A stretch of DNA of 64,000 nt from Escherichia phage Ecwhy_1: the sequence record MH791411.1; one strand, given 5' to 3'. Positions within the stretch are counted from its first letter, which is position 1; every line of letters starts with the position of its first letter. This document shows positions 1-64,000 of the stretch, piece after piece. The notes under the pieces were generated by a model, which made no database searches, was not told where the DNA came from, and saw only the letters and a list, made by a program, of their open reading frames with translations. The position numbers were made by a program, and so were the translations under genes.

Positions 1-2741
1 CTATTACTGGTGATCTGACCGTATCTGGAACTGTTACCCCTGGTGCAATTGACCTAAGTACTACCGATATTAGTTCTAAATCCCTAAGTACTACTGAAGG
101 TGCTACAATTGGTGGTGACCTAGTTGTTAATGGTTCAATTGATTTAAGTTCTTCCAATGTTTCAGCAATTACCCTTGCTAGTTCTGGTAATACTACCGTT
201 GGTGGTAACCTAGTACTAACAACTGGTGTTGTAACTGGCAGCCCATCTGTATCTGGCAACCTTTCAGTTGCAGGTACTGCGGCAGTAACTGGTGCAACTA
301 CCCTAACTGATATCGTAAATATCGGTAAGAAAGTAACTGTAAGCACTGGTGGTATTCAAGTAGTTGCAGGTGGTATTAATACCGACGCTATATTAGTATC
401 CGGTGATACAACTTTAAACAACACTACTGTAAACACTACCTTAAATGTAACTGGTCAAAGTACAGTAGCTGCACTAAGTGCTGCATCTTTGAATGTATCT
501 GGTGATAGTACTGTTCAAAAACTAACAGTTGAAGGTGAATTGGTTCCACAAGGTGGTATCGACCTAACTGGTGCAGATATTTCTGCTAATAGTCTTGCAA
601 CTGCTTCAACAATCACTGCAACTGGACTAAGCACACTAAGTGGTGGTGTAAGTACTACTAATGTTACTGCATCTGGTACAGTGAATGCTGGTAGTTTGGA
701 TGTTACTAACAACGCAACCGTTGGTGGTAATTTGGGTGTAACTGGTTCATTAACTTCTGGTCCATTGAGTGTAACAGGTATTGCGAATATTACTGGTGTA
801 ACAACTGTTGGTTCATTGGTTTCCGGTGCAGTATCTGGTAGTACTGGTACATTTAGTTCAACATTAGGTGTAACTGGTGCAGCTACATTTGACAATGACG
901 TAACTGTTGAAGGTGTATTCACCCCAGCAGGTGGTTTAGACCTAACAACTTCTGATATTACGGCTAAGAGTTTGTCAGTATCTGAAACTATTCACTCTGA
1001 TGGTGCAGCTTCCTTTGGTGGTAACACAACAGTAGGTGGTACATTGGGTGTAACTGGTGCAGTAACTGCTCCATCGGCAACCCTAAGTGGTACTGGTACT
1101 GCACTAGCAGTAACTAATAATGCAACTATTGGTGGTACATTAGGTGTAACTGGTCAAGCATCACTTGGTTCTATAGTAACTTCTGGCGTTTCTGCAACAA
1201 GTGGCTCTTTCAGTACTACTCTTGGCGTTACTGGTGCTGCGACATTTGGTAACGATGTAACTGTAGTTGGAACACTAACTCCTGGTAGCTTAGATCTAAC
1301 TGGTGCAGATATCTCTGCTAAAACACTAACTCTATCTGAAACATTAAATGCAACAGGTAATACTACCCTTGGTGGAACATTAGGTGTAACTGGTTTAGCA
1401 ACAATTGGTGGAACACTAACGTCTGGTGCAGTAACTGCTCCATCTGCAACCTTGAATGGTTCAGGTACTGGTCTAGCAGTAACTAACAACGCAACCGTTG
1501 GTGGAACATTAGGTGTAGTTGGTCAAACAACACTAGGTTCTGTTAAAACTGGTGCAACTCTAACAGTTGGTACACCATTAGGTGAGCAGCCTGAAACTGT
1601 ACAGATTATGCCAGACACTTATATTGCTGGTAAACTACGTGTTGAAGGTGGTATTAACGCAGATATCGATGTTGGTGGACAAACACTAGAACCGTTTGCA
1701 GTAATAGCATCTGATTCTTTATCTTCTGCTGGTAATATTACTGCTGGTGCAGCAATTATTTCAAGTTCTGCAACAATTGGTGAAGTCGGTTCACAAAACA
1801 ACAACCTAATCGTTAATGGTAACGTTGTAAACAACGGTAACTTCACTGTTACTGGTGTACTAAATGCACAATTGAACCAAGCAGATTCCGATGTAGCTGT
1901 TAAGTCTTTGACTGCAACTAACAACGTATCTGCTGGAACCACATTAAGTGCAGGTACTGCAATTACTGCTGGTACTTCCATCACTGCAACTGGATTACTT
2001 AAAGGTAATACTTTAGAAGTTACTACTACTGGTTCATTTGGTGGTTTAGTAACTATGTCAAGTGGTGCAAATATCACTGGTGCAATGACCACTGCGGGTA
2101 ACATAACAGTGGGTGGCAATATCACTGCAACTGGTACTGCTGGATTCGCTGCAACAACCGTTTCTACAATTACAACAACAGGTTTGGCTACAATTGCAAG
2201 TGCATCCATTACTGGTAACGCAACAGTAGGTGGAACACTAACTGCGAATGGTAACGTAACATTAGGTGACGCAGCGGCAGACGTTCTAACCGTTAATGCA
2301 ACTTCATCATTTAAAGAAAATGCTGTGTTTGATAAGGCAGTAACAGTAACTGGTGCACTAACCACTACTAATGCTAACTTAACTACTACAACAGTAACTA
2401 CCAAAAAGTATGATGTAATCCCAACTCAAGTTACATCATCAGTAATTGCTCCAACCGGAACATGGACTCCAGATGGTACAAGTAACGTATACTTCATCAC
2501 TCTAGACCAAGATACCACGTTGGCTCCAATTACTGGCCTAATTGGTGGTGGTAAAGCTGCATCAGTATACATCTATGTTAAACAAGATACAACTGGTAAC
2601 AGAAACTTTACAACTGATGGTACTTATGCTGTTGTTGATGGTGAACTAAACAAAACTGCTGGTAGTGTGACCATTTACCAAGTAATTTATGATGGTGTAA
2701 GTCCAGTTACTGATTTGTTCATTGCACAACGTACTGCTTAA
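1..2741 (+). CDS. repeat-rich fibrous virion protein (tail-fibre-like), 5' end outside window
   Basis: Frame 3 is open from the first bases of the window to TAA at 2739-2741, so the listed ATG at 489 is internal. Gly/Thr/Val/Ser-rich protein with reiterated modules (TPxxLDLTxxDIxAKSL, GGTLGVTG, AVTAPSATL, LAVTNNATVGG). Confidence 0.7.
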   Translation, partial: ITGDLTVSGTVTPGAIDLSTTDISSKSLSTTEGATIGGDLVVNGSIDLSSSNVSAITLASSGNTTVGGNLVLTTGVVTGSPSVSGNLSVAGTAAVTGATTLTDIVNIGKKVTVSTGGIQVVAGGINTDAILVSGDTTLNNTTVNTTLNVTGQSTVAALSAASLNVSGDSTVQKLTVEGELVPQGGIDLTGADISANSLATASTITATGLSTLSGGVSTTNVTASGTVNAGSLDVTNNATVGGNLGVTGSLTSGPLSVTGIANITGVTTVGSLVSGAVSGSTGTFSSTLGVTGAATFDNDVTVEGVFTPAGGLDLTTSDITAKSLSVSETIHSDGAASFGGNTTVGGTLGVTGAVTAPSATLSGTGTALAVTNNATIGGTLGVTGQASLGSIVTSGVSATSGSFSTTLGVTGAATFGNDVTVVGTLTPGSLDLTGADISAKTLTLSETLNATGNTTLGGTLGVTGLATIGGTLTSGAVTAPSATLNGSGTGLAVTNNATVGGTLGVVGQTTLGSVKTGATLTVGTPLGEQPETVQIMPDTYIAGKLRVEGGINADIDVGGQTLEPFAVIASDSLSSAGNITAGAAIISSSATIGEVGSQNNNLIVNGNVVNNGNFTVTGVLNAQLNQADSDVAVKSLTATNNVSAGTTLSAGTAITAGTSITATGLLKGNTLEVTTTGSFGGLVTMSSGANITGAMTTAGNITVGGNITATGTAGFAATTVSTITTTGLATIASASITGNATVGGTLTANGNVTLGDAAADVLTVNATSSFKENAVFDKAVTVTGALTTTNANLTTTTVTTKKYDVIPTQVTSSVIAPTGTWTPDGTSNVYFITLDQDTTLAPITGLIGGGKAASVYIYVKQDTTGNRNFTTDGTYAVVDGELNKTAGSVTIYQVIYDGVSPVTDLFIAQRTA
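36..1560 (+). repeat. in-frame tandem repeat array (units of roughly 110-120 codons) inside the fibre gene
   Basis: Successive protein units beginning near nt 36, 546, 921 and 1275 share the same motif order (TPxGxLDLTxxDIxAKSL, GGTLGVTG, AVTAPSATL, LAVTNNATxGGTLGV). Confidence 0.7.
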
Positions 2742-2752
2742 TAATTATAATA

Positions 2753-2784
2753 AAAAAAACGGTGTCATCAATTATGGTGACACC
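2753..2784. terminator. hairpin downstream of fibre gene (possible weak or bidirectional terminator)
   Basis: Inverted repeat ggtgtca/tgacacc (2761-2784) preceded by an A-run 2753-2759; no clean T-run on the plus side. Confidence 0.4.
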
Positions 2785-2807
2785 ATCTTAACAAGTGAGG
2801 TAGATAT

Positions 2808-3587
2808 ATGTTTACATATGTAAAAGGTAGTTCTAAAGAAAATTATGAATTGGGTAACATCATCTCCAACCCAGTTGGTGTTAAGGGTTTAAAAGAACGC
2901 CCTGGGGCAACTCCAGATGATGAACAAACATATCGTTATTTGTACAGTGATATCCGTGCACTTTATGGTATTTCAAGTAAAGATGGTTCTGAAATTGAAC
3001 CTAATAACGCTGTTCGCAAAGAAGAGGGTTTCTGGTGGTTGGAATATAAGAATGTTGGTAATGTGAACGCAATTAATGAGAATTTGGAATATATTAAACT
3101 ACAAGATAGTAATCAACCAGTCATCACATTCTTAGAAGAAGCAGAAGGTGAATATAAAGAGTTAACAGTACTGAAAACTTATAATTATGTTGATATGGAC
3201 ATTGCAGCAGTTAAATCTGATCTGAAAGCACGCACAGTATCATCTCGTAGTGATCGTATTAATGCTGGTTATATGTTTAACGGTCATCGTTATAGTACTG
3301 ATCTAGCTGGTCGTCAAATGCTTCTTAATTATTATACACAAGTAACTTCCGGTTCTGATAGCGTTTCGATTTTCCTTGATGACGCAATTGTAAAACTATC
3401 TGCTGCTGAAATGACTCAACTATACACTGAAGCATTTGCTATGGTTGAATCCCTATTTGCAGAGTGTAATAAGCAATGTGCTGACATTGATGCAGTTCCT
3501 GATGCTGATGAAGATGCAATTTATAAAGCACAACAGGCGGCTGTATGGGTATATGAAGGTATTGATATTCCTGAGCGTATTCGTTAA
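2808..3587 (+). CDS. hypothetical protein, possibly a fibre accessory/assembly protein
   Basis: 259-aa ORF with gaggt RBS upstream of the ATG, sitting between two fibre genes; no motif I can name with certainty. Confidence 0.5.
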   Translation: MFTYVKGSSKENYELGNIISNPVGVKGLKERPGATPDDEQTYRYLYSDIRALYGISSKDGSEIEPNNAVRKEEGFWWLEYKNVGNVNAINENLEYIKLQDSNQPVITFLEEAEGEYKELTVLKTYNYVDMDIAAVKSDLKARTVSSRSDRINAGYMFNGHRYSTDLAGRQMLLNYYTQVTSGSDSVSIFLDDAIVKLSAAEMTQLYTEAFAMVESLFAECNKQCADIDAVPDADEDAIYKAQQAAVWVYEGIDIPERIR

Positions 3588-3593
3588 TTTATA

Positions 3594-3632
3594 TTTTTTT
3601 AAAGGTCAACTATGGTTGGCCTTTTCTTTTAT
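3594..3632 (+). terminator. rho-independent terminator
   Basis: Stem aaaggtcaac/gttggccttt (one mismatch) at 3601-3624 followed by a T-rich tract tcttttatc. Confidence 0.55.
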
Positions 3633-3678
3633 CTAAAATAAATACTTAATATATAATCTATTCTGAGGAAATATTTAA

Positions 3679-5643
3679 ATGAGTATAAATCGAATTAGAG
3701 GTGATGGTGGTGTAATTATAGATAGTCAGGCATTTCTAGAATTACCTAAAGCACCGACTAAAGAAACCGCTGATGTGGTTAGATCAGGGATGATTAGATA
3801 CAATAAAGGATGGAAAGCATTTGAAGGTGTACTAGACTTTGAAGATGGTTCAATGGCATATCGACGTTTTGCAAACCTAGATGCAAACGGTAAACTTCTT
3901 ACTTCCCAATTACCAGATTCAGTAACTAGTGGTTTACAATTTGTTGGTACATATAATCCCATCCCAGATGATATCGATCCACCTTTAGCACAAACTCCAC
4001 TACCAGCACCATCACCATCGCTTAATGGTGATTATTATGTCGTTCGTGGTATAATGGATGCCGCACAAGCACATTATGAAGCAAATAATCCACAAACAAG
4101 TCCTGTTACATTTACACCTACAAATCCAACTGGACAAGGTAATTGGATTGAAATTTTATATTATGTTGACTCTAATCCAAATATATCTGGTGCTAAACTA
4201 GTAACATACGCTTTTGCTAGAATTATTACTGCATCTATTCCCAGTACTGGACATGATGGCCTTGAAAATTTAGCAACAGATACTGACTTGACCAAACCAT
4301 TTGCATCTGGTGTTCCAATGAACCAAACTGCACTTTCAGATGGTGATTGGATTATTATAACTGAAGATAAGAATATACGTCTTCGTCAGTCAAGAACAAG
4401 CATTTCCGCTGCTTCAGTATTATATGACAATACTGTAATGATTGCAAATCATCGCCAATTTAGAACAAACGCAGGGACCGTTCAAACATCCATAGATAAC
4501 GTTGTGATTGAGTGTTTACGTAGAACTGGCGATTCCATGTATAATGATGGAACAGACGGCTCTGGGCGTTTTGGGGTGGTGTATGGCAGTGCAGCAGCAC
4601 CAGCATTGACATTTAATAATAATCCGTTTGACCCAACGAACAACCCAGGTAATGACCCAACTAAGTGGTCCGATGCTAATACTGGTATATTCCATCCAGC
4701 AGATGATGCAATTGGTTTTACAACAGCCGGAACTGAGCGTGTTAGAATTAATAATGGAACATTAACATTATTCCAAACTACCGCTACACCAGCAGCTACG
4801 CCAGTAATACGTTTTGATAATGCATCAAACACAAACGTAGGGATAAGTGCAAGTAGTAATATTATTTCTTTAAGTTCAATGAATAAAGTTCAAGTTGAAT
4901 TTAAAAATGGTGAATCACATTTTCATGGAAATATTATTGTAGATGGATCAACATCACTAACTGGTGATTTAAACGCAGGTAACATCACTGCCAGCGGGAA
5001 TTTAGTTGTTAAAGGTAATACAACACTAGGCGACACTACTGGTGACACTATTACAGTTAATGGTGTTAGTACTTATAATGCAAATACTAATTTCAATGGA
5101 ACTAATAACAAATTCAAAAACATAAACTTACTAGAGAATGGTGTATTCACATTAGAAAGTACTACAAACCAAAGTGATATAAAACTACTTGGTGCAGACT
5201 TACGTTTCACTATGGGAAGTTATGCTGATGTAAGTATATATGATAACGGTGTTATTCGTACTCGTTTCAACCGATATGGTATTCAATTACCAGTACTGGC
5301 TACAATTGATAACTCAGTTGGTGTTGATGGTATGATTGCATACTCAAATACCGAACGTACATCGATGCAGAAGGTCCAAGGACAATGGGTTCCAATTGGT
5401 TCTGGTTCTGTACGTACTGACCCGTTTACTGCGTCAGCGTGGGTTTTAAACGGCTCATATTACACATTAACAGTAACTGCTAGTAACATAGTAACTGCTG
5501 AAATTCAAGAACTCGTAAGTACTGGTGTTTACACTCGTGTTGAAGTTGATAGTGTTACATTCAATGGAACAAGCGTAGTGTTCAGTATTCCTGCAACTCC
5601 TGATGTGAGATTTGCCGGACGTACACTGGTTACATTAAGATAA
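3679..5643 (+). CDS. tail fibre protein
   Basis: 654 aa; N-terminus (GMIRYNKGWKAFEG) is the type commonly seen at tail-fibre N-termini, followed by Asn/Thr/Gly-rich beta-type sequence; GAGGAAA RBS. Confidence 0.65.
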   Translation: MSINRIRGDGGVIIDSQAFLELPKAPTKETADVVRSGMIRYNKGWKAFEGVLDFEDGSMAYRRFANLDANGKLLTSQLPDSVTSGLQFVGTYNPIPDDIDPPLAQTPLPAPSPSLNGDYYVVRGIMDAAQAHYEANNPQTSPVTFTPTNPTGQGNWIEILYYVDSNPNISGAKLVTYAFARIITASIPSTGHDGLENLATDTDLTKPFASGVPMNQTALSDGDWIIITEDKNIRLRQSRTSISAASVLYDNTVMIANHRQFRTNAGTVQTSIDNVVIECLRRTGDSMYNDGTDGSGRFGVVYGSAAAPALTFNNNPFDPTNNPGNDPTKWSDANTGIFHPADDAIGFTTAGTERVRINNGTLTLFQTTATPAATPVIRFDNASNTNVGISASSNIISLSSMNKVQVEFKNGESHFHGNIIVDGSTSLTGDLNAGNITASGNLVVKGNTTLGDTTGDTITVNGVSTYNANTNFNGTNNKFKNINLLENGVFTLESTTNQSDIKLLGADLRFTMGSYADVSIYDNGVIRTRFNRYGIQLPVLATIDNSVGVDGMIAYSNTERTSMQKVQGQWVPIGSGSVRTDPFTASAWVLNGSYYTLTVTASNIVTAEIQELVSTGVYTRVEVDSVTFNGTSVVFSIPATPDVRFAGRTLVTLR

Positions 5644-5650
5644 TAAAAAA

Positions 5651-5678
5651 GGGAGACATAAGTCTCCCTTTTCTTTTA
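5651..5678. terminator. bidirectional rho-independent terminator between convergent genes
   Basis: Perfect hairpin gggagac-ataa-gtctccc (5651-5668) flanked by aaaaaa upstream and ttttctttt downstream; lies between the plus-strand fibre gene (ends 5643) and minus-strand thyA (ends 5676). Confidence 0.7.
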
Positions 5679-6605
5679 TACAGCCATTGGTGCTTTGATT
5701 GTTGGCATTGGATCGTAATTAACTAATTTGAAAGAATCCATAGTGAAATCTTCAATATCAGTAATAGTAGGATCTAGCCATAATTCTGGTAATGTACGTG
5801 GTTCACGTTGGAGTTGCTCTTTTACTTGTTCAATATGGTTTTGATAGATATGGCAGTCGCCACCATTCCAAATAAATTCACCAACATCTAACCCTGTAAT
5901 TTGTGCAATCATATGAGTTAGTAGTGAGTAACTACTAATATTAAATGGCACACCAAGGAATAGATCAGCACTACGTTGATGAAGAATACAACTTAGTTTA
6001 CCCTGTACAACACAAAACTGCACAAAGCTATGACAGGGTGGCAAAGTCATAGCATCAAGCTCACCAACGTTCCATGCACTTAGAATGTGACGACGACCGT
6101 ATGGATCAGTATTGATACCTTCAATAACTTGTTTTAGCTGGTCAGTTACACGACGCATAATAACACCATGTGAACCAGTATAATCAATAACTTTATACCC
6201 TTTATCTTTTAGTTCTTGAATTTCTTCAGTACTGGAACTGAATTTATAATCTTCCCATTCACGCCATTGTTTACCATAAACTGGGCCAAGCTCACCATCA
6301 GAATACCCAAGGCTTACACCTTGATTAAGGTAGTTGTCTGTCCAAATTGTTTTCTTTTCTACATCACGTGTCCCGTGTAAAATTTCACACAGACGACGCT
6401 CATCGTGAGAACCTTCAATAAACCATAACAATTCTGAAGTCATTGCTTTCCAAGCCAAACGTTTAGTAGTTACTGCTGGGAAACCTTCTTTTAGGTCAAA
6501 ACGCATTTGTTGTCCGATTAGCTTGATAGTGCCAACACCAGTACGATCAACGCTTTCGACACCTTGATCCAGAATTCTTTGATATAGTTCTTGTAGTTGT
6601 TTCAT
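5676..6605 (-). CDS. thyA: thymidylate synthase (ThyA/Td)
   Basis: Canonical ThyA motifs: RTGVGT, GFPAVTTKRLAWK, GPVYGKQWR, ILSAWN, LPPCH catalytic Cys, LGVPFNISSY. Uninterrupted ORF, no intron. Confidence 0.9.
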   Translation of the reverse strand: MKQLQELYQRILDQGVESVDRTGVGTIKLIGQQMRFDLKEGFPAVTTKRLAWKAMTSELLWFIEGSHDERRLCEILHGTRDVEKKTIWTDNYLNQGVSLGYSDGELGPVYGKQWREWEDYKFSSSTEEIQELKDKGYKVIDYTGSHGVIMRRVTDQLKQVIEGINTDPYGRRHILSAWNVGELDAMTLPPCHSFVQFCVVQGKLSCILHQRSADLFLGVPFNISSYSLLTHMIAQITGLDVGEFIWNGGDCHIYQNHIEQVKEQLQREPRTLPELWLDPTITDIEDFTMDSFKLVNYDPMPTIKAPMAV

Positions 6606-7198
6606 TTTACGTCCTTGAAAAATGTAATAAAGTGTTCCATGTGTTTTTGTGTAGCATTACGTGAACCAATCCCAGTCCAATTACCGTGTGGTGCTGGTAT
6701 TGAGAATGTTTCAGTAAACTCTTTCAGTACTGTATCATAATAAAATACAGAGCGAGTGTTCATATCATAACAATATATTTCTGGATTGTCAACTGAATCC
6801 ATATACATCTGTACGGCCCATGCAGTTCCACCTGAAACTTGCGTAGGTGATGTAATATTTGCAATACAATATACTCTTTTTGTATTAAGTATCTGGTAAC
6901 TATTCCTTGCAAGTAAGTTATATACATACGAACCAGGCTTAGGAACTTTACGGCGTAAAGAGTAACATGCAATGTTTAATTGTTTTAATATTGAACTATC
7001 ACAAAGGATATTGGGTGGAATTTCTAATATAGTATTTTCATCTACGCTGCTTTGGTGACCCTTGAATGAAAAATTTATTACTTCAAATCCATTGTCTTTT
7101 GCATAGATAGAAAAAAGGCGGTCAGCACCTGCTGCCCCGCCACTGAAACATACATTAGATAAACCATTGATTGCTTCATCTAATTCTATTTTATTCAT
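6602..7198 (-). CDS. hypothetical protein with Rossmann-like glycine motif (SLOG/DprA-like?)
   Basis: 198 aa; motif FSGGAAGADRLFSIYA resembles the Gly-rich loop of SLOG/DprA-type folds; stop overlaps the thyA start (ATGA). Family assignment tentative. Confidence 0.5.
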   Translation of the reverse strand: MNKIELDEAINGLSNVCFSGGAAGADRLFSIYAKDNGFEVINFSFKGHQSSVDENTILEIPPNILCDSSILKQLNIACYSLRRKVPKPGSYVYNLLARNSYQILNTKRVYCIANITSPTQVSGGTAWAVQMYMDSVDNPEIYCYDMNTRSVFYYDTVLKEFTETFSIPAPHGNWTGIGSRNATQKHMEHFITFFKDVK

Positions 7199-7203
7199 TT
7201 ATA

Positions 7204-7857
7204 TTATTTTGCTTTACGTTCAGCAAATGCCTGTTTAACTTTCTCAATTGCTTTGGTTTGTGAAATTCCTTCTGGGATTTCAATATAGAAAGTTTTGCTA
7301 TCAGGTGCTACAGGTGTTGCTTGAACTTGTGGACGTAGAGATGGTTCTAAGTTGTAAGCACGTTCAAAGTGCTCTTTAGCCAACTGCTCATAACGTTGTG
7401 CATCTTTAAGTAGTTGCTCAACAATGGTAGCTTCTTCAACAGAAGTATCGACTTCTTGTGGCTTGAATGGGTTGTATTCTTTAACTTTACCATCTTCATG
7501 TTTTTTAGCATCATTATCATTGATTGCGTTGTTTAGAACATCAAGAGAAATCTTACTGTTTCCACCAACATGCATATCAATATCACAAGTACGTGCACGA
7601 CGCAAATGTTGTAGATTATGAAGAACATCTAGCATTTTGCGACCGTCTAGATGACCAATCTTATGCATAACTTCCCACAAATCTACATTCGATTGACCTT
7701 GATTCATTACTAAATCTGCAACAGATTGAGCATATGCTTCAGGAAGTGAGTCGCGATAAACAATGAGACAATGTTCTGGATCATCAGGGAGTGAACGCCA
7801 TACCACAAATACTCGTGAACCCGTATTACGTACTACACCAACGTGACGAATAGCCAT
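7204..7857 (-). CDS. hypothetical protein
   Basis: 217-aa ORF with ATG start, in a tight minus-strand array. Confidence 0.5.
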   Translation of the reverse strand: MAIRHVGVVRNTGSRVFVVWRSLPDDPEHCLIVYRDSLPEAYAQSVADLVMNQGQSNVDLWEVMHKIGHLDGRKMLDVLHNLQHLRRARTCDIDMHVGGNSKISLDVLNNAINDNDAKKHEDGKVKEYNPFKPQEVDTSVEEATIVEQLLKDAQRYEQLAKEHFERAYNLEPSLRPQVQATPVAPDSKTFYIEIPEGISQTKAIEKVKQAFAERKAK

Positions 7858-7859
7858 TA

Positions 7860-8090
7860 TTATTCTCCTTTATTTTGTTCAGCAGCAGCTTGTGCAGCAT
7901 CAGCTTCTTCTTGTGCTTTGATATCTTCGAGTGCAGAGTTAGCAAACTCAACAAACTTAGATACGACTGGAGCAACATCAACAAGTTCTTCGACTTTAAA
8001 TGAATTACGAGCCACAGCAGCTTCCATGATTTTAGCAGCGTTGATTAGGTCGATTAGGGTTAGTTGAATTTTTTCTGGTTCTTGTTCCAT
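7860..8090 (-). CDS. hypothetical small acidic protein
   Basis: Track ORF 7860..8189; the ATG at 8090 (MEQEPEK) has a GGAGAG RBS, the upstream starts do not. Confidence 0.45.
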   Translation of the reverse strand: MEQEPEKIQLTLIDLINAAKIMEAAVARNSFKVEELVDVAPVVSKFVEFANSALEDIKAQEEADAAQAAAEQNKGE

Positions 8091-8199
8091 TTTAATACTC
8101 TCCATGTATGTTGTTACAAATATAATTATATCACCTTTTTCCAAGCTGTCCCGCTGAAAAAAGTAGAGAACGGAATTTTCCGTTCTCATTATTTAGTAC

Positions 8200-9609
8200 T
8201 TAGCTACGTTGACGCTTTTTGTCAGCTTCATATTCGTAGTGTACAGTTTCGCCAAATGGTGCTTGTTTGTTAGGATTACTGTGGATAACAAACAGTGTCT
8301 TACAGTAATCAGGATCACCCCATGACTGCCACGGCTCACCATCTGTAAACATAATAAGCTGTTTAGGCTTATAGTTGTCATGCTTCATATGAACCCATAC
8401 TGCTTCAAAGTCAGTACCACCACCACCTTTCACTGGATATTCGAGAATCTTACTCTCTTCACCAGTTTTGTAATCTTTCACAGTATAAACTTCAGTATCG
8501 AACGTCATGATACGGATTTTAAATTGTTTAAACTGCTTAGTGATACCCAGTACTTCACTGATGAAATCACGGAGCATATCTTCAGAGATAGAACCGGATG
8601 CATCTAGTGCAATTGCAATATCAATATCATCATCTGGTTTCATACCAGGGAAGATTGGATTCCCGTAGAATGAACCAGAACTACCAAAACCAGCACCCCA
8701 TGAACGACGATTAGGATTTTGATAAGTTGCATCAGACTTCAACCAGCTACGCAGTGTGCGGTGAAGTTTGGAACGCCAGTCAATCTTAGGTTCTTTGAAG
8801 TTGTTAATCATACGTGCGATTTCAGCAGGAGTACCACCTGCACGAGCAGCATTCATCATTGCTGTTTTGAAATCATCCATATAATCACGTTTTTGTTTAT
8901 CACTTGAACCACCTTCTTGACCTTCTTGTGGAACGTCATGCTGGTCGATTGTTGTACCTTTGCCTTTACCATCTTTGATATCACCAAAAGTACCGCGTGA
9001 TTTACCTTCACCCTCACCACTACCAGCCTGTGGATTTCCTTCACCTTCTCCGTCTTGATCCTGCTTATCTTCTTCTTCGAGAATGTTATAAATCTCTTCA
9101 GCAGTCATACCATCGTACTTTTTATCGTACAGCCATTGGCTTTGGATTTTACCAATTTTATCACGAACAAGAATCTGGTTAATTGCATAGTCAGCAGCAC
9201 GGTTATAACGCTGCGGGTCACGCATACCACGACGCAAGAAGTGGTCATATGCACAGTGAAGAATCTCATGACAGATAACTGCAATCAGGTTTTCATCGGT
9301 CAAACCTTCTGTCATTTCTTTAAGTTGTTCTTCAGTTACTTCAGGATGTTTCTCACGAATTGCTTCTTCGTATGCTGACTTTTTGGATTGGTCCTGAATA
9401 CCCATGATGAATTCTACGTTGTAGAATAAATGCTTACCATCTACAGCCAAAGTACGACACCATGTGTTGTTTGCAACTGGACGCAGACGAGAAGCCAGTA
9501 CACCAAAGAATGGGAATGTTAGCATTAAAGATGTGCGAGCTAAGATCAGACGATCTTGACATTCTTTCTGGAGAGCCGGAGTAACATCACTGAAACGTTT
9601 ATCTGACAT
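8200..9609 (-). CDS. VWA-domain protein with N-terminal HExxH metallopeptidase-like motif (CobT/DUF2201-like partner of MoxR ATPases)
   Basis: 469 aa; HEILHCAYDH in the N-terminal half; VWA MIDAS-like motif DIAIALDASGSIS in the C-terminal half; Gly/Glu-rich linker; GAGGA RBS. Confidence 0.7.
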   Translation of the reverse strand: MSDKRFSDVTPALQKECQDRLILARTSLMLTFPFFGVLASRLRPVANNTWCRTLAVDGKHLFYNVEFIMGIQDQSKKSAYEEAIREKHPEVTEEQLKEMTEGLTDENLIAVICHEILHCAYDHFLRRGMRDPQRYNRAADYAINQILVRDKIGKIQSQWLYDKKYDGMTAEEIYNILEEEDKQDQDGEGEGNPQAGSGEGEGKSRGTFGDIKDGKGKGTTIDQHDVPQEGQEGGSSDKQKRDYMDDFKTAMMNAARAGGTPAEIARMINNFKEPKIDWRSKLHRTLRSWLKSDATYQNPNRRSWGAGFGSSGSFYGNPIFPGMKPDDDIDIAIALDASGSISEDMLRDFISEVLGITKQFKQFKIRIMTFDTEVYTVKDYKTGEESKILEYPVKGGGGTDFEAVWVHMKHDNYKPKQLIMFTDGEPWQSWGDPDYCKTLFVIHSNPNKQAPFGETVHYEYEADKKRQRS

Positions 9610-9629
9610 TTGTATTTCCTCGTTTAGTT

Positions 9630-9660
9630 AAGATAAAAGAAGGATACCATGTGGTATCCT
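9630..9660 (-). terminator. intergenic hairpin with U-run (partial terminator/attenuator between ATPase and VWA genes)
   Basis: Palindrome aggatacc-atgt-ggtatcct (9641-9660); on the minus strand it is followed by tcttttatct. Confidence 0.45.
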
Positions 9661-9684
9661 CCTTGTCAACACTCTTTTTAATTA

Positions 9685-11013
9685 TTAACCAAGAGAGCGT
9701 GCTTTACGTACTAGGTCAGAGTACTTCATAACGAAGTCTTTAAACGCTGGTACATCTTTAATCGTAATCGCTACTTTATGAAGCGTGATGGTACGAATCG
9801 CCAGTACTGCCAGTTCTGCTTGAGTTGCAGAGAAGTTATGGTCTAGGAAGGTGATGAAGTTGTTGCACAGCTTACCCCAATCTTCCACTGGTAGACGTTG
9901 TTCTTGCTTCTCATTGTAGAGGTCGATAATTTTGTAAACCAGATTCAGAGTGATGAAGTAGTTCGCGGAAATATCAAGCGAAGCATCAATCTCTTTAATC
10001 TCACCCTGTAGGATGGACATGGTATCTGGTAGTTTAGCTACGTTATCAACATACTCGATGTATTCAGTTGCTACGCCTTCACCAACACGACCTGCAATCA
10101 TCGCACGGAACACTTCTTTATCAATGTTCTTAACTTTCTTCAGATCTTCGTAGCGTGCTACTGCTTCCCATGAACGTGGAGAAGTACCACCACAGTGAGA
10201 AGGATCTTGTGGGCTAAGGGTGTTGAAGTGTTTAGCACCAGTGTTGTTGATGAACGCTACAGTTGCTGGGTTCAAACGCTTACCAATCGCATAATCGTTA
10301 ATCCAATCTTGATGATAAGGAATCATTTCGATGTGGGTCATACGGTCACGCAGTGGTGTAGCTAGAGAGAACGTTACACCGCCATCAGTTTCACGGTTAC
10401 CTGCTGCGAGAATCAGTGCAGTCTTAGGTAGCTTCATCTCACCAACACAACGGTCGAGGATTAGCTGATAAGACGCTGCCTGTACAATCGGCATTGCAGA
10501 GTTGATTTCGTCAAACAGAATAACACCTTTCCAATCTGGAGACAGTTTCAGTACTTTAGGTGCTGCCCACACAACTGCTGTTTCAGCGATGTAATCTTGT
10601 GCACTAGCCAGTTCAGATTCAATCAGTTGCTTACCATCCATATCAAGGAACACTTTCTCTGGAACTGGGATACCGCGAAGGTCACTTGGTTCAATCTGAG
10701 ACAAACGGAAATCGATAAAGTTAGTGTCTTGGTCGATTAGTTTGGCTTCAAACGCTGCCAGTTCACGGCGAAGTTGATCAGCATTTTCAGTATCAGCTTC
10801 GATTTGTTGTTTCATGAACTCAATTTTTGCCACGTTATCTTTACGCAGTGGGTAGTTCTCATCAGCGTATTGACGTGCGATAGCAGATTTACCGATACCA
10901 GGGCTACCCCAAATCATCAGGCTATCTTGAATCATGTCAGCCAGTGCCATTGCTTCTTTAGCTTTCTTAGGAGTCAGTTTTACGTTCAGGATATCGTTGT
11001 TTTGAGTAGACAT
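9685..11013 (-). CDS. MoxR/CobS-like AAA+ ATPase
   Basis: 442 aa; Walker A GSPGIGKS, Walker B ILFDEIN, and overall MoxR/CobS-like arrangement; AAGGAAA RBS. Confidence 0.8.
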   Translation of the reverse strand: MSTQNNDILNVKLTPKKAKEAMALADMIQDSLMIWGSPGIGKSAIARQYADENYPLRKDNVAKIEFMKQQIEADTENADQLRRELAAFEAKLIDQDTNFIDFRLSQIEPSDLRGIPVPEKVFLDMDGKQLIESELASAQDYIAETAVVWAAPKVLKLSPDWKGVILFDEINSAMPIVQAASYQLILDRCVGEMKLPKTALILAAGNRETDGGVTFSLATPLRDRMTHIEMIPYHQDWINDYAIGKRLNPATVAFINNTGAKHFNTLSPQDPSHCGGTSPRSWEAVARYEDLKKVKNIDKEVFRAMIAGRVGEGVATEYIEYVDNVAKLPDTMSILQGEIKEIDASLDISANYFITLNLVYKIIDLYNEKQEQRLPVEDWGKLCNNFITFLDHNFSATQAELAVLAIRTITLHKVAITIKDVPAFKDFVMKYSDLVRKARSLG

Positions 11014-11079
11014 GTATATTTTCCTTTTGTTGGATAAAATCGTTTAGGTTTCTATTATAGCCAATCCGTGGGCAAAAGT

Positions 11080-11122
11080 AAAGGAACTGTGTTAAAAGAA
11101 TTTTTAACTTATCAGTTCCTTT
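11080..11122 (-). promoter_or_regulatory. 10-bp-stem hairpin in the 5' leader of the ATPase gene
   Basis: Inverted repeat aaaggaactg (11080-11089) / cagttccttt (11113-11122), 23-nt loop, between the promoters and the ATG at 11013. Confidence 0.5.
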
Positions 11123-11179
11123 GTTACTTCATGAATCATCCGTGTATTTAAAAAGGCATTTCTCTTTGCCGTCTTGATG

Positions 11180-11212
11180 TGGTCATTATATCACATCGTT
11201 CAGGCTTGTCAA
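11180..11212 (-). promoter_or_regulatory. sigma70-type promoter P1 (consensus -35/-10, extended -10, A-rich UP-like tract)
   Basis: Minus strand reads TTGACA (plus 11207-11212), 16-nt spacer, TGaTATAAT (plus 11185-11193); A-rich tract upstream of -35. Confidence 0.55.
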
Positions 11213-11271
11213 CAACTTTTTTATTTCTTTTTCAATCTCACATCTTGTGATTTTGAAAACTTGCTTCGTGG

Positions 11272-11304
11272 TGGTCATTATAACACATCATTCGGCGTTG
11301 TCAA
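11272..11304 (-). promoter_or_regulatory. sigma70-type promoter P2 (tandem copy of P1)
   Basis: Minus strand reads TTGACA (plus 11299-11304), 16-nt spacer, TGtTATAAT (plus 11277-11285); part of a ~60-bp direct repeat with P1. Confidence 0.55.
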
Positions 11305-11329
11305 CATCTTTTTTTCTTTATTTTCGAAG

Positions 11330-11707
11330 CTACATGTGCATCGAAAATAACATTCTAAAATCATCACCACACAATGTTAACTCTGTAACTATCATTGCGT
11401 CCGAGAGGTATATGTACTGCCCTTCTACATAGTAGGGTGAAGTACATATCCTATCAAGCGATGTAAAGATTATAGAACTTTTGAACTCTCTTTGCAAGGG
11501 GATTTTTGTAAATTCGTAAAGAATGTTTTCTTTACAAATTGTATATCCAAACTTGCTAAGTCTTAAACCACCGCCAGTTCTGAAATTTTCAAAAATTGAC
11601 ATCAGAAGCATACGGTCTGTTAATTCAGCGTCTGATCCATGTACTTCTCTAACTTTTAAAAGTACATCGTTTTGAAATTCAGTACTGTTGTGTGGTTCAG
11701 GAATCAT
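11330..11707 (-). CDS. hypothetical protein
   Basis: 125-aa ORF ending just upstream of the tandem promoters. Confidence 0.45.
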   Translation of the reverse strand: MIPEPHNSTEFQNDVLLKVREVHGSDAELTDRMLLMSIFENFRTGGGLRLSKFGYTICKENILYEFTKIPLQREFKSSIIFTSLDRICTSPYYVEGQYIYLSDAMIVTELTLCGDDFRMLFSMHM

Positions 11708-11710
11708 AAA

Positions 11711-12103
11711 TTACATCCCCACGAAACCCTGTCTTGCTGCATATGAAGGAGCATCTTTAACTTTATAGTCTTGGACACCATCTTTACCAATTTTCGGACC
11801 CATATCTTTGGTTCCGAAGCAGCAATCAGTGGATTCATCAACTTCTTCAGTACTTTCATCATTATATCGAACATCCGATAAAATGTCACACGCTTTTTGA
11901 AGCTTTTCTACGATTTCTTTTTGATCTTCACCTGATTTAACCTTATCCACAATGTGGATAAGGCATTCGGTGATATCTTTAAGTAAATCGGTGGCAACAG
12001 CATCAGAAGGAGTCTCAACTGCAAAACTTTCTTCTTCAGTAGATTCTTCACTAGAAGTGATTTCATCTAATGCTTCAACCAATTCACGATAATTATATCC
12101 CAT
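11711..12103 (-). CDS. hypothetical acidic protein
   Basis: 130 aa, Glu/Asp-rich; ATG at 12103 abuts the stop of the upstream gene. Confidence 0.5.
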   Translation of the reverse strand: MGYNYRELVEALDEITSSEESTEEESFAVETPSDAVATDLLKDITECLIHIVDKVKSGEDQKEIVEKLQKACDILSDVRYNDESTEEVDESTDCCFGTKDMGPKIGKDGVQDYKVKDAPSYAARQGFVGM

Positions 12104-12104
12104 C

Positions 12105-13097
12105 TTATTTGTCCCCTAGAAATTGTTGATATTTCTTCTGGAGACTTTCGAAAATGTCTTCGACTTCTTCATCGCTTTCATCTTCTAGTTCTTCGTTACC
12201 TTCCACTGACTCATCACTCTCATTAACATTGAGTGGGTTGTCACCTAGAGCAGTACCTGGAAACTTAGGTTCAAATTTGTGAACACGGTTCTCGTTACCG
12301 TCATTGTCATAGTACTCTGGTTCAGGACGATTGTCAACATCTTCATCAACGACACGTCTCCAGTAGAACTTGTTACCCTTGGTAATAACAACAAAGTGGT
12401 CACCTTCTACACCATTAGTTTTAGCTTGACCGTCACGAACAGCATCAGCTTCAGTGTTGTAAGGACCAAAATCAGTACTGTCACCTTGTTCTTCATCTTC
12501 AGAGATGGTTAGGTCTGGTAGGAAAGTGTTTTCTTCAACTTTAACTTCAGTATCTGGGTTACCTTCTACTGAATATTCATCTTCTGGTTCGTCTTGAAGA
12601 CCAGCTAGAGATAGCATACGACTGAAATCGAATTCTTCTTCGATGATTTCTTCTTCTTCTTCCTCTTCTTCAACTGATTCTAGTTGAGGTTGACCGGAAA
12701 GATCTAAAGAAAACTCTTCTTCATCTGCAACACCAGGCTCTTCGAACTCTGCATCCATACTTACTTCTTCAGAATCACCACCAAAATCACCAGCTTCAGC
12801 AGATAGTGAGTCAGCAGCTACTTCCAATGGGTCTTCAACTGGTGCATCAATCGCACCATCCATTGTACCACCAACTTCTTCTTCAGCACCCGCACCAATG
12901 GAATCCATGTCGAGTGGAGCGATTGGTGGTAGAGAAGGGGTCATAGACCCCATAGAAGGAACTGGAGCAGCAACAGGAGAAGCTTGACGCTCTGCTTGAC
13001 CAGCTAATGCAAGCATACGAGATAGTGTTTCTAGATCTTCAGATTCTAGACCTGCGATATCGATTTTAACTTGTGCTTCATTAATTTTTTTAGCCAT
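12105..13097 (-). CDS. highly acidic low-complexity protein (poly-Glu tract; repeated SRML[AS]LAG motif)
   Basis: 330 aa; run EEEEEEEEIIEEE; motif LSRMLALAGQ and FSRMLSLAGLQ occur twice; AAGGA RBS and ATG. Confidence 0.6.
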   Translation of the reverse strand: MAKKINEAQVKIDIAGLESEDLETLSRMLALAGQAERQASPVAAPVPSMGSMTPSLPPIAPLDMDSIGAGAEEEVGGTMDGAIDAPVEDPLEVAADSLSAEAGDFGGDSEEVSMDAEFEEPGVADEEEFSLDLSGQPQLESVEEEEEEEEIIEEEFDFSRMLSLAGLQDEPEDEYSVEGNPDTEVKVEENTFLPDLTISEDEEQGDSTDFGPYNTEADAVRDGQAKTNGVEGDHFVVITKGNKFYWRRVVDEDVDNRPEPEYYDNDGNENRVHKFEPKFPGTALGDNPLNVNESDESVEGNEELEDESDEEVEDIFESLQKKYQQFLGDK

Positions 13098-13119
13098 TTT
13101 AAATAAATCCTTTTAGTTA

Positions 13120-14631
13120 TCAATCATTCTTATTTAATGATTTTAAAATTTGCACTGTTTCATCCTTTTTACCAGATAGTAAAATGTCAGCAGCAATTAG
13201 AGAAACCTCATCACCACGCGTTAAGAGTACTGTAATTTTCTTAGCGTAAGGTGATTCTTTAATTCGTGAAGCCAATGATTGAACTTCATCACCAGGAGCA
13301 GGAACTTCAGGTTCTGGCTCTGATACAGGTTCTGGTTCTTTAGTAGGTTCAGCTTTTGGTTCAACTACATCAGTACTTGATACTTCAGCATCTACTTTCT
13401 CTTCAGGTTCTTCTTCTTTCTTATCAGCATGTTCTGCATCATAACGAGCAAGAATGTCATCAGCAGTTGATTTTGGAATCAATTTACCTTCTGCACTGAT
13501 AAAGCGGTTACCACCGATATAAGAATACTCTGTGCCTTTCTTAGATTTTACTTTAGTTCCGATTTTCATTGCACCAGAACTGTTATGGCGAATTATATCA
13601 CGTTGAGCAGCACGTTCAACACTTTTTGCAGCACTAGAATTTAGTTGTTTTTTAGTTTCTACATCAAACCATGCATTTTTTTGTTTAATGTATGTTTTAC
13701 CTTTATTTGAAGTAATGCGGTAACCATGTGGAACCACAACAGATTCAGTTTCTTCAATCTCTTCATCTGCTTCATTAATGGATTCTTTTGTTGCGAATAC
13801 TGGCTGTTTTACTGGTTGTTTAGGTTGTTCTGGCTTTTCACCTGAACCAAAACGTTGTTCACCTGATTCATGATCACCAGTTAGTGAAGGAAAATCACCA
13901 GGGTTAGCCTTAACAAATTGCTGATATGCATTAAAGATTACATGTGCATTTTGTTCTGGAATTACAACATTACCATCATTATCACAAAATTCTTTACCAT
14001 TCCATTCTGAACGAGTATTACCTTGTACTAATGTAGATTTAATTGGAATTAGTTTGTTTTTTGGTGCTAATTGGCGAGCAATACGCATACCTTCATCGGA
14101 AAGTTTACGTGTCATTGCTGGGTCAACTGGACGTCCAGATTTTGCATCAACAAAACGGTGATTTTTAGGGATGAATTTAAATCCACTAACTTCCATACCT
14201 GCTGGAATAGAAATATCATCAGCATATGGTGGAAGGATATAGAATTTTAGGGAGTTCCATTCTTTTTGTAGAGTTTCTTTTGAAACATTATATACACGGT
14301 GGTCATCTGCCATTAGTTCAGTGATAATTTCACTTTCAGTTAGTAGAATTCCATCTTTAGAATTGAAACGATTTTCACCAAGAAATGTACACTCTTTACC
14401 TTCAAGAATATATTTTTTACCAATTTTATATTCACTAGAAGATAGATTGTGCTCAACAATCTGTTGTCGAGCACTTGCGTACATGGATGGGTATTTTTTA
14501 GGGTCTACCATTAACATATTATTGTCGTTAAACCAGAAACCTTCTAGAAATACATATTTGCCACCAGTGTGAGAAGTATATACATATCCATTAGGTACTG
14601 TGGTAGTTTCAGTACTGAAAAAATTATCCAT
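13120..14631 (-). CDS. hypothetical protein with four internal small-domain repeats
   Basis: Track ORF 13120..14673; the ATG at 14631 (MDNFFSTE) has an AAGGAG RBS. Four related segments (GGKYVFLEGFWF, KIGKKYILEGKECTFLGENRF, GKTYIKQKNAWF, KKGTEYSYIGGNRF). Confidence 0.55.
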   Translation of the reverse strand: MDNFFSTETTTVPNGYVYTSHTGGKYVFLEGFWFNDNNMLMVDPKKYPSMYASARQQIVEHNLSSSEYKIGKKYILEGKECTFLGENRFNSKDGILLTESEIITELMADDHRVYNVSKETLQKEWNSLKFYILPPYADDISIPAGMEVSGFKFIPKNHRFVDAKSGRPVDPAMTRKLSDEGMRIARQLAPKNKLIPIKSTLVQGNTRSEWNGKEFCDNDGNVVIPEQNAHVIFNAYQQFVKANPGDFPSLTGDHESGEQRFGSGEKPEQPKQPVKQPVFATKESINEADEEIEETESVVVPHGYRITSNKGKTYIKQKNAWFDVETKKQLNSSAAKSVERAAQRDIIRHNSSGAMKIGTKVKSKKGTEYSYIGGNRFISAEGKLIPKSTADDILARYDAEHADKKEEEPEEKVDAEVSSTDVVEPKAEPTKEPEPVSEPEPEVPAPGDEVQSLASRIKESPYAKKITVLLTRGDEVSLIAADILLSGKKDETVQILKSLNKND

Positions 14632-14644
14632 GTGTTGATTCTCC

Positions 14645-15190
14645 TTAAGAAAGCATACGCAAAAGTTGTTCACGCTGCTCTGGACTTAATTTTTGTAGAG
14701 CATCAGGGATACTAGAACCTTGTGCTTTTGGCTGTTCCTGTGGTGCTGGTTGTGGAGCATTGTCAGGTTGAGCTTGTGGTGCAGGACGTTGTTGTTCTTC
14801 ACCTTTATCATCATCACGATAATCATTCATCAAGTCACGTGCTGCTGCCAATAGAGCAGAACCAACATCTTTAGGAGTAAAAGTACGACGACTGTTATTT
14901 CCCAGGTGTTTTATATCAAGGTTATTTCCTTTGAAGAATTGTGCAACATCAGCATATGGTACTGATGGCTGTGCTTTACCGTATTTGCGACCAACATAGC
15001 GTTTAAATTCAGCCCAAAGACGGTTTGCTTCTGCACCAACTTCTTGTGCACCTTGTTCTACTTGACCACTACCGAAAAAGCCTTTTACTTTTCCTTTTGC
15101 ACTATCTACTGCACTTTGTGAACGACTATATGGACGAGCTTCATTTAGCTCTTCATCATTATAGTCTAACATTTCATTAAGTATACTCAT
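14645..15190 (-). CDS. hypothetical protein (Gln/Pro-rich, C-terminal LLRMLS motif)
   Basis: 181-aa ORF; C-terminus EQREQLLRMLS resembles the SRMLxLAG motif of the neighbouring acidic protein. Confidence 0.5.
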   Translation of the reverse strand: MSILNEMLDYNDEELNEARPYSRSQSAVDSAKGKVKGFFGSGQVEQGAQEVGAEANRLWAEFKRYVGRKYGKAQPSVPYADVAQFFKGNNLDIKHLGNNSRRTFTPKDVGSALLAAARDLMNDYRDDDKGEEQQRPAPQAQPDNAPQPAPQEQPKAQGSSIPDALQKLSPEQREQLLRMLS

Positions 15191-15193
15191 GTC

Positions 15194-15727
15194 TCAATCC
15201 TTTTTACCAAAACCAGCACTCATATATTGAGAGTATTTATTGTCACTTTTAACTGCTTCAATCGCATCTTTAACTGCGGTTACAGCACGTTCTTCACCAG
15301 CTAAATCATGGCTGTCTTCTGGTTTGCCAAAATCAACACCAATTACTGGTTCGTAATCGTCAAAGTCAATATCATCTTCGAGTTCGGTCATTTCTTGTTG
15401 ACGTGGTTCATCTTTACTACGTACACGGATTAGAGCTTCAGTCATACTTAGTAGGTTGCCAATTTCATACATTAGTACGTTTGATTGAACACCACGGTGG
15501 CATTTGAAATCAAACATCCAAATTTCACCACAATCTAATTCATAAAAATCTAGTGGTCTTTCCATGAAAATAGTTTTCTTTAGTGCACCAATATCAAATG
15601 CATCATAACGATCCATTAGGCGTTGTGATACTTTACTTAGTTGCTCATTGGTAGGTTCAACTGCAAACTTGACTCGGTATTCAAAAACTGGTTTTTTATC
15701 CGTTAGGATTTGTTGTAATCTATTCAT
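15194..15727 (-). CDS. hypothetical protein
   Basis: 177-aa ORF, acidic C-terminal half. Confidence 0.5.
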   Translation of the reverse strand: MNRLQQILTDKKPVFEYRVKFAVEPTNEQLSKVSQRLMDRYDAFDIGALKKTIFMERPLDFYELDCGEIWMFDFKCHRGVQSNVLMYEIGNLLSMTEALIRVRSKDEPRQQEMTELEDDIDFDDYEPVIGVDFGKPEDSHDLAGEERAVTAVKDAIEAVKSDNKYSQYMSAGFGKKD

Positions 15728-15754
15728 TTTAATAACTCCATAAGGTCGTTTAAG

Positions 15755-16771
<1,017 letters not shown>

Positions 16772-17866
16772 TTAAAAATCTCCTAATATGTTACCTAATC
16801 CGAATTTTGAGCTTGCAGAAGAAACGATGCTTCCTAAACCAATAGCATTTGCACCTCTTGTCACTGCGGAACCTATGTTTCGGATGGTATCAGGAGTAAT
16901 GTCACCACGAAGGATATCACCAGCACTACTGATTATATCACTAACTGATGTTCCTGCTCGGATAATTTTACCAACTGTCGAAATTCCTTTAGTTTTGTCA
17001 TCAAGTTCACCAAAGTACTTAAAGAATCCACTCACACCAAGACCTTCAGTATCGGTGATGAGTTGTGCAATTTCCATTGTAGGGACACCAATACTCAAGT
17101 ACCCTTCAGGACCAAAGTTGTTACACGCTTCATAACGCATAGTCAAAGATAATAGTGCTGGGTCACCTTCACTTTCCATAGATTTAGTTTCTAATTGTAT
17201 ATCTTCGATGAATACATTTATCATGTTATGAACTGTATAGGTTTCATTATCAATTTCATAGATATTAATTGATTTGAAAAAGTACTGGTTGTCGTAGTTA
17301 CCATTGTTCATTACAGAACGACCCCAGTTTCCACCTAAACCATTGAAATTTTCGGGTGTACTGAGTACGTCATTTCGGTAAGATTGTGGGTTCTTGTCAA
17401 AGAAGTCACCATAGTAGAACTTACGATATGCGTCCATTAGGAGATATCCAGCACCATCAACAGTATCGTAGAAGACAACATTACTTGGTTTATAAACAAT
17501 ATCACCAGTAACTAAACGTTTTTTGTTGTATTGGTTTACGGTTTCAACACTAAAAGAAAAACTAGGAAGTGTTACATCTTTTACAAAGCACGATACATTA
17601 TTAACATCAAAATCAGTATGTGTATCTGGGAGTTGGGTTTTAATAAAGTTCTTTGCGAACGGGGTTAGTACAAATTCGATAATAAAACTGTTCTTAAATT
17701 TTGGTAAATTATAGAATGAAAAACCCATTTCACCTGCTGTACCAAACACACGTTGTGCAGCGTTATAATTCTCAAAAGCTGGTTCTCTAATGATGTTGAT
17801 ATTGTCAATAACACCATTAACTATACTAGTTCCAGTACTGACAAATGAATCAAAAAAATCACTCAT
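16772..17866 (-). CDS. tail-tube-fold protein with C-terminal extension (possible tube initiator/baseplate-proximal)
   Basis: 364 aa; segments PKFKNSFIIEFVL and VKDVTLPSFSFSVETVNQYNKKRLVTGDIVYKPSNVVFYD parallel the PKAKYKFRV and RDSVGNASAKAL regions of the two upstream tube genes. Confidence 0.5.
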   Translation of the reverse strand: MSDFFDSFVSTGTSIVNGVIDNINIIREPAFENYNAAQRVFGTAGEMGFSFYNLPKFKNSFIIEFVLTPFAKNFIKTQLPDTHTDFDVNNVSCFVKDVTLPSFSFSVETVNQYNKKRLVTGDIVYKPSNVVFYDTVDGAGYLLMDAYRKFYYGDFFDKNPQSYRNDVLSTPENFNGLGGNWGRSVMNNGNYDNQYFFKSINIYEIDNETYTVHNMINVFIEDIQLETKSMESEGDPALLSLTMRYEACNNFGPEGYLSIGVPTMEIAQLITDTEGLGVSGFFKYFGELDDKTKGISTVGKIIRAGTSVSDIISSAGDILRGDITPDTIRNIGSAVTRGANAIGLGSIVSSASSKFGLGNILGDF

Positions 17867-17877
17867 GGGTTATCTCC

Positions 17878-18654
17878 TTATAATCCAATGCTACCGAAAA
17901 CACGGTCAATGATATCTAATCCTTGGTTTACGTTTTCAGGTAAAAGTGAATTTATTCTAGTACTGTACATTTCTTCGATATTATCGAATTGGATACAATT
18001 ATCAGGTTTTATTGTAATAACCATTTCAACAGGAGAACTTGAACTATAGTCAAGTGAATCATATGATATATTTTGTATAACACATCCTGTTAGTACAAAG
18101 TACTCCATAACGCCAGCACTATTGTATGATGAACCACCAATGAACTGATCAACAGCGTTGACTAATCCAGTATTGTTGGTAGCGGCAGTTGTTGCATTAA
18201 CTAATGTGTTTCTTCCCAAGTCTTCTAGTGTATCATCAGAGTTGCGACCATTCAACATCTGAATGACAATTCCGAACTTATATGAACCATAATCATGGTC
18301 AGTTCTGGAAGTAATTCTTCGTTGAAAATCTAATTGTTTCTGTAATTGTCTTGACAAGGCTTTTGCTGATGCATTACCAACTGAATCACGGATAGTTAAA
18401 GTAATTGGGTCCCAATCGTGACTACCAATGTAAGATGTATTTGTTGTAAATTGATATAGTTTATGAGTACTGAAAGTAACAGTAGGTCTATCAACTTTAT
18501 CAACATCTAATGCAATGTGATCACGCTCATCTATATCAGTACCGAAATTATATACAATAACACGAAATTTGTATTTTGCTTTCGGTTGTAACATTGAACG
18601 GTTACGTCCTGATGGTAGAGGAACGCCATATTTATTAATCATGTTATTTGCCAT
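17878..18654 (-). CDS. tail tube protein, paralogue B
   Basis: 258 aa; shares YGVPL, QPKAKYKFRV and RDSVGNASAKAL with the adjacent tube gene; AAGAGG RBS. Confidence 0.7.
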   Translation of the reverse strand: MANNMINKYGVPLPSGRNRSMLQPKAKYKFRVIVYNFGTDIDERDHIALDVDKVDRPTVTFSTHKLYQFTTNTSYIGSHDWDPITLTIRDSVGNASAKALSRQLQKQLDFQRRITSRTDHDYGSYKFGIVIQMLNGRNSDDTLEDLGRNTLVNATTAATNNTGLVNAVDQFIGGSSYNSAGVMEYFVLTGCVIQNISYDSLDYSSSSPVEMVITIKPDNCIQFDNIEEMYSTRINSLLPENVNQGLDIIDRVFGSIGL

Positions 18655-18697
18655 AGCAACCTCTTTTATTTTATAAGGTATTATACTTTATTTAGCA

Positions 18698-18725
18698 TAA
18701 AAAAAGCCCCGAACTAGTTCGAGGC
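18698..18725 (-). terminator. rho-independent terminator between the two tube genes
   Basis: Stem gccccgaact/agttcgaggc (18706-18725, one mismatch); on the minus strand followed by a run of 7-8 U. Confidence 0.7.
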
Positions 18726-18743
18726 TTACGTTTAAAAGAAAAA

Positions 18744-19430
18744 TTAATTTTCGTAGAAGTTACTATCTGGTAGAGTAGTACTACTAATGTTGGTTTGTGC
18801 ACCACTAATAGAGGTAGCAGTGGATGGGTTACCGAAACCAGTAATTTCATCACCGAACGCTTCACCATTAGGACCGAGTTTTGCACAGCCGTCTGGTTGA
18901 ATTGTCATAGAAATAACTTGTGCTTCACTTGAGGAATAATCCCAGTCACCAAAGTTACTAGATTCGATAAAGCAGCCTTGACATACCCAAGTACTCAAAG
19001 TACCTTCAAAAAGGTTAGAAGTGTTTTCACTATTGGAGCCATCTAGCTCTTGAATCCACATTTCAAATTTGAACTGGGAATCAGTCATACGAGATTCTTG
19101 ACTGTAATAGTTAAATTCTTTACGCATTTGGTTATAAAGAGCTTTAGCAGAAGCATTACCAACTGAATCACGGAAAGCCACATCAATAGTATCCCAAGTA
19201 TACTTACCTTTATAGTGAGCAGAACTGTTATAACTATGCACAGTGACGTTTTCATGTGATACAGATACAGCACCAACGGTGTTGGTATCTAGGGTAATCA
19301 TATTGCCATCGTCGTTAGCACCGAAGCCAAAGAAAACAACACGGAATTTATATTTTGCTTTAGGTTGTTTCATAGAGATACGACCACCGCCAGCGAGCGG
19401 AACGCCATATCGATCAAGCATTGTAGCCAT
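18744..19430 (-). CDS. tail tube protein, paralogue A (probable major tube protein)
   Basis: 228 aa; AGGAG RBS; first gene after the sheath and followed by a strong terminator, as expected for an abundant structural protein. Confidence 0.75.
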   Translation of the reverse strand: MATMLDRYGVPLAGGGRISMKQPKAKYKFRVVFFGFGANDDGNMITLDTNTVGAVSVSHENVTVHSYNSSAHYKGKYTWDTIDVAFRDSVGNASAKALYNQMRKEFNYYSQESRMTDSQFKFEMWIQELDGSNSENTSNLFEGTLSTWVCQGCFIESSNFGDWDYSSSEAQVISMTIQPDGCAKLGPNGEAFGDEITGFGNPSTATSISGAQTNISSTTLPDSNFYEN

Positions 19431-19486
19431 TTATATTCTCCTGTTATGGAATGACATCTTTATATTATTTATCTATTACTTACACT

Positions 19487-19733
19487 TTTATTGAAGTATC
19501 TCATCAACAGGAAACCAATCTATATTCACACAATACAAGTACTTTTTTTCTTGTTTATGATCTGTATAGTTTACACCAACCGACCATTTACCATTTGTGT
19601 AAACATTGTATTCTCGAATTATACCGACAATGTTCCAAATTTTGTATAAAAGCTTTAAGGATTTTTACGGCATCGTCCTGTGTTGCTACAGTTTTACTTA
19701 CATCTTGTAATGTTTTTTTAAGTATTTCTTCCA
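19487..19733 (-). pseudogene. small ORF with apparent frame break between sheath and tube genes
   Basis: ATG at 19733 with AGGA RBS; this frame stops at 19587-19589, and a second frame stays open to 19487 with protein-like sequence (YNVYTNGKWSVGVNYTDHK). Could be a frameshifted gene, a programmed shift or a sequence error. Confidence 0.3.
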
Positions 19734-19781
19734 TATTATTCCTGATCGTTGAATTAATAACATAACGTATTTAATTTTAAA

Positions 19782-19810
19782 CAATAAAAAAGGGAACCAA
19801 AAGGTTCCCT
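19782..19810 (-). terminator. rho-independent terminator after the sheath gene
   Basis: Hairpin agggaacc-aaaa-ggttccct (19791-19810); on the minus strand followed by ttttttatt. Confidence 0.7.
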
Positions 19811-19817
19811 TAGTGTT

Positions 19818-22481
19818 TTATTGAGTCTTTTCAATACGAATAGGTACGTAAATGAAGTTGATAGACTTAGTAGGTTGGATTGCAATATCCATCCAAAGTT
19901 CGTTACGGTCAATACGTTCAGAAGTGTTGTTACTTTCGTCACAAACTACTGCGAAGTTATATAGACCTTGTTGTTGAACGATTTCAGCTAGGAAGCTATT
20001 CACTACACCACTGAATTCCTGACGAGTACTTGGAGTATTCAAACGGAATAGGAATGGTTCAGAGATGATTTCTAGTTGACGACGAATGTAAACAACCAAA
20101 CGAGCAACGTTAACACGGCTTAGTGCAGAGGTTTGGTTAGCAGATAGTGTTTTATCACCATATACTAGCAAGCCACGGTTAGGACGCATTGCAATTGGGT
20201 TAATGTTGTTGGTATACATCACGTCACGTTGACCTTGGTTGTATACTACTGGTTGATATTCACCTTCACTGTTAATGAAACCAGTACTTGCAGCGTTGGT
20301 TACAACACCACGAGTAGTACCAGCAGGTGGATACCACACATAACTAACACTATCACTGTACGCATAGGTACGCATTGCAACAGTACTGCCTGGAACTGCA
20401 ACTTCTTCACCATCAACGTTAGTACTTAAACACCAGCCCATGTACTGAGCAGCATAATCATATGCAGAAGTACGGCCTACTGAACCATTACTTGGTGCGT
20501 TGTTTGCGTTGGTAGCCCATTCTTGAACTGCACTACCGTTTCCGGTTGGGTTCAAACGAGCAGGTACATCAGTTACGATAAACGCTGTTTCTTTACGATC
20601 AGTGTTTAGGGTAATACATTCATCTAGAGTTTCTACATAACCAGGAACACAGATTAGGTTAAAGTTGATGAATTCAGAACGGATATCATCATTACCGATG
20701 ATTACAGCAGCTAGTGCTTCAACGATTAGTTTGCGTTGTGCTGCACGACCGAATAGACCTGCACCATCAAGACTAACACCACTAACAACTTGCCATTGAC
20801 CATTAACCATTTTCTTAACAACACCTTCGGTATTACCGAGGTCAATTGCAAGCATACCATTCTGATAAAGAGCAGCAGAAGCAACTTGTTCAGGGAAGTT
20901 AAAGTCAGCGAAAATCATACCGTTTAGAGTACTTTGGTCAGTATTGTCTAGTTTAACCCACTCACCATCAACGTTACGATAGAAATCATAACCATCAATT
21001 CCTTGAGATAGAGGGCGTACCCAAATTAGACGGTCTGCCGAAGGTTCATCAACTTGAACATATTTGTTATCTTCTTGTACTAGATCCCATTCGTCATTTG
21101 CAACATCTGCAATGTACATGGTAACAGTTAGGTTATCGGAATTACCGAAATCATACCAAATAGTACCGTCTTTAGCAATACTACGTGGAACAGAAGAGCT
21201 AACACGTAAGTTATTAACGTTAACTAGAGAATAGTTGTTACTATCTACAGTTAGTTTAGCTAGTTCATTCGCTGCAAAAATATCATCACCGCTTTGGGTA
21301 ACTTTAAAGCTATAACCTTTGGTGTTTGTAACTACCAAACCGCCATTAGATTCACGTTTGAATTTGAATCCATCATTGATAAGATCAGCACTAACATTTA
21401 GATTATCGATGATAGTTTGAGTATTAATTACGCCACCTTGTGGTACTGCAAGTACTTTAACAGATTTGTTTAGGTAAGCGAAAGTCAAATAACTATTTTC
21501 ACCAGCTTGCTCAATAACAGTTTCACCTAGTGGTACTGCTGGAGCACTAATTGCTGATAGTTTTGCACTTTGAATATAGAAAGAGAAACTCTTACTATCG
21601 TCATCAAAACGGCAAGCAATATAACTGTTGTTTAGTACACCACTCTTAGCTTCAACTTCTTGGAAAGAATTACCAGTATATGCTGGAACGATATTCCAAA
21701 CTTGAGTTAGAGATGCATAACGTTTTAGAACAAAGCGAGTGCCAAAATAGTTTGAACCATTTTGAGTATAACCATCACGAATCCATACGTTACCTTGTTC
21801 AACAGTTGAACCAACTGGAACTTTGTTGATTGGTGATAGATAAGTTTCAACCTGTACTAGACCAGATGCTGCACGTTTGTACATAAGCATTTGACCATTA
21901 CTTGGCTTATAACGTAGAACTAGATCATCAACGTTTAGACCAACTAGGCTAACATCGTCAACTTCTTCAGAACTTACGATGGTAACAGGCTTCAATTGCC
22001 AGTCATAGAAGCTGCTTGGGCTGTCTTTCTTAGCAACATAAGCTTCAATTTGTGATTGAGCAGCATCAAACCATAGAGTACCATTTGGTACTGGACCAGT
22101 TGGTGCAGTTGCACTTGGTGATAGTTGAGCTAAATCGATATCAGCACGAATAACATATGCACGGTTGGTGATGCCTAGATAAGAATACACAGCATGTAGA
22201 CCATATTCGTTTAGTTCGTCACCTTGAACAACTGAACCATTGTTCATTTGGAAAATTGGTGAGCCAAATGTATCTAGTGAGCTTTTCTGTGATGTTAGTA
22301 GCTGTAGTTTACCAGCGTTTGCTTTAGTGGTTCCCGCAGCGATTGCACTGCTACCAGGAACAAGTTTGTCTTCAGCAGTAGCGATTACAAATAGTGGTAC
22401 TGTGCCAGGAGCAGCAGCAGTACTCATACTTTCATCAGTTACTGAAATGGAAACGCCAGGTGAGAGTAGATCTCCTGCCAT
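19818..22481 (-). CDS. contractile tail sheath protein
   Basis: 887 aa; N-terminus MAGDLLSPGVSISV; C-terminal region (RVNVARLVVYIRRQ, VVCDESNNTSERIDRNEL, IQPTKSINFIYV) matches the conserved sheath C-terminal domain as I recall it from T4 gp18; GGAGGA RBS. Confidence 0.85.
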   Translation of the reverse strand: MAGDLLSPGVSISVTDESMSTAAAPGTVPLFVIATAEDKLVPGSSAIAAGTTKANAGKLQLLTSQKSSLDTFGSPIFQMNNGSVVQGDELNEYGLHAVYSYLGITNRAYVIRADIDLAQLSPSATAPTGPVPNGTLWFDAAQSQIEAYVAKKDSPSSFYDWQLKPVTIVSSEEVDDVSLVGLNVDDLVLRYKPSNGQMLMYKRAASGLVQVETYLSPINKVPVGSTVEQGNVWIRDGYTQNGSNYFGTRFVLKRYASLTQVWNIVPAYTGNSFQEVEAKSGVLNNSYIACRFDDDSKSFSFYIQSAKLSAISAPAVPLGETVIEQAGENSYLTFAYLNKSVKVLAVPQGGVINTQTIIDNLNVSADLINDGFKFKRESNGGLVVTNTKGYSFKVTQSGDDIFAANELAKLTVDSNNYSLVNVNNLRVSSSVPRSIAKDGTIWYDFGNSDNLTVTMYIADVANDEWDLVQEDNKYVQVDEPSADRLIWVRPLSQGIDGYDFYRNVDGEWVKLDNTDQSTLNGMIFADFNFPEQVASAALYQNGMLAIDLGNTEGVVKKMVNGQWQVVSGVSLDGAGLFGRAAQRKLIVEALAAVIIGNDDIRSEFINFNLICVPGYVETLDECITLNTDRKETAFIVTDVPARLNPTGNGSAVQEWATNANNAPSNGSVGRTSAYDYAAQYMGWCLSTNVDGEEVAVPGSTVAMRTYAYSDSVSYVWYPPAGTTRGVVTNAASTGFINSEGEYQPVVYNQGQRDVMYTNNINPIAMRPNRGLLVYGDKTLSANQTSALSRVNVARLVVYIRRQLEIISEPFLFRLNTPSTRQEFSGVVNSFLAEIVQQQGLYNFAVVCDESNNTSERIDRNELWMDIAIQPTKSINFIYVPIRIEKTQ

Positions 22482-22575
22482 ATTAAATCCTCCAAAAATA
22501 ATTGGTTATTCGAATTATATTCGTATAGTCTTATTTATTGAAGGATTTGAATGTCAAGTCCTAATTGTTTTAATT

Positions 22576-23202
22576 TCACTTATTGGCATAAATAACGCTC
22601 AATGCTTGTTGGTGCAACGCTTCAATTGTGCTATTATTTTGTACAATGATATCAGGATTATTGATACCAATCCACGCCCATTCAGATTCATGAACTGATT
22701 CTAACTCAATTGGTTTCATGCTAATATCACCTTTATTAAAAGATGCTGCTAAACCATACCAGTGTGGGAGGGTACGCTGAACTTCAATCACAATACCATT
22801 TAATGAACGAATCATTTTTAGTTCATTTGGAAATCGGCAGTCAGTAATGATAATATTCCCTTCAACAGATTGCATTGACTTCTCTAAGCTATGGACCCAA
22901 ATATCATTATGAAAGTACTTACGCAAAATATTAGTACCGTAATTCTGTAATACCCAACGAGGGGAAACATCATCACGCCCCAACTTCTCACACCAGTACT
23001 GGTCTGGCTCTTCACGGAGTTTACGACTTTCCTTAGTCGAACCCTCAAGCATTTCACGATCCCATCCAAAGATAGCAGCAACTGAATCTTTAAGATTAGT
23101 TGCAAATGACATTCTTGTGTAACCATTATTGATAAAAGTTTCACCAAAAGTATCTTTGCCACTACCGATAGTACCGTTAATTGCAATTATTTGTCTTTCC
23201 AT
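22576..23202 (-). CDS. deoxynucleoside monophosphate kinase (T4 gene 1-like)
   Basis: 208 aa; P-loop GTIGSGKDT, plus WVLQNYGTNILRKYF and IITDCRFPNE segments paralleling T4 dNMP kinase. Confidence 0.65.
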   Translation of the reverse strand: MERQIIAINGTIGSGKDTFGETFINNGYTRMSFATNLKDSVAAIFGWDREMLEGSTKESRKLREEPDQYWCEKLGRDDVSPRWVLQNYGTNILRKYFHNDIWVHSLEKSMQSVEGNIIITDCRFPNELKMIRSLNGIVIEVQRTLPHWYGLAASFNKGDISMKPIELESVHESEWAWIGINNPDIIVQNNSTIEALHQQALSVIYANK

Positions 23203-23220
23203 AATACTTCTCCATGTATA

Positions 23221-23499
23221 TTATATAAGTACTACTAAATCCTTTCCTACTAAACATTCAAGTAATCCAACTATAAACTCACTCCCATAATATATAGTAA
23301 CATAAGTGATGTAGAATGTTTCTCCATTATCATCACGACATATACTCGCCCACGCGTTTATTCGATCTCTACCGAAAACATCTACGATTGATTCTTTTAT
23401 AAATTTCCAGTTCTTTTCGGTTGATTCATAATCCAATGTAGGTGCTCCACAAGTATATTTGTTATACATTGCATACACTGCATCTATGTTGTTATTCAT
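23221..23499 (-). CDS. hypothetical protein
   Basis: 92-aa ORF with ATG start. Confidence 0.45.
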   Translation of the reverse strand: MNNNIDAVYAMYNKYTCGAPTLDYESTEKNWKFIKESIVDVFGRDRINAWASICRDDNGETFYITYVTIYYGSEFIVGLLECLVGKDLVVLI

Positions 23500-23543
23500 G
23501 TCAGGTTCCTTTAGATTAATATTATCATTATATCACAACATAT

Positions 23544-23576
23544 AAAAAAAGACCCCATATAGGAGTCTTTTTTTTG
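23544..23576. terminator. imperfect hairpin flanked by A-run and T-run (bidirectional terminator-like)
   Basis: aagac-ccc-atat-agga-gtctt (23549-23569) with aaaaaaa upstream and tttttttt downstream. Confidence 0.45.
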
Positions 23577-23578
23577 TT

Positions 23579-24370
23579 TTATCCGATAATCATTCCAAGT
23601 GGGTCACCACCATCTTTGTATCTCTTCAACTGTTCTTTAAGCTGTTCTTGAAGTTGTGCACCTTCATTACGTAATGTATCACCATCCATAGAGAATGTAC
23701 CCTGTGGTCCAGGCAATGTAGCAAATTTAGCACGGTTGCGACCCAACATAATCATAGCTTCAGACAATGCCCAGTCACGTAGCCAAGGATAGCTTTGTTG
23801 ACGTTGGAATAGCAATGGTTCAGGTATATTATGATATACATGTAATAGCACTTCTTCAGTACCGCGAATATCACGATCAATTATTAGTTTTTTGGTCATT
23901 GGGTTGAACTGGAAGATGATTTCTCTACCAAACATACGCCCAACTAATTCTTGGAATTGAAAACTAAAATCATAAGTAGTTAAGTCATAACCACCAGCGT
24001 TACGTGCAGACGTTAAAAGGTAAGTGTTGGTAAATGCGAGTGAAAAAGGGTCTACTGAGTTACCACTACCAGAACTTAGATAACCGTTACCATAACGATA
24101 AATCTGTTTGACAATTTCAACTTCAGTAGGAAGCATGTATACAGATTGTGAATCATAGAATTTCATGTTCAAGAATGCTTCTTCTTTTGAAGCAGAACTC
24201 CATGCTCGGTAGTTTGATACCGCATTATCAATTGCAATTTCCAATTGACCATCAGTAATTTCAACTTCAACTGCACCAGCACCTAACATTTGAGTGATAA
24301 CATCTTTCAGTTTTTCACGATGATCAAAGTTTGGAGCATCTGGGTTTCCACCCATATAATCGTAAGACAT
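23579..24370 (-). CDS. hypothetical protein (possibly virion/tail-associated by position)
   Basis: Track ORF 23579..24385; the ATG at 24370 has a GAGGTG RBS. No confident motif. Confidence 0.5.
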   Translation of the reverse strand: MSYDYMGGNPDAPNFDHREKLKDVITQMLGAGAVEVEITDGQLEIAIDNAVSNYRAWSSASKEEAFLNMKFYDSQSVYMLPTEVEIVKQIYRYGNGYLSSGSGNSVDPFSLAFTNTYLLTSARNAGGYDLTTYDFSFQFQELVGRMFGREIIFQFNPMTKKLIIDRDIRGTEEVLLHVYHNIPEPLLFQRQQSYPWLRDWALSEAMIMLGRNRAKFATLPGPQGTFSMDGDTLRNEGAQLQEQLKEQLKRYKDGGDPLGMIIG

Positions 24371-24420
24371 AAAAAAGCACCTCATTAATGTTTATATACA
24401 TTATTTAGAGGTGCTAATAG

Positions 24421-24639
24421 TTATTTGGAATTATACAAGCAATACAAGTATACCATAGGAGCAAAATGTTCGGTATCAACTAAGTATATTAACTGGGTGT
24501 CATATATACCGTACAAATCTCGAAATTTATCTCTGTACAGCAACAATGACTTATTGTTGTGTGGGTCAACCCAGTACTTTAAGTCATTGTAGTGCAACGT
24601 GTTATTACGGTAACCTGATAATATTTGTTTTTTAGCCAA
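24421..24639 (-). CDS. hypothetical small protein (non-ATG start?)
   Basis: 72-aa ORF whose first codon appears to be TTG with no clear RBS. Confidence 0.3.
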   Translation of the reverse strand: MAKKQILSGYRNNTLHYNDLKYWVDPHNNKSLLLYRDKFRDLYGIYDTQLIYLVDTEHFAPMVYLYCLYNSK

Positions 24640-25009
24640 CTTTTTTACAATTACTTAGTAAATGCATGATGGCATCAGCGGTAAATGGTCCCAGTACTAA
24701 AACTTCTTCTCCATTACCGAAGATACTCAATGGTACAGATTGTTGTCCTGCTAGATATTCGATTTGTTCTAATTCGAAAATGTCATCAGCAGCATAAACA
24801 ACCTGTTCCATTTCATTATCTTTAATCCATGACTGCCAATGTTCTTTAAACTGCTTCGCTTCGTATTCCAGTACATAGTTAGGTGATTCTGGATTGTACT
24901 GATGTAGCATTGTCATACCAGCCATAACCAGTTCTTTTGGTGATGGAGTAGAATCTTTCAGTACTACGATAGCTTGGATAGTTTTAACTTTAACGTTTTG
25001 AGCAGCCAT
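24632..25009 (-). CDS. hypothetical protein
   Basis: 125-aa ORF. Confidence 0.45.
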   Translation of the reverse strand: MAAQNVKVKTIQAIVVLKDSTPSPKELVMAGMTMLHQYNPESPNYVLEYEAKQFKEHWQSWIKDNEMEQVVYAADDIFELEQIEYLAGQQSVPLSIFGNGEEVLVLGPFTADAIMHLLSNCKKVG

Positions 25010-25021
25010 TAGATACCTCTA

Positions 25022-25330
25022 TTATAGAATGATTTTGTTATCAGGAACAATCAGTGCTGGTTTTTCTTCGATAGCCTTGATTGCTTCAACATAAGCTTCA
25101 ACTAGTGCAGGGTTTGCATCGCTGATGCTAATGATGTTGGATTTATAAAAAATAACGCCTTTTTCAGAACTAATGAATTCTAGATAATCACGTAGAATGA
25201 TTTCACCTTGTTCGTCAGTACCTAGCTGTGCTGGGTAGTTAACTACTACTGCTTCTGGTGCATCATTTTGTAGAATTGCTAGTACTGGGCCAACGCTGTT
25301 GATGTTTAGTAGTTTAACGGTCATAGTCAT
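25022..25330 (-). CDS. hypothetical protein
   Basis: Track start 25339 is TTG; the ATG at 25330 has an AAGGA RBS. Confidence 0.45.
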   Translation of the reverse strand: MTMTVKLLNINSVGPVLAILQNDAPEAVVVNYPAQLGTDEQGEIILRDYLEFISSEKGVIFYKSNIISISDANPALVEAYVEAIKAIEEKPALIVPDNKIIL

Positions 25331-25349
25331 TTTTGTCAAGTCCTTTTGT

Positions 25350-25829
25350 TTATTTTAGAATGTATAAGTGTTTTTCTGCATTAACCAGTCTGTGGTCAAT
25401 GATTTCTTTGATAACGTTCCAGTTACCACCGCCTAAATCGGCTCCAATTTTCGGGAAGTGTACATGGATCTCTTGTGGTTCATTTTTAATGAATTCATTC
25501 ATCGAGTTAAATGCAAGGTCAATCGCATCATAACTTACATACTTCTTACCATCATTACCATAATACTCTTGTGTAATGCAGTTTGCAATAATTAAGTTAT
25601 TATTTGGTGCTGCATAGACAACTTCACCCAATTTCAAACCATTCTGATTGGTATAACGTGTATGATACACATCATATGCCAATTGGTGACGCTTTCTTAA
25701 TTCTTTTGCAAAACCAGAACCCATCTTACCCTGAGCGTTACAACCATGAGCGATAATATGTAATGCAGTTTGATCAGTAGTAACAGTACTGAATAAATCA
25801 AACAGATTACCACAATGTTCATGTATCAT
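25350..25829 (-). CDS. macro-domain protein (ADP-ribose binding/processing)
   Basis: 159 aa; IIAHGCNAQGKMGSGFAKEL and HVHFPKIGADLGGGNW match the macro-domain Gly-rich ADP-ribose-binding loops; GGAGAA RBS. Confidence 0.7.
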   Translation of the reverse strand: MIHEHCGNLFDLFSTVTTDQTALHIIAHGCNAQGKMGSGFAKELRKRHQLAYDVYHTRYTNQNGLKLGEVVYAAPNNNLIIANCITQEYYGNDGKKYVSYDAIDLAFNSMNEFIKNEPQEIHVHFPKIGADLGGGNWNVIKEIIDHRLVNAEKHLYILK

Positions 25830-25839
25830 TATATTCTCC

Positions 25840-25869
25840 GAAAAGAAAGGACTCTGTAATCAGAGTCCT
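25840..25869 (-). terminator. rho-independent terminator
   Basis: Hairpin aggactctg-taat-cagagtcct (25848-25869); on the minus strand followed by a U-rich tract. Confidence 0.65.
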
Positions 25870-25880
25870 TAATTTATATT

Positions 25881-26138
25881 TTATTCTTCTTCACCGAATC
25901 GAATTTTTTTCAATTCTTTTCGTTGTTTGCGAGCAATGGTACTTTTGTGAAGTCTATTACCACGTTTTGTGTCTTTCGTAATGTACCATGAATCTTCTGG
26001 TGCATTATAATCACAATAACCATCTTCTGTAATCGTCCCTAAGAAAGCAGACTTTTTAGGAATGGATGTTTGAGCTTTAGCAGCGAATTGGCCTTTTGCT
26101 AATTGTTCACGAAAACTGAGCATAATAGTATCTCCCAA
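25881..26138 (-). CDS. hypothetical small basic protein
   Basis: 85-aa ORF, Lys/Arg-rich C-terminus. Confidence 0.45.
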   Translation of the reverse strand: MGDTIMLSFREQLAKGQFAAKAQTSIPKKSAFLGTITEDGYCDYNAPEDSWYITKDTKRGNRLHKSTIARKQRKELKKIRFGEEE

Positions 26139-26168
26139 ATTGTTACGAAGAACTTGTGTTCTTCATTA

Positions 26169-26411
26169 TTATTTAGGGTTGCTCGAAACCTCTACTGAAG
26201 CGATGAATGCCAAAATATCATCTTTACTGAAAGCTTCAATAATATAAGCAACCGCTTTATCGTACTGTTCTTTCTTAGTAGTGTATTCTTTCATTTTGTG
26301 AATTTTACGTTGTGCTTTAACTTTTGCAGCTTCCATATCAGGCATTTTAAATTCAACACCCAATGTGTCAGCTAAATGTTTTGCACGAGATGATACTTTA
26401 TCAATATTCAT
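26169..26411 (-). CDS. hypothetical small protein
   Basis: 80-aa ORF. Confidence 0.45.
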   Translation of the reverse strand: MNIDKVSSRAKHLADTLGVEFKMPDMEAAKVKAQRKIHKMKEYTTKKEQYDKAVAYIIEAFSKDDILAFIASVEVSSNPK

Positions 26412-26659
26412 TAATTCCAGCGACCTTCTTTAAGACCTTCAACGAAACCAGTACAGCCACCTGGAACGTAAACATCGTTTACGAAAATTTGTGGAACCTG
26501 TCGTACTGGCTCACCACATAGTTCAGATAGTTTAGCACCATCAATACCAGCGGTAACAATATCGATAAACTCCATATCAAATTTGTTATTTTCACATACT
26601 GCTTTAGCAGTGTCGCAGAATTTACAACCAGTAGTGCGACCATAAATTTTAACTTTCAT
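26411..26659 (-). CDS. glutaredoxin/thioredoxin-like protein (NrdC-like)
   Basis: 82 aa; CxxC active site (GCKFC) near the N-terminus and a C-terminal GG motif, typical small glutaredoxin layout. Confidence 0.7.
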   Translation of the reverse strand: MKVKIYGRTTGCKFCDTAKAVCENNKFDMEFIDIVTAGIDGAKLSELCGEPVRQVPQIFVNDVYVPGGCTGFVEGLKEGRWN

Positions 26660-27059
26660 TTCTTTTCCCTTTATTTCGTTGAAACATTGTAACAGCCTTT
26701 ATTATACTGTTACACATTCGTTCAGTCAAATACTTTTGACAATCTAGTACATCAATGTACATGAACTTATCCAATTCTGGGTGACTTCTACCATATCTGT
26801 TTGTGTAAGTACTTTTACACTCCAACTCTTCTGGTATAGGCTTATCTTTGGCTGTATAGAAAAATAAAACTAAACGTTTCCCCTTTCTATACGATACATC
26901 ACCAAGAAACAGAAGATCATCTTCATCGATTTCATATCCTGTCTCTTCGTAGCATTCACGTACAGCAGCCTCTTTAAATGTTTCTGTACCTTCAGTTTTA
27001 CCTTTAGGTAAGTCCCAGTGATTCTGTCCGTGTTGTATGCCCGATAAGTATCTGACCAT
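26649..27059 (-). CDS. Nudix hydrolase
   Basis: Complete Nudix box GKTEGTETFKEAAVRECYEETGY (Gx5Ex7REUxEExGU); track start 27062 is GTG, ATG at 27059. Confidence 0.75.
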   Translation of the reverse strand: MVRYLSGIQHGQNHWDLPKGKTEGTETFKEAAVRECYEETGYEIDEDDLLFLGDVSYRKGKRLVLFFYTAKDKPIPEELECKSTYTNRYGRSHPELDKFMYIDVLDCQKYLTERMCNSIIKAVTMFQRNKGKRNES

Positions 27060-27168
27060 CACGATAAAATATTATACCACAGCTATAACGCATAATCTTA
27101 TCTCTTTATCATCAAGTGATGTTCAGATACTAGTAATTATATCAGAAGATGTTAACTTGTCCCAGCTT

Positions 27169-28284
27169 TTAGAACATTTGCTTGATTGCTTCAATACGCA
27201 ATTCAGCAACAAAATCACGAATCTCCGATGTTTGGAGTTCACCATCTTTCACTAACTGCTGAATATCAGGTAATTCAACATCAGTATAACGATCATAAAC
27301 TTTAATAATCAAATCTTCAAGTTCAGAATCAATTTCTTTGTTCAAAATGAAGTTTTCCAGTACTTTGTAAAGGAAATCTTCACCACCATTGTTTTTGATA
27401 TTCATATCCAGTAAGATTTGTCCCATTTCAACTGGGGTCTTCTTACGGAAGGTTTTAATATCTTCACGGAAACGCTTGATGTAATTACTAAACTTAACGT
27501 ACTTAACTGGAACCTTAATGGAACCGTTAAGTACTGAATCATTATTTACTTCTTCATTTTCAAGAAGTACTGTCCATAAGAAATATGGTTTATATTCTTC
27601 TGTACAATTTGCAGCGATAGAATCAATTAATTCCAGACGTTTCTTGGTAACTGGAACTGTAGTAAATGCCTTTTCGTAATAACCAAATTGTACCAGAGTT
27701 TTGATAAACTTGGAAGGGTTTTCTTCAGAAAGTGCTTTTTCGAATTCAACAAAAACACGATCTGGAACTAGATGGTCTAGTTCACCAGTACTAACCATAT
27801 CTTTACACATTGTCATAGTATCATCATGGATTGTAAAGTCGGAGTAACGCGTAGCGAAACGGGCCAAACGTAGAACACGCAATGGATCTTCTTTAAAGTG
27901 TTCTGATACATGACGAAGTACTTTGTTCTTGATATCAGCTTTCCCGCCATAAGGGTCGATGTGAATCTGGAGTACTGGATCATATGCAATACTATTGATT
28001 GTGAGATCACGACGATATAGATCTTGTTCTAGTGTCACACCTTTTGTATTCACTTCGAAGCCACCATATCCAGTACCAGTTTTACGCTCAGTACGGGCTA
28101 ATGCGTGTTCATTACCTTCTGGACTTAGATATACAGGGAAATCCTTACCTACTTGCTTGTATCCAATACTTTGCAAGTATTTAATATCGGATTCGGTAGC
28201 ACCGACAATAACATAATCTTTGTCTTTTGCACGGATACCCATTAAACGGTCACGAACGTAGCCACCAACCAAATACTTTTTCAT
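27169..28284 (-). CDS. tRNA nucleotidyltransferase (CCA-adding enzyme / poly(A) polymerase family)
   Basis: 371 aa; N-terminal GGYVRDRLMG and DKDYVIVGAT match the class II CCA-adding/PAP head domain. Confidence 0.7.
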   Translation of the reverse strand: MKKYLVGGYVRDRLMGIRAKDKDYVIVGATESDIKYLQSIGYKQVGKDFPVYLSPEGNEHALARTERKTGTGYGGFEVNTKGVTLEQDLYRRDLTINSIAYDPVLQIHIDPYGGKADIKNKVLRHVSEHFKEDPLRVLRLARFATRYSDFTIHDDTMTMCKDMVSTGELDHLVPDRVFVEFEKALSEENPSKFIKTLVQFGYYEKAFTTVPVTKKRLELIDSIAANCTEEYKPYFLWTVLLENEEVNNDSVLNGSIKVPVKYVKFSNYIKRFREDIKTFRKKTPVEMGQILLDMNIKNNGGEDFLYKVLENFILNKEIDSELEDLIIKVYDRYTDVELPDIQQLVKDGELQTSEIRDFVAELRIEAIKQMF

Positions 28285-28285
28285 A

Positions 28286-28408
28286 TCATTCCCCCATCAA
28301 CCAATCACGTAGACGTTCCCAGAAGCCTTTTGGCTGATATTCTGGATATTCATATTCATCTGTTCCTTGCTCGGAAACACCCCAATCTTCTTCTAATACT
28401 GTAATCAC
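28286..28408 (-). CDS. conserved micro-ORF, copy A (about 40 aa, ends DWLMGE)
   Basis: GTG start with GGAGG RBS; stop TGA one nt before the CCA-enzyme ATG; paralogue of copy B at both nucleotide and protein level. Confidence 0.4.
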   Translation of the reverse strand: MITVLEEDWGVSEQGTDEYEYPEYQPKGFWERLRDWLMGE

Positions 28409-28419
28409 AATGCCTCCAA

Positions 28420-28857
28420 TTAAATTAATCTATCACGTAGACGGTCGTAATATTTTGCATGTATATCTAGTATACACTGAAATGATGGATAGTCAATACT
28501 AAATGTATCATCAATGAACATGTACTGAAGAAGTGTTTCTGGTCCATTATCAACAACTGGTAATGTCCCTTCTTTTTTTGATAGGGTGTGCCACATCAAC
28601 TCACTTTCAATATGGTGAGTTGCGTATGTCAATTCAATCTTACTTTTTCGTAGTAAAATTAACAATTCATCATTGTCATCGAGTGCATTACGAAATTTAA
28701 TACGAACTGTACCCTGGAAATTATTAGTGTACATAACACGATGATGATTGTATGAAATTAAACCACGTCTTTCAGTACTGATTTCATGTTCAGCAAAGTA
28801 CTTTAACGTTTCATTAAATTTTGGAATTTTACTTGCGTCCACCAATGTAATCCTCAT
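28420..28857 (-). CDS. hypothetical protein, member of a tandem paralogue pair
   Basis: C-terminal LLQYMFIDDTFSIDY parallels YLQYQFIDDTFGFDF in the neighbouring gene; start 28857 or 28863 uncertain. Confidence 0.5.
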   Translation of the reverse strand: MRITLVDASKIPKFNETLKYFAEHEISTERRGLISYNHHRVMYTNNFQGTVRIKFRNALDDNDELLILLRKSKIELTYATHHIESELMWHTLSKKEGTLPVVDNGPETLLQYMFIDDTFSIDYPSFQCILDIHAKYYDRLRDRLI

Positions 28858-29236
28858 ATACATGATATACGTTCATTATACTATTATATAGTTCAAAGTC
28901 AAATCCAAATGTGTCATCAATGAACTGGTATTGCAGATATTCTTCATATGAAGCATCAATTGGTAATGATCCAGCACGAATATCATCTGATTTAAAATCG
29001 TCAATGTATCTTAATGTTATGTCTTCATCAACAGTAATATCTATCATCAACGTATCGTCACTGTACCAAAGGTTATGTATACGGATGTAAAGTTTCTTAG
29101 CACGATTAAAACTAGATACATTGGTATTGCGATGGAGTTTATCTAAGTTGAAGTAAAAACCAGGCTCGTTTTTACTTATGTTTTTCATATGTTCTGCAAT
29201 CGAATCAATTATATAATCAATGTTGAATGTTCTCAT
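28829..29236 (-). CDS. hypothetical protein, member of a tandem paralogue pair
   Basis: Paralogue of 28420..28857; the ATG at 29236 overlaps the upstream stop (ATGA); track start 29242 is TTG. Confidence 0.5.
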   Translation of the reverse strand: MRTFNIDYIIDSIAEHMKNISKNEPGFYFNLDKLHRNTNVSSFNRAKKLYIRIHNLWYSDDTLMIDITVDEDITLRYIDDFKSDDIRAGSLPIDASYEEYLQYQFIDDTFGFDFELYNSIMNVYHVYEDYIGGRK

Positions 29237-29418
29237 AAACAAATCTCATAGCGGTTTGTGTTTGGATTGTAGCAATAGGTATCATTAATTTTAACACCAG
29301 GTTTAAGTGTTATTGTTGTTCCTACTTCAGTACTGGGTTCTGCATCACAATAAATCATCACACCAACGCCACAGATTAAAGCTAAGATACAAATAATAGC
29401 ACATATTGTATATTCCAT
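29233..29418 (-). CDS. small membrane protein
   Basis: 61 aa from the ATG at 29418; N-terminal hydrophobic helix ICAIICILALICGVGVMIY; start overlaps the stop of micro-ORF B (TGATG). Confidence 0.45.
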   Translation of the reverse strand: MEYTICAIICILALICGVGVMIYCDAEPSTEVGTTITLKPGVKINDTYCYNPNTNRYEICL

Positions 29419-29543
29419 CACTCCCCCATCAGCCAATCAAAGAGACGTTCCAAGAAGCCATTAGGCTTGTATTCTGGTTCTTTGTTCACGTCGGTTTCTT
29501 GTTCATAAACACCCAAATCTTCTTCAAGTATAATTGTATTCAT
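29418..29543 (-). CDS. conserved micro-ORF, copy B (41 aa, ends DWLMGE)
   Basis: ATG start; protein MNTIILEEDLGVYEQETDVNKEPEYKPNGFLERLFDWLMGE parallels copy A; stop overlaps the next start. Confidence 0.45.
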   Translation of the reverse strand: MNTIILEEDLGVYEQETDVNKEPEYKPNGFLERLFDWLMGE

Positions 29544-29926
29544 TATATATTATACTCTATTATACCATCATCACTTTCACCAGACAACCACTTAATGTAA
29601 TTTACTTTGTAGAAATTAATCAATGCATAAGTGCTGTACTCAATCAACAAGTGATCTCTCAAGAATTCGTCTTGAGCATATCCATCTTCATCCAAATCTG
29701 TTGGAATATCAGTTTCTTTGTCTTGAATGTGTAAAGTTATTGTGTCTTTTGTTATACAAATTGTTATATGATTACAAATAGTAATGATGATTATGCTATA
29801 TGTTCTATTGAAATATATTGTGAAATCTTCATTAATATTATATCTTCGACTTTCTTCATATTTCTGATATGGGTCGAAATGTGATAAATTAACTTTAATT
29901 AATGTATTTCTCAACTTACACCTCAA
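29543..29926 (-). CDS. hypothetical protein
   Basis: 127-aa ORF; start codon uncertain. Confidence 0.35.
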   Translation of the reverse strand: MRCKLRNTLIKVNLSHFDPYQKYEESRRYNINEDFTIYFNRTYSIIIITICNHITICITKDTITLHIQDKETDIPTDLDEDGYAQDEFLRDHLLIEYSTYALINFYKVNYIKWLSGESDDGIIEYNI

Positions 29927-30307
29927 TCATATAAAGTAATTATACATTTTATTGTACAATATAAAAAGGTCTTTAACATTATCATAAGTAATATCAGATA
30001 CATCATGAATTAATGATAACTGGAAAAATGATGCTTCGTCTATCTCTACTGGGATTATAACATCATAGTCTTCGTCAATTTTATGGGTGTAGTATTTTAT
30101 GTGATCAGCATTCAACACAAGGTTGTATTTTGTATCATCTTCAATTAATCCGACAAATTGAGATTTTTGATTAATAAAAAATCCAATCCCAACACAACGG
30201 TTATCTGGATATGGATAGTACCATCTATTAATAACTAGGTGTTCAGGTAAGTCCATATCATGTGTTGATATTAAAGATTTTACAATTCCCATCCAGGAAT
30301 AATTCAT
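29927..30307 (-). CDS. hypothetical protein
   Basis: 126-aa ORF with ATG start. Confidence 0.45.
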   Translation of the reverse strand: MNYSWMGIVKSLISTHDMDLPEHLVINRWYYPYPDNRCVGIGFFINQKSQFVGLIEDDTKYNLVLNADHIKYYTHKIDEDYDVIIPVEIDEASFFQLSLIHDVSDITYDNVKDLFILYNKMYNYFI

Positions 30308-30321
30308 AATTAAAACTCCAT

Positions 30322-30350
30322 AAGAAAAGGGACAGAATAATCTCTGTCCC
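30322..30350 (-). terminator. rho-independent terminator downstream of the hpf-like gene
   Basis: Hairpin gggacag-aataatct-ctgtccc (30329-30350); on the minus strand followed by ttttctt. Confidence 0.65.
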
Positions 30351-30361
30351 TTTATTATATC

Positions 30362-30694
30362 TTACTCTTCGTCTTCAGTCAAGTCTTCTTGAACTGGATG
30401 TTCGGGGTGGTTACGGCGATGCAATTTGATGCTTTTGTCTTTACCTAAGACAGTTTCCATTTTTTCAAATGAATCACCAATTGCTTTGTATAAATCTGCA
30501 TCATCGGCGGTGACAATCTTACCACCTGATGTTAAAGTTACGGAATATTGATTCTTATGCTCTTTCTTCACATGAACACCGATATAAAGTACTGAAGAAT
30601 CACTAAACTTCGTTAGTGCATTTGCTTCTGCATGAATCGCGTCATTGATTGCTGGAGTAATATCAACATTACCTTGGATAACTAAATCTAGCAT
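30362..30694 (-). CDS. hpf: ribosome hibernation promoting factor / RaiA-family protein
   Basis: 110 aa; aligns along its length with E. coli HPF as I recall it (ITG-N-V-ITxA near the N-terminus, a G-x-I-xA-x-DxYxAIDxxxxKL core, Lys-rich tail). Confidence 0.7.
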   Translation of the reverse strand: MLDLVIQGNVDITPAINDAIHAEANALTKFSDSSVLYIGVHVKKEHKNQYSVTLTSGGKIVTADDADLYKAIGDSFEKMETVLGKDKSIKLHRRNHPEHPVQEDLTEDEE

Positions 30695-30719
30695 AATTTA
30701 CCTACCTTTTTTTTTAGTT

Positions 30720-31646
30720 TTAAAGATTACTAACTAACAATTCTGCACGGTTTCCTACTTGACGATACCATAGAGAATTCTTAATTTCTTTTTTGAACTT
30801 GTTATTATTTTGATTATCAACGCTTTTCCATAATTTATTGAAAGTATTTAACTTATCAACTCCTAATGTAAATGCCATCTCAAATAAAATTCGTTGTTGT
30901 TCAGCCGTAAGGTTTGTTGCATTTCTTTTCTTCAATAATAAAACTAAATCATTATTAGTTCGTTCCATGTCAGACAATAAAAGTTTATGTGCTTGTGACT
31001 TCGTAATACCATTACGATACTTACTTGCATCTGATTCTTTCTTTCCAAGATAATGTCCGTACCCAATAGTGAAGTTACCTTTTATATCACGATACGGATA
31101 AAATTTAGAATTTCGATATGGAACTCCAACTTTCCCACCAAGTAAACGTCGTTTGTTCTTGGACTGAAATTCAATAGAACCTTCAGCTTCTTTGATGTGA
31201 TTGACAATTTCTGGATCTTTATAATCAAACAGTACAGTCACATCTGGTAACAATACGTGCTTCAAATCCTCTTTTGTTGGGATAAAGATACCCTGAGAAG
31301 TATGAAGAGTTGCATTTAAGTTGATGTTCTTCAACAAAATGACATAATCTTCAATCTGTACATTTTTAGGTTTAAATTTCTGTGCAATAGAATAATAACT
31401 ATCACCAGGTTGAACCGTATAATGTTTCTCGCTGCTTGGAACTGCTTTTGGTACTGACACCTGTGGTAGTTCCTGCTTTTGAATTTGCGTAACTTGTGGT
31501 TTTAAATTATGCACCTGACTTTCGTCTAATGATGATGCACGATCACTTTGAGAAAAACCATAAAATCCAATCGCAGCGAATAGGGCTGATGAAACTAATA
31601 CGCCTACGGCAATTTTAGTTTTCAGTTCTTTTTTCGCTTTTTTCAA
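30720..31646 (-). CDS. endolysin: N-terminal TM/signal-anchor + LysM + T4-lysozyme-like (GH24) domain
   Basis: Hydrophobic segment KIAVGVLVSSALFAAIGFYGF; LysM (YTVQPGDSYYSIAQKF); lysozyme motifs GNFTIGYGH, RILFEMAFTLG, SLWYRQVGNRAELL. No in-frame ATG near the 5' end; probable TTG start at 31646 preceded by AAAGGAGG. Confidence 0.8.
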   Translation of the reverse strand: MKKAKKELKTKIAVGVLVSSALFAAIGFYGFSQSDRASSLDESQVHNLKPQVTQIQKQELPQVSVPKAVPSSEKHYTVQPGDSYYSIAQKFKPKNVQIEDYVILLKNINLNATLHTSQGIFIPTKEDLKHVLLPDVTVLFDYKDPEIVNHIKEAEGSIEFQSKNKRRLLGGKVGVPYRNSKFYPYRDIKGNFTIGYGHYLGKKESDASKYRNGITKSQAHKLLLSDMERTNNDLVLLLKKRNATNLTAEQQRILFEMAFTLGVDKLNTFNKLWKSVDNQNNNKFKKEIKNSLWYRQVGNRAELLVSNL

Positions 31647-31813
31647 AACGCCTCCTTTGTTGGTTGTTAACAATGAGCAATCACAAAGAGGGCAAAGAGG
31701 CCATTTGCAAAAGCCTCATTGGACTTTCTACAGTACTCAGTTGTTCTTTGGAACATTTAAGTAGTATAGCATACTTTTTAGTTATATCAAGACCTATTTA
31801 CCAAATAACCACA

Positions 31814-32224
31814 TTAATCGTAGTATGTTCTACCAATGGTGATGTGATATTTGAAATATTTAGATGCCAAACCCAGTTCATTACGAATATGTGCAATGAA
31901 ATCATCTTCAAACTCTATGATAAAGAATGACCCAGGTTTCTTATTGTCTTTTACTTCTTCGATGAAAGGATCGAACTTAATCTTAACTTTCATACCATCG
32001 TACTTTTTCCAGTACTCTGGATTTGGTGGCACTTCACCACGAACGATACTGACATGTGCTCCCCATTGTGGGTCTTTAATATCAATATGTAAGTCAGTTC
32101 TGATGAAGTACTGGTAGTATCGAACCAACTGTAATGGAAGTTGCAGTACTAACCAGAAGTCCTTCTTCTTTTTCATAGTGCCACGATCTGGATCATACAC
32201 CAGAGTTCCTTCCATTTCAATCAT
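31814..32224 (-). CDS. 2H-phosphoesterase-like protein (LigT/cyclic-phosphodiesterase fold)
   Basis: 136 aa with two H-x-[ST]-x motifs (AHVSIVRG and YHITIGRT) at the spacing expected for the 2H superfamily. Confidence 0.5.
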   Translation of the reverse strand: MIEMEGTLVYDPDRGTMKKKKDFWLVLQLPLQLVRYYQYFIRTDLHIDIKDPQWGAHVSIVRGEVPPNPEYWKKYDGMKVKIKFDPFIEEVKDNKKPGSFFIIEFEDDFIAHIRNELGLASKYFKYHITIGRTYYD

Positions 32225-32231
32225 ATTTTAC

Positions 32232-32435
32232 CTATAAATTTACATATATATTTTTATTTTCAATACGAACATAAGTTTCTAAAACATCTTTCGGAATTTT
32301 ATTACTTGTTTTGTACCATGTAGTATTATCTACTAAAACAAAAGTTTCACCTTCAGTTTCACCAAATGTACTTAGTGCATAAATGAAGTAGTTTGGTGAT
32401 GCACTACAATAAACATCAGCATTAATTTCAATCAT
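32232..32435 (-). CDS. hypothetical small protein
   Basis: 67-aa ORF. Confidence 0.4.
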   Translation of the reverse strand: MIEINADVYCSASPNYFIYALSTFGETEGETFVLVDNTTWYKTSNKIPKDVLETYVRIENKNIYVNL

Positions 32436-32581
32436 ATTTTACACCACAATAAAGCTTAATACAACGAGTGTAATAAACACACCCACAATGGCGGTCATTT
32501 CAGGGTTAGCATCGTATGTATAACGGATGCACTTTAGAAAATCTTTACCAAACTTTTTTAGTCCATTCATATATTTTCCTT

Positions 32582-32938
32582 TCATTTCTTGTGTAAAGGG
32601 TCGGCACTTTCATAATAGATTGTATCATTGTTTCGCTCAATAGTAAAACTCTTTTGACACAACTCTTCAGCTAAACCCTTAGCATAGTTTAATACATCTC
32701 GGTTGAGATATACTTCTTCTTTTGGGAAGCGTGGGTACTGAATAATACGAGCACACATTCCACTTTCAAGACCACCCGTGTAGATGTATTCACACGGAAT
32801 CAATTGTACACAAAATCCAAGCTTGAATGCAAACTTTCGTGTGTACTCTCTTGCTGTTTGGATATCACCAGCAATATGAATATTCCAGTACTGTGTTTCA
32901 ACTGTACCTTTGTCGATGTATTTCATACTCATCTCCAA
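32582..32938 (-). CDS. hypothetical protein
   Basis: 118-aa ORF. Confidence 0.45.
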   Translation of the reverse strand: MEMSMKYIDKGTVETQYWNIHIAGDIQTAREYTRKFAFKLGFCVQLIPCEYIYTGGLESGMCARIIQYPRFPKEEVYLNRDVLNYAKGLAEELCQKSFTIERNNDTIYYESADPLHKK

Positions 32939-32955
32939 TTATAGCATAAAAAATC

Positions 32956-33351
32956 CTACTTGCCCAAATCTTCTATAATTCTTTTTATGATATCATTGTT
33001 TTCCAGACATAAAGTACTGAAATTTCTACCTGTTTTTTCATTGAGTTCATTAATCTCAAGCATAAGATAACCATAAGTGATATCTTGGACCCTACTTCGT
33101 TTTACCCTTGAGTACAGTCTGATGGGTACAGATACACGAGTATTCAAAAAGAATTCTGATAAATCATAACGATATACCAGGTATTCATTCTTGTAACGTT
33201 TACGACTGTACGATTCTAAACACTGTGGGAAACGTCTATCAAACATACTACTTCTTAGTTGAAGTGTGATTGGATCTAACTTATGCGAGAAATACTTTTT
33301 GATTATTTTATTAAATCTTGTTACATGTCGTTTACGCCATCTCATAATCAA
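32956..33351 (-). CDS. hypothetical basic protein
   Basis: 131-aa ORF, Arg/Lys-rich. Confidence 0.45.
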   Translation of the reverse strand: MIMRWRKRHVTRFNKIIKKYFSHKLDPITLQLRSSMFDRRFPQCLESYSRKRYKNEYLVYRYDLSEFFLNTRVSVPIRLYSRVKRSRVQDITYGYLMLEINELNEKTGRNFSTLCLENNDIIKRIIEDLGK

Positions 33352-33791
33352 ACCTTAAAAAATATAATAGGAAAGTATTTTGTTTCCGAATCTGAAATAC
33401 TGTTACAGTAATCTTTCAATTCATCATGGATAACATTCAAATGAATAGTAGGATAGTTCATAGGTTTCTGTACTGGGCCAGTGGCATATACGCAATCTGT
33501 TCTATCCCAACTTACATATTGGGTTGGGTAATTATCTTTAGTACGTTCTTCAATAATAATATTATATTCTGGTGTATTGAATATATACATATCACATTGT
33601 GAAATGTACTGAACATTAAAATCACCGTCAGTGAGATGGATCATGTTCCCATCGCAATATAAGCATGATGGTTCAGTGTATCCTAAAATTGAAGATAAAG
33701 TTCTGAAGTTTGCTCCTGGACCCAAATATACCAAATTCGTGTGTAAACAAATATCAATGAAACGTTTGAAGACTTCAGTTTCGTTATGCAT
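33348..33791 (-). CDS. hypothetical protein
   Basis: 147-aa ORF; start overlaps the downstream stop. Confidence 0.45.
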   Translation of the reverse strand: MHNETEVFKRFIDICLHTNLVYLGPGANFRTLSSILGYTEPSCLYCDGNMIHLTDGDFNVQYISQCDMYIFNTPEYNIIIEERTKDNYPTQYVSWDRTDCVYATGPVQKPMNYPTIHLNVIHDELKDYCNSISDSETKYFPIIFFKV

Positions 33792-33834
33792 ATAGATACC
33801 TTAAAAAGACCCCACATAGTGAGGTCAAACACTT

Positions 33835-34059
33835 TTAAACGTTATCATCATCCAAAGCTTCACGGTAAACATAATAAACATGCGTACCTAGAAGAACAAT
33901 GAGTACAATGAATACTAACCAGAATGGTACAAAATGCAGTACAAGTGCAAATGCCATTACGGTAATAACCATCACTACTGAACTAAAAATAAGACTAGTC
34001 GCTTTTTTAAATCCAGATAGTACATCATTCAAAACGCGTTTCATAAATGAATCAACCAT
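33835..34059 (-). CDS. small membrane protein
   Basis: 74 aa; hydrophobic segment VVMVITVMAFALVLHFVPFWLVFIVLIVLLG. Confidence 0.45.
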   Translation of the reverse strand: MVDSFMKRVLNDVLSGFKKATSLIFSSVVMVITVMAFALVLHFVPFWLVFIVLIVLLGTHVYYVYREALDDDNV

Positions 34060-34636
34060 TTTTATTCCTCATATAATCCATATAGCAAGTTCTGCATAGA
34101 CTCTTGTATGATTCATCACCACCAATAAAGACTTTATCAGTACTTTCAACTATACGGGCATTCATAGTGGCTTCTTTGCCACACTTCTGATTCTCACACA
34201 CGTTCTTAAGTTCATGTATGTCATCAGCTATTTCGAACAGTCTTTGTGAACCTTCAAAAAGATTGGATTCAAAATCTGTTCGTATTCCATAACAGGAAAC
34301 ATCAACACCATAATTATCTGCTATATCAGCTAAATGGTCAATTTGTTCTCTGTTTAAAAATTGACATTCATCAACATAGATACTGTTAATGTCAACGTCA
34401 TTTTTGAGTGTTTCTTTAACTTTAAGAAGAACACTAATGTCATTTTTTGGAATTACTTCAGCCACAGCTTCGATGCCAATTCTTGAAGTAATCTTTCCTG
34501 TTCCATAACGATCATCAAGTGCACTGGTTAAGTAAATTACCTTCATTCCATTTTTCTTATGGTTATATGCTTTTTGTAAAAGATGAGTACTTTTACCACT
34601 AGACATACTACCATAGTAATATACTAATTTACCCAT
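34052..34636 (-). CDS. tdk: thymidine kinase
   Basis: 194 aa; P-loop GSMSSGKST, VDECQFL, and a C-terminal zinc-ribbon-like cysteine cluster (CxxxxC ... CxxC), the type II thymidine kinase layout. Confidence 0.85.
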   Translation of the reverse strand: MGKLVYYYGSMSSGKSTHLLQKAYNHKKNGMKVIYLTSALDDRYGTGKITSRIGIEAVAEVIPKNDISVLLKVKETLKNDVDINSIYVDECQFLNREQIDHLADIADNYGVDVSCYGIRTDFESNLFEGSQRLFEIADDIHELKNVCENQKCGKEATMNARIVESTDKVFIGGDESYKSLCRTCYMDYMRNKNG

Positions 34637-34967
34637 TTTTAATCCTTAAGTACGTGTGCTTACATTTTAATCTATTACCATAGGATGAAATTGGGATATT
34701 GAACATTTCTATTTTACCCTCTTTTAAAAGACGTAAAATATCTGGATCGTTTTTGGTTTGTACACAATGAAGACCATTGACTTGAATTTCTAAACCATTC
34801 TTCAGAAATTCATAAATCTTCTGTCTACGCTTCCCACCGAAACTTTCATTTCGGATAACATCTCTTAGGTCTTTATATTCTTGTTTTAATTTCCTGTCAA
34901 AAAGTGTTCCATCTTTCTTTCTGATTTCTTCAATACACTTATATTGAGTTTGTCCTCTAAGAGCCAT
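34629..34967 (-). CDS. hypothetical basic protein
   Basis: 112-aa ORF. Confidence 0.45.
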   Translation of the reverse strand: MALRGQTQYKCIEEIRKKDGTLFDRKLKQEYKDLRDVIRNESFGGKRRQKIYEFLKNGLEIQVNGLHCVQTKNDPDILRLLKEGKIEMFNIPISSYGNRLKCKHTYLRIKNG

Positions 34968-35436
34968 ATTTGACCTCGTTGGGATATTTCTTCATTAACT
35001 CATGTAAACGTTGAATTTCCTGATTTTTCTTATGTTCTTCATCATACTTCTTAGAAAGATTCTTTCTTGTATTTGTTTCTAATAATCTAAAATTAGTACA
35101 GAATCTATCATTTTTAGCAACGTTCTTACGTAACGCATCAAAAACAGTACTGAAATAGTTATCCAATGGAAAAGAAGTATCAGTGTAATTATAAAAATCC
35201 ATTACATTTGTCATGTTCACATGTTCAATTACCGCACCATTGTGCGTTACAATAAACATTATATCACCATAATTACAATTTGCATCAGTACGGTACAGAT
35301 ATAAATGATCACGTAAATAATCTTTTAATTTATGTTCAATACCACTTTGTTCAGTACTTTGAAATACCAAAACTTCACCATAGATTGTATTACCTTCATA
35401 ATCATTTGGTTCGCGGATAATTGTAAGGTTATACAT
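34957..35436 (-). CDS. hypothetical protein
   Basis: 159-aa ORF. Confidence 0.45.
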   Translation of the reverse strand: MYNLTIIREPNDYEGNTIYGEVLVFQSTEQSGIEHKLKDYLRDHLYLYRTDANCNYGDIMFIVTHNGAVIEHVNMTNVMDFYNYTDTSFPLDNYFSTVFDALRKNVAKNDRFCTNFRLLETNTRKNLSKKYDEEHKKNQEIQRLHELMKKYPNEVKYGS

Positions 35437-35444
35437 ATAACTCC

Positions 35445-35735
35445 TTATACCGGAGATACGGTACTCAGCATTAGTAGAGCAGTGTTTTCATCAATTTCAT
35501 GTTGATTGTCGCACACTAGTGTTTCCAATAGGTCTGGATTGTAATAATAATGTTCATAATCTGTATCATTTGGAATATGGTGATAGGTGAATACAATGTC
35601 AAATACATCATCATCATTTTCACTTTTGAAACGCTTTAATTCTTCTACACTTTCAACAAAACCATACTCTTCAAAAGCAGTAGTACCATCAGTAAGTTTC
35701 ATCCATGCACTTGCGACAATTTTCATAAATTTCAA
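35445..35735 (-). CDS. hypothetical acidic protein
   Basis: 96-aa ORF. Confidence 0.45.
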   Translation of the reverse strand: MKFMKIVASAWMKLTDGTTAFEEYGFVESVEELKRFKSENDDDVFDIVFTYHHIPNDTDYEHYYYNPDLLETLVCDNQHEIDENTALLMLSTVSPV

Positions 35736-35739
35736 ATCC

Positions 35740-36327
35740 TTATTCTTTTGTAATGTTTAGTTTAGAAACGAAATGGTTTTTTGCTTCTTCAAATGTCATT
35801 GAAGTATATACTGGGTTCCAATTATCGTCAAGATCTGTAAGTACTTTAACTTCCATTACATCTTCAGGTGTGTAGAATTGCCATGTGTTATGATCTGGTT
35901 CATAATTAGGGTCTAGTGTGAAAACTGTTCCATTCTGACCATAAACTTGTCCATCCTCTAATAGCTCACGAAATAAGTCTTCCCCAGTTGTTGGGTCTTC
36001 GTATGCATTATAAAAAGGAAAAACAACATTCTCAACATCAGTTCGGGTAGTACCATCGTCTTCATCATATTCAACCAAACGGTCCTGATGAAATACTAGG
36101 TCAATAGCACCAATGCGAGGTTTATTATGTGGAGTTTTGATTTCTTGCTGGGAATTGTAATCCATACGTTCAGTACTGATGAATACACCACTTGGTGTGA
36201 TTTCAATACCAGATACATTTTCTGGTGAATAATAAGAGTCACACATATCATCAATATGCATGTGCTCATGATACACTTCCATTTCAGGGTTCTGCATCAA
36301 CAGTGCTGCTAGGTCTTTTGCTTTCAA
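35740..36327 (-). CDS. hypothetical acidic protein
   Basis: 195-aa ORF. Confidence 0.45.
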   Translation of the reverse strand: MKAKDLAALLMQNPEMEVYHEHMHIDDMCDSYYSPENVSGIEITPSGVFISTERMDYNSQQEIKTPHNKPRIGAIDLVFHQDRLVEYDEDDGTTRTDVENVVFPFYNAYEDPTTGEDLFRELLEDGQVYGQNGTVFTLDPNYEPDHNTWQFYTPEDVMEVKVLTDLDDNWNPVYTSMTFEEAKNHFVSKLNITKE

Positions 36328-36716
36328 TCTTCAATCTCCATAGAGTCATCACTTTCGTAATCATCACTAGTGTACTTAGTTTTTACCTCAATACCATTCT
36401 CATGAAGGTATGTGATAAAGCCATTACCATGAACGAATTGATTATAATATGTATTTTCTTCTACATGTGAGTCATAATCATCTTCGTAATATGTGGGCAT
36501 TGTAACATCATGACCAGCACTTTGCAAGTACTGGAACAATTCTTTCAGAACTACTTCGATATCACCTTCTTCTGTGCCATAACAATATGCAGGTTCACCG
36601 TGAGTGAATTTGAATCCTTTACAGGAAACTGTATAAATGTCACTCATGTTCATACCACAATCATCACATTCATGTATAGAACAATGCTGGTGGAATTTAA
36701 TCTTTTTGATTTGCAT
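36324..36716 (-). CDS. hypothetical Cys-containing acidic protein
   Basis: 130 aa; N-terminal HxHCxxHxCxxC cluster, acidic C-terminus. Confidence 0.45.
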   Translation of the reverse strand: MQIKKIKFHQHCSIHECDDCGMNMSDIYTVSCKGFKFTHGEPAYCYGTEEGDIEVVLKELFQYLQSAGHDVTMPTYYEDDYDSHVEENTYYNQFVHGNGFITYLHENGIEVKTKYTSDDYESDDSMEIED

Positions 36717-37050
36717 TTAGAAAATCCTGTAAAGATGTAGTAGACATTGGACTATCAGCACCATCATACCACAGTGATGTATATGGCTGAACTGAACTAA
36801 TATCAATACAGAATCCTTCACGCTCACATTTTCGAGCGAATTCTTCAGTAGTTAGTTTGTTACCAAAAGAAATCTCAAATTCATAACTAGACATATCAAT
36901 ATCAGTACTGTAAATCAATGTACCATCATATGTAATATGGAGTTTAGAATCTGCGTCAAAAAGACGATCTGAAATAGCTTCATAATCATCTTCAGGAACT
37001 GCTTCAATAAGACGGGCCATTAGTCCAGATGTTACGCGGTAATCACTCAT
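36697..37050 (-). CDS. hypothetical protein
   Basis: 117-aa ORF. Confidence 0.45.
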   Translation of the reverse strand: MSDYRVTSGLMARLIEAVPEDDYEAISDRLFDADSKLHITYDGTLIYSTDIDMSSYEFEISFGNKLTTEEFARKCEREGFCIDISSVQPYTSLWYDGADSPMSTTSLQDFLNANQKD

Positions 37051-37066
37051 TTTTTAATCCTTTTTT

Positions 37067-37684
37067 TTATTTTTCAAGTTTATCAATAATAGAAGGTGAT
37101 ACTTTTACATTGAATTCAGAATCAGGAAAATCTTTAGAAAATGAATCAATTTGTTCTTGTGAAAGTTCTTCTTTTTGTGGAAATAACATTTTAACTAAAT
37201 TTTTACCACATTCAATTGCTTCATCATACGACATAGTTTCCCATGTTCCATGCCAAGTACTAGGTTCATATTCTGTCAGTACAGAAATGAAATCAATATC
37301 ATCGGGTGTATACCAAACAGCATTTTGATTCCCTGATGGTGCTGATTGATTTTTACCTAATAAAACAATTGGCTTTTCATAAGGAATGTTAAATATCAAC
37401 CCAGATTCTAAGTTAAGAACAGTTTGAATAGATGAACCCTCCAATTTTGGAGTAATAGTACCATCCTTAAAGAAAATTTGTACATGACCCAAGAGTGGGG
37501 TTTCATATGGTGTAAGTACATTTTCAGAAACTGATGTGGGTTTTGCCGTTGTGAAAATACCAGATGGGGTGACCATTAATTTATTATCAAAATTCTGATA
37601 ATGCAATTCACTATCCACATCATAATGATAAATGTCTAGATTTGGTTGAGATAGTAGTAATTTTGCTAAATCATGAGATTTCAT
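37067..37684 (-). CDS. hypothetical protein
   Basis: Track ORF starts with GTG at 37714 inside the terminator hairpin; the ATG at 37684 (MKSHDLAKLL) has a GGAGAAA RBS. Confidence 0.5.
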   Translation of the reverse strand: MKSHDLAKLLLSQPNLDIYHYDVDSELHYQNFDNKLMVTPSGIFTTAKPTSVSENVLTPYETPLLGHVQIFFKDGTITPKLEGSSIQTVLNLESGLIFNIPYEKPIVLLGKNQSAPSGNQNAVWYTPDDIDFISVLTEYEPSTWHGTWETMSYDEAIECGKNLVKMLFPQKEELSQEQIDSFSKDFPDSEFNVKVSPSIIDKLEK

Positions 37685-37695
37685 TTTATTTCTCC

Positions 37696-37725
37696 AAAAG
37701 AAAAGGAGAGTCACAATGACTCTCC
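37696..37725 (-). terminator. rho-independent terminator
   Basis: Hairpin ggagagtca-caa-tgactctcc (37705-37725); on the minus strand followed by ttttctttt. Confidence 0.65.
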
Positions 37726-37732
37726 ATATATT

Positions 37733-38173
37733 TTATTGTAAAACTTTGAGTTTGTAAAGCATTCCTTCACAAAAACTCATAATGTCTTCTAGCGTGTTAG
37801 TACTACCATAGTCTTCAGCCTCTTCTAGCATAGCATGAATGGCTTTACATTGACTAACATATTCTTCAAGAATTGGTACACAATCCTCGATAGGGGTAAA
37901 ACGATAACTGTTACCAGTACCTACCTGCAATGCCCCGCGAGTGTTCATAATACCCTCTACAAATGCATCAACGTACTCAGGTAACTCTTTGTATAGTTCA
38001 TCCAATTGTAGGTGCTTCGTGTAGAAATGGCTCTGTAAATGCCAGTTGTGAGCAGCAGCACTTAAAAATAAACTATTCTCAATAAATGTAAGTAGTACTT
38101 CATCATAAGAACTATCTTCTTCAGTATCTCCGATAAAGTCCATTACATGTCGTAAATCATTAATATTTTCCAT
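37733..38173 (-). CDS. hypothetical protein, possibly ferritin/Dps-like four-helix bundle
   Basis: 146 aa; AAAHNWHLQSHFYTKHLQLDELYKELPEYVDAF loosely resembles the Dps/ferritin-like His/Glu/Asp motif region. Weak assignment. Confidence 0.45.
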   Translation of the reverse strand: MENINDLRHVMDFIGDTEEDSSYDEVLLTFIENSLFLSAAAHNWHLQSHFYTKHLQLDELYKELPEYVDAFVEGIMNTRGALQVGTGNSYRFTPIEDCVPILEEYVSQCKAIHAMLEEAEDYGSTNTLEDIMSFCEGMLYKLKVLQ

Positions 38174-38203
38174 AAATCTCTCCTTAGAGTTATTCTATGG
38201 TAT

Positions 38204-38632
38204 TTAGTTAATAATAAAGGTAACTTCAGGATTCATTTCTGAAACTGCATTTCTCTTACTTCTATTCCATAGTACTCTATTGTTATATAATGAAGAATCA
38301 CAAATTATAAGTAAGCAATTCCTTAATCTACTTACAGTACTTTGATTACTTAAATCAGTTTCTGTAACAAAAAATACATTATCAGGAACTTCTACAGGAA
38401 TTGATTTATCAAAGAAGAAAACTACAATAGGTCTGTTTGTATGAACTAAATTAATAAAGTCTAAAATACTGTTATAAAATTCAGTTCCTTTGTTTAAACT
38501 TAATGGATCTTTGATTCTCTTCAAATAGGTCTGAACCAAATTATGATCGCTTTTGATTTGATACTCAAAATATTCTTTGAATAACATTTGTGTTAATTCA
38601 GATGTATTGGATATTTTCGTTGTGTTACTCAT
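38204..38632 (-). CDS. hypothetical protein
   Basis: 142-aa ORF with ATG start. Confidence 0.45.
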   Translation of the reverse strand: MSNTTKISNTSELTQMLFKEYFEYQIKSDHNLVQTYLKRIKDPLSLNKGTEFYNSILDFINLVHTNRPIVVFFFDKSIPVEVPDNVFFVTETDLSNQSTVSRLRNCLLIICDSSLYNNRVLWNRSKRNAVSEMNPEVTFIIN

Positions 38633-38769
38633 TCACTTCGTTCTCTCGTAACTCAAGAAGTCACTACGTTTACTTCGTAAACTAGTTCCTTCTGAAAATG
38701 ATAATGTACTTTAAAAGCTTGACGGGATTTGTTGAGGACTATTTCATCCCCCCGCAGGGGAATGAAGGT

Positions 38770-38796
38770 AATAAAAAAGAGACAATTAAGTCTCTC
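38770..38796 (-). terminator. rho-independent terminator ending the long non-coding region
   Basis: Hairpin agagac-aattaa-gtctct (38779-38796); on the minus strand followed by tttttta. Confidence 0.6.
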
Positions 38797-39322
38797 TTGA
38801 CGATGATGGCATCGGATATTATCGAATTGCGAATTTCTCAAATTTTGGACGGATCTTTCCTGTACCAAAATTTAGAGAGCGAAAGCGGGTTGCTCGGTTT
38901 CTCTCTATCGCAGTCATATGCAACGGTCGCTGGTCTTTTCATCAACAGCACTCAGTACTAAACTCTATTCGATCAAAGTAGTACCTGTTCTCAAATTTTG
39001 GACGCAACTTTCTTGTAAAATCGCGTCCACAATCCTTGAACTCCCTTAGCAAATTCGTAAGGTGCGAACCTTATACATCTATCTAGGAACTCTCTGTGTG
39101 CTTATTGGAGTTCTTTATACAGCCGTGTCGCCGTGATTCGTGGTCTTATCTCGTGTTTGTTTGATTGCCAGTACTCTAACAGGTTTCTTTTGCTGTTCGC
39201 TACAACGGTAAAGCTCATCTATCCTTTACATTTTCAAGAGAAGTAGGTTCTCATTATCCATTTTTCAATGTCCGTTGTCATTTTACAATATACATTATAT
39301 CACTAGGATGTATTATGTCCCG
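38797..39322 (-). other. structured non-coding region (candidate ncRNA or regulatory region)
   Basis: About 0.5 kb with no convincing ORF on either strand, visibly more G+C-rich than its flanks, with two related stem-loops (aaattttgg..ccaaaattt at 38840-38873; ttttggacgc..gcgtccacaa near 38993-39032), a long hairpin at 38873-38907, and a possible extended -10 (TGATATAAT on minus, plus 39294-39302). Confidence 0.3.
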
Positions 39323-39736
39323 TTACATGTATACCTTTTTCAAATCCTTGGAACAACGGTCAAAAATTGTGTTGATGAATTCGACATCCTCTTTGATATT
39401 GGAGTCTATAGCATCATTCTCGTTTCTTGTTGTGTTCCTGTATTTGTGTTCAGGGTGATTGTATACCACCTTGACTACATTATTTAGGTCTACAAAAAAT
39501 GACGATTTTTGCGTATAGGAAGCCTGAAGCTTGATGAGTTTACCATCGTTTTGTAGATTAGTCTTGTGAATTAGTTCTTCAATACCATCTAAATGGCTAT
39601 AGCTATCCTGTTCTTTGACGAATGTAACAGTTACCAGTACTGACTTCTCATCTCCAAAGTCAGAGATATTTTTAACAGCACTGATGATTTCTAAGTTTGA
39701 AAAATCTAATTCTTTTAGCATTACAAATATTTCCAC
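39323..39736 (-). CDS. hypothetical protein
   Basis: 137-aa ORF. Confidence 0.45.
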   Translation of the reverse strand: MEIFVMLKELDFSNLEIISAVKNISDFGDEKSVLVTVTFVKEQDSYSHLDGIEELIHKTNLQNDGKLIKLQASYTQKSSFFVDLNNVVKVVYNHPEHKYRNTTRNENDAIDSNIKEDVEFINTIFDRCSKDLKKVYM

Positions 39737-40077
39737 AAAGTTCGATAAGTGATAATTTCTTCTCTGGTAACAGAAACTTCATAGCACTTAACACCATCAG
39801 TTTCATTTCTGAATGGTTCTGCTGGTCTATCTTCTGTTAAACCTCGTTCATACGTACAATGATAATATTTGTTCGTGTTCATGTCAAGAAAAACTAGATC
39901 AAATTCTTCTGTCCATCGTCTATGCCCTTTACTTTCATTACTAATGATTTTGTACTTAACATCGGGATTGAATGATTCAGTACTGTCATCCCATGTACCA
40001 TAGTCAGTATATTCATCATCTTCATCTAACTCTGCCAGATGCCACATTAACTGCGGTAAAAAGATTTTAGATTTCAT
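39721..40077 (-). CDS. hypothetical protein
   Basis: 118-aa ORF; ATG at 40077 with GGAGAA RBS. Confidence 0.5.
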   Translation of the reverse strand: MKSKIFLPQLMWHLAELDEDDEYTDYGTWDDSTESFNPDVKYKIISNESKGHRRWTEEFDLVFLDMNTNKYYHCTYERGLTEDRPAEPFRNETDGVKCYEVSVTREEIITYRTLWKYL

Positions 40078-40088
40078 TTATTTTCTCC

Positions 40089-40120
40089 AAAAAAATAGGG
40101 ACTCGATTTCTCAAGTCCCT
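40089..40120 (-). terminator. rho-independent terminator after the HNH gene
   Basis: Hairpin agggact-(10 nt)-agtccct (40097-40120); on the minus strand followed by attttttt. Confidence 0.55.
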
Positions 40121-40131
40121 ATCATAACATA

Positions 40132-40743
40132 TTAATTGTGATTATTCAATTTCTTTTGTTCTTTTTTTAGAGCTTTCATATGTCGTCCAAAATCACGAAC
40201 ATGCCATATATGGTCGGTTTCCCATAGTTCTGTACGTAAACGGCGTTCTTCCAATTCTTCTGGCGTAGGAATTTTAGATTTCTTCTTATCTTTATTGAAA
40301 AAATCATTCATATGTTCTTCCAGTAGATTTCTACCCTTAACTTTTTCCAGGAATTCATCTACTGATTCAGTTTTATTAGAACGAAGACTGTTACAACGTG
40401 AACACATGGTGTTGTAATTTGACTCTAAATCAGGTCCACCCTTAGATGCTAGTTGGTTATGATCTACTGTCATCAGTACTTCATATAGACCACAAACTGC
40501 ATAGACATTTAAGTGAGGTTTACCATATACCGGATCAGTGCTATGTGAACGCTCAATGCGAACTTCAGTGGCTTCAATACCACACGCAACGCATTTACGA
40601 TTCTTAACGAATGTAAGTACTTTTTGTGGGAAGTATCGGAAAGTAACACCGTTATATGTATAGCGTTTCATCTGTGTACTTCTTTGATTTAACTCATCAA
40701 GAAGTGATAGTTTGGCAACATAGTAGACCTGATATTTTGACAT
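40132..40743 (-). CDS. HNH-family endonuclease (free-standing, possible homing endonuclease)
   Basis: 203 aa; CVACG ... VDHNQLASKGG ... NYNTMCSRCN gives the HNH motif with zinc-binding cysteines. Confidence 0.65.
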   Translation of the reverse strand: MSKYQVYYVAKLSLLDELNQRSTQMKRYTYNGVTFRYFPQKVLTFVKNRKCVACGIEATEVRIERSHSTDPVYGKPHLNVYAVCGLYEVLMTVDHNQLASKGGPDLESNYNTMCSRCNSLRSNKTESVDEFLEKVKGRNLLEEHMNDFFNKDKKKSKIPTPEELEERRLRTELWETDHIWHVRDFGRHMKALKKEQKKLNNHN

Positions 40744-40745
40744 TT

Positions 40746-41060
40746 TTAATCCTCGGATTTAATTTTAACCTTAACATCTTGATTTTGTAAATCACGAATA
40801 GTTTTAATTAATGCATCATGTTTTAGTGCACAGTCATTGTACATTGCATCCCATTTTACGAGTACTGCAAGAATTTCAGCACCATCATATCCTCTGAACC
40901 CGTTTTTATCGACCATGATTTTACTTGGTAGTGGTGTATTTTCGTCACAACGTTCAAGTAAGATTTCTTGTTCTACAATTGGCTTAGGTTGATACTTAAT
41001 TTCTTCAGCACAACCACTAATTAATAGAAAAGAAATTGCAAATACTAAAGCGTATTTCAT
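40746..41060 (-). CDS. outer-membrane spanin (o-spanin lipoprotein)
   Basis: 104 aa; signal peptide with lipobox LLISGC; directly downstream of and overlapping a TM plus coiled-coil protein. Confidence 0.55.
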   Translation of the reverse strand: MKYALVFAISFLLISGCAEEIKYQPKPIVEQEILLERCDENTPLPSKIMVDKNGFRGYDGAEILAVLVKWDAMYNDCALKHDALIKTIRDLQNQDVKVKIKSED

Positions 41061-41431
41061 TTGAATTTATTCCTCGCTGCAAGGGAATTCTGTTTAAGTT
41101 CATTCAGAAGTTTAACGCCATCTTCATCTAGACATACGTTTTTGTAAACTTCTCTTTCTACTATAATAGGCACTTGTGTCTCAATAACTTTAGCATTATC
41201 TTGCATTATCTTTTTGGTTTCTATATAGTTTTTTGCATTTTCTTGCTGCATCTTAGCGAGTGCAGAATCAACTTTCTTTTCTATTTTTTGGTCAATACTT
41301 TCTTTATAACCAGTATAATAAGTATTTGCTGACCATCCACCGTAAACACAACCTGCCATTACTCCTACTACCAAAATTGGTTTCCAATATGGTATTAAAA
41401 CTTTTGAAACAATAATTTCTAGTACACTCAT
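41057..41431 (-). CDS. inner-membrane spanin (i-spanin)
   Basis: 124 aa; N-terminal TM helix (ILVVGVMAGCVYGGW) followed by a charged coiled-coil-like periplasmic domain; stop overlaps the o-spanin start. Confidence 0.5.
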   Translation of the reverse strand: MSVLEIIVSKVLIPYWKPILVVGVMAGCVYGGWSANTYYTGYKESIDQKIEKKVDSALAKMQQENAKNYIETKKIMQDNAKVIETQVPIIVEREVYKNVCLDEDGVKLLNELKQNSLAARNKFK

Positions 41432-41484
41432 AATAACATCTCCTATAGTTGGTAATATTATTTAGAGTGTACTATATTATATGT

Positions 41485-41901
41485 TTACAACATTTTTTGA
41501 ATATGATCTACGAGTTTATACAGTTTAGTGTTTTCATTCTCGTATTCCAAATCAACTTCAACTTTGAATTCTTCTTCAAGTTCCATGATCATTTCAATCC
41601 AGTCAAGCCAATCGAATTTAAATTTTTCCACGACTTCACATTTAGTAAGATGGAAGTTCATTGATACATCTTTTTCGGATGCATTTTTGTCGCGACTTGT
41701 AATGAATTTGACAATTGCTTTTTCAACGTCAGTTAATTCACGAGTGCGATATTCTGGTTCAAGATACCATTCGCCATTATTGATAGCTTCCAACGAAAGT
41801 CTAAGTTCATGCATTAGTTTATAACGATCAGTACTTTTATGGATGCGGTTAACTTCGCGATTCAGTACACGTAGTGCGTCTTTGATTTGTTCGTTTAGCA
41901 T
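41485..41901 (-). CDS. hypothetical protein
   Basis: Track start 41940 overlaps the upstream gene; the ATG at 41901 has an AAGAGGA RBS. Confidence 0.45.
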   Translation of the reverse strand: MLNEQIKDALRVLNREVNRIHKSTDRYKLMHELRLSLEAINNGEWYLEPEYRTRELTDVEKAIVKFITSRDKNASEKDVSMNFHLTKCEVVEKFKFDWLDWIEMIMELEEEFKVEVDLEYENENTKLYKLVDHIQKML

Positions 41902-41911
41902 AACAATCCTC

Positions 41912-43150
41912 TTATTTTTTACTGTACCATTGCATTTCACGGATATCTAATAGTACCTTCGTAGCCAACTTTATGTTTGGTCGCTTCGGTAGATGGGTCT
42001 TATGATACGCCACATTTCGGATGTAGTCAACCTTTTCGTTGAAATAATCCATAACTTCTTGATACAACCACTTCCCGTTACGAATGTCCATCAACATAGC
42101 AGCATCCGGTCGGTGAACTTGGATGATACCAGTTTCAAGTGCTTCCTGTGCTGTATTCAGCAGCCTGACTGTATGCATTGCGTGTTTACAATCATAACCG
42201 TGGTGTGATTCAAGAATAGCACGTTTGGCATTACGATTCTGCTTCCATTTGTGATAACTCTTACGGTTCTCACTATTTTCTTTGTATTCTTTTTCATTGA
42301 ATTTTACAATGAGTTCAGGACGAACTTTCAATTCTTCTGTAGTACGTTCTTTGTTGAAGTAACGTAGTGAACCATCAGCATTCACTGTACTTTCATTCGG
42401 GTTGATAATTACCCCAAAGATGTTTTCACCGTAATGGATTAGTTCATATCCAGAATTGTAATTCAATAAATTGAAATCACGATCTAATACTTTATCAGTA
42501 CTATAATTATGTACTAAACGTACAAAATGATATTGTTTCAATGCTTGTGTTGAAACTAATTGTAATGAAGTATCACGCATGTATTTTTCAAAATCAATTT
42601 TTGTAGCATTGAATGGGTGAAGATTGGATTTATTCAAACGGTCAACCAAATACTGCGGAAATGTATCATACATCCATGAAAGTACTTCGTCAACTGGATG
42701 TTCTTCTAAAATTTCATTTAGTTTACGTTCAGCAATTCGTTCCTTATCGAGCCAGCCGTGGTGATTAGACATACGCTTAACCTGATTGTATGCATATCCA
42801 CTGTATGAGTGTGCAATCTTTGAACTCAATAATTGCTGATTGAATGAGCGTAGATAGTCATAGATTTCAGTACTTTCTACGATGTGTTCCGGTTTAACCC
42901 ATAGTGATTCAAGAATGTTTGGGTTAGCTTCAGTATACAGACTTAAGTACTGATTGATTTCATAAAATTTAGTATCTTCTTCAGAAGTATCTGAAACTTC
43001 CTTAACATTAAAAAAAGGAGTTAGGATATATTCTTTGTTTGCAAGGAAGATACCACGATAATCTGTATCACTTTCTGGTGTGCTTGTGCCATACGCCTGT
43101 GAACCAGCTAAGTGTTTCACAATAGTTTGTTCTAGAAAATTGTTTTTCAT
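41912..43150 (-). CDS. Pol-beta-superfamily nucleotidyltransferase
   Basis: 412 aa; N-terminal GSQAYGTSTPESDTDYRGIF fits the GS-x(9-13)-DxD nucleotidyltransferase signature. Substrate unknown. Confidence 0.6.
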   Translation of the reverse strand: MKNNFLEQTIVKHLAGSQAYGTSTPESDTDYRGIFLANKEYILTPFFNVKEVSDTSEEDTKFYEINQYLSLYTEANPNILESLWVKPEHIVESTEIYDYLRSFNQQLLSSKIAHSYSGYAYNQVKRMSNHHGWLDKERIAERKLNEILEEHPVDEVLSWMYDTFPQYLVDRLNKSNLHPFNATKIDFEKYMRDTSLQLVSTQALKQYHFVRLVHNYSTDKVLDRDFNLLNYNSGYELIHYGENIFGVIINPNESTVNADGSLRYFNKERTTEELKVRPELIVKFNEKEYKENSENRKSYHKWKQNRNAKRAILESHHGYDCKHAMHTVRLLNTAQEALETGIIQVHRPDAAMLMDIRNGKWLYQEVMDYFNEKVDYIRNVAYHKTHLPKRPNIKLATKVLLDIREMQWYSKK

Positions 43151-43548
43151 AAGTAAATCGTTAACTCCTTTAGAAAACCATTATAGTATCGTTTAAAATC
43201 ATGATCCAGTACTTGATAGTCATTGTAACTAAATCCAAGATTGATGATGGTATCTTCTTGGAAGAATTTCTCTTCATTCATTACTTCGATGGGTTCGTAT
43301 TCTTTCCCACCTTTACATACTTTAGTAAAGAACATACCATCATTGTTAATTTCAACGTACATGAAATTATTTTCTGGATCTCGTGGACACACAATGTTTA
43401 GTGAACTTGTCCCATTGTTATTATATTCGTATGAAATAATATCAAAAGAATCGATGCCATAACATTTGGACTTTTCTTTGTCACCAAAGACTTTTCTATC
43501 TGTACTCATATTGCGTATAGTACTGTAGATATCATCGATTGTAGTCAT
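43147..43548 (-). CDS. hypothetical protein
   Basis: 133-aa ORF. Confidence 0.45.
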   Translation of the reverse strand: MTTIDDIYSTIRNMSTDRKVFGDKEKSKCYGIDSFDIISYEYNNNGTSSLNIVCPRDPENNFMYVEINNDGMFFTKVCKGGKEYEPIEVMNEEKFFQEDTIINLGFSYNDYQVLDHDFKRYYNGFLKELTIYL

Positions 43549-43550
43549 AA

Positions 43551-44060
43551 TTAACCACCGTACTTTGACTTATATGTTTCTAAAGATAAAGAAATGCGAT
43601 TTTGCTTTTTAATTCTTTCATCAATATCCTTTGAATTCTTAACACTTCTGTATACATCAGCTAATAAATTATAATCTTCTTTATTTGAGCTATGTAATGC
43701 CCAACCTATATCTGTTTTGATTCGAACATATGCTTTATTTGATGTGAAATAAAAATTGAATCCGTTAGACCCATCAAAAATATCATAAGTATTTACCCAA
43801 TCTCCATAAGGAAAACTCATTGGTACTGACTCATAATCAATGGTGATATCCGATAAATTTTTAGAACAGTACTTTACAAAGTGGTAAACAATCGGATCAC
43901 ATTTTGATAATTCGTATTTGTATTCAATGATAGTTTTTCTATTAGTATCATTGATGGCATATTCTTTTATCAATGGACTTTTTTTGATGATAAGAGTCCA
44001 TAGAAACGATTCTAATCCAGTTTCATCAACTTTTTCTTTCTTTTTGAAAAATGAAATCAT
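43551..44060 (-). CDS. hypothetical protein, tandem paralogue 3 of 3
   Basis: 169 aa; shares the N-terminal pattern T-x2-(D)R-x3-I/L-E-x-KY-x-LSK with the two upstream genes. Confidence 0.5.
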   Translation of the reverse strand: MISFFKKKEKVDETGLESFLWTLIIKKSPLIKEYAINDTNRKTIIEYKYELSKCDPIVYHFVKYCSKNLSDITIDYESVPMSFPYGDWVNTYDIFDGSNGFNFYFTSNKAYVRIKTDIGWALHSSNKEDYNLLADVYRSVKNSKDIDERIKKQNRISLSLETYKSKYGG

Positions 44061-44578
44061 TTATATAAACCCTTAATTTTCTGTCTATTATGTATATCAT
44101 TTTGCTGAATTTTCAAATTAGTAAGATTGTGTCTTACACCTTCAACGCCACGCATTATTTGTAACATAATTAGTGATTCGTCATATGTTAGAACATTGCT
44201 ATTATTATCGATATATACTTTCACTCCACTTTCAAGATAATCATTTTCTTTGGAGTTAAAGTTTCTAATAGCAAACTTAACGCCATTTGTTGCATCACTG
44301 AATACATATCGTTCCGCACCGTAGAATGTTTTTCCACGAAATAAACCGCCTTCTTCAAACTTCCAACGACTGGATTCATAATCATTAACGTAATCAATGA
44401 TTAATGGTAGCAAAGGGTGTTTGCTCAATTTATATTTTGCTTCTAACAGAACACGACGATCTTGATCTGTATTGATGATATCTTTAAGTGTGAAACTTTT
44501 TGATATAATTTTAAAGATAATTTCATGCCAAATTAAAGTACTGTTTTGTTTTCCAACTGGGCCAAAAAACATATTCAT
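44057..44578 (-). CDS. hypothetical protein, tandem paralogue 2 of 3
   Basis: 173 aa; TDQDRRVLLEAKYKLSK motif. Confidence 0.5.
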   Translation of the reverse strand: MNMFFGPVGKQNSTLIWHEIIFKIISKSFTLKDIINTDQDRRVLLEAKYKLSKHPLLPLIIDYVNDYESSRWKFEEGGLFRGKTFYGAERYVFSDATNGVKFAIRNFNSKENDYLESGVKVYIDNNSNVLTYDESLIMLQIMRGVEGVRHNLTNLKIQQNDIHNRQKIKGLYK

Positions 44579-44584
44579 TCCTCA

Positions 44585-45151
44585 TTAGTATAAATCAGTA
44601 ATGTCTTTGTATGCATTAATCTGTTTTTGTTGTAATGAAAGTTCATTGAGTTTAGTTACCATTTTATCTACACCAACACGTATATAGAAAATAATAAATG
44701 AATCTAACTTGCCTAGAGTAATTCTTGAACTGTAAGTTGAAAGTTTTCTTGCATAAACATAAATTTCTTCTTCACTTGGTAAACGTTTCTCAATCAGCAA
44801 GTTTTCCACACCATTCGGCTCATAATCAATCTCGAACTCTACGCCTATCACAGTATCTTGAATGATATCAGTATATGAACCACCGAAAAAAAACTCTCTT
44901 GGTTTGGTTCTCCAACGAGGACTAAATGGGTCAGATGCGTATTCTTTTACAAATTTGTAAAAGGACATTTTACTGAGCATATACTTCATCTCAATTAGTG
45001 CTTTGCGGTCATCATCAGTTTTAAACTCTGCTTTGAGCGATGGACTTTTACACAGTAACTTAACTAAATTGTTGTACATCTTTAATGTACGTTGGTCTTT
45101 CATTTCTTGGATTTTGTGACGCTTTGGTGGTGGTAGTAAAGATTTGACCAT
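44585..45151 (-). CDS. hypothetical protein, tandem paralogue 1 of 3
   Basis: 188 aa; TDDDRKALIEMKYMLSK motif. Confidence 0.5.
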   Translation of the reverse strand: MVKSLLPPPKRHKIQEMKDQRTLKMYNNLVKLLCKSPSLKAEFKTDDDRKALIEMKYMLSKMSFYKFVKEYASDPFSPRWRTKPREFFFGGSYTDIIQDTVIGVEFEIDYEPNGVENLLIEKRLPSEEEIYVYARKLSTYSSRITLGKLDSFIIFYIRVGVDKMVTKLNELSLQQKQINAYKDITDLY

Positions 45152-45184
45152 AATTTCCTCCTGTATTTTCTAGCATTATACACA

Positions 45185-45214
45185 TAAAAGAAAAGCCCGT
45201 CAATAGACGAGCTT
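45185..45214 (-). terminator. rho-independent terminator after a fibre gene
   Basis: Hairpin aagcccgtc-aata-gacgagctt (45193-45214, one mismatch); on the minus strand followed by ttttctttt. Confidence 0.6.
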
Positions 45215-45221
45215 AAAATTT

Positions 45222-47951
45222 TTAATGCCAACGTGTACCAGAGCTTGAAGGAACACCAGTACTTGCGGGGATAGCAGAACCACGCTTGGTCGTACTAGGT
45301 CTGTATGTCAAGAATCGGGTTACCTTTTCAGTATCAATTGACGTAATACTCGTACTTCCAGTAACAATATCACCAACATATACGTTTGTCAATGTCTCAT
45401 CAAGAAGAGTTGTACTGATAACGTATGCCGCTTTTCTTGTGTTACGGTTCATTTGAATGTAAAGATAAAAAGTACTGTTAGCTGGGTTAGTTTTAATAGT
45501 ACTTAATTCTATGGTTTGAATCGCCAATCTATCAAACATACCACCAAGGAATACCGGAACTTCACGGGTGAAGTACACAGTGAAACCTTCAGCAACATCT
45601 TGTGAAACTACTACGATTTTATCTTGTACAGTTCCTGAACCATCAATCAACCCATCCATCTGTGCTGATGTTGTCCCAAAGAGACTAAACACTGCTTTAG
45701 TTTGATAATCTGAATCTTGAAGATGATAGTATCCAAATCCAACACCTGGTATAACTCCGTGCTGGAATGCATTGCCATTATCTATGTAGCTGGATGACAT
45801 AAATCGGTTAGATGTAATCAAACCATTCACTGTTTTAGCAATCATCAATTTGAATTGAGCATTACCAGGTTGTGAAAACTGATGAACTGCATCAACACCA
45901 ATATAACCAAAACCAGAATACTTAGCAACAGTTAGACCAGTACAGCGTTTCATATAGGCTTCGGTTACAATACCTGTTACAGAATTAAGTGTTTCGTATC
46001 TAGAACTCACCATAGACGCAGAACTAATATTGGTTCCTGAAACCGTGACATCAACTTCAGAATATATTGCATAACCTTGGTTATTTCCTAAGTTATATGC
46101 AGAAACCACCGCAATAGATTTTGAGAAAGAACTATCTGGTACATAATATAAAGCAATTTTACCAGAAAATGCTCCTACTATTCCAATATTAGCAAGTATT
46201 TCTTGTTTTAATGTTTCCAGAACATTATCACCAATTGTATAAGAACCATCAAATTCTAAAGTATCTGGGTTAAACAAACCACCACTTGTTTTGTATACAC
46301 CTTCAATGAATGATGTCCCATAACATTTAACTGAACCGTCAGTATCAATTAGTGAAATCATACCTGTATATTTGAAATCATCACCAAGACGAGTTCGGTT
46401 AGCTTGTGGTGCAAAACCATTAAGTGTTGTATTGTTTTGTACTGAATTGAACTGGAAGGTTGGATCAGTACCAATTTCAGAAAATACTGTATTGTTATAA
46501 CCATATGACTCATCTTCATATGTTCCAGAACATGCTAACAGTACTTTACGTTTATCAATAAAACGTGTTCCTAAAAGGTTTTCACCTACTGCACTACCAT
46601 ATGTTGGGGCAACGTTTACAAATTTAGAATTGTTCGCTTTGCGAGTACTGGCAACCCAACTATCATATGGTGTTCCTGTTACGTTATAAACCTGAATACC
46701 ATAGGTTTCAGAAGAACTCCAACGAGCACGTGTGCTGAATACTAAACCGTCATAGGTTTGGCATATAGAACCAACGTTACCTAATTGTGGAACACCTAAC
46801 TGTGTACCCATGAAGTTATTCATCTCAATGGCAAATGGGTTTGTTAGTGTGAATCCATCAACATCATTATATTCCGCTGCTATTGGTGCTCTACTACTTC
46901 CATCAATTGATAATGATTTAGAGTTGATAGTATAAACAAAACTAAAACCACTAGCATAAACAGTACTAATATATAGATTTGATACTAAACGGTTAGTTGG
47001 GAATAATGTAATTCTAATCTTTGATAAATCTGGACTTACGTTTGCTTGTATATTATAATCTGTATAATCTGAATATTCAACTCGTGTAACTGGTGAAGTG
47101 CATTCAAATAATGAATCACTACTAGTTCCAACTGAATATAATCTTTCATAAATTTTCAAATTATTAGCACTTGTGTAGTTAACACTTCTTAAGGTTTGAC
47201 CAGAAAAACCAGTAACCTTAGCAAAAGTACTCATAGTACCATCTTTAATACTACTTGTATTAACAGTATATAATGTTAAAGCCAAACCATAGTTTGCTAT
47301 AGTAGTGTCTTTGCACCACACAAATACTTTATCATTAACGATATGTGCATACAATGGTTTATCTGTACCAAATGATGTAGCAGCGATAGAAGCGTGAATA
47401 TGTGCAACTTCGTTAAATGTACCATTTGTTAAAGTGAAAATATAATTACTTGCACTAGATAGGCTAACTAGTAATTCATAACCATTCGTTCCGATGAACT
47501 GTTTAACATTTTCAGTACTTGGAAGAATTCTAGGATGATATTTTGATGTAGTACTGATAACACTACTTTGTGTTAGTGCATCAATATTACGCAAATCACG
47601 AATGAATGCATAGTAATATCCTTCAGTACTACCATTTGTACCAGCACGTAATACCACACCAGTACCATCATCTTCGACTATTGTTGGTTGCATACGGTAT
47701 ACATCTGAAAGCGACGTTGCCCCTTCGTATGAACCATTAACGTTTAATGGTAGATAATCCATTTCCCCTATACGGGAGATTGGTAACATATCAAGTATTT
47801 TTTGAACTTCTGATCTTTTATAAATTGGATAGTCAACAATACCTGTATTTGCGTCTGGTGCTGTACCATTAAAAGTACGCATAGCGTACTTTCCACCAAT
47901 TGCCAAATTTCCAAGTATAGCAGCACTACCAATGATGCGTTTGGATGACAT
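45222..47951 (-). CDS. tail fibre / receptor-binding protein, paralogue 1
   Basis: 909 aa; conserved N-terminal (LPISRIGEMDYLP) and C-terminal (TYRPSTTKRGSAIPASTG ... GTRWH) modules shared with 47968..48555 and 48568..51264; Asn/Ser/Thr/Gly-rich centre. Confidence 0.7.
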   Translation of the reverse strand: MSSKRIIGSAAILGNLAIGGKYAMRTFNGTAPDANTGIVDYPIYKRSEVQKILDMLPISRIGEMDYLPLNVNGSYEGATSLSDVYRMQPTIVEDDGTGVVLRAGTNGSTEGYYYAFIRDLRNIDALTQSSVISTTSKYHPRILPSTENVKQFIGTNGYELLVSLSSASNYIFTLTNGTFNEVAHIHASIAATSFGTDKPLYAHIVNDKVFVWCKDTTIANYGLALTLYTVNTSSIKDGTMSTFAKVTGFSGQTLRSVNYTSANNLKIYERLYSVGTSSDSLFECTSPVTRVEYSDYTDYNIQANVSPDLSKIRITLFPTNRLVSNLYISTVYASGFSFVYTINSKSLSIDGSSRAPIAAEYNDVDGFTLTNPFAIEMNNFMGTQLGVPQLGNVGSICQTYDGLVFSTRARWSSSETYGIQVYNVTGTPYDSWVASTRKANNSKFVNVAPTYGSAVGENLLGTRFIDKRKVLLACSGTYEDESYGYNNTVFSEIGTDPTFQFNSVQNNTTLNGFAPQANRTRLGDDFKYTGMISLIDTDGSVKCYGTSFIEGVYKTSGGLFNPDTLEFDGSYTIGDNVLETLKQEILANIGIVGAFSGKIALYYVPDSSFSKSIAVVSAYNLGNNQGYAIYSEVDVTVSGTNISSASMVSSRYETLNSVTGIVTEAYMKRCTGLTVAKYSGFGYIGVDAVHQFSQPGNAQFKLMIAKTVNGLITSNRFMSSSYIDNGNAFQHGVIPGVGFGYYHLQDSDYQTKAVFSLFGTTSAQMDGLIDGSGTVQDKIVVVSQDVAEGFTVYFTREVPVFLGGMFDRLAIQTIELSTIKTNPANSTFYLYIQMNRNTRKAAYVISTTLLDETLTNVYVGDIVTGSTSITSIDTEKVTRFLTYRPSTTKRGSAIPASTGVPSSSGTRWH

Positions 47952-47967
47952 ATTCTTTTTCCTTTAA

Positions 47968-48555
47968 TTACCAGCCTAATGTACCAGTTTGTGTTGGATT
48001 TCCAGTACTGACTGGGAAAGATGAACCTTTTTGTGTTGTACTTGGTCTGTATGTATTGAATCGTGATACGCGTTCAATGTTGATAGCAGTAATACCAGAA
48101 GTTCCAACGGTAATAGTCCCGATGAACATTATAATCTGTGATTCTTGTAATTGTGAAGTTGAGATTCTATAAATTGGCTCTCCCAGTACTAAAGTAGCGT
48201 ATACATATTGTGTTTGTGTGCCTGATGCCACTGTTGGTGCTGTCACTGCAACAACAGGGTAATTATAAAGATAGCCACCGATGAATGCAGGTATCTCTCG
48301 GTTAAAACGTAATGAATAACCGCTTGATGTAATTGACAAACTAGATACATCATAAAGTTCACCATATTGTGATAATGGTAAACCGTTAACAATAGAATCA
48401 ACTTCATCTTTTGTTAAGAGGGGGAATGTACATTCCCCATTTGCGTCTGTTCGATACGATACGTCATTAATATCACTAATAGATAGTCCAGTGTTTTTAT
48501 TCTGGACTACGATTTGTGACATAGCTTCGATATCGGATCTTATAATATATGCCAT
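47968..48555 (-). CDS. short fibre-family protein (N- and C-terminal modules only)
   Basis: 195 aa; LPLSQYGELY at the N-terminus and FNTYRPSTTQKGSSFPVSTGNPTQTGTLGW at the C-terminus match the two long fibre genes; no central domain. Confidence 0.6.
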   Translation of the reverse strand: MAYIIRSDIEAMSQIVVQNKNTGLSISDINDVSYRTDANGECTFPLLTKDEVDSIVNGLPLSQYGELYDVSSLSITSSGYSLRFNREIPAFIGGYLYNYPVVAVTAPTVASGTQTQYVYATLVLGEPIYRISTSQLQESQIIMFIGTITVGTSGITAINIERVSRFNTYRPSTTQKGSSFPVSTGNPTQTGTLGW

Positions 48556-48567
48556 AAGATTAATCCT

Positions 48568-51264
48568 TTACCAATTGATTGTTCCTGTTTGTGACGGTAG
48601 ACCATAACTAACTGGGAATGAAGAACCAGCAGCTTCAAGAGACGCACCGAAAATATCCAATCTTGAACGTTTTTGTATGTTAACATTTGATATTTGTAGT
48701 GAGTTTGTTTGTATAGTACCTATCCAGAAAATATTATATGCTGTAGAACCAGTTTCTGAAATAACATCAGTTGTTATTACATATTTTGCATTACCTTGTT
48801 CCATTTTAACATATACATGAAATAATGTGTTTGCTGGATTAGCCTTAACTGTAGTTAAGTTTATACTAGTAATCGGTAATGTAAATGCTTTACCAGAAAG
48901 AATTACTGGAGTTTCTTCTGTGAAGTACACAATAAAACCTTGAGCAACGTCTTGTGAAACTACGTTAATCGGTGCACCTTGAGCAGTCCAGTTATTATAA
49001 TCAGCAATTGTAGTACCACATTTTTGGAAAGTCATTTTGTTTACATAGTCTATTGCTTGGAAATAACCAAAACCAATACCAGGTAAAGCTGCTGGTTGAA
49101 TACCTTGCTCATAACTTGCATGTGAACCACTGATAATAAAACTATCAAATTGTGCAGTTGCTTTTGTTACATATGCTCTGAATTGGTGTGTGTTTGTATT
49201 ACCAATAGTTGGGTGAGATAATGGGTCAGAACCACCTATGAAGTAGAAAGAACCACCATCATATATTGTTAAACCAACAGAAGACGAAGCAAAACTACCA
49301 TTACCATTTGGTGTAAAGTTACTTCCGTAAACGTTTTCTAGTACTAAACGCTTGAAGGTAATTGTAGTGATATTACCTGAACGTGTATTCACATTCACTT
49401 CAGCAATTCTAATATAGTTCTGATATGTATTTGTAACTGTACTTAGCATTACGAATGCAGGTATATCAGTTTGTTGTGGAACAAACAATGTCATATCTTT
49501 ATAAGCAGCGGAAGATAAGTTCCAGTCGCTTAGTACTTTGGCGTATTCAGCATTTCTGAAATTATCAAGTACAGATTGAGTAACACTAATGATACCAGTT
49601 CCGTTCATATTTTTATCATATGATAGTGATTGGGAATATCTCTGACCTACCATGAATATCCCACCATTTGTAGTAACATTATTACCACTAATGGAACTAA
49701 TAAAAACTCTGTTGTTCGTGTTATCTGTCACATTAGCACGTTCTGTTGTTGGCTCATAACCTTGTATGGTTCCACGTGATAAAGAATTAAACGTAAAGTT
49801 AGGAGTACTTTTATGAACTGCATAAGATGGACGGAATGCACCAGAACCAGTTGAACGAGAATACTGTTTAGTACTGTTCCCTGGAAGCAATTCTACGCCG
49901 TTAATAAAAGAACCAACTGCTGAACCAAATGAAGGACGAACTATGCCATTTCTGAAATCAGTTGAAATGTTCGCACGTACATTAATCATGCTATATATTG
50001 ATTGTGCAGTAAATTTAGCTTTCTGCATAAGCAATGGTTCTGCTAAGTTTGGACATGCAGTACAGAATACTTCACCTGTATTCAGATAATAATATGAACT
50101 GTAAATGTTTCTTGCACCGCTATGGTCATATAAAGGATCTTTGTTGAGAACGTTACCAGTAGCAACCAATGCCGAACCTGTGTTTGTAACAACAAATGGT
50201 GCAGCAAATGTACCAATATCGTTCCCATTATCCAAGTTACATTGTTTAGTACTCATGTTAAAATTGAAACTATAACTATGCTGTGGTCGGGTATTGTAGT
50301 TTGCCATAGTGAACCATGCGTCACCATTCATTCTGAATCGGAAGTTCTGCGTTCCTGGCTCCTGAGCAACATATAAATCGATAGATGTCATATAAATCCC
50401 CATACCAGCCAAATTTTGTGGTACATAGACATATGGCTTATCAGCAATATTAGTTGAGTTAACATGGTCAGTAATGATTATATTATTCTGAGCAGTATAT
50501 GTAGTATTGTAAAAAGTTTTTGTTGTCCATCCCGTGATTCGGGTAGCAGTATAAGTACCGTTTGCAATATTCAATACAACACGAACAACAACAATCTGTA
50601 GTTTGTTATTTTCATTAAGGACGTTGAATACATAAACTGAACCGTCTTCTGCCATCATAGCATACTCAATCCCACCTTCAGGTGAAATATCAGCTTGGTT
50701 CACAAAAAGACCACTATGTTGTGTATCATCCAATGTACCATTCGTTACTGATATAAACAACCCATTAGTATTGGTAGATGTGTCATTGTAACGACCTAAT
50801 AGTATTTTTGAATCAGTATTGTATAAACCAATAGCAACACGGTTTGCCCCAAAATAGCCAGGCTTATACTGACGGCTTGTATTAACAGTACGGCTCATAT
50901 CGGTAACGGATAATGCGTTCGCTAGGTAAGAATAAAATAAACCTTCAACACTACCGTTTGTACCACTACGTAATAGTACTAATGTGCCATCGTTTTCTAA
51001 AAGTATTTTGTTTCTACGTTGGGATTGGTTTTCTGATGCACCATTAAAATCACCAGATACCCCAGCAGGTAGATAGTTATGTGTACCATAATGCGAGATT
51101 GGAAGTAAACTAATTACATCAAGTAATTCTTCTTTGGAATATGTATCAATTTCCATATTACCATTAGCATCAAATACTTGATCATTGATGCCCTGTACTG
51201 TTCTTTTCCCTTTAACTGTCACATTATGAGTGACGTCTAAGCCACCATATATTTTCTTTGACAT
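48568..51264 (-). CDS. tail fibre / receptor-binding protein, paralogue 2
   Basis: 898 aa; N-terminal LLPISHYGTHNYLP, C-terminal module ending GTINW; AAGGA RBS. Confidence 0.7.
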   Translation of the reverse strand: MSKKIYGGLDVTHNVTVKGKRTVQGINDQVFDANGNMEIDTYSKEELLDVISLLPISHYGTHNYLPAGVSGDFNGASENQSQRRNKILLENDGTLVLLRSGTNGSVEGLFYSYLANALSVTDMSRTVNTSRQYKPGYFGANRVAIGLYNTDSKILLGRYNDTSTNTNGLFISVTNGTLDDTQHSGLFVNQADISPEGGIEYAMMAEDGSVYVFNVLNENNKLQIVVVRVVLNIANGTYTATRITGWTTKTFYNTTYTAQNNIIITDHVNSTNIADKPYVYVPQNLAGMGIYMTSIDLYVAQEPGTQNFRFRMNGDAWFTMANYNTRPQHSYSFNFNMSTKQCNLDNGNDIGTFAAPFVVTNTGSALVATGNVLNKDPLYDHSGARNIYSSYYYLNTGEVFCTACPNLAEPLLMQKAKFTAQSIYSMINVRANISTDFRNGIVRPSFGSAVGSFINGVELLPGNSTKQYSRSTGSGAFRPSYAVHKSTPNFTFNSLSRGTIQGYEPTTERANVTDNTNNRVFISSISGNNVTTNGGIFMVGQRYSQSLSYDKNMNGTGIISVTQSVLDNFRNAEYAKVLSDWNLSSAAYKDMTLFVPQQTDIPAFVMLSTVTNTYQNYIRIAEVNVNTRSGNITTITFKRLVLENVYGSNFTPNGNGSFASSSVGLTIYDGGSFYFIGGSDPLSHPTIGNTNTHQFRAYVTKATAQFDSFIISGSHASYEQGIQPAALPGIGFGYFQAIDYVNKMTFQKCGTTIADYNNWTAQGAPINVVSQDVAQGFIVYFTEETPVILSGKAFTLPITSINLTTVKANPANTLFHVYVKMEQGNAKYVITTDVISETGSTAYNIFWIGTIQTNSLQISNVNIQKRSRLDIFGASLEAAGSSFPVSYGLPSQTGTINW

Positions 51265-51309
51265 ACATATCCTTGTAATTTAGATATTAGTTACTGTATT
51301 TATGAATGT

Positions 51310-51334
51310 AATAAAAAAGCACCCATTGGGTGCT
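51310..51334 (-). terminator. rho-independent terminator after nrdG
   Basis: Hairpin agcaccc-att-gggtgct (51318-51334); on the minus strand followed by ttttttatt. Confidence 0.65.
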
Positions 51335-51339
51335 TGTGT

Positions 51340-51810
51340 TTAAAAGTCTTTATTTTTATATAAAATTCGTTGGTTATTTGAACCACGAAATGGTAATGTT
51401 AAATTCTTTTCTTCTGAAACAAATTTACCATCAACTAATACATCTAAGTACTGAAGAATGTCTTTAGCATGATTATTCATAATCTCTTCTAAAGTATATC
51501 CACTCCAGCACCAAATAGTTTTATTGGGATAAGTCTCTTTTACAATCTTACATAGTTCTAAAATTGTTTCTATGTTCTTTTTCATTAGAGGATCTCCACC
51601 AAGGAGGGATAATCCACTAACGTAAGGCTTACTGAGTTCAGCTAAAATTATATCAATTGTATCAGTACTGAACTCTTGTCCACTTCTATAATCCCATGCT
51701 TCTTCATTGAAGCATCCGTCACACCCATGACTGCACCCACTAACAAAAAGGGAGCATCTTACTCCCTCCCCATTAATAAGGTCGTCTTTAATTATCGTCT
51801 GGTAATTCAT
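51340..51810 (-). CDS. nrdG: anaerobic ribonucleotide reductase activating protein (radical SAM)
   Basis: 156 aa; Cx3Cx2C radical-SAM motif in SGCSHGCDGC near the N-terminus; downstream of nrdD. Confidence 0.85.
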   Translation of the reverse strand: MNYQTIIKDDLINGEGVRCSLFVSGCSHGCDGCFNEEAWDYRSGQEFSTDTIDIILAELSKPYVSGLSLLGGDPLMKKNIETILELCKIVKETYPNKTIWCWSGYTLEEIMNNHAKDILQYLDVLVDGKFVSEEKNLTLPFRGSNNQRILYKNKDF

Positions 51811-52114
51811 CTAATATTGCACTCACTATCTCAACGAGAACATCACCATGACATGATTTCGGTTTACAGAAACAGCCAAGACGTTTCCCTGCTAACTCAA
51901 GTAAATCATCAATCTGAACTTCACCGTTAGAAATACGCTCAATAATGTATTCTCTGAACTTTTCGATTGATTCTTCCCTTGTAGCAACAATGAACTCGGC
52001 TTTGGTCTGTTTATCACTGATATGGGTAAATGGGTTGCCCCATTTAGACCCACGACCGATATACACATCATACGGTTCTTTATATTTGTTAACCACAATT
52101 GGCTTTAAATCCAT
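51788..52114 (-). CDS. small conserved protein (DUF4326-like?) between nrdD and nrdG
   Basis: 108 aa; GRGSKWGNPF and a C-terminal CFCKPKSCHGD cluster; my recollection is that this matches the DUF4326 family. Confidence 0.45.
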   Translation of the reverse strand: MDLKPIVVNKYKEPYDVYIGRGSKWGNPFTHISDKQTKAEFIVATREESIEKFREYIIERISNGEVQIDDLLELAGKRLGCFCKPKSCHGDVLVEIVSAILDELPDDN

Positions 52115-52122
52115 AATGTACC

Positions 52123-53928
52123 TTATTTGTGTTGTATACGCTCACAACATTCTTGTTGTTTGCCTTTGTTGAATCCACGAGACGATGGGTTCCCCAAATA
52201 TCCAGAAACACGACGAATCACTGAGATTGTCTTCTCATTGCGATTATCACATACTGGACAATGAAAACCGTGTTTATCTACACTGAACTCACCTTTATAC
52301 CCACACTCGTAACACTGGTCAATTGGCTGGTTGATGCCAAAATATGGAATCTTTGTGTAAGCGTAATTGACTAAAGTCTCAAGTGCTTGAATATTGTTAC
52401 TTAGGTTGGGTGATTCCACATAACTGATGTTTCCTCCATTACTGAGGTAAGCAAAGCCCTCTTCGTAGCTCCACTTATCAAATGCAGAACTTTCTACCCA
52501 TACTGGTTGATGGAAGGAATTTGTGATGTAATCACGTTTTAGTACTGAAGGGTATTTAGATTCGATGCAACGTGCAAATTTGTAGCAAAGTGACTCTGCT
52601 GGGGTTCCATATAGACTAAAAGCTATATTACTCTCTTTTTTGAACTCATCGCATTTTACTTTCATATAATTCAGTACTGACATACAGAACTCCTTACTGA
52701 TAGAACCAGTCAGAATTTCTGAACATTCAACTAAACCAACGTAACCAATACTAATACTAGCATATCCGTTATAAAATAGCTTGTCAATCGTTTCTTCTGC
52801 CCCTAAACGTGAAAGTGCACCTTCCATGAACAAAATCGGATTCTGCTTCGCTTTTGTGCCTTTTAAACGCTCTACGCGGTTCATCTGAGCACGATATGCA
52901 ATATTCATATGCTCGTCTATTTTATCAAAAAACTCTCCATCTGAGGCACTTTCAAGAGCAATTAGAGGTAAATTGATAGAAACCACGCCTAAGTTGAAAC
53001 GACCGTTATATTGCTCATTTCCATTGGAATCTTCCCATTTTCCTAAAAATGAACGACAACCCATAGGAGTTACTGCTGTACTGCTACTTCCTGTAACTTT
53101 GTGATTTAACGGCACAGAAACGAAGTCTGGGTAGATTCTCTTCGATGCACAACGCATTGCCAACTGTTTCATGTCATAGTTGCAATCATCGCTATTCATG
53201 TTGATTCCGTCCTGTAAAAAGAAAATTACTTTAGGAAACACAGGAGTGATCTTATCTTTACCTAAACCATTCTCATGTACTTTTAAGTACTGTTCAGTGA
53301 TTAATTTACCAAATTTTGAAGTATTCAGTCCTAAACTAAGAGAAATGAATGCTGCTTGACCATTTGTACTAATCATTGAATTTGTCTGGTAAAGTAAGGT
53401 TTGACACCCATCATAGACTTCTTTTCGTAATTCTTCCTCAATGTATTCAGTACTGAGATTATATGCCTTTTGCTTCGCTAATAGCTTATCCCACGACTTT
53501 TGGACGTAAGGTTCAAGACCAACGTCGATATGAGCCAACGATTGACCACCGTACTGGGAACTAGCAACAGCTTGTACAATTTGTGTCAGTACTGTACATG
53601 CTACACTAAAACTCTTTGGTTCTTCAATTTTGGCACAACCAATGGTAAATCCATTTTTTAGCATATCTGGGTAGTTAACTAAGCAACAGTTAGTTAATGG
53701 GCTGATATAGTAGTCTAAATCATGAATATGACCATAACCATCATTATGCCACTGCATTAGCTCCTTTGGAATAACATCTTGTGAATAATGCTTAGATAGG
53801 ATACCAGCAAGTAAATCCCTGTGTGTATTGACGCATTTCGCATCTTTGTTTGCATTTTCATTTGTAAGATCAGTATTGCTCTGATTTAGGAAATTTGTTA
53901 CGTCAGTATATAATTTATCTAATTGCAT
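52123..53928 (-). CDS. nrdD: anaerobic ribonucleoside-triphosphate reductase (class III RNR)
   Basis: NENANKD ... RDLLAGILSKH near the N-terminus; C-terminal zinc ribbon (CYECG ... CPVCDN) and glycyl-radical loop RRVSGYLGNP. Track start 53955 has no RBS; the ATG at 53928 has AAGGAAAG and gives a T4-like N-terminal length. No intron. Confidence 0.9.
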   Translation of the reverse strand: MQLDKLYTDVTNFLNQSNTDLTNENANKDAKCVNTHRDLLAGILSKHYSQDVIPKELMQWHNDGYGHIHDLDYYISPLTNCCLVNYPDMLKNGFTIGCAKIEEPKSFSVACTVLTQIVQAVASSQYGGQSLAHIDVGLEPYVQKSWDKLLAKQKAYNLSTEYIEEELRKEVYDGCQTLLYQTNSMISTNGQAAFISLSLGLNTSKFGKLITEQYLKVHENGLGKDKITPVFPKVIFFLQDGINMNSDDCNYDMKQLAMRCASKRIYPDFVSVPLNHKVTGSSSTAVTPMGCRSFLGKWEDSNGNEQYNGRFNLGVVSINLPLIALESASDGEFFDKIDEHMNIAYRAQMNRVERLKGTKAKQNPILFMEGALSRLGAEETIDKLFYNGYASISIGYVGLVECSEILTGSISKEFCMSVLNYMKVKCDEFKKESNIAFSLYGTPAESLCYKFARCIESKYPSVLKRDYITNSFHQPVWVESSAFDKWSYEEGFAYLSNGGNISYVESPNLSNNIQALETLVNYAYTKIPYFGINQPIDQCYECGYKGEFSVDKHGFHCPVCDNRNEKTISVIRRVSGYLGNPSSRGFNKGKQQECCERIQHK

Positions 53929-54063
53929 TTTACTTTCCTTGTATTTTGAAATCATCTGGGGGTGAAGTTATTTAACATCACCAGACACCATTATAGCGTC
54001 AGAACAGGGTATTTCTCTTGACCTATATCAAGGAAAGGTCACATTGCTTTATATTTGTACAAA

Positions 54064-54087
54064 TAGAAAAAGCACCACTAGGGTGCT
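54064..54087 (-). terminator. hairpin with short U-run (weak terminator) upstream of nrdD
   Basis: Hairpin agcacc-actag-ggtgct (54071-54087); on the minus strand followed by tttttct. Confidence 0.45.
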
Positions 54088-54204
54088 TTAAAGTACTGCT
54101 AATATAAAAACTGCCCAAATTAGCAGTACTACATTGGTTGGAGCGGCAAAAAACATATATGCAGCAATTGCACTGCATCCGATTACAAGTTTAGCTAGTC
54201 TCAT
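54088..54204 (-). CDS. 38-aa hydrophobic micro-protein (single TM helix)
   Basis: Not in the ORF track (under 60 aa). ATG at 54204 with GGAG RBS; translation MRLAKLVIGCSAIAAYMFFAAPTNVVLLIWAVFILAVL; stop abuts the hairpin. Confidence 0.35.
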   Translation of the reverse strand: MRLAKLVIGCSAIAAYMFFAAPTNVVLLIWAVFILAVL

Positions 54205-54376
54205 CTGGACTCCATGTAATAGTCACAGTAAATGTGCCTTCTTGGAAACCAAACTCATCTTGTGGGATTTGTCCAGCTAATGGGTTAAATCTTGAATCGA
54301 ATGCTTCATGTACGTCTCGCTGAATATCATAGAGACTTTCACCATCGTATTCTTTTTTAAAGATTTCATTCTGCAT
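54191..54376 (-). CDS. hypothetical small protein
   Basis: 61-aa ORF. Confidence 0.4.
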   Translation of the reverse strand: MQNEIFKKEYDGESLYDIQRDVHEAFDSRFNPLAGQIPQDEFGFQEGTFTVTITWSPDETS

Positions 54377-54776
54377 TTATACGTAACGACCCTCGTATTC
54401 TGTCTGGATATCCATCAAATAGATCAATGAATTGGTTTAACGCATAAGTACTGATGAATGGATTATTCTTTGCAAGTTCTATGCGTTTTTCAAAATCCAT
54501 TAATATAATCTCTGGTCTACTGAAATTTCCTTTACGTCTATATGTTAGTAAACGCTCGGTATGACCACTGAACTGAAATTCAAAATATGTTGATGCTGCA
54601 TAATCACTTCCATCAGGAACCGGAATTGAAAAATCAACATTGAACTTATTACCAAATGCGAAAAAATATCCACCATCTTCGTGTGGTATAGTTTTATCAT
54701 TTAGATGGAAATCTATTTCATCACCTAATATATCAAATATCTTGATACTTAGAGACATAAAATCATCGGCTAACAT
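54366..54776 (-). CDS. hypothetical protein
   Basis: 136-aa ORF. Confidence 0.45.
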   Translation of the reverse strand: MLADDFMSLSIKIFDILGDEIDFHLNDKTIPHEDGGYFFAFGNKFNVDFSIPVPDGSDYAASTYFEFQFSGHTERLLTYRRKGNFSRPEIILMDFEKRIELAKNNPFISTYALNQFIDLFDGYPDRIRGSLRINAE

Positions 54777-54787
54777 TTCTTTTTACC

Positions 54788-55006
54788 TTATTTTATAACT
54801 CTACAATAGAAATGAATAATATACGGAAATATAGGATTATCTACGTATGTTGCAAAATTAGCTATGGTAATTTTTTTATAGTACGAGTTATGTATGGATA
54901 TAATGGTTTGTGGGTCGATTGCTTCTCTATTTGATAGTTCAACAAAACGACCACACTTCATATAAGCCTTACCATAATAATCGTAAGTTATCTCATATTG
55001 TTCCAT
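54788..55006 (-). CDS. hypothetical small protein
   Basis: 72-aa ORF. Confidence 0.4.
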   Translation of the reverse strand: MEQYEITYDYYGKAYMKCGRFVELSNREAIDPQTIISIHNSYYKKITIANFATYVDNPIFPYIIHFYCRVIK

Positions 55007-55408
55007 TTATTCTGGATCTTTGTTTTTATCCACTGTATTGTTTTTGTTTAGATCAATACCGAGTGCCACTGCTGCTGCCAGGTTTTCAATACCATCACCA
55101 TTCAAACGAAAACCTTGCTTGAGTAGGTTTTGTGTGTAGTATTTGTTGTAGAAAAATGCCCATACAAACATGGCGATGAAACCTAATGTACCAAAACTAA
55201 TAACGTTCAGGATTACAAAGATGACAAACGCACCGATGAATGTTAGAAAATCAGAACGGAATAGTGCAGGGATTGGACCAAAAAAGAATGTAGTCCATGA
55301 AAAACCATAGAAACCGTCTTTCTTGATTCCAGTACTTTCATTTTTTAAAGAAATAGTTTTAGCCATTGTTGACTCCTTACATGTTATGATTTGGTATACA
55401 GTACACAA
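55007..55408 (-). CDS. membrane protein (two predicted TM helices)
   Basis: 133 aa; hydrophobic stretches TTFFFGPIPALF and FIGAFVIFVILNVISFGTLGFIAMFVWAFF. Confidence 0.45.
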   Translation of the reverse strand: MCTVYQIITCKESTMAKTISLKNESTGIKKDGFYGFSWTTFFFGPIPALFRSDFLTFIGAFVIFVILNVISFGTLGFIAMFVWAFFYNKYYTQNLLKQGFRLNGDGIENLAAAVALGIDLNKNNTVDKNKDPE

Positions 55409-55646
55409 ATACTAAATTGGAAAAGTGTTCAGTACTGGAATATTTTGCTAAATCTGTTATATGGAAGTAGACATCTTTGAAATTATCATTCTCAAATGTC
55501 GTTATTTGTAAACAGTGTGTGGGTCTGAAAATATAATAATAAAATATATCATCTTCAGCCACAACTGTATGGTTTTTGTAGCGTTCAATTTTTTTCATGT
55601 GTGAATAATTTCTTTTACCCCATATTCCATAATTGCCAACGTACAA
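55377..55646 (-). CDS. hypothetical small protein
   Basis: 89-aa ORF overlapping both neighbours; uncertain. Confidence 0.3.
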   Translation of the reverse strand: MYVGNYGIWGKRNYSHMKKIERYKNHTVVAEDDIFYYYIFRPTHCLQITTFENDNFKDVYFHITDLAKYSSTEHFSNLVFVYCIPNHNM

Positions 55647-55963
55647 ATCTCACAAGGCTTGGCAGGGACTGGAATACCATCTTTACTTACCCGTGCAATC
55701 AACAAAGTATGAACTTCAGCACGAGAAGCCAGCAAACATGAGATTTCAGCATGAAGAAATTCACCTTGTGGACGACCAGCACGGATTGCAAAACCTTTCT
55801 GTACTGGGTGAGTATGTGTGTAAGAATTAGTACGTGTTGCCAATACACGACCTTTCTTATCAAGTGCACGAGCAATCACACGATAACGTTTGTAGCTCCC
55901 CACTTGCTCGATTGGTGGCATCCGTCGCAATTCTTCAATTAGTTTCTCAAGTTTACGATTCAT
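55595..55963 (-). CDS. zinc-dependent cytidine/deoxycytidylate-type deaminase domain protein
   Basis: 122 aa; the deaminase zinc-ligand pair HAE (FLHAEISCLL) and PCxxC (AKPCEICTL) at typical spacing; shorter than classical dCMP deaminases. Confidence 0.5.
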   Translation of the reverse strand: MNRKLEKLIEELRRMPPIEQVGSYKRYRVIARALDKKGRVLATRTNSYTHTHPVQKGFAIRAGRPQGEFLHAEISCLLASRAEVHTLLIARVSKDGIPVPAKPCEICTLAIMEYGVKEIIHT

Positions 55964-56586
55964 AAGTCTAAGTCTATACCCTTTTCAAATGATTTCTCTA
56001 GAACCCAAAGTTTACATTCTTCACTCTCCAAATGCATCTTTGCCTCTTTCTGTTGTTCTATTGTACAAGACTTTATAAATTCACGCAAGGCTTCTATTGT
56101 ACTTTTTATATTTTTTATGTCTTCCAGAATTGTTTCTTTGGCTTCAGCATCAATTACAGATGAACTCCACCCGTGACGTTCTTCCCAAATTGTTTTTGTT
56201 GAATTGTAAATTGATGATGTAGAAATGACTGCATGGACCTTATTAAACGTATCGTCTGCTTCTTGTTGGGTGTAATCACCATAAGTGTTTAGCACATTTT
56301 TGTATAGTTCATCAATTGCCTCATCATAAGTATCACCACCGCAATCTAACTCATAATCATGTGCTTGTACCCATTCATCATCTTGCTCAACGTACATAGG
56401 TGAGATGAATTCTACCCAAAATTGTGTCTTTGTATTCAGAGCTTTAAATGATTCAATGCGGTTTGTGATTGGACACACATCATGTGGTTCGATATCAATC
56501 CTTGGGGGAACCATATCTCCGTTGATGAATTTAGGATGGCCCATAATCCACCAGTACTTTTCAGATGTAGTCATTGTAATCTCCAA
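55960..56586 (-). CDS. hypothetical acidic protein
   Basis: 208-aa ORF. Confidence 0.45.
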   Translation of the reverse strand: MEITMTTSEKYWWIMGHPKFINGDMVPPRIDIEPHDVCPITNRIESFKALNTKTQFWVEFISPMYVEQDDEWVQAHDYELDCGGDTYDEAIDELYKNVLNTYGDYTQQEADDTFNKVHAVISTSSIYNSTKTIWEERHGWSSSVIDAEAKETILEDIKNIKSTIEALREFIKSCTIEQQKEAKMHLESEECKLWVLEKSFEKGIDLDL

Positions 56587-56619
56587 ATAAAAAGTACTGC
56601 CACTATAACAGTACTGATA

Positions 56620-56979
56620 TTAAATGTAACGTTTCTTTTTATAATCATACCCTACTTCTTTGTAAAAGTCAAACAAAGAAGCATGGGTAAACGTAGGTAA
56701 CAGATCATATGGGTGCTGATAGTTCGCAATACCAACAACTGCCAGCATTGATTCAGCCGTTCTGGAATTTTCACTATCCCATTCATCTAAACGCCACAGT
56801 GAACAAAGAACTTCACGTTCGTGTTGCTTACCAAGAAAGAATTCAGCTTCACGGTCACGAAATGCACCTACGCTGATAGTACTTTTGTACCAGTCTTTCT
56901 CACCATAAGCTGGCATACGGATAATGTGTTTTTCTTGAGCTTCACCAAAGCGATGAAGAAATGCCACATAATCACTCAT
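56620..56979 (-). CDS. hypothetical protein
   Basis: 119-aa ORF; ATG overlaps the stop of the upstream micro-ORF. Confidence 0.45.
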   Translation of the reverse strand: MSDYVAFLHRFGEAQEKHIIRMPAYGEKDWYKSTISVGAFRDREAEFFLGKQHEREVLCSLWRLDEWDSENSRTAESMLAVVGIANYQHPYDLLPTFTHASLFDFYKEVGYDYKKKRYI

Positions 56980-57146
56980 AACTTATAACCCATTACTGGT
57001 TTTGAATAATCAGGTTCATAAAACTTTTCAGTACTGAACCCTCTGAAATTACCACGACCTGGCTTCGGACAAGCCATCCCTTCTACACCGTGCTTACCCT
57101 GAACCTTTCCGCAGTTTTTGCATTTGTATCCAATAACTTCTTTCAT
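56976..57146 (-). CDS. 56-aa zinc-ribbon-like micro-protein
   Basis: Not in the ORF track. ATG at 57146 overlaps the upstream stop (ATGA), and its TGA overlaps the downstream ATG; translation MKEVIGYKCKNCGKVQGKHGVEGMACPKPGRG... contains CxxC plus a further Cys. Confidence 0.45.
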   Translation of the reverse strand: MKEVIGYKCKNCGKVQGKHGVEGMACPKPGRGNFRGFSTEKFYEPDYSKPVMGYKL

Positions 57147-57391
57147 TGTGCATCCTTTGGAATAGTGTTAAGGCGTGTACGGTTTACAATCTTCCTGCAC
57201 ATGAGATTAAGATCTTGCCCATGACGCATCTCATGGCAAGCATACAATGTACCATCATAGTTAAGTTTAGTCAAATTCTGGCGAATGAACTCTGCATCAG
57301 CCTCCTGAACTTTAGGTGCACAGCCACAGAGAGTAATGGACACAAATATTGTTAATGTAATGAATATATTTTTCATGATATTTTTTCTCAT
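57143..57391 (-). CDS. putative small lipoprotein
   Basis: 82 aa; N-terminal hydrophobic signal ending ITLCGC (lipobox-like). Confidence 0.4.
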   Translation of the reverse strand: MRKNIMKNIFITLTIFVSITLCGCAPKVQEADAEFIRQNLTKLNYDGTLYACHEMRHGQDLNLMCRKIVNRTRLNTIPKDAQ

Positions 57392-58359
57392 TTTGGGCTA
57401 TAACCACTTTTAATTTTAGAAATTACTTTCTTCTCGAAGAACTTACGTGCTTCTTCAATAGTTTTGAATTCTTCACCATCTGTAGTACTGGTTTTACCAA
57501 TAGCACCATACTCAATAATTACTTCACACACTGGAGCATTCAATTCAATATTATAGAATTTGTTCGAAGAACCGTGAACATATTCCAAATGTACATTATC
57601 AGGAATGTTCTGCACATAATCATAGTTCTTGAAGATAATATCAATCATATTTTCTTCACCGCGATCAGGAAATAGTTCAGTATTATTCAGTACTAAACGC
57701 TGTGCAGCACGGAACATATCAAAATATTGTTCACCTTTTTTCAGTTCTTTTGTATCAGAACAGAAATGACCATAGTATTCTACATAATCATTCCAAGGAT
57801 AAATTCCTTCATCAGCAGTTTCAAAAGCGTAAGTTTCATCTTGTGGAACTTTAAAACCACGAGTTTTTGGATGAGAAATTAAGCACAGTGAAATATTATG
57901 ACCGATATCTGAATCATCAGTAATACTACCACCAACCATATGAACAACATTTTTAATACGTTCAAAATCTACATCTTCAATTTCATGATACATTAAATGT
58001 TCTTCAATATTACTTACTAGTAATGAATTACCATTTCCTGCATCGAATTCAAAAATGAAAAGTTCTACACAATCTTCTTCTTTCATTTCAATAGTATCAC
58101 TGAGTTTAATATACTCATTTTTTACTTGTTCAATATTTTCATGAGAACCAAAACTATAACGAGAACTGATATAACTACTACCATCCAACCATCCCATATC
58201 CCAAGGTTCTTCTGACATGTATTCGGTGCTATAGAAATCAGTCAAATCATCTCTCTGAGTACAAACCGTAAGAGAACGAACATTATTAAGACCTTGAACT
58301 TCAAGATTCAGTACTGTAGTGTTGCCGATTTTTTGTTCAGAAATAATTTTAGTTTTCAT
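57388..58359 (-). CDS. hypothetical protein with C-terminal WGR-like domain
   Basis: 323 aa; C-terminal ~80 aa (SSNKFYNIELNAPVCEVIIEYGAIGKTSTTDGEEFKTIEEARKFFEKKVISKIKSGY) follows the WGR pattern, with YGAIG in place of WGRIG. Confidence 0.45.
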   Translation of the reverse strand: MKTKIISEQKIGNTTVLNLEVQGLNNVRSLTVCTQRDDLTDFYSTEYMSEEPWDMGWLDGSSYISSRYSFGSHENIEQVKNEYIKLSDTIEMKEEDCVELFIFEFDAGNGNSLLVSNIEEHLMYHEIEDVDFERIKNVVHMVGGSITDDSDIGHNISLCLISHPKTRGFKVPQDETYAFETADEGIYPWNDYVEYYGHFCSDTKELKKGEQYFDMFRAAQRLVLNNTELFPDRGEENMIDIIFKNYDYVQNIPDNVHLEYVHGSSNKFYNIELNAPVCEVIIEYGAIGKTSTTDGEEFKTIEEARKFFEKKVISKIKSGYSPK

Positions 58360-58368
58360 TTAAAATAC

Positions 58369-58473
58369 CTATTGAAATGATTTACGCCATTTGACTAGTT
58401 TAACATTCATGTAAGTAAGGAACTCACGTTCCATCTCTTCTGGACTCATATTATCGCATTGCAAAGCGAACAT
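58369..58473 (-). pseudogene. truncated duplicate of the 3' end of gene 58491..59138
   Basis: Nucleotides 58381-58480 are recognisably similar to 58505-58600; the 34-codon ORF (MFALQCDNMSPEEMEREFLTYMNVKLVKWRKSFQ) parallels the C-terminus of the upstream gene (...NSDEVEREFITRVQIALHKSKK). Confidence 0.4.
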
Positions 58474-58490
58474 GTCAAGTGCACATCATC

Positions 58491-59138
58491 CTACTTTTTT
58501 GATTTATGTAATGCAATTTGTACTCGCGTAATGAACTCACGCTCTACTTCATCTGAATTAACACCATCATATTGTGTTTTGAATAGTTCCATAGCTTTGA
58601 TAGCCATCTGAACTGAAAGATCAGCAATACTTTCAGTACTGGTACTTTCAAATACATTTTTGAGGCTTAGTTCACCATCATCAATACATTCTTTTGGTTT
58701 GTTGATTTCTGGTACTTGGATGTATCGCAATGCTTTGTATTCTGCTTTGGTCAGATTCCCAGTCCATCTTGGTTCATTGAACAAGTCATGCATTGTAATG
58801 CCAGCTTCACCCATTAGGTGTACTAACTCTTCATTTCGGCGAATATGCTTTTCTTCATCTTTGAAATTTTTGTAAGTGTAAGCACAACGCATGATAGCCA
58901 AACGTACTTCACCACTTTTAGTAATTGTATACGTATGAATTGCATTATCGTAGTCACTTTCCCATTGTTGACCCGCATATTCGTACCAAAGGTCATTTGT
59001 CTCCCAACGGAGCATTTTACCTTCTAGTAGCTCGTCAATCATTTTAGCCATGTTACCATGATATTCACAACTGGTAATATTAAATCCACCATTGTACTTT
59101 GCAAGGTACAGAATCTTTTCTTGTGATACATTTTTCAT
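58491..59138 (-). CDS. hypothetical protein
   Basis: 215-aa ORF with ATG start. Confidence 0.5.
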   Translation of the reverse strand: MKNVSQEKILYLAKYNGGFNITSCEYHGNMAKMIDELLEGKMLRWETNDLWYEYAGQQWESDYDNAIHTYTITKSGEVRLAIMRCAYTYKNFKDEEKHIRRNEELVHLMGEAGITMHDLFNEPRWTGNLTKAEYKALRYIQVPEINKPKECIDDGELSLKNVFESTSTESIADLSVQMAIKAMELFKTQYDGVNSDEVEREFITRVQIALHKSKK

Positions 59139-59476
59139 TACATGTAATCCTTGATGTATTTTAGCAGTTTAGATTTCTCTTCGGTACTTAATGATTTCTT
59201 GTTCATCAAGTGTTTCATTTCTTGACGTTCAATTTCTTCACATCTTTTAGATTCAGCTTCAATTCGTGTATGGTATTCTTCGTCAGTTTCTTCTCTGGTC
59301 CAAATTACATTGTATCCATCGAAACCACCGTAACCACCGTCTGGTGAAAGACTAATGTATCCCTTGTACTCTGAACGGTACTTATTAAGAGTGTCAATAA
59401 AGGTATCAATGCCACACTGTTCAATTTCAATATAACCAATCACGACAGCAACTTCAATTTTGTTCATAAAGTTCAC
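59138..59476 (-). CDS. hypothetical protein
   Basis: 112-aa ORF. Confidence 0.45.
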   Translation of the reverse strand: MNFMNKIEVAVVIGYIEIEQCGIDTFIDTLNKYRSEYKGYISLSPDGGYGGFDGYNVIWTREETDEEYHTRIEAESKRCEEIERQEMKHLMNKKSLSTEEKSKLLKYIKDYM

Positions 59477-59494
59477 CTATAAAAATAGGGAGCA

Positions 59495-60052
59495 TTAGCT
59501 CCCTTTGTATTGATGTTTACGTTTAGTACTGTATTTCCAGCCAGTACTGTGTCTTGTTCTGATATCATCCCAATACGATGGTAGTGAACGCATCTTACGT
59601 CTTCCACGTATATCCGGTTCCCCCTCATCCTTCAGTACTGCACAAGCCATACGACGCTCTTGTTGGGTCTTAGGACGTTTGTATCTGGAGTGGTTATGTT
59701 TGTACATATACGAACGCTTGTGTCGCCATTCAGTGTCACGAGCATTTCGTTTATGATCCCAGTACTCATTATAGAGTATCATGTATTCACCCATAAGTAA
59801 ATCAGGAGATACAAGTAATCCTTTTTCAGTACAAAGATAATAACCTACGAACTTTTCTGGATACATTTCGTAATAGAAACGGTTCTTCCAAAATGTTTCA
59901 CGATTCTTTTTGTTGAATTCAGCTAAATCGAATTTCATCTTACTGTGGAAACGGTCTATACCGTCATGTTCCGCAATGTACTCTAACAGATTATCAATAA
60001 TCTCAACTTTACCTGAATCATGGTACAACGTAAATGTTTGGTCAAAAAACAT
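59495..60052 (-). CDS. hypothetical protein with basic C-terminal tail
   Basis: 185-aa ORF; Arg/Lys/His-rich C-terminal third. Confidence 0.45.
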   Translation of the reverse strand: MFFDQTFTLYHDSGKVEIIDNLLEYIAEHDGIDRFHSKMKFDLAEFNKKNRETFWKNRFYYEMYPEKFVGYYLCTEKGLLVSPDLLMGEYMILYNEYWDHKRNARDTEWRHKRSYMYKHNHSRYKRPKTQQERRMACAVLKDEGEPDIRGRRKMRSLPSYWDDIRTRHSTGWKYSTKRKHQYKGS

Positions 60053-60140
60053 ATATTTCTCCTTTAAGTTAAACTAACCTAATGGAATGTCATTCTTCCT
60101 TTACTACATGTTCTCATGGTTTAATCCTTTTGTCAATATC

Positions 60141-60173
60141 TAGAAAGAAAAAATCCCTGCCAAAAGACAGGGA
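60141..60173 (-). terminator. rho-independent terminator
   Basis: Hairpin atccctg-ccaaaaga-cagggat (60152-60173); on the minus strand followed by ttttttctttct. Confidence 0.6.
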
Positions 60174-60268
60174 TGAAAAACTGAAATAACACATGGAGTT
60201 CTTTTTAAATTAATAAAAAGTATTATTATTCTTATGAAAGTATTTATCATGAACTCCAGTTTATTGCT

Positions 60269-60466
60269 TCAAATGCCCCAATAACCTTTTTGTGCTACTA
60301 TCTCACGGTATTGAGCACGAGTTAGAACACCTTGTTTACGTAGAGCTTGAAGACCTGATAGGGTTTCTGCTTTACGTAGTTCGTAATTGCGTTGTTCTTT
60401 AGATTGAATAACTTTAACTTTCTTAACTTTTGCTACTGGTTCTTTTTTCTTAGGTTGCTTTGCCAT
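60269..60466 (-). CDS. small basic protein (possible nucleic-acid-binding)
   Basis: 65 aa; Lys-rich N-terminus; AAGGAG RBS. Confidence 0.5.
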   Translation of the reverse strand: MAKQPKKKEPVAKVKKVKVIQSKEQRNYELRKAETLSGLQALRKQGVLTRAQYREIVAQKGYWGI

Positions 60467-60532
60467 GAGTATTTCTCCTTTGTTGTTAACAATATTATTA
60501 TATCATGTATGGGACGAATGTCCCATACATTA

Positions 60533-61972
60533 TTACATATTTTCTTCAGCAAATTCTGCCAGTGGTGAACGAACGACACCTTCTAGTTCGATTACACGAC
60601 AACCGTCCCAGTTCTTGAACTTCTCGGTAACATAAGTTAGACCGCTGTTAACTGGACTAATGAATTTAGAGTCAATCTGGCTCAAGTTGCCCATAATAAC
60701 CACTTTACAGTTCATTCCTGCACGAGTCAGGATTGTTTTAGCCTGAGCAGGAGTAATGTTCTGGAATTCATCCACTACTAGGATAGTGTTTGTGAAAGAA
60801 CGCCCACGAACGAAGTTTAGTGCTTTGAACTGGATAACATTACGTTTCATGATTTCTTCGATACTGCCTTGTGGGTTAGCATCATCTTTGTGTAGGAATT
60901 CCAACGCATCAATGGCAGCTCCACAGAATGGAATCACCTTCTCTGCCTCAGAACCTGGCAAGAAACCAATGTCTTCGAATTGGGAATCTTGTGTTTTGGA
61001 GAAGATGATACGGTCGTATTTTTTCTTCTCTAGTACTAGCTCCAGTGCAGTAGCAATGGTGATCAATGTTTTACCAGTACCTGCGGAACCCAACAGTACT
61101 GTTAGATGAACATCAGGATCTAGGATACTGTTGATTGCTAGTGCTTGTTGAATATTCTTAGCCTTAATATCCCACACTTTAGCACGTAGAGCAACAGATT
61201 GTCCAATATCTTGGAATACAAGAATATCTTCTGGTGTTAAAGTACCATCATCTTCTTCAATTGCAGATTGGCCTTCGTACACAAATAGAACATCAGCATT
61301 ATCATATAGGTAATCACCGATGCAAATATTTTGTGGCATGATATGTTCAATCAAGCTTTTTGGAATGTAGTGATACAAACGGCGACCAACTTGTTCAGAT
61401 TGGATAGACACATCAGTTAGATTGCTATACACATCCCAAAAATCTAGGTCGAGGTGATGTTGACCAATGTGAATCAAATCACTATCACCAATCACGATAT
61501 CATGACGATAATCTTGAACTTCCACCCCGTAGCTTAGAGCCTTGATACGCATATTGATATCACGGGTAACCAGTACTGAATCAGTTGCTAATGCTACTAA
61601 AATGATTTTATCATCTGGTACTGTGCTTTTTAGAAGAGTTTGAACTTTCTCTTCGTTACCAGAAGTACGAATTAGTGCTTCAGCTTCTTCGCTTGTAATA
61701 ACAAACAATTTGCTTTCAGGACTCATATTAGTATGAACATCAGCAATATTAACACCAGTACTACTAATTTCTTCATGTGATGCATCAGAAAGGATAGCTT
61801 CAATGTTACGGATTGCAACACGAGCATCACGGGAAACATCCACATTACGACTTTTGATTGAATCCAATTCTTCAAGTACTGTGAACGGTAGAATGATAGC
61901 TGCTCCATCAAAAGCAATGGTAGCATTTGGATCAGATAGTAGTACGTTTGTGTCAATTGTATATTTTTTCAT
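60533..61972 (-). CDS. phoH: PhoH-like ATPase with N-terminal PIN-like domain
   Basis: 479 aa; N-terminal DTNVLL PIN-like start; C-terminal Walker A GSAGTGKT and Walker B VVDEFQN. Confidence 0.85.
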   Translation of the reverse strand: MKKYTIDTNVLLSDPNATIAFDGAAIILPFTVLEELDSIKSRNVDVSRDARVAIRNIEAILSDASHEEISSTGVNIADVHTNMSPESKLFVITSEEAEALIRTSGNEEKVQTLLKSTVPDDKIILVALATDSVLVTRDINMRIKALSYGVEVQDYRHDIVIGDSDLIHIGQHHLDLDFWDVYSNLTDVSIQSEQVGRRLYHYIPKSLIEHIMPQNICIGDYLYDNADVLFVYEGQSAIEEDDGTLTPEDILVFQDIGQSVALRAKVWDIKAKNIQQALAINSILDPDVHLTVLLGSAGTGKTLITIATALELVLEKKKYDRIIFSKTQDSQFEDIGFLPGSEAEKVIPFCGAAIDALEFLHKDDANPQGSIEEIMKRNVIQFKALNFVRGRSFTNTILVVDEFQNITPAQAKTILTRAGMNCKVVIMGNLSQIDSKFISPVNSGLTYVTEKFKNWDGCRVIELEGVVRSPLAEFAEENM

Positions 61973-62033
61973 AAAACATCCTTGAGTTATGAGTACATCC
62001 TTGTACTCGACTAATGGTTAGTGACTCGGAATA

Positions 62034-62336
62034 TTACATGCTCGGTTCGTATTCAACATAACATCTTGAACCACGAGCCTTTTCCTCCCAGCATTCCTGG
62101 TAAACTAGTTGACCAATTGATACTGGATCTCTTGATAACCCATTACGAACTTCACCAGTACTGGTTTTATAAGTAAATGAGCATTTATTTTCATTACATT
62201 GACCTAATCCTGTTACAGTCGCTGTATTGTAATGAATATTATAACGTTTAGTGTTCTCATGATATGAACTGAACCACAGAACACCTATACCTAATAGCGT
62301 TGTGCAAATAAGACTCTTGATATGTGTTGAAATCAT
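62034..62336 (-). CDS. hypothetical secreted/membrane-anchored small protein
   Basis: 100 aa; N-terminal hydrophobic segment LICTTLLGIGVLWF; several Cys. Confidence 0.45.
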   Translation of the reverse strand: MISTHIKSLICTTLLGIGVLWFSSYHENTKRYNIHYNTATVTGLGQCNENKCSFTYKTSTGEVRNGLSRDPVSIGQLVYQECWEEKARGSRCYVEYEPSM

Positions 62337-62653
62337 AGTGCATTAAATCCATTAGTTAAGTAAGTTTCAATATTAACTTTCCCTACTGGATTACTACTAT
62401 GTACATAGTATTTAAATGGTTCTTTAATATTATGCTCAAACATATAATCAATTAGAAATTTGGCAAAAGTGTATCCAGTTTTCTCATCTGTACTCAAGTC
62501 ACCCAAGTCATGGTCAAATGAGACAAATGCTGGAATTCCATTTTTGATTACGTATTCACATGCACTTTCGTAGTCACGACACAATACCATCTCTTGGTCA
62601 GGATAATATTTTTGATAATCACGAATATCATCCAAGAACATTGAGTACGACAT
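62333..62653 (-). CDS. hypothetical protein (receiver-like fold?)
   Basis: 106 aa; conserved-looking FLDDIR, FDHDLG and HSSNPVG motifs; family not confidently recognised. Confidence 0.45.
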   Translation of the reverse strand: MSYSMFLDDIRDYQKYYPDQEMVLCRDYESACEYVIKNGIPAFVSFDHDLGDLSTDEKTGYTFAKFLIDYMFEHNIKEPFKYYVHSSNPVGKVNIETYLTNGFNAL

Positions 62654-62662
62654 TTTAAACTC

Positions 62663-63214
62663 CTATAGATAGCTGATTAGTAAGTTTTCTTTTTGTACAA
62701 GATACTCTAATTCTTGTTTCGCAGTTCCGATGAAGTTCTGTGTCATAAGATTATTATATCCTGCTTCTCGATTTTGTCCCTTCGAATAACGAGAGATGTG
62801 ACATAAATTTACACCAGCCACCTCTGCACTAGCATGTTTGCCATATGCATAATTATCACGAAGTTTTTTAAGTTCAGCATAAGTCATTTCATAACTATAG
62901 CTATGTGAGTGACCCTCTGGAAACAATTCAAGTGATTTTAATGGAGACAGGCGACTTTTGTCAATGATATAGTTCATTTCTTCTTGTACTTCACGTTGTA
63001 ACGCATCTTCTAATGACTTATCAGTACTTTCAACTGTTCCACCACATGCACCCAACAATCCATCCCAACGCACTTGTAGGAGTACTAAGTTAACCACTGG
63101 AATATCATTTAGTTCATAACCAGAGTATGGGGTACATTCTTTTGCATAAAAGAAACAGAATACAAAATTTGCACGTTTCCCCAGTTGTCCCAGTGGTACT
63201 TCAGCTTTACTCAT
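62663..63214 (-). CDS. Nudix-like hydrolase (divergent Nudix box)
   Basis: 183 aa; GGTVESTDKSLEDALQREVQEEMNY approximates the Nudix box (REVQEE core) with altered spacing; ATG overlaps the Sir2-like stop (ATGA). Confidence 0.5.
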   Translation of the reverse strand: MSKAEVPLGQLGKRANFVFCFFYAKECTPYSGYELNDIPVVNLVLLQVRWDGLLGACGGTVESTDKSLEDALQREVQEEMNYIIDKSRLSPLKSLELFPEGHSHSYSYEMTYAELKKLRDNYAYGKHASAEVAGVNLCHISRYSKGQNREAGYNNLMTQNFIGTAKQELEYLVQKENLLISYL

Positions 63215-63963
63215 CGCATTCGTTCCTTAATTATAGTTTCAACCTGTGGAATTGCTTTCGTCGCAGGTTTGATGACCTTCTCATTAAAAAGAAAATCATT
63301 ATCATTTTTTCGGATGTTAACATTTACACTATAGCATGGAAGTGCACCAGCTAGTCTGGACCATACCAGTACTGTATCACTACTTCCAATAACTACAACT
63401 GTATCATTTTCTGTGAGACTTTTCAACACTTCATTTCGTTCTTCATAAATGGGGAGACGTACCCCATCAACGTAGCGATGATACTCACCAATCATCACTA
63501 CATTTGGTTTTGCAAAAACATCAGCTTTAGGGATATATGGTTCATAACCACAATTAATGACATTGTAATCATCAGTATTAATAGAAAAGTTCTCAATTAC
63601 TTCACATAAATTGCCGTGTAGTTTGAGTTCGGTTCCACCAATTCTAGTATATAGATCATCCATATTAGAAGTCATGTGTAAAAAACAATCACCATACAAA
63701 TCTTCTAATGATTTAATAAAGTAATGCATTTCATTAGGATGACATTCACCTAATTTTACACGCAATGTATTATAAAATGAATGAACTATATGATACTTAG
63801 AACTAAGTCGTGCAATGTTACAAACATCATTAATTTTGAAATTGTCCCACAACCCATCATCAAAGCGGAATGGTTCCATCCCGCTCTCAACTGAAAGACC
63901 TGCCCCTGAAATTATAAGTAATCTTTTGTTCCCAGCATTTTGTATAAATTTATCTGATATCAC
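63211..63963 (-). CDS. Sir2-family (sirtuin-like) NAD+-dependent protein
   Basis: 250 aa; ISGAGLSVESGMEPFR, TSNMDDLY, LHG and VVVIGSSDTV match sirtuin NAD-binding motifs; no CxxC zinc ribbon seen; GTG start at 63963 preceded by AAGGAG. Confidence 0.65.
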   Translation of the reverse strand: MISDKFIQNAGNKRLLIISGAGLSVESGMEPFRFDDGLWDNFKINDVCNIARLSSKYHIVHSFYNTLRVKLGECHPNEMHYFIKSLEDLYGDCFLHMTSNMDDLYTRIGGTELKLHGNLCEVIENFSINTDDYNVINCGYEPYIPKADVFAKPNVVMIGEYHRYVDGVRLPIYEERNEVLKSLTENDTVVVIGSSDTVLVWSRLAGALPCYSVNVNIRKNDNDFLFNEKVIKPATKAIPQVETIIKERMR

Positions 63964-64000
63964 ATTTACTCCTTATATAAAAAGTATCAAGTTTAATACT

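Follow-up and report, generated by a model that had tools for sequence, protein, structure and literature searches.

The long tail fibre of the Pectobacterium phage phiTE is a trimer on the baseplate wedge and has a long predicted beta-helix (PMC11972413), and the protein phiTE_241 (PDB 9CUY/9MJN, chain g) is most likely this fibre, judging from its length and composition. Experimentally required tail-fibre chaperones carry the domain DUF4376 (PMC7289586, PMC7882524); their need in fibre folding and trimerisation was shown for V22 gp27 and for the CJIE1 system (PMC7289586, PMC7882524), and DUF4376 proteins serve as fibre chaperones in V22, CJIE1 and F341. Among the Rak2-like jumbo phages, orthologs of the fibre studied here are 121Q gp571, phAPEC6 gp256, GAP32_220, CBB_226 and 7t3_0421, the last being equivalent to the one protein of fENko-Kae01 that is annotated as a long tail fibre. 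Two of these orthologs have been found in virions by mass spectrometry, phAPEC6 gp256 with 15 peptides (PMC7247149) and CBB_226 with 10 peptides (PMC5259590). Electron microscopy of phAPEC6 and CBB shows only six short baseplate fibres, together with long "hairs" on the sheath and capsid.

Gene order of the fibre cluster

The stretch of DNA that we analysed, referred to as the window, consists of 64,000 nucleotides from Escherichia phage Ecwhy_1 (MH791411.1). The phage is an Asteriusvirus (121Q/PBECO4-like), a jumbo myovirus of E. coli, and its tail-fibre cluster has its 3' end at positions 1-5678. This region shares 98.7% DNA identity with phage fEgEco12, and 35 related jumbo-phage records match it. 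The cluster contains the following genes and signals:

1-2741 (ORF 3-2741), plus strand: 3' part of a long tail-fibre gene, in frame 3, comprising its last 912 codons; open from base 3, stop codon at 2739-2741
2761-2784, plus strand: hairpin 3' of the fibre gene, a weak terminator candidate
2808-3587, plus strand: gene for a 259-aa DUF4376 protein, a putative intermolecular tail-fibre chaperone
3601-3624, plus strand: terminator-like hairpin followed by a T-run, 3' of the DUF4376 gene
3679-5643, plus strand: gene for a 654-aa virion protein conserved among Rak2-like jumbo phages; stop codon at 5641-5643
5645-5674, either strand: bidirectional intrinsic terminator

A sequence-only reading of this DNA had described the region as an island of fibre-type genes and as the sole plus-strand coding block, and both parts of that description hold. 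Outside the minus-strand genes, the only plus-strand ORFs of at least 100 aa are 3-2741, 2808-3587 and 3679-5643, and the remaining window is coding on the minus strand. The first ORF is truncated at the left edge of the window, with approximately 2.96 kb of its 5' part lying outside; in relatives the gene is 5721 nt long (1906 aa), and the TTG start at 489 proposed by the ORF tool is an artefact. The plus-strand block in relatives extends at least 12 kb further upstream. Gene order is identical in fEgEco12, WPEC3/5, Turkey3, BF17, EC.P1, 121Q, vB_Ec-M-J, phAPEC6, GAP32 and 7t3, and the fibre cluster, a structural module of an ordinary kind, occurs in dozens of genomes deposited before. All three genes run toward thyA and end at the common bidirectional terminator.

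The identities of the genes, the anatomy of the repeats, the comparative lengths and the conservation of the terminator were established directly in this work. It is likely that the model as a whole is correct, namely that the cluster encodes a fibre of about 1,900 aa built from repeats, its DUF4376 chaperone and a structural protein, ends at a common terminator and changes fibre length in the ways set out below.

The long fibre and its relatives

The 912-aa fragment is 97.6% identical to residues 988-1906 of fEgEco12 g316 (1906 aa). A profile search with the fragment matched the tail-fibre family phrog_4549 (E = 5.5e-89, six matched stretches), and a search of PDB sequences with the 912 aa matched the phiTE fibre protein, 9CUY chain g (E = 5.1e-14). 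When the full-length fEgEco12 ortholog was compared with phiTE_241 by BLASTP, the similarity (E = 3e-24) covered about 330 aa and included the motif that begins each repeat unit, which takes the form (V/I)(T/S)G(T)xxxxxDLxxxDIxxxS in this shared shaft. Two parts of the protein lie beyond the repeat array:

1605-2414, plus strand: shaft beyond the unit array, with a 6-residue periodicity; it holds both micro-indel sites and is 88-99% identical among fibre types
2415-2738, plus strand: conserved C-terminal domain (aa about 805-912), 94-100% identical across Asteriusvirus fibre types

The C-terminal domain is also present in 9CUY chain g, and annotated tail fibres in 307 phage records end with it, among them those of rV5-like phages, phAPEC8, PVP-SE1, phiTE, GAP32 and 7t3. 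Both phages are enterobacterial myoviruses and both fibres are T/G-rich; the phiTE fibre, described as trimeric, shares this domain as well as the shaft segment and has its long predicted beta-helix. It differs in being only 793 aa long, versus about 1,900, and in having far fewer modules, and neither a DUF4376 gene nor an ORF3-like gene was found adjacent to it in the 6.5 kb examined.

The Rak2-like orthologs share the order of fibre, DUF4376 protein, 650-aa protein and convergent thyA, and have the C-terminal domain in common; two of them (phAPEC6 gp256 and CBB_226) are virion proteins. However, they range from 1557 to 1988 aa, differ in unit count and are only 30-75% identical in the shaft. 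Whereas 121Q-type phages have one large fibre gene, the lineage of the window has two in tandem.

Several GenBank records label this gene "long tail fiber proximal subunit", that is, T4 gp34. In both systems a very long myovirus fibre contains internal repeats, and smaller fibre-associated genes come after its gene. The 912 aa did not match the PDB entries for the gp34 C-terminus (4UXG, 5NXF) at E values up to 1, and Pfam and NCBIfam searches gave no match either. We therefore regard the label as an analogy, homology being undetected in the PDB, Pfam and NCBIfam searches.

With respect to fold, T, G, V, A and S make up 65% of the protein encoded by the first ORF, and in 1605-2414 the autocorrelation of glycine and hydrophobic residues peaks at intervals of 6, 12 and 18 residues. 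Pfam returned bactofilin-like matches below threshold only. The periodicity and these matches are compatible with a trimeric beta-helical fold, though not diagnostic of it, and a monomer AlphaFold2 model of the C-terminal 210 aa was unusable (pLDDT 45). Since the homologous phiTE protein is taken to be a baseplate-attached long tail fibre, we infer that the protein would form a trimeric, mostly beta-helical long fibre, with the number of modules setting its length. It is probably a component of the virion, going by the published mass spectrometry of its orthologs.

Repeat units of the fibre

Four diverged, in-frame units are present in the 912-aa fragment:

9-518, plus strand: repeat unit W1 (aa 3-172, 170 aa), unit-profile E = 2.9e-43, motif anchor at aa 16, about 8 SD above shuffles
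519-896, plus strand: repeat unit W2 (aa 173-298, 126 aa), unit-profile E = 1.1e-21, 8-15.5 SD above shuffles
897-1250, plus strand: repeat unit W3 (aa 299-416, 118 aa), 66% identical to W4 in protein, 26 SD above shuffles
1251-1604, plus strand: repeat unit W4 (aa 417-534, 118 aa), which closes the array, unit-profile E = 8.1e-38

Each unit begins with the motif xVxGxxxPxGxDL(S/T)xxDIxxxxL, and W1 corresponds to unit 3 of the six in the full-length gene. The units had been put at roughly 110-120 codons from the sequence; they are indeed in frame, but with spacings of 170, 126 and 118 aa this size fits the last two only. Protein identity between units is 47-66%. At the DNA level, direct repeats occur at offsets of 378, 354 and 369 nt with 62-85% identity, among them 523-593 in W2 against 901-971 (75%) and 1054-1172 in W3 against 1423-1541 in W4 (85% over 119 nt); exact repeats reach 23 nt at most.

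A protein so rich in five residues might give the appearance of repeats through biased T/G/S/V/A composition, with no history of duplication, and the 65% share of these residues favours such an artefact. So do the scores of 124-134 that the non-array shaft reaches against the units, where the shuffle maximum is 112, and the failure of Tandem Repeats Finder to report any long-period tandem array in the fibre ORF. However, the Smith-Waterman scores between units lie 8-26 SD above those of shuffles that preserve composition, the 25-residue motif recurs in register at each unit start, the DNA matches are co-linear at a constant in-frame offset and reach 85% over 119 nt, and the units match their profile with E values of 1e-21 to 1e-43. 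The shuffle test refutes the artefact, the probability of which we consider negligible. The repeats of the fibre are thus genuine, though old and degenerate.

The youngest pair is formed by W3 and W4: neither occurs in the upstream paralogue g317, and the 121Q gene is shorter by about one unit at the position equivalent to W4. Even this duplication is old, because W3 and W4 use the same codon at only 59% of the positions where they share the amino acid. Similarity detectable by megablast begins inside W4, from about 1545 in vB_Ec-M-J and from about 1398 in the 121Q-type phages. The first gene would encode a fibre of the virion, about 1,900 aa long, whose mid-protein shaft arose by old, diverged duplications of a module of 118-170 aa, and the module itself would rest on the 6-residue beta-strand periodicity.

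Variation in fibre length

The in-frame repeats had been proposed to allow the fibre to vary in length by unequal recombination. In order to be a variable-length locus within phage populations, the gene would have to gain or lose its units of 110-120 codons by unequal homologous recombination. Unit number does differ between fibre types and paralogues: the type found in the window has six, L015/L019 have about seven, vB_Ec-M-J has eight, g317 has four to five and 121Q-type genes have 6-7. Also in favour of such a locus are the lack of W3 and W4 in g317 and of the W4 equivalent in the 121Q gene, and the range of proteins matched by the unit profile, which run from 155 to 3958 aa with 2-40 matched stretches.

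Other findings go against this explanation. Near-identical repeats long enough for efficient homologous recombination were not found: the DNA of the units is 62-85% identical, the best match covers 119 nt at 85%, exact repeats stop at 23 nt, and the codon usage of W3 and W4 marks their duplication as old. Repeat copy number did not vary among close relatives: 10 of 10 full-length genes of the window's fibre type, from independent sources (isolates from five countries and four further assemblies), have all six units at the same positions, nine being 1906 aa long and one 1900 aa. This stability was judged on assembled genomes, in which assemblers can collapse repeats, though units as diverged as these should assemble correctly. 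The types that differ in unit number also differ by 25-35% in sequence, as expected of old lineages and not of recent slippage. Within a fibre type, the large units showed no recent gain or loss. On short timescales the variable-length locus is thus largely refuted, and we consider it very unlikely. The part of the proposal that stands concerns long timescales, at which unit counts differ among types and paralogues; ongoing change of units that are at most 85% identical, with no exact repeat longer than 23 nt, is not supported.

Length does vary within fibre types on a smaller scale, at two sites in the shaft beyond the array:

1935-1988, plus strand: tandem hexapeptide array GTTLSA-GTAITA-GTSITA in 18-nt units (Tandem Repeats Finder: period 18, 2.2 copies at 1949-1988)
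2043-2250, plus strand: mosaic patch resembling vB_Ec-M-J in protein and DNA alignments

L017 and 121Q both lack the 18-nt unit at 1935-1952. The mosaic patch has a 3-nt gap after 2087 and has lost one 18-nt unit (LAVTGA) after 2231, and the fibre in the window is therefore 7 aa shorter than the 1906-aa type. Every length difference observed within a fibre type amounts to a single micro-repeat of 6 or 11 aa. Among near-identical genomes, copy-number polymorphism was likewise limited to micro-repeats of 18 and 33 nt in one-unit steps, while the units of 118-170 aa were constant.

Larger differences occur between types. Contigs in which the third gene is 100% identical carry fibres of 1900, 1906, 1937, 1948 and 1988 aa, with about 6, 7 or 8 units; their divergent shafts are 66-75% identical and the ends >90%. 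The first ~200 aa and last ~300 aa are >90% identical between fibre types, and the C-terminal 300 aa are 92-100% identical across the divergent shaft types. These observations suggest that whole shaft types would be exchanged by recombination in the conserved flanks, and that modules would be gained or lost only at the timescale of species divergence. Because fibres of the type found in the window keep six units and divergent shaft types differ, it would take long timescales for the count of large units to change.

Downstream genes and terminators

The gene that follows the fibre, which had been noted as a 259-aa accessory-type ORF, starts 66 nt past the fibre stop codon and matches phrog_17968 and Pfam PF14301. 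The DUF4376 domain occupies aa 136-237 (nt 3213-3518), and its score of 37.8 bits exceeds the Pfam gathering threshold of 25 (E = 2.8e-9). DUF4376 is likewise present in the syntenic GAP32_219, and 7t3 has a similar small ORF at this position. In Alteromonas phage V22 (gp27), A5 (gp9), Campylobacter CJIE1 and F341 (F341_034), as here, the chaperone is a protein of 180-260 aa with a variable N-terminal half and a C-terminal DUF4376 domain, above the Pfam threshold in the present case, and its gene lies immediately 3' of the fibre gene. Unlike these chaperones, the syntenic CBB_225 is abundant in the virion by mass spectrometry, and may be a lasting component instead of a transient cap. Orthologs of the second and third genes are absent from the mass-spectrometry table of phAPEC6 (PMC7247149). 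The 259-aa protein is probably an intermolecular chaperone of the fibre, one that stays with the virion in relatives.

The 654-aa ORF is present where it had been predicted and matches phrog_14293 end to end. Its counterparts are 121Q gp569, GAP32_218 and, by synteny, CBB_224, which mass spectrometry has identified in virions. The 71 phage records that contain homologs all belong to this jumbo-phage group, with ~50% full-length identity across genera. An AlphaFold2 model is beta-rich (pLDDT 77) and gave no significant structural match in the PDB, only weak fibre-like ones. The naming of this protein as a fibre is unproven; it would be a conserved structural protein of this phage group.

The bidirectional terminator shared with thyA, another feature read from the sequence, is real. 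It sits between the stop codon of the 654-aa ORF and that of thyA (5676-5678; the gene is at 5676-6605, minus strand) and is common to these convergent genes. Its stem of 11-13 bp includes five G-C pairs and is preceded by an A-run and followed by a T-run, so that there are T-runs on both strands, and it folds with -17.5 kcal/mol on the plus strand and -20.3 kcal/mol on the minus strand. Position and architecture are kept across genera, in 121Q, GAP32 and 7t3, with different stem sequences. The hairpin at 3601-3624 was found by a terminator scan and by folding. The one at 2761-2784 has a 10-bp stem preceded by an A-run, in an intergenic region that folds with -17.7 kcal/mol, and was missed by the consensus terminator scan.

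Location of the fibre on the virion

Our best guess is that the protein is a long baseplate fibre homologous to that of phiTE, and we infer its site of attachment. The baseplate-binding part of the phiTE fibre is its N-terminus (residues 14-171). Since the N-terminus of our fibre lies outside the window, the full-length fEgEco12 ortholog was used; among the BLASTP segments listed, none aligned with this part, and none reached phiTE residues 1-270.

Given the short baseplate fibres and long hairs described by microscopy, a protein of about 1,900 aa is more readily accommodated in a hair than in a classical baseplate fibre. It could be that the large fibre, together with its tandem paralogue in relatives, makes up the "hairy" fibres, long and flexible, that virions of Asteriusvirus and CBB bear on their sheath rings and capsid. 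No gene has been assigned to the hairs of phAPEC6, 121Q, fEgEco12 and CBB, and those of CBB measure 119 +/- 10 nm, versus ~29 nm for its baseplate fibres. Fibres of T4 extend by 0.55-0.65 Å per residue. At this rise a protein of ~1,900 aa would span about 105-125 nm, although this argument from length is a rough extrapolation. Homologs are present in hairy phages, with CBB_226 and phAPEC6 gp256 in virions, and are reported to be absent from Rak2, a phage not described as hairy. However, GAP32 has an ortholog and is not described as hairy, the gene is clustered with a colanidase tailspike and other tail proteins, and the phiTE fibre, the only relative placed experimentally, is on the baseplate wedge. 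We therefore consider an origin of the hairs in these two genes possible but doubtful.

The conserved tip and variable shaft of this protein are the reverse of the usual pattern of a receptor-binding fibre, and fibres with identical neighbour genes yet have old, divergent shafts (66-75% aa) and a conserved C-terminal 300 aa. This may point to specificity along the shaft and not at the tip, in a flagellum-engaging or "hairy" fibre of Asteriusvirus-type phages. The Asteriusvirus SHEFM2K has been reported as flagellotropic in work cited in PMC11895373, and phiTE, which bears the homologous fibre, is flagellotropic as well. In fENko-Kae01, a flagellum-specific phage, the one protein annotated as a long tail fibre is ~99% identical to 7t3 QCW18942, the positional homolog of the window's fibre gene, which has a homologous C-terminal domain. 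We regard such a fibre as unlikely; if it existed, its modules would bind laterally, wrapping around flagellar filaments or entangling them, and shaft types would track flagellin diversity.

Implications

The comparison with described systems provides labels based on evidence for the three genes: a phiTE-type long fibre (not "T4 gp34-like"), a fibre chaperone with DUF4376 and a virion protein conserved in the Rak2-like jumbo phages. Fibre length in this lineage changes by one hexapeptide or 11-aa micro-repeat per step and by the exchange of whole shaft types, and the genomes compared gave no sign of unequal crossing-over between the large fibre units. This pattern is useful for the engineering and typing of these therapeutic-candidate phages. 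The fibre gene is also a concrete candidate for the gene behind the unassigned "hairy" fibres, and behind the flagellum dependence that has been reported for this phage group.

Genomic context of the fibre gene cluster

Megablast with bases 1-5700 matched 35 phage records, all of them from jumbo myoviruses of E. coli or Salmonella that the taxonomy lines of the records place in the genus Asteriusvirus. The closest was Escherichia phage fEgEco12 (98.7% identity, 100% query coverage), followed by WPEC5, Turkey3, WPEC3, BF17 and EC.P1 at 95-98.5% identity; in the 121Q/PBECO4 group identity is about 81% and the match begins at base 1398. Three long frames of the window lie on the plus strand and the remaining long frames on the minus strand, and ARAGORN found no tRNA or tmRNA genes across window 1-64000. 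The plus-strand genes and the hairpins that follow them are:

3-2741, plus strand: fibre gene, open at the window edge
2761-2784: weaker hairpin, after the fibre gene
2808-3587, plus strand: 259-aa DUF4376 protein
3601-3624: weaker hairpin, after the 259-aa gene
3679-5643, plus strand: 654-aa protein
5645-5674: hairpin terminator with T-runs on both strands, between the stops of the 654-aa gene and thyA

Because the fibre frame is already open at base 3, the window edge truncates the gene, and the ORF lister's TTG start at 489 is artefactual. Full-length copies in fEgEco12 and five further close relatives measure 5721 nt (1906 aa), of which the window has the last 912 codons. In these relatives the plus-strand block extends upstream through a 1638-1644-aa paralogous fibre, a 299-aa structural protein, a colanidase tailspike and a 375-aa tail protein, so the three frames that the sequence-only reading described as a plus-strand island are present but are the last part of a cluster spanning ~17 kb rather than an isolated island. 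Two large fibre genes of the fEgEco12 locus (L001) reach left of the window edge:

L001 3958-8892: fibre paralogue, 1644 aa, left of the window edge
L001 9042-14762: long fibre gene, 1906 aa, its 5' part left of the window edge

These tandem fibres are 60% identical across their first ~1,240 aa (BLASTP). The large fibre gene is single in 121Q and phAPEC6 and a tandem pair in the lineage of the window, so that whole genes, as well as units within a gene, have been reiterated.

The hairpin at 5645-5674, with its T-runs on each strand, bears out the proposal of a bidirectional terminator common to the 654-aa gene and thyA. 121Q, GAP32 and 7t3 keep the hairpin arrangement before thyA with differing stems (GGGAGAC, GGGAGAAC, GGAGCC), and its retention despite the differing stem sequences argues for function.

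Several other features of the neighbourhood were recorded. The colanidase tailspike (L001 783-2924) and the 299-aa structural protein (L001 2939-3838) are 41% identical over their first ~105 aa, a common N-terminal stretch that may be an attachment domain. The upstream fibre paralogue of vB_Ec-M-J (L004 2161-7081) is present as two separate ORFs, and in CMSTMSU (L005) the whole cluster is split up into numerous short ORFs that bear the label 'flagellar hook-length control protein'; the two cases probably reflect assembly frameshift errors followed by mis-annotation. On its minus strand the fibre gene contains long antisense ORFs (515-922, 1154-1489 and 1619-2404; the longest 261 aa), which are probably by-products of biased codon content, since the plus-strand gene that they overlap has strong homology support. 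Beyond thyA, contig homologs of a 469-aa protein (window 8200-9609, minus strand) carry DUF2201_N and DUF2201, domains that lend no support to the label 'HNH endonuclease' in several GenBank relatives; the adjoining gene (9688-11043, minus strand) encodes a MoxR-type ATPase according to the annotation of relatives.

Repeat units of the fibre

The motif xVxGxxxPxGxDL(S/T)xxDIxxxxL occurs at residues 16, 186, 312 and 430 of the fibre fragment and defines four units (W1-W4) of 170, 126, 118 and 118 aa, which are 47-66% identical in protein sequence; beneath them, glycine and hydrophobic residues recur with a period of 6 residues. Self-BLASTP of the fragment, 65% of which is T, G, V, A and S, gave the diagonal only, with no off-diagonal repeat match, and unit similarity was scored instead by Smith-Waterman alignment with shuffles and by a unit profile. 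Local alignment scores between units were 8-26 SD over composition-preserving shuffles, and a profile of the six units of the full-length ortholog recovered every unit (E = 1e-21 to 1e-49). The proposed in-frame reiteration is therefore real, but the roughly 110-120 codons first claimed for the units fit W3 and W4 only.

The repeats are old and, as DNA, degenerate. Tandem Repeats Finder reported no long-period tandem array in the fibre gene, the longest exact DNA repeat is 23 nt, and the best repeat pair (1054-1172 versus 1423-1541) is 85% identical over 119 nt, other pairs being 62-82% identical. W3 and W4 use an identical codon at just 59% of the positions at which they have a common amino acid, indicating that even the youngest duplication is old.

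Unit number and length variation

In the six closest isolates, from Finland, Thailand (two), the Czech Republic, Poland and China, the fibre is always 1906 aa long with six units at identical positions. We also chose contigs encoding a 654-aa protein 100% identical to that of the window, from which eight full fibre genes were recovered, with lengths of 1906 aa (three), 1900 aa (one), 1937 aa (one), 1948 aa (one) and 1988 aa (two). The identical 654-aa gene adjoins three divergent shaft types. Compared across types in 100-aa bins, shaft identity is only 30-80%, against 90-100% in the first ~200 and last ~300 residues.

Shaft types of the long fibre (type; units; length and occurrence)
Window type; six; 1906 aa in three contig genes and the six isolates, 1900 aa in contig L017
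vB_Ec-M-J type; eight; 1988 aa
Third type; about seven; 1937 or 1948 aa
Fourth type, 121Q/phAPEC6; 1841 aa, adjoining 654-aa protein about 90% identical to that of the window

Within a type the unit number is constant, and the sole differences in length are single micro-repeat units. The 1900-aa fibre of L017 is without LSAGTA, one 18-nt unit of a hexapeptide array at window 1935-1988, a site at which 121Q also is without one unit. Contig L019 has exactly one extra GDVSGAAATFS compared with L015, their fibres being otherwise 99.4% identical; this 11-aa tandem array (GDVSGxxATFS) lies near fibre residue 580, in the N-terminal third and beyond the window. The window fibre itself is without LAVTGA (18 nt, after nt 2231) and one codon (3 nt, after nt 2087), and both gaps fall in a vB_Ec-M-J-like patch at ~2043-2250, the remaining visible gene being fEgEco12-like. 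This patch is a small mosaic recombination tract.

Two other sources of variation were considered and rejected. The upstream paralogue (g317 of fEgEco12) could have given rise to the alternative shaft types through recent gene conversion, but none of them contains a segment near-identical to g317. Extra repeat copies were suggested in WPEC5, WPEC3, EC.P1 and CMSTMSU by megablast matches of 6.2-10 kb to a 5.7-kb query; the orthologs in WPEC3, WPEC5 and EC.P1 are 5721 nt long, and the overlong matches most likely joined extra aligned pieces beyond the orthologous stretch. In the CMSTMSU record, small ORFs stand in place of an intact gene.

On a longer timescale entire units have been gained or lost: the upstream paralogue is without ~247 aa equivalent to W3 and W4, and where W4 would lie the fibre gene of 121Q is shorter by about one unit. 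A profile of the four window units matched 287 protein clusters among 1.84 billion, in proteins of 155-3958 aa with 2-40 matched stretches. Variation of fibre length through unequal recombination between large repeats, which the sequence-only reading put forward as a possibility, thus belongs to the deep evolutionary history of the gene and is refuted among close relatives, since copy number compared among relatives gave the same six-unit architecture throughout the window's type, with micro-repeat changes only. We infer that diversity arises mainly by replacement of the shaft between conserved ends. It also arises by micro-repeat slippage, and unequal crossing-over between large units makes no contribution on short timescales.

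Identity of the encoded proteins

The fibre fragment matches the tail-fibre family phrog_4549 (E = 5.5e-89) and no Pfam or NCBIfam family. Among solved structures its sole relative is phiTE_241, chain g in the baseplate entry 9CUY (E = 5e-14), which from its length and composition we infer to be the phiTE long tail fibre. When the full-length ortholog is compared with phiTE_241, another ~330 aa align at 32% identity, unit motif included. The phiTE long tail fibre is a trimer on the baseplate wedge and sheath initiator and continues as a predicted beta-helix that is highly extended and includes flexible regions (PMC11972413); its modelled part comprises the N-terminal residues 14-171 only, to which nothing in the window corresponds. 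The orthologs phAPEC6 gp256 (PMC7247149) and CBB_226 (PMC5259590) were found in virions by mass spectrometry. The last ~105 aa form a domain that ends annotated tail fibres in 307 phage records (tblastn, phage collection). A word-index search with the last 378 aa, in which low-complexity words predominated, gave just two matches, and the AlphaFold2 model of the last 210 aa from a 3-sequence alignment had a pLDDT of 45, too low for use. The GenBank label 'long tail fiber proximal subunit' (T4 gp34) has no supporting match. The phrog_4549 and 9CUY matches show that the functional reading as a fibre module was right.

The 259-aa protein has a DUF4376 domain over the Pfam threshold, as does the syntenic GAP32_219. 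In Alteromonas phage V22 and in Campylobacter CJIE1 (PMC7289586, PMC7882524) and F341, DUF4376 proteins whose genes directly follow a fibre gene are chaperones that the fibre requires. CBB_225, the counterpart by gene order, reached 68% coverage in virion mass spectrometry (PMC5259590). No NCBIfam model matches any of the three proteins, and the 259-aa and 654-aa proteins have no N-terminal adaptor domain in common with the upstream fibre-cluster proteins.

The 654-aa protein belongs to phrog_14293, a family of unknown function, and has end-to-end homologs of ~50% identity in 71 jumbo-phage records, with hosts in eight further genera including Klebsiella, Erwinia, Yersinia, Serratia and Xanthomonas; some metagenomic relatives keep its N-terminal 55-73% with a different C-terminus. 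Its AlphaFold2 model (pLDDT 77, pTM 0.37) is beta-rich with several domains. Foldseek found no PDB neighbour at E <= 0.001, the best matches being the Mu fibre and T4 gp34 (E = 0.02-0.1, TM ~0.1), and many predicted fibre-type proteins in BFVD, where a TM of ~0.1 supports a general fibre-like class only. The 654-aa ORF first called a fibre is present and has fibre-like low-TM matches; 'conserved virion protein of the fibre or baseplate region' is for now a better name for it than 'fibre'. The phAPEC6 virion mass-spectrometry table also lists three peptides of thymidylate synthase (gp259c; window thyA, 5676-6605) (PMC7247149), odd for a metabolic enzyme, which may be carry-over.

Probable role of the module

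The module most likely encodes a very long fibre whose shaft length would depend on how many modules it contains; a beta-strand periodicity of 6 residues would let single hexapeptides come or go with the register intact. The downstream DUF4376 protein would act as a chaperone that folds or caps the conserved C-terminal domain, and the conserved 654-aa partner would complete the set, the three genes being transcribed towards thyA and ending at the common terminator.

Electron microscopy of phAPEC6, 121Q, fEgEco12 and CBB has revealed long hair-like fibres on the sheath and capsid, which have not been attributed to a gene, and only short baseplate fibres. T4 fibre dimensions, by our own estimate, would put a fibre of ~1,900 aa at roughly the length of the CBB hairs (119 nm). 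Presence of the gene against hairy morphology is no decisive test, since GAP32, which is not described as hairy, has the gene. Dependence on the flagellum has been reported for phiTE (PMC11972413), for fENko-Kae01 and, as cited in PMC11895373, for the Asteriusvirus SHEFM2K. The sole annotated long fibre of fENko-Kae01 is ~99% identical to 7t3 QCW18942, a protein that is the positional homolog of the window's fibre gene and has the C-terminal domain in common with it. A conserved tip with a variable shaft is unusual for a receptor-binding fibre and would fit binding along the shaft. These pointers to hair length and to the flagellum are leads rather than results; the functional reading as a fibre module stands.

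Follow-up and report, generated by a model that had tools for sequence, protein, structure and literature searches.

The locus belongs to a Rak2-like jumbo coliphage. In the window, the whole 64,000-nt stretch of Escherichia phage Ecwhy_1 DNA that was analyzed (MH791411.1), the region around the thymidylate synthase gene (thyA) is 99.8% identical to that of phage fEgEco12. The initial annotation had described an upstream ORF whose end overlaps the thyA start, and both genes lie as described on the minus strand (Table 1). A direct read of the junction (...AAGGACGTAAAATGAAAC) confirmed the ATGA overlap, in which the thyA ATG shares bases with the upstream TGA; close relatives have either TAATG (-1) or 2 nt of spacer at this point and keep the AAGGA. 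The two genes end a tight run, g310-g311-SLOG-thyA, with gaps of no more than 5 nt or overlaps throughout, and a strong terminator closes both this transcription unit and a convergent 654-aa structural gene. Start/stop overlaps are frequent in this genome: of 28 adjacent gene pairs annotated in the near-identical fEgEco12, 7 overlap. The ATGA overlap reflects compact co-expression and does not point to a special pathway. The neighboring g311 was found solely in Rak2-like phages, and a structural model and search returned only generic SH3/KOW-like barrel matches that did not reveal a theme for the operon. PADLOC found no match among the five genes of the block.

Table 1. Coordinates of the genes, sites and motifs discussed, in window positions
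Feature	Position	Strand	Remarks
Bidirectional intrinsic terminator	5645..5674	both	13-pair stem, then T-run
thyA, 309 aa	5676..6605	-	Predicted canonical thymidylate synthase
FNISSY Asn222 of ThyA	5940..5942	-	E. coli N177, uracil specificity (alignment)
Catalytic Cys191 of ThyA	6033..6035	-	E. coli Cys146 (alignment)
SLOG/thyA gene junction	6602..6616	-	AAGGA Shine-Dalgarno 6612..6616; ATGA stop/start overlap 6602..6605
SLOG ORF, 198 aa (fEgEco12 g312)	6602..7198	-	Predicted circularly permuted DprA-like protein; PHROG 768
G178-S179-R180	6659..6667	-	Matches DprA ssDNA-binding motif 1 (G-S/T/A-R); on C-terminal strand
G123-G124-T125 loop (SGGTAWAVQ)	6824..6832	-	Departs from LOG motif PGGxGTxxE; Q130 at catalytic Glu position
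L95-L-A-R98-N99	6902..6916	-	Matches DprA ssDNA-binding motif 2 (F/L/Y-x-x-R-N/D); aligns to Smf NFPRRN
SGGAAGAD loop, residues 19-26	7121..7144	-	Aligns with DprA SGLARGID (hhalign); the YpsA GxD/E motif
g311, 217 aa	7204..7857	-	Stop 5 nt ahead of SLOG start
g310, small ORF	7860..8090	-	First of the run; fEgEco12 annotation mapped onto the window
Sigma70-like site	8152..8125	-	Upstream of g310; 10/12 matches; promoter scan, consensus match only
T4 gp1-like dNMP kinase	22576..23202	-	About 15 kb off, directly upstream of tail sheath gene

The thyA product is, as predicted from its sequence, an ordinary dUMP-to-dTMP synthase, which would use methylene-THF as the reductant. It matched Pfam PF00303 at 3.6e-101 (338 bits, cut-off 24.3) and the NCBIfam equivalogs NF002497 (343 bits, cut-off 327) and TIGR03284 (329 bits, cut-off 108), its nearest solved structures are bacterial thymidylate synthases (1.8e-80), and it aligns to E. 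coli ThyA with 53% identity. E. coli residues R21, E58, W80, Y94, R126, C146, Q165, R166, S167, D169, N177, H207 and Y209 are all kept, the arginines that contact the dUMP phosphate included, and the C-terminus KAPMAV corresponds to E. coli KAPVAI, the tail that closes the active site. The FNISSY asparagine, already remarked on in the initial annotation, is indeed retained as residue 222, whereas T4 gp42-type dCMP hydroxymethylases carry Asp at the N177 position. Relative to E. coli ThyA the phage enzyme has three insertions (12, 7 and 29 aa) common to the Rak2-like clade; it has every sequence feature that defines bacterial and T4-type ThyA/Td, and its total length is near that of L. casei TS (316 aa). 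A pyrimidine hydroxymethylase (of the T4 gp42 type for dCMP or the SPO1 type for dUMP), as would go with 5-hydroxymethyl or hypermodified pyrimidines in the genomic DNA, was also considered for this gene and is not supported, given the retained Asn, the lack of hydroxymethylase and glucosyltransferase homologues in RaK2 and, as indirect evidence, the ordinary cutting of fEgEco12 DNA.

The gene upstream of thyA encodes what its sequence identifies as a single-domain SLOG protein, related by circular permutation to the Rossmann-fold domain of DprA. The SLOG/DprA-like character proposed for it from a glycine-rich loop, FSGGAAGADRLF, is borne out by both profile and fold comparisons, and the loop itself is present at residues 18-29 (7112..7147). 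The protein matches PHROG 768 (4.7e-27), is called 'DUF2493 domain-containing protein' in fEgEco12 (g312), and has 104 homologues; clustered at 50% identity, the phage SLOG family as a whole has 2,759 representatives. In the structural model it adopts the Rossmannoid three-layer fold, with SLOG proteins as its nearest structural relatives, the closest being the cpYpsA-type 3imk, and the loops that mark the superfamily, Gly-rich ones after the first strands and GG(x)T after the fourth strand, are represented by SGGAxGAD, GGT and GSR, which vary little or not at all. Across 51 homologues, S19, G20, A22, G24 and D26 of the first loop, the motif described for YpsA (PMC6459960), are invariant, as are R98, G123, T125, G176, I177, G178 and R180, and L95, N99 and Q130 are conserved in at least 90%. 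Searching the PDB by sequence with the protein and with a 51-sequence profile yielded no credible relative, the top match being a spurious designed WD-repeat protein, and the C-terminal extensions of family members of about 300 aa had no Pfam match.

Among known systems, a near relation is the Rossmann-fold domain of DprA/Smf (PF02481; H. pylori 4LJK/4LJR, S. pneumoniae 3UQZ, ShosA 8ZVA). The family retains a GSR loop, an SGGAxGAD loop, an LxxRN helix and a GGT loop, the counterparts of which in DprA form a pocket for one base and its phosphate. In DprA the pocket was observed with thymine, and dT35 is bound with a Kd of 31.5 nM vs 1200 nM for dA35, about 40 times more tightly (PMC3950713); the DprA motifs G-S/T/A-R and F/L/Y-x-x-R-N/D are defined in the same study, which also quotes the LOG motif PGGxGTxxE (PMC3950713). 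The GSR strand is N-terminal in DprA and C-terminal in the phage protein, where the model places strand 174-178 last, followed by helix 184-191, and its GSR aligns to the DprA AVVGSR solely after permutation. Moving the C-terminal GSR unit to the front improved the hhalign E-value from 6e-5 to 3.6e-7 (reversed-sequence control, 0.67). Significance required a 5-sequence DprA alignment; against E. coli Smf singly the family match was not significant (probability 0.1) and the RN motif alone aligned. The Pfam DNA_processg_A model (PF02481) did not match the window protein, matched 2 of 51 homologues at E ~0.006, and gave the best fused family member 26 bits, below the cut-off of 29.6. DprA, which binds ssDNA, dimerizes and loads RecA, also differs in combining SAM and RF domains, with or without a C-terminal domain, whereas the phage protein is a single 198-aa domain with a beta-hairpin insert, and some DNA-backbone contacts appear to be missing, as K137 and R170 of DprA have no basic counterpart in an uncertain hand alignment. 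The isoelectric point gave no way to tell DNA binders from small-molecule binders (6.7 as the median of the family; 5.8-9.2 for DprA domains).

For the other SLOG clades, named here after Pfam descriptions and later papers, profile scores also fell short of the cut-offs. The YAcAr/DUF2493 model (PF10686) aligned to residues 15-44 with 19.1 bits (E 0.0012), below its gathering score of 28.2, and matched 14 of 51 homologues at E <0.01; no family member reached the gathering score of PF10686 or of the cpYpsA model (PF12694). From both, the phage family is set apart by its own invariant residues R83-x-x-P86, Q102, W127 and D134, together with Q130 (at least 90%). To our knowledge, no biochemical function has been described for cpYpsA or for YAcAr. 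LOG/PpnN phosphoribohydrolases (PF03641) carry PGGxGTxxE with a catalytic Glu, whereas the phage protein lacks this motif, has Gln130 instead, and had no Pfam match to PF03641. The glutamine makes N-glycosidase chemistry unlikely. Other SLOG families likewise carry GSR and RN motifs, which therefore do not identify the ligand. PADLOC defense models, including ThsA-type SLOG sensors, returned no match to the protein at E up to 0.01.

We then considered the genomic contexts of the family. A T4 gp1-type dNMP kinase gene (DNMK) lies directly upstream on the same strand in 40 of 69 distant viral loci, overlapping the SLOG gene by 1 or 4 nt in 19, and these kinase-coupled loci span 9 of the 24 SLOG clusters at 50% identity. 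In the window, the orthologous kinase (6e-79 against an HMM of the SLOG-adjacent kinases, 3.3e-12 to Pfam DNMK, in agreement with the fEgEco12 annotation) still stands beside the tail sheath gene without a SLOG gene, which suggests that the SLOG gene was relocated to thyA. Adjacency to thyA is confined to a single clade of the family, in most of which an extra ORF separates the two genes. The remaining loci, judged by eye, have mixed neighbors (baseplate, primase, ligase, HNH). In Caulobacter phage Cr30 the order is gp47-gp46-SLOG-peptide deformylase, and on Flavobacterium, Myroides and Paenimyroides chromosomes it is SLOG-WYL/WCX regulator-topA. E. coli smf adjoins def and the topoisomerase-like yrdD, a neighborhood that the latter order recalls. 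An ADP-ribosylglycohydrolase gene lies upstream of one Bacteroidales homologue, and in one locus (L103) KptA is encoded two genes upstream. The domain is also fused to a histidine phosphatase (P0228), and in three podophage groups, N4-like and crAss-like phages included, it forms part of giant virion proteins, among them N4-like virion RNA polymerases. Viral SLOG domains fused to guanylate kinase are on record (PMC9503650). The literature searched on DUF2493 and on experimentally characterized phage SLOG sponges contained no work on the family.

We tentatively favor, with somewhat less than even confidence, a reading in which the SLOG protein binds the 5'-phosphate unit of a nucleotide without catalysis and is tied to dTMP or dNMP supply. 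It would work alongside deoxynucleotide-supply enzymes with no part in base modification, having been translationally coupled to the gp1-type kinase in most distant relatives and moved beside ThyA in the Rak2-like lineage. Most probably it would bind dTMP or another dNMP, pass it on or sense it as an intermediary of ThyA and the kinase, since both enzymes handle dTMP, the equivalent DprA pocket held thymine and DprA prefers dT35 over dA35. Kinase adjacency may stem from one ancestral insertion into a T4-like stretch of conserved gene order, neck - PTH2/KptA - DNMK - SLOG - sheath, and so may reflect descent rather than function, and thyA adjacency, besides being clade-specific, was itself the reason that the locus was flagged, an ascertainment bias. 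A role in dNMP supply does not explain the domain in giant N4-like and crAss-like virion proteins. A more specific version, that the protein is a dedicated carrier of dTMP or dNMP from ThyA to the gp1-type kinase by way of the DprA-type thymine/phosphate pocket, is speculative and decidedly improbable. Such a carrier would be a previously unrecognized non-enzymatic subunit of a phage dNTP-synthesizing complex, which it might also tether to ssDNA at the replication fork, and would explain why kinase coupling is so widespread and why the gene moved beside thyA in Rak2-like phages.

The pairing of thyA with a nucleotide-binding protein had initially been read as a possible pathway to a modified nucleotide or to modified DNA bases, in place of dTMP synthesis or in addition to it. 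The tight juxtaposition of the two genes fits this idea, and thymidylate synthase-family enzymes do yield 5-hydroxymethyl pyrimidines in other phages (general knowledge; PMC7824862). However, ThyA scores above the equivalog cut-offs and retains its full set of catalytic residues and the C-terminus that closes the active site, we identified no catalytic motif in the SLOG protein, LOG-type or other, and thyA is a neighbor in one clade of the family only. DNA of fEgEco12 is cut into the fragments expected in silico by all ten restriction enzymes tried (PMC13070987), and RaK2, the DNA of which is reported to be methylated, has no hydroxymethylase or glucosyltransferase homologues (PMC3622015). A base-modification pathway is thus largely refuted and highly improbable; what survives of the proposed nucleotide link is the tie to deoxynucleotide metabolism, through the dNMP kinase coupling of most distant members.

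Possible, and only slightly less likely than the favored reading, is that the protein grips ssDNA through its GSR and LxxRN pocket as a recombination mediator or ssDNA protector for a phage RecA/UvsX-like recombinase, in which case it would sit beside thyA or the kinase only incidentally. The protein has the two ssDNA-binding signature motifs of DprA, and both align; RaK2, of the same clade, encodes gp46/47 and a RecA-like protein but lacks a UvsY homologue (PMC3622015), and jumbo phages conserve a DprA/Smf protein proposed as a possible extra ssDNA binder (PMC7824862). The topA/WYL, gp46/47, primase and ligase contexts (the last two from our own reading of unscanned sequences) point to DNA transactions, and the N4-like virion RNA polymerases that contain the domain use ssDNA templates. 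Yet PF02481 left the window protein unmatched, the SAM and C-terminal DprA domains are absent from a permuted topology, basic counterparts of K137 and R170 seem to be lacking, and ssDNA handling leaves both the kinase coupling and the phosphatase fusion unexplained. The sole basis of the usual annotation as a 'DprA-like recombination mediator' is the PHROG label.

Unlikely, although it has been proposed for viral YpsA-clade SLOG domains (PMC9503650), is a role in counter-defense, in which the protein would bind or process immune signals derived from NAD+ or ADP-ribose, such as the cADPR isomers of Thoeris, early in infection. Viral SLOG domains occur in 31% of jumbo phages (PMC9503650; PMC7824862), the nearest fold is of the cpYpsA type, the domain travels in giant virion-delivered proteins, and the ADP-ribosylglycohydrolase and KptA neighbors would suit such signals; two perfect sigma70 promoters upstream, by consensus match only, suggest early expression. 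Against this, in the loci examined the family was neither fused nor adjacent to Macro, NADAR or Nudix, ThsA-type models were unmatched, and the Glu-to-Gln change makes degradation by LOG- or TIR-like chemistry unlikely. One copy within a virion protein would also be a poor sponge, and the dominant conserved neighbor is the dNMP kinase. As flagged, the locus is ordinary, a standard thyA beside a gene that public records already call DUF2493 or 'DprA-like', and the very large family to which that gene belongs recurs in three settings, of which two are couplings (to a dNMP kinase and to ThyA) and the third is within giant virion-delivered proteins. Whether the pocket holds a dNMP, ssDNA or an ADP-ribose-derived signal bears on the use of SLOG domains in about one third of jumbo phages and on many annotations.

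The locus flagged by the initial annotation is real but ordinary, consisting of a standard thymidylate synthase gene (thyA) and a gene publicly annotated as DUF2493 or 'DprA-like'. New here are the description of the latter's product, the SLOG protein, as a circularly permuted DprA-like SLOG domain, the restriction of its pairing with thyA to one clade, and the usual partners of its family, a dNMP kinase and giant virion proteins. Both ORFs were found as annotated, and the thyA ATG overlaps the upstream SLOG TGA, since the junction reads AAGGACGTAAAATGAAAC, with an AAGGA ribosome-binding site 7 nt upstream. The overlap is unremarkable in itself, and 7 of the 28 adjacent gene pairs in the annotated table of Escherichia phage fEgEco12 (PP777464) overlap. 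Positions 5000..8200 of the window are 99.8% identical to fEgEco12 and ~82% identical to PBECO4 and 121Q, all three being Rak2-like jumbo myoviruses of 350-385 kb. The junction becomes TAATG in 121Q and PBECO4, a 2-nt spacer in RaK2, and ~300 nt with an extra small ORF in GAP32, CBB and the Yersinia and Erwinia relatives.

Features at the thyA/SLOG locus, its surroundings and two viral contigs
Feature	Coordinates	Strand	Remarks
Predicted strong bidirectional terminator	5645..5674		13-bp GC-containing hairpin, T-runs on both sides
thyA	5676..6605	-	309 aa
SLOG ORF	6602..7198	-	198 aa
g311 (fEgEco12 numbering)	7204..7857	-	217 aa; confined to Rak2-like phages
Terminator-like hairpin	8187..8166		Precedes g310, g311, SLOG gene and thyA
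Metallopeptidase/VWA gene	8200..9609	-	Paired with AAA+ ATPase gene
AAA+ ATPase gene	9685..11013	-	Paired with metallopeptidase/VWA gene
Predicted sigma70 promoter	11212..11185	-	12/12 consensus, extended -10 TG
Predicted sigma70 promoter	11304..11277	-	12/12 consensus, extended -10 TG
Tail sheath gene	19818..22481	-	Kinase gene directly upstream
T4 gp1-like dNMP kinase gene, orthologous	22576..23202	-	6e-79 against HMM from SLOG-adjacent kinases
Unannotated giant ORF with SLOG domain	L068 5727..14792		Viral contig
Unannotated giant ORF with SLOG domain	L079 3717..12740		Viral contig

By sequence, ThyA is predicted to be a canonical thymidylate synthase. It matched Pfam PF00303 at 3.6e-101 and exceeded the cut-offs of two NCBIfam equivalogs, NF002497 (343 bits, cut-off 327) and TIGR03284 (329 bits, cut-off 108), and its nearest solved structures were bacterial thymidylate synthases (1.8e-80). 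E. coli ThyA is 53% identical, and the window enzyme keeps R21, E58, W80, Y94, R126, C146, Q165, R166, S167, D169, N177, H207 and Y209 (E. coli numbering) as well as the conserved C-terminus KAPMAV. The sole difference from the E. coli enzyme is three insertions (12, 7 and 29 aa) common to the whole Rak2-like clade, the largest falling between the equivalents of E. coli residues 105 and 106. The FNISSY motif is present as annotated, its Asn aligning with E. coli N177; this residue is expected for a dUMP-specific enzyme and is no pointer to altered chemistry. In RaK2, homologues of dCMP hydroxymethylase and glucosyltransferase were not found by its authors, who took methylation by two methyltransferases of the phage to explain how it behaves under restriction (PMC3622015). 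As ThyA, moreover, is apparently canonical and the SLOG protein lacks a catalytic motif, there is very little support for the base-modification pathway that the gene pair had been proposed to encode.

The suggested SLOG/DprA-type fold, by comparison, proved correct: the upstream protein is a member of the SLOG superfamily. It matched PHROG 768 ('DprA-like DNA recombination-mediator protein') at 4.7e-27 and, below threshold, Pfam YAcAr, formerly DUF2493 (19 bits, cut-off 28); neither a single-protein nor a family-profile query found sequence relatives in the PDB. The Gly-rich loop reported initially, FSGGAAGADRLF, corresponds to residues 18-29. Fourteen residues are invariant in an alignment of 51 sequences (S19, G20, A22, G24, D26, R98, Q102, G123, T125, A128, G176, I177, G178 and R180), from which AlphaFold2 returned a confident model (pLDDT 97.2, pTM 0.92). 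The ssDNA-binding domain of DprA is marked by the signatures G-S/T/A-R and F/L/Y-x-x-R-N/D, as opposed to the LOG motif PGGxGTxxE (Wang et al., PMC3950713). The SLOG family carries both DprA signatures, as G178-S179-R180 and L95-x-x-R98-N99, and lacks the LOG motif, having SGGTAWAVQ with Gln130 in place of the catalytic Glu. Unlike in DprA, where the GSR strand comes first, the model places it last. The protein's fold is that of the SLOG superfamily and its pocket is of the DprA type, while a catalytic Glu as in LOG is absent.

We compared the family by hhalign with a five-sequence alignment of the DprA Rossmann fold (E. coli Smf and four PDB chains). The native order gave an E-value of 6e-5 (probability 65%), whereas all circular permutations placing the C-terminal GSR unit ahead of SGGAxGAD gave 3.6e-7 (93%), pairing TGIGSR with AVVGSR, SGGAAGAD with SGLARGID and NLLARN with NFPRRN. 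Where the cut did not restore the GSR-first order, the E-value stayed at ~5e-5, and a reversed-sequence control gave 0.67. These alignments show that the SLOG protein is a circularly permuted DprA-like domain. We rejected DprA proper as an assignment, given the sub-threshold Pfam score, the lack of a SAM or C-terminal domain and the different topology.

Recurrent co-occurrence with thyA did not hold up across 79 viral-contig loci and seven phage-record loci encoding SLOG relatives. ThyA lay just downstream in only 17 loci, whose SLOG proteins are at least 50% identical to that of the window and form one cluster, the Rak2-like clade. Among ~65 more distant loci, none had ThyA within 8 kb of the SLOG gene except one Vibrio jumbo phage, with thyA 1.4 kb downstream. 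The pairing is therefore lineage-specific. In 40 of 69 distant loci, the immediate upstream gene on the same strand instead encodes a ~215-aa protein matching Pfam DNMK (T4 gp1-type dNMP kinase), overlapping the SLOG gene by 1 or 4 nt in 19 of the 40. This adjacency occurs in 9 of 24 SLOG clusters at 50% identity, and the commonest gene order is neck, PTH2 or KptA, DNMK, SLOG and tail sheath. The window also encodes an orthologous kinase beside a tail sheath gene but, unlike most distant relatives, has no SLOG gene in between, which argues that in the Rak2-like lineage the SLOG gene left the kinase for a place beside thyA, ~15 kb away. Both neighbours, kinase and ThyA, handle dTMP, and together they are the best evidence for some connection of the family with deoxynucleotide supply, although the kinase adjacency could reflect one ancient insertion kept by synteny.

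We searched 1.84 billion cluster representatives with a profile of the family and obtained 2,759 members, mostly standalone proteins of 175-220 aa. Some ~15 of the top 150 carry a ~100-aa extension, mostly C-terminal, with no Pfam match, and a 368-aa metagenomic protein (P0228) has a His_Phos_1 histidine-phosphatase domain fused N-terminal to the SLOG domain. Full SLOG domains with all motifs also lie inside ~3,000-aa proteins of two viral contigs (1e-54 to 1e-58), in the annotated 3,819-aa virion RNA polymerase of the N4-like Klebsiella phage Pylas (L106) and in a 4,328-aa protein of the crAss-like phage cr113_1 (L105) annotated only as 'DprA-like'. These giants span 3,000-4,300 aa across N4-like and crAss-like podophages, and the profile search added others of 1,722-4,050 aa. 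We take the first four to be virion-delivered, so that the SLOG domain would enter the host upon injection.

On Flavobacterium, Myroides and Paenimyroides chromosomes (L088, L091-L094, L096, L098; ~5950..10100 of each locus), cellular homologues (27-33% identity) sit at a conserved site. A WYL/WCX-domain regulator begins 3-7 nt after them, with topA next, an order resembling the bacterial dprA-topoisomerase gene link. They are oriented divergently from a large gene that looked MiaB-like by eye. The more distant homologue of a Bacteroidales MAG (L099, 28% identity) is preceded at ~700 nt, on the same strand, by an ADP-ribosylglycohydrolase gene (ARH; Pfam 1.6e-39; gene pair at 4283..5197 and 5899..6513). 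In Caulobacter phage Cr30, gp46/gp47 and peptide deformylase flank the SLOG gene.

We infer that the SLOG protein acts as a binder and not as an N-glycosidase. The equivalent pocket of H. pylori DprA accommodates a single thymine, which lies between the R-N helix and the Gly loop, and has the GSR arginine as its gate; binding is ~40-fold tighter for dT35 than for dA35 (PMC3950713). Our tentative first choice is that the protein may bind dTMP or a different dNMP, or pass it on, within the nucleotide-supply arm of the phage; we rank this role first because the family is coupled to the kinase, its gene relocated to thyA in this lineage and one member is fused to a phosphatase. Nearly as likely, and also tentative, is a DprA-like role in ssDNA binding or recombination mediation, which would fit the DprA motifs, the settings beside topA/WYL and gp46/47 genes, and the fusions to virion RNA polymerase; RaK2, moreover, lacks UvsY yet has a RecA-like protein (PMC3622015).

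Viral SLOG domains of the YpsA clade have been predicted to act against immune signals derived from ADP-ribose (PMC9503650). Such a function here is a less likely possibility than the two roles above: it agrees with the fusions delivered in virions and with ARH and KptA as neighbours, but not with the family's missing catalytic residue or its dominant kinase neighbour, and there was no PADLOC match.

The run from g310 to thyA has gaps of at most 5 nt or overlaps and ends at a predicted terminator shared with a convergent 654-aa structural gene (3679..5643). In the g311 model the N-terminus forms an SH3/KOW-like barrel region, alongside a disordered linker and a long helix, and searching with this model returned generic SH3/KOW-like barrels and no other match. 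Farther upstream, two perfect sigma70 promoters stand in tandem before the AAA+ ATPase gene and then the metallopeptidase/VWA gene, inside an otherwise virion-structural region, and suggest that this inserted block may be expressed early by host RNAP. The 469-aa product of the second gene is an 'HNH endonuclease' in PHROG 1314 and GenBank records. Because Pfam assigns it a DUF2201_N putative metallopeptidase and a VWA-like DUF2201 domain, and its pairing with the upstream AAA+ ATPase resembles N4 gp24/gp25, the HNH label looks like a propagated annotation error.

What the first reader, a model, noticed from the sequence alone, without database searches (positions are those of the whole stretch)
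8200..11304. Strongly promoted MoxR/CobS-like ATPase plus VWA-HExxH partner, with tandem consensus promoters and a leader hairpin
Two near-identical ~60-bp direct repeats each carry a textbook sigma70 promoter on the minus strand (TTGACA, 16-nt spacer, TG-extended TATAAT, A-rich upstream tract). They are followed by a 10-bp-stem hairpin in the leader and then the AAA+ ATPase (9685..11013) and a VWA protein with an HExxH motif (8200..9609), with a hairpin plus U-run between the two genes. ATPase/VWA pairs are chaperone-like remodelling machines; two stacked consensus promoters imply very high early expression, and the hairpins suggest attenuation-type control. The substrate of such pairs in phages is not established.
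Basis: partly seen in the sequence, partly recalled or inferred. Interest (0 to 1): 0.6.

Follow-up and report, generated by a model that had tools for sequence, protein, structure and literature searches.

The report
Phage MoxR ATPase/VWA-peptidase operon with attenuated leader
A jumbo coliphage carries an already-described chaperone-like ATPase and VWA-peptidase gene pair; what is not described is its control region, where two perfect host-type promoters fire into a conserved leader holding a terminator and a small GGA-loop hairpin.

Summary
The window is an Asteriusvirus-type jumbo phage, 99.9% identical to Escherichia phages EC.P1 and fEgEco12.

**Genes.** ORF 9685-11013(-) is a MoxR-class AAA+ ATPase; its best structural matches are NorQ and CbbQ. 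ORF 8200-9609(-) is a DUF2201_N/DUF2201 protein with an invariant HExxH motif and an intact VWA MIDAS site. The pair corresponds to N4 gp24/gp25. Iyer et al. 2021 already described it for these jumbo phages, so the genes are not new and their client is still unknown.

**Promoters.** Two 12/12 extended -10 sigma70 promoters are the only perfect ones in 64 kb. They are lineage-specific: RaK2 has one, and other genera use a different promoter class.

**Leader.** It is followed by a second small hairpin with a conserved A(C/U)GGA(U) loop. The order promoter, T1, GGA hairpin, gene is kept in the five named genera compared, plus unclassified relatives, and both stems covary. A second terminator between the two genes is also universal.

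"Very high early expression" therefore does not follow. Expression depends on read-through of T1. I found no alternative structure, leader peptide or Rfam family. The mechanism, whether partial termination, factor-dependent antitermination or binding of a protein such as CsrA, is untested.

The parts
11277..11304 (-). P1, distal sigma70 promoter: TTGACA, 16-nt spacer, TGT, TATAAT. An A-rich UP-like tract lies at about 11305-11325. Predicted start about 11270.
   Evidence: 12/12 with TG extension; zero-mismatch hit. 121Q has TTGACA-16-TACAAT at the same place.
11185..11212 (-). P2, proximal sigma70 promoter: TTGACA, 16-nt spacer, TGA, TATAAT. An A-rich tract lies upstream. Predicted start about 11178.
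   Evidence: 12/12 with TG extension; also 12/12 in 121Q. Its TGATATAAT is identical to the -10 of the phage's GGGACA-class promoters.
11179..11325 (-). Two 55-nt direct repeats (11179-11233 and 11271-11325), 92 nt apart, each carrying one promoter. A 14-nt inverted repeat lies between them at 11229-11259.
   Evidence: the repeat finder D1, 82% identity, and I3. The P1-P2 region is only 75.6% identical to 121Q, yet the hexamers are kept.
11014..11178 (-). Leader from the P2 start to the ATG. It is more conserved than the coding sequences.
   Evidence: 93.4% identity to 121Q, against 89.8% for the ATPase CDS and 85.1% for the VWA CDS. Fold z = -3.1. No Rfam family matches.
11136..11147 (-). 5' GGA box, AUACACGGAUGA. 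An (A/U)AyGGA motif lies 9-20 nt upstream of T1 in 15 of 16 relatives.
   Evidence: It matches RUACARGGAUGU at 10/12, but matches of that quality occur at chance frequency in the window. L026 lacks the GGA.
11070..11122 (-). T1, leader intrinsic terminator. Stem AAAGGAACUG/CAGUUCCUUU with an inner 7-bp stem, then UUUACUUUUG.
   Evidence: -15.4 kcal/mol. Annotated as an ARNOLD terminator in phage G17. Five stem pairs covary across 16 relatives and the top of the stem, ACUG/CAGU, is invariant.
11060..11073 (-). hp2, small hairpin GCCCA-CGGA-UUGGC with a conserved A(C/U)GGA(U) loop. Its GGA lies a fixed 21-23 nt after the CAG that begins the 3' arm of T1.
   Evidence: The arms covary (GCUUAU/AUAAGC, CAAAU/AUUUG, UCAGAU/AUCUGA, CUCAA/UUGAG) while GGA is invariant. 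Three of 5 pairs change on both sides. The hairpin is weak in the window itself, -3.2 kcal/mol.
11054..11082 (-). P3, promoter-like TTTACT-17-TATAAT. It overlaps the T1 U-tract and hp2, 40 nt before the ATG.
   Evidence: 10/12. Present in the window and 121Q, weaker in RaK2 (TATCAT), absent in the Munch and GAP32 groups.
9685..11013 (-). MoxR-class AAA+ ATPase, 442 aa, N4 gp24-like. It carries lineage-specific insertions at about aa 53-95 and 120-146.
   Evidence: phrog_1297 at 3e-105. Walker A (G36, G39, K42, S43) and Walker B (D168, E169) are invariant, as is the AAGNR motif, which I read as sensor-1. Distant homologues carry AAA_5 and AAA_3. The model has pLDDT 85 and its top PDB matches are NorQ and CbbQ2.
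9628..9669 (-). T2, inter-gene hairpin (12 pairs) plus a U-rich tail. A promoter-like TTGACA-17-TGGTATCCT overlaps it.
   Evidence: -17.5 kcal/mol. A hairpin with a U-run is present between the two genes in all 11 relatives, with unrelated stem sequences. Annotated as a terminator in phage Munch.
8200..9609 (-). VWA partner, 469 aa, N4 gp25-like. It has an N-terminal zincin-like domain (HEILHCAYDH), a low-complexity Gly/Glu/Asp/Gln-rich linker, and a C-terminal VWA domain with a complete MIDAS site.
   Evidence: Pfam DUF2201_N at 3e-36 and DUF2201 at 1e-21. Invariant residues are H114, E115, H118, H123, D336, S338, S340, T399 and D423. Fold matches to integrin I domains and MDN1 MIDAS.
8157..8187 (-). 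T3, operon-end terminator: GAGAACGGAAAAUUCCGUUCUC followed by UACUUUUUU.
   Evidence: -14.2 kcal/mol. Annotated as a terminator in G17 and Munch. Present in the ten enterobacterial relatives with different stems; none is seen in Vibrio phage 2.275.O.
8125..8152 (-). Promoter of the next transcription unit, GGGACA-N13-TGATATAAT class. It marks the canonical order of terminator then promoter.
   Evidence: four copies in the window. The equivalent TGAAACG-TGGTATAAT promoter sits at the same place in GAP32, CBB and BF.

Best explanation
This is a transcription unit driven by host RNA polymerase and punctuated by three terminators. It encodes a non-virion MoxR-type AAA+ machine.

**Transcription.**
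- Two tandem consensus sigma70 promoters (P1, P2) start transcripts that first meet a conserved leader. The second promoter is a duplication specific to the Asteriusvirus lineage.
- The leader contains a 5' GGA box, an intrinsic terminator (T1) and a small hairpin (hp2) with an A(C/U)GGA(U) loop.
- A large share of transcripts should stop at T1, giving RNAs of about 105 and 197 nt. Only read-through RNA, which carries hp2, reaches the ATPase gene.
- Promoter strength and T1 together set expression. T1 read-through is the likely control point, through intrinsic leakiness or through a protein factor rather than an alternative RNA fold.
- A second conserved terminator (T2) lowers transcription of the VWA gene relative to the ATPase gene. 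That would fit a hexameric ATPase working with fewer adaptor molecules.
- T3 ends the unit.

**Proteins.** By analogy with NorQ-NorD, CbbQ-CbbO and RavA-ViaA, the AAA+ ring engages the VWA/MIDAS domain of the partner. The partner's invariant HExxH domain then binds or cleaves a client.

**Timing and role.** The promoters are of the host-sigma70 or 'middle' class rather than the late class. The protein is absent from the CBB virion proteome. In N4-like phages the pair lies in the replication module. I therefore infer an intracellular, pre-late role, remodelling or processing a phage or host protein complex, rather than a structural one.

**Shown:** the sequence elements, their conservation and covariation, and the fold classes.

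**Inferred:** promoter activity, termination efficiency, stoichiometry, timing and the client.
For: **Promoters**
- Both are perfect and unique in the window. They are conserved in 121Q although the surrounding DNA is only 75.6% identical.

**Leader**
- It is more conserved (93.4%) than either coding sequence.
- The order promoter, T1, hp2, gene is found in Asteriusvirus, Alcyoneusvirus, Munch-like phages, Mimasvirus, Eneladusvirus and uncultured relatives. The junction downstream of the VWA gene has the ordinary order, terminator then promoter, in the same genomes.
- Covariation: 87% of cells are paired, against 21-48% when partners are slid. Eight of 16 pairs change on both sides. The covariation score is 0.316 against 0.108 in shuffles, reached by 0 of 500 shuffles.
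- Covariation in hp2, which lies downstream of T1, indicates that read-through RNA is under selection.
- T1 stability matches T3.

**T2**
- It is present in all relatives with non-homologous stems.

**Proteins**
- The AAA+ motifs are invariant. NorQ (including NorQ-NorD VWA complexes) and CbbQ2 are the best structural matches.
- HExxH and MIDAS are invariant and the VWA fold is confirmed.

**Timing and location**
- In CBB the TGAAACG promoter class that drives this operon is the class associated with DNA-synthesis genes; late genes use ATAAATA (PMC5259590).
- CBB_216 and CBB_217 are absent from the CBB virion proteome list.
- In N4-like LUZ7 the pair sits directly upstream of the helicase, DNA polymerase and dCMP deaminase genes.
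- In this window it borders DprA-like and ThyA genes.
Against: - No transcript data exist for any phage of this group in the library searched. Start sites, termination and timing are all predictions.
- T1 has a long loop, and the simple terminator scan did not call it.
- P3 and the promoter-like site over T2 could bypass the terminators in this lineage.
- The ATPase was detected in phAPEC6 virion preparations (6 peptides), although thymidylate synthase was detected too.
- The operon lies directly downstream of tail and virion genes, which fits the published assembly proposal.
- The covariation alignment was built by me from anchored arms of these same sequences, with the loop replaced by N. 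That favours the structure somewhat.
Confidence: 0.5

Rival explanations
1. Virion-assembly chaperone and protease, the published prediction. The MoxR-VWA pair assists tail or head assembly and the HExxH domain processes structural proteins. The strong promoters simply supply large amounts of it.
For: - Proposed for exactly these group 2.2 jumbo phages, by analogy with the Acidianus two-tailed virus tail (PMC7824862).
- The operon lies immediately downstream of tail sheath, tail tube and virion protein genes on the same strand.
- The ATPase was detected in phAPEC6 virion mass spectrometry: gp265c, 6 peptides, 19% coverage.
Against: - The promoter class is host sigma70 or 'divergent RpoD-like', not the ATAAATA late class used by structural genes in CBB and GAP32.
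- Neither protein appears in the CBB virion proteome list.
- The phAPEC6 list also contains thymidylate synthase, which suggests carry-over of abundant proteins.
- In N4-like phages the pair is in the replication module, far from structural genes.
Confidence: 0.25
2. The tandem promoters mainly make a small non-coding RNA, about 105 nt from P2 and about 55 nt in GAP32-type phages, that ends at T1. ATPase expression would be a by-product of read-through or would come from P3.
For: - A strong promoter followed within 45-100 nt by a stable hairpin and a U-tract is the anatomy of an sRNA gene.
- The initial transcribed region (AUUAAGAcA box) and the 5' GGA box are conserved across genera.
- The related phage PA5oct has abundantly transcribed ncRNAs (PMC7318152).
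Against: - hp2 lies beyond T1 and shows compensatory changes, so RNA that reads through T1 is itself under selection.
- In the Munch and GAP32 groups no promoter-like sequence lies between T1 and the ATPase gene, so read-through must express the genes.
- There is no Rfam match.
Confidence: 0.15
3. T1 is simply the terminator of the upstream late structural operon. The real ATPase promoter is P3, and P1 and P2 are incidental or serve another purpose.
For: - T1 is the first terminator after the upstream gene cluster.
- P3, TTTACT-17-TATAAT at 10/12, lies just after T1 and is conserved in 121Q.
Against: - P3 is absent or degenerate outside the Asteriusvirus and RaK2 lineages.
- The promoter upstream of T1 is present in every relative, its -35 often overlapping the upstream stop codon.
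- The T1 stem sequence is conserved far more than T2 or T3, which are replaced by unrelated hairpins. That is not expected of a generic terminator.
Confidence: 0.12
4. The leader is a target of a host or phage RNA-binding protein, with CsrA as the specific candidate. A dimer would bridge the 5' GGA box and the GGA loop of hp2, plus the AAGGA Shine-Dalgarno in this lineage, to control translation, stability or read-through.
For: - GGA in a short hairpin loop is the preferred CsrA site; the SELEX consensus is RUACARGGAUGU (PMC4347634).
- hp2 keeps GGA invariant while its stem covaries.
- The two GGA motifs are 48-57 nt apart in the single-promoter relatives and 67-74 nt apart in the window, 121Q and RaK2.
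- The same phage has a perfect 12/12 CsrA consensus in a 7-bp hairpin, plus a second site on the Shine-Dalgarno, upstream of its PhoH-like gene.
Against: - GGA-loop hairpins and 10/12 consensus matches occur at chance frequency in the window.
- GGA is not significantly enriched in most leaders: 39 observed against 22.6 expected in total, p > 0.2 in most.
- One relative (L026) lacks the 5' GGA.
- hp2 is weak in the window itself.
- No binding data exist.
Confidence: 0.1

Closest known systems
MoxR AAA+ ATPase / VWA-metallopeptidase pair of 'group 2.2' jumbo phages (Iyer, Anantharaman, Krishnan, Burroughs, Aravind 2021, PMC7824862); phage N4 gp24/gp25 (PMC2784036)
   Same: It is the same gene pair. 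The RaK2 orthologues are annotated as N4 gp24-like and gp25-like. Homologues of the VWA protein occur in 724 phage records, including N4-like, rV5-like and PA5oct-like phages. The domain architecture is identical: AAA+, and zincin-like HExxH plus VWA.
   Different: Nothing differs at the protein level apart from lineage-specific insertions in the ATPase. The published work does not describe the promoters, the leader terminator or the GGA hairpin, and its functional proposal (virion assembly) is untested.
Cellular MoxR-VWA systems: NorQ-NorD, CbbQ-CbbO, RavA-ViaA
   Same: NorQ and CbbQ2 are the closest solved folds to the ATPase. In both kinds of system a VWA protein with a MIDAS site is encoded next to the ATPase. 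RavA outnumbers ViaA, about 350 to 90 molecules per cell (PMC3893208 abstract), in line with the terminator between the two genes here.
   Different: Sequence similarity is very low: 10-14% identity, TM 0.54-0.62 on the target, no Pfam AAA_3 or AAA_5 hit above threshold. The phage partner carries an N-terminal HExxH domain that Iyer et al. contrast with the ATV MoxR-vWA system, which lacks it; from my own knowledge NorD, CbbO and ViaA lack it too. No metalloenzyme client is evident.
Promoter-proximal terminators controlled by antitermination (lambda pR'-tR' 6S RNA with Q; own knowledge, not tested here)
   Same: A strong constitutive sigma70 promoter is followed within 100-200 nt by an intrinsic terminator that must be read through to express the downstream genes.
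   Different: I identified no Q-like protein, Q-binding element or promoter-proximal pause signal. No nut- or put-like structure was found, and no alternative antiterminator fold exists.
CsrA/RsmA binding sites (GGA in hairpin loops; SELEX consensus RUACARGGAUGU, PMC4347634)
   Same: hp2 presents an invariant GGA in the loop of a covarying stem. A second GGA box lies upstream, and the Shine-Dalgarno is AAGGA in this lineage.
   Different: The match to the full consensus is only 10/12 at the 5' box and is not better than chance. There is no evidence of binding.

Membership tests
MoxR-class AAA+ ATPase (Pfam AAA_3 PF07726 / AAA_5 PF07728) | Walker A GxxGxGK[ST] and Walker B hhhhDE | tested here: met
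   GSPGIGKS and VILFDE. G36, G39, K42, S43, D168 and E169 are invariant in 31 homologues.
MoxR-class AAA+ ATPase (Pfam AAA_3 PF07726 / AAA_5 PF07728) | Profile match above the curated Pfam threshold | tested here: not met
   AAA_3 scores 17.9 bits against a cut-off of 27, and there is no AAA_5 hit; only the generic AAA model passes, at 21.5 against 21.2. Homologues at about 32% identity do carry PF07728 and PF07726, so the link is transitive.
MoxR-class AAA+ ATPase (Pfam AAA_3 PF07726 / AAA_5 PF07728) | Fold closest to solved MoxR members | tested here: met
   The top Foldseek PDB hits are NorQ (9qh9, 9qh8, 9qh4, 9qhd; E 5e-7 to 1e-6; TM on target 0.54-0.62) and CbbQ2 (6l1q). The model has pLDDT 85.4. 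Other AAA+ clades follow closely, so discrimination is modest.
MoxR-class AAA+ ATPase (Pfam AAA_3 PF07726 / AAA_5 PF07728) | Adjacent gene for a VWA/MIDAS partner | tested here: met
   The VWA gene starts 75 nt downstream. This synteny is kept in the jumbo-phage relatives, and loosely in PA5oct-like and N4-like phages.
MoxR-class AAA+ ATPase (Pfam AAA_3 PF07726 / AAA_5 PF07728) | Hexameric ring with ATP-dependent remodelling activity | not testable with these tools
   Requires biochemistry or cryo-EM.
CobS/CobT-type cobaltochelatase pair | Specific similarity to CobS (ATPase) and CobT (VWA partner) | tested here: not met
   No CobS or CobT family appears in Pfam, NCBIfam or PHROGs hits, and none among the top 50 PDB fold matches.
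DUF2201_N + DUF2201 (PF13203 + PF09967) 'predicted metal-dependent peptidase with VWA-like domain' | Both Pfam domains above the gathering threshold | tested here: met
   125.8 bits (cut-off 23.2) and 77.8 bits (cut-off 26.4). All 120 listed homologues carry DUF2201_N, and all but one truncated sequence also carry DUF2201.
DUF2201_N + DUF2201 (PF13203 + PF09967) 'predicted metal-dependent peptidase with VWA-like domain' | HExxH zinc-binding motif conserved | tested here: met
   H114, E115, H118 and H123 are invariant in 22 sequences down to 42% identity. Peptidase activity is untested.
DUF2201_N + DUF2201 (PF13203 + PF09967) 'predicted metal-dependent peptidase with VWA-like domain' | VWA fold with a complete MIDAS site (DxSxS...T...D) | tested here: met
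   D336, S338, S340, T399 and D423 are invariant. Fold matches to integrin I domains and MDN1 MIDAS at E about 2e-5. The model is only moderate in this domain (pLDDT 55-88).
HNH endonuclease (label carried by many database records and PHROG 1314) | HNH nuclease domain | tested here: not met
   No HNH family appears in Pfam. The label seems to be propagated annotation.
Sigma70 promoter | -35 TTGACA, 16-18 nt spacer, -10 TATAAT, optional TG extension and an A/T-rich UP element | tested here: met
   12/12, 16-nt spacer, TG extension and A-rich upstream tract for both P1 and P2.
Sigma70 promoter | Transcription initiation in vivo at the predicted sites | not testable with these tools
   I found no transcriptome for Asteriusvirus or its close relatives.
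Intrinsic terminator / leader attenuator | Stable hairpin followed directly by a U-tract, downstream of a promoter and upstream of the regulated gene | tested here: met
   T1 is -15.4 kcal/mol and is followed by UUUACUUUUG. It is called an ARNOLD terminator in G17 and covaries in 16 relatives. The simple scan missed it because the loop exceeds 8 nt.
Intrinsic terminator / leader attenuator | Mutually exclusive antiterminator structure, leader peptide or riboswitch aptamer | tested here: not met
   Truncated leaders leave the 5' arm of T1 unpaired, at -0.3 to -3 kcal/mol in single-promoter relatives. No conserved leader ORF exists: Munch, L016 and Yen9-04 lack an AUG. There is no Rfam hit.
CsrA-regulated leader | Two or more GGA motifs, at least one in a hairpin loop, one near or over the Shine-Dalgarno | tested here: inconclusive
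   The hp2 GGA loop is invariant and a 5' GGA box is present in 15 of 16 relatives. A Shine-Dalgarno GGA occurs only in some lineages. Motif frequency is not above chance.

The most novel reading that the evidence does not exclude
The conserved leader (5' GGA box, T1, GGA-loop hairpin) may be a riboregulatory switch read by a trans-acting protein. The candidate is either host CsrA or a phage antiterminator or RNA-binding protein.

Under this reading the strong constitutive promoters are held in check early in infection. The ATPase/VWA-peptidase would be released only at a defined stage or host physiological state. The abundant T1-terminated short RNA could also act as a decoy or sRNA.

This would be a new phage timing device that links a MoxR machine to host post-transcriptional control.
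Probability: 0.12. Interest if true: 0.7.

Novelty: new member of a known kind. Interest (0 to 1): 0.35.

Why it matters
The MoxR/VWA-peptidase pair is among the most widespread genes of unknown function in large virulent phages of Gram-negative bacteria. Homologues of the VWA protein occur in 724 phage records, covering N4-like, rV5-like and Rak2-like phages, and some of the jumbo relatives were isolated as candidate therapeutic agents.

Two points sharpen where to look for its client. Its promoters are of the host-sigma70 or 'middle' class, not the late class. It also sits behind a conserved attenuating leader. Both point to pre-late, intracellular events rather than to virion assembly as currently predicted.

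The leader also gives concrete experimental handles: T1, hp2 and the two promoter copies.

For annotation, the common labels 'HNH endonuclease', 'anti-sigma factor' and 'T4 gp25-like' on this protein are wrong.

Tried and rejected
- **Rfam:** a scan of 7800-11800 at E up to 10 gave only chance hits.
- **PDB by sequence:** single-sequence and profile searches gave only P-loop matches for the ATPase and nothing useful for the VWA protein.
- **NCBIfam:** no meaningful hit.
- **PADLOC defence models:** no hit for either protein, so nothing suggests a defence-type system.
- **Leader-peptide attenuation:** short ORFs exist in some leaders but are not conserved.
- **Alternative antiterminator fold:** none found.
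- **P3-box motif elsewhere in the window:** unique, so it is not a promoter class.
- **'U-tract plus AyGGA' arrangement elsewhere in the window:** the only intergenic hits are the two in this leader, at 11154 and 11077.
- **CsrA consensus statistics:** 2-mismatch matches are at chance, 29 against 21.8. GGA-loop hairpins are common, 78 and 91 per strand. GGA enrichment in the leaders is weak.
- **Functional and temporal data for homologues:**
  - The PA5oct paper has no held supplements.
  - A search of the CRISPRi-ART supplements for the SUSP1 homologue found nothing relevant.
  - No transcriptome exists for Asteriusvirus.
- **First promoter search:** it used a wrong 17-nt spacer and missed both sites. 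Corrected.
- **MAFFT alignment of natural leader sequences (A1):** it misregistered the 5' arm of T1. I replaced it with an anchored gapless construct, A2.

Full report
**Source of the window.** The region 8100-11400 is 99.9% identical to Escherichia phages EC.P1 and fEgEco12, and 86-87% identical to 121Q, PBECO4, G17 and phAPEC6. The window is therefore an Asteriusvirus-type jumbo myovirus of the Rak2-like group. PHROG hits place the finding between two gene blocks. One holds tail sheath, tail tube and virion protein genes (11711-22481, minus strand). The other holds an unknown gene, a DprA-like gene and thymidylate synthase (5676-7857).

**Check of the observation.** All elements exist where stated.
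- The two ORFs are 9685-11013(-) and 8200-9609(-).
- Two TTGACA-16-TG.TATAAT promoters lie at 11304-11277 and 11212-11185. Each scores 12/12 with a TG extension. They are the only perfect matches in 64 kb.
- The promoters lie in 55-nt direct repeats of 82% identity, 92 nt apart.
- The 10-bp leader stem is perfect (I5).
- The inter-gene hairpin has 12 pairs and a U-rich tail.
- My first promoter pattern had a one-base spacer error and missed both sites. One search is the corrected search.

**The proteins.**

*The ATPase*
- It gives only weak Pfam hits: AAA at 21.5 bits, AAA_3 at 17.9 bits (below threshold), and no AAA_5. It matches phrog_1297 'ATPase' at 3e-105.
- In an alignment of 31 homologues the Walker A and Walker B motifs are invariant, as is AAGNR, which I read as the sensor-1 motif. 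The jumbo-phage form has two insertions, at about aa 53-95 and 120-146.
- Homologues at about 32% identity carry AAA_5 and AAA_3.
- An AlphaFold model (pLDDT 85.4) finds as best solved relatives NorQ, including NorQ-NorD VWA complexes, and CbbQ2. Both are MoxR-class ATPases. 'MoxR-like' is thus supported at fold level. 'CobS-like' is not specifically supported.

*The partner*
- It matches DUF2201_N (3e-36) and DUF2201 (1e-21).
- HExxH plus a downstream histidine (H114, E115, H118, H123) are invariant. So is a complete MIDAS site (D336, S338, S340, T399, D423).
- The C-terminal domain has the integrin I / MDN1 MIDAS fold.

*Other checks*
- Neither protein matches defence-system models or any solved structure by sequence.

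**What is already known.**
- The RaK2 record calls these proteins N4 gp24-like and gp25-like. The N4 pair was listed with unknown function in 2009 (PMC2784036).
- Iyer et al. [quoted passage not shown] They propose a role in virion assembly (PMC7824862).
- Homologues of the VWA protein occur in 724 phage records: N4-like, rV5-like, PA5oct-like, Campylobacter phages and others.
- I found no experimental work on function.

**The regulatory region compared across relatives.** I compared the intergenic regions of 11 GenBank relatives and 18 IMG/VR loci.

The same layout is present throughout the enterobacterial Rak2-like phages, in this order:
1. a promoter directly after, and often overlapping, the stop codon of the upstream small gene;
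2. a short transcribed stretch with an (A/U)AyGGA box;
3. a hairpin with a U-tract (T1);
4. at a fixed distance, with GGA 21-23 nt after the CAG of T1's 3' arm, a second small hairpin (hp2) whose loop is A(C/U)GGA(U);
5. the Shine-Dalgarno sequence and the ATPase gene;
6. a hairpin with a U-run (T2);
7. the VWA gene;
8. a terminator (T3);
9. the next promoter.

The promoter class differs by lineage.
- GAP32, CBB, BF, Yen9-04 and Kaldavass have TGAAAC(G/A)-N14-TGGTATAAT. This is the 'divergent RpoD-like' class that the CBB paper links to DNA-synthesis genes, distinct from the ATAAATA late motif (PMC5259590).
- Munch-like phages have GGGACA...TGATATAAT.
- RaK2 has one consensus promoter.
- Only the window lineage and the 121Q lineage have two.

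The tandem textbook promoters are thus a recent upgrade of an older single promoter, not a property of the module.

**Evidence that the leader RNA structures are selected.** The natural-sequence MAFFT alignment misregistered one arm. I therefore built an anchored, gapless construct from the real arm sequences of 16 relatives, with the variable T1 loop replaced by NNNN. On this alignment:
- 87.1% of cells form standard pairs, against 21-48% when partners are slid by 1-3 columns.
- Eight of 16 pairs change on both sides: 5 in T1 and 3 in hp2.
- The covariation score is 0.316 against 0.108 in shuffles, reached by 0 of 500 shuffles.

The caveat is that I derived the structure from these same sequences.

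Three further observations point to function.
- The leader from the P2 start to the ATG is 93.4% identical between the window and 121Q. That exceeds the ATPase CDS (89.8%) and the VWA CDS (85.1%). The promoter region is 75.6% identical, with the hexamers preserved.
- The top of the T1 stem (ACUG/CAGU) is invariant in all lineages. T2 and T3 are replaced by unrelated hairpins.
- hp2 lies beyond T1. Its compensatory changes indicate that RNA reading through T1 is under selection.

**What kind of control this is.**
- T1 (-15.4 kcal/mol, then UUUACUUUUG) is as stable as the operon-end terminator T3 (-14.2) and close to T2 (-17.5). The G17 record annotates it as a terminator. Many transcripts from P1 and P2 should therefore end there.
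- I looked for the classical attenuation devices and found none:
  - no stable alternative pairing of the T1 5' arm in truncated leaders;
  - no conserved leader ORF;
  - no Rfam family.
- Read-through is thus either constitutive and partial or depends on a protein factor.
- In the window lineage, two weaker promoter-like sites overlap the terminators. P3 is TTTACT-17-TATAAT at 11082-11054. The other is TTGACA-17-TGGTATCCT at 9669-9641. They could add terminator-independent expression, but they are missing in the other genera.
- T2 is universal and should lower VWA transcripts relative to ATPase transcripts. This fits a hexamer with fewer adaptor molecules; RavA outnumbers ViaA about 350 to 90 (PMC3893208 abstract).

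**The GGA motifs.** GGA in a hairpin loop is the preferred site of CsrA/RsmA; the consensus is RUACARGGAUGU (PMC4347634).
- The 5' box in the window, AUACACGGAUGA, matches at 10/12. Matches of that quality occur at chance frequency, 29 against 21.8 expected.
- GGA-loop hairpins are common in the window.
- GGA is only weakly enriched in the leaders.
- The argument for a protein-binding role therefore rests on conservation alone. I rate it as a minority reading.
- In passing, I found a perfect 12/12 CsrA consensus inside a 7-bp hairpin, with a second site on the Shine-Dalgarno, upstream of the PhoH-like gene at 60533-61972.

**When and where the proteins act.**

*Against a purely structural or late role*
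- The promoter class is not the late class.
- CBB_216 and CBB_217 are absent from the CBB virion proteome list, which jumps from CBB_214 to CBB_224.
- In N4-like LUZ7 the pair lies directly upstream of the helicase, DNA polymerase and dCMP deaminase genes.
- In this window it adjoins DprA-like and ThyA genes.

*For an assembly role*
- The position is next to tail genes.
- The ATPase was detected in phAPEC6 virion preparations. Thymidylate synthase was detected there too, which suggests carry-over.

I therefore favour a pre-late intracellular role, at moderate confidence only. The assembly model stays the main rival for protein function.

**Verdict.**
- The gene pair is known and its function is still open.
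- The tandem consensus promoters are genuine by sequence but specific to one lineage.
- The added value is the conserved leader: T1 plus the GGA-loop hairpin, in the unusual order of promoter before terminator. I did not find it described. It makes expression of this widespread phage module experimentally tractable.
- It is an ordinary kind of element, a leader terminator, without a demonstrated mechanism. Interest is moderate to low.

Noticed in passing
window 8125-8152, 27136-27163, 39294-39321, 60497-60524 (all minus strand): A recurring promoter-like motif, GGGACA-N13-TGATATAAT, occurs four times in intergenic positions on the gene strand. It occupies the same positions as the TGAAACG-TGGTATAAT 'divergent RpoD-like' promoters of GAP32, CBB and BF, so it is probably the Asteriusvirus and Munch version of that class. 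P2 differs from it only by GG to TT in the -35.
   Followed up: partly
window 61976-62008 (minus), upstream of ORF 60533-61972: A perfect 12/12 match to the CsrA SELEX consensus (GUACAAGGAUGU) lies inside a 7-bp hairpin, GAGUACA-AGGA-UGUACUC. A second ACUCAAGGAUGU overlaps the Shine-Dalgarno of a PhoH-like gene (phrog_2765). By my own arithmetic a perfect match is expected about 0.03 times by chance in 128 kb. I did not check it in relatives.
   Followed up: partly
window 9641-9669 and 11054-11082 (minus): Two promoter-like sites (10/12 each) overlap the terminators T2 and T1: TTGACA-17-TGGTATCCT and TTTACT-17-TATAAT. They are conserved in 121Q and partly in RaK2, and absent in the Munch and GAP32 groups. 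They might re-initiate transcription after each terminator in this lineage.
   Followed up: partly
L009 3402-3570 (Vibrio phage 2.275.O, upstream of its ATPase): A distant relative (ATPase 47% identical) has its own perfect 34-nt direct repeat, 135 nt apart. Each copy contains TGTTATAAC, an extended -10-like sequence. The copies flank a hairpin with 23-nt arms followed by UUGCUUUUACGG. This may be an independent case of tandem promoters plus a leader terminator.
   Followed up: partly
window 8200-9609 and database records of its homologues: The VWA/HExxH protein is widely mislabelled as 'HNH endonuclease' (also the PHROG 1314 label), 'anti-sigma factor', 'Zn-dependent hydrolase (T4-gp25-like)' or 'Sll7028 protein'. 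It has no HNH domain. fEgEco12 annotates 'transcriptional regulator HdfR' over the promoter region.
   Followed up: yes
window 11330-11707 (minus): A small conserved gene of unknown function (125 aa, phrog_15638, no Pfam hit) always lies immediately upstream of the operon. In GAP32-type phages its TGA stop codon is part of the TGAAAC -35 element of the ATPase promoter. Its CBB orthologue CBB_215 is not in the CBB virion proteome list.
   Followed up: no
window 7860-8189 (minus): The mechanical ORF start at 8189 lies inside terminator T3. The real start is probably the ATG at 8090-8088, as in 121Q gene 565. It is preceded by a Shine-Dalgarno presented in a small hairpin, AUACAUGGAG(A/U)GUAU, conserved in the ten enterobacterial relatives but absent from Vibrio phage 2.275.O.
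   Followed up: partly
window 11229-11259 (minus), between P1 and P2: A 14-nt inverted repeat, UUUUCAAAAUCACA/UGUGAGAUUGAAAA, lies in the P1 transcript just upstream of the A-tract of P2. It is partly kept in 121Q, with no compensatory changes seen. A third degenerate copy of the GATGTGA spacer motif lies within it.
   Followed up: no
window 11148-11157 and RaK2 L003 leader: Upstream of the 5' GGA box there is a small hairpin plus U-run: GGCA...UGCC-UUUUU in the window and CAUCAU...AUGAUG-UACCUUUU in RaK2. The unit 'hairpin, U-tract, AyGGA' may thus be duplicated within the long leaders of this lineage. It is not conserved in 121Q.
   Followed up: no
PMC7247149 Table (phAPEC6 virion mass spectrometry): The orthologous ATPase (gp265c, 49.5 kDa) was detected in purified phAPEC6 particles with 6 peptides, together with thymidylate synthase (gp259c). 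This means either real packaging or carry-over of abundant non-structural proteins.
   Followed up: partly
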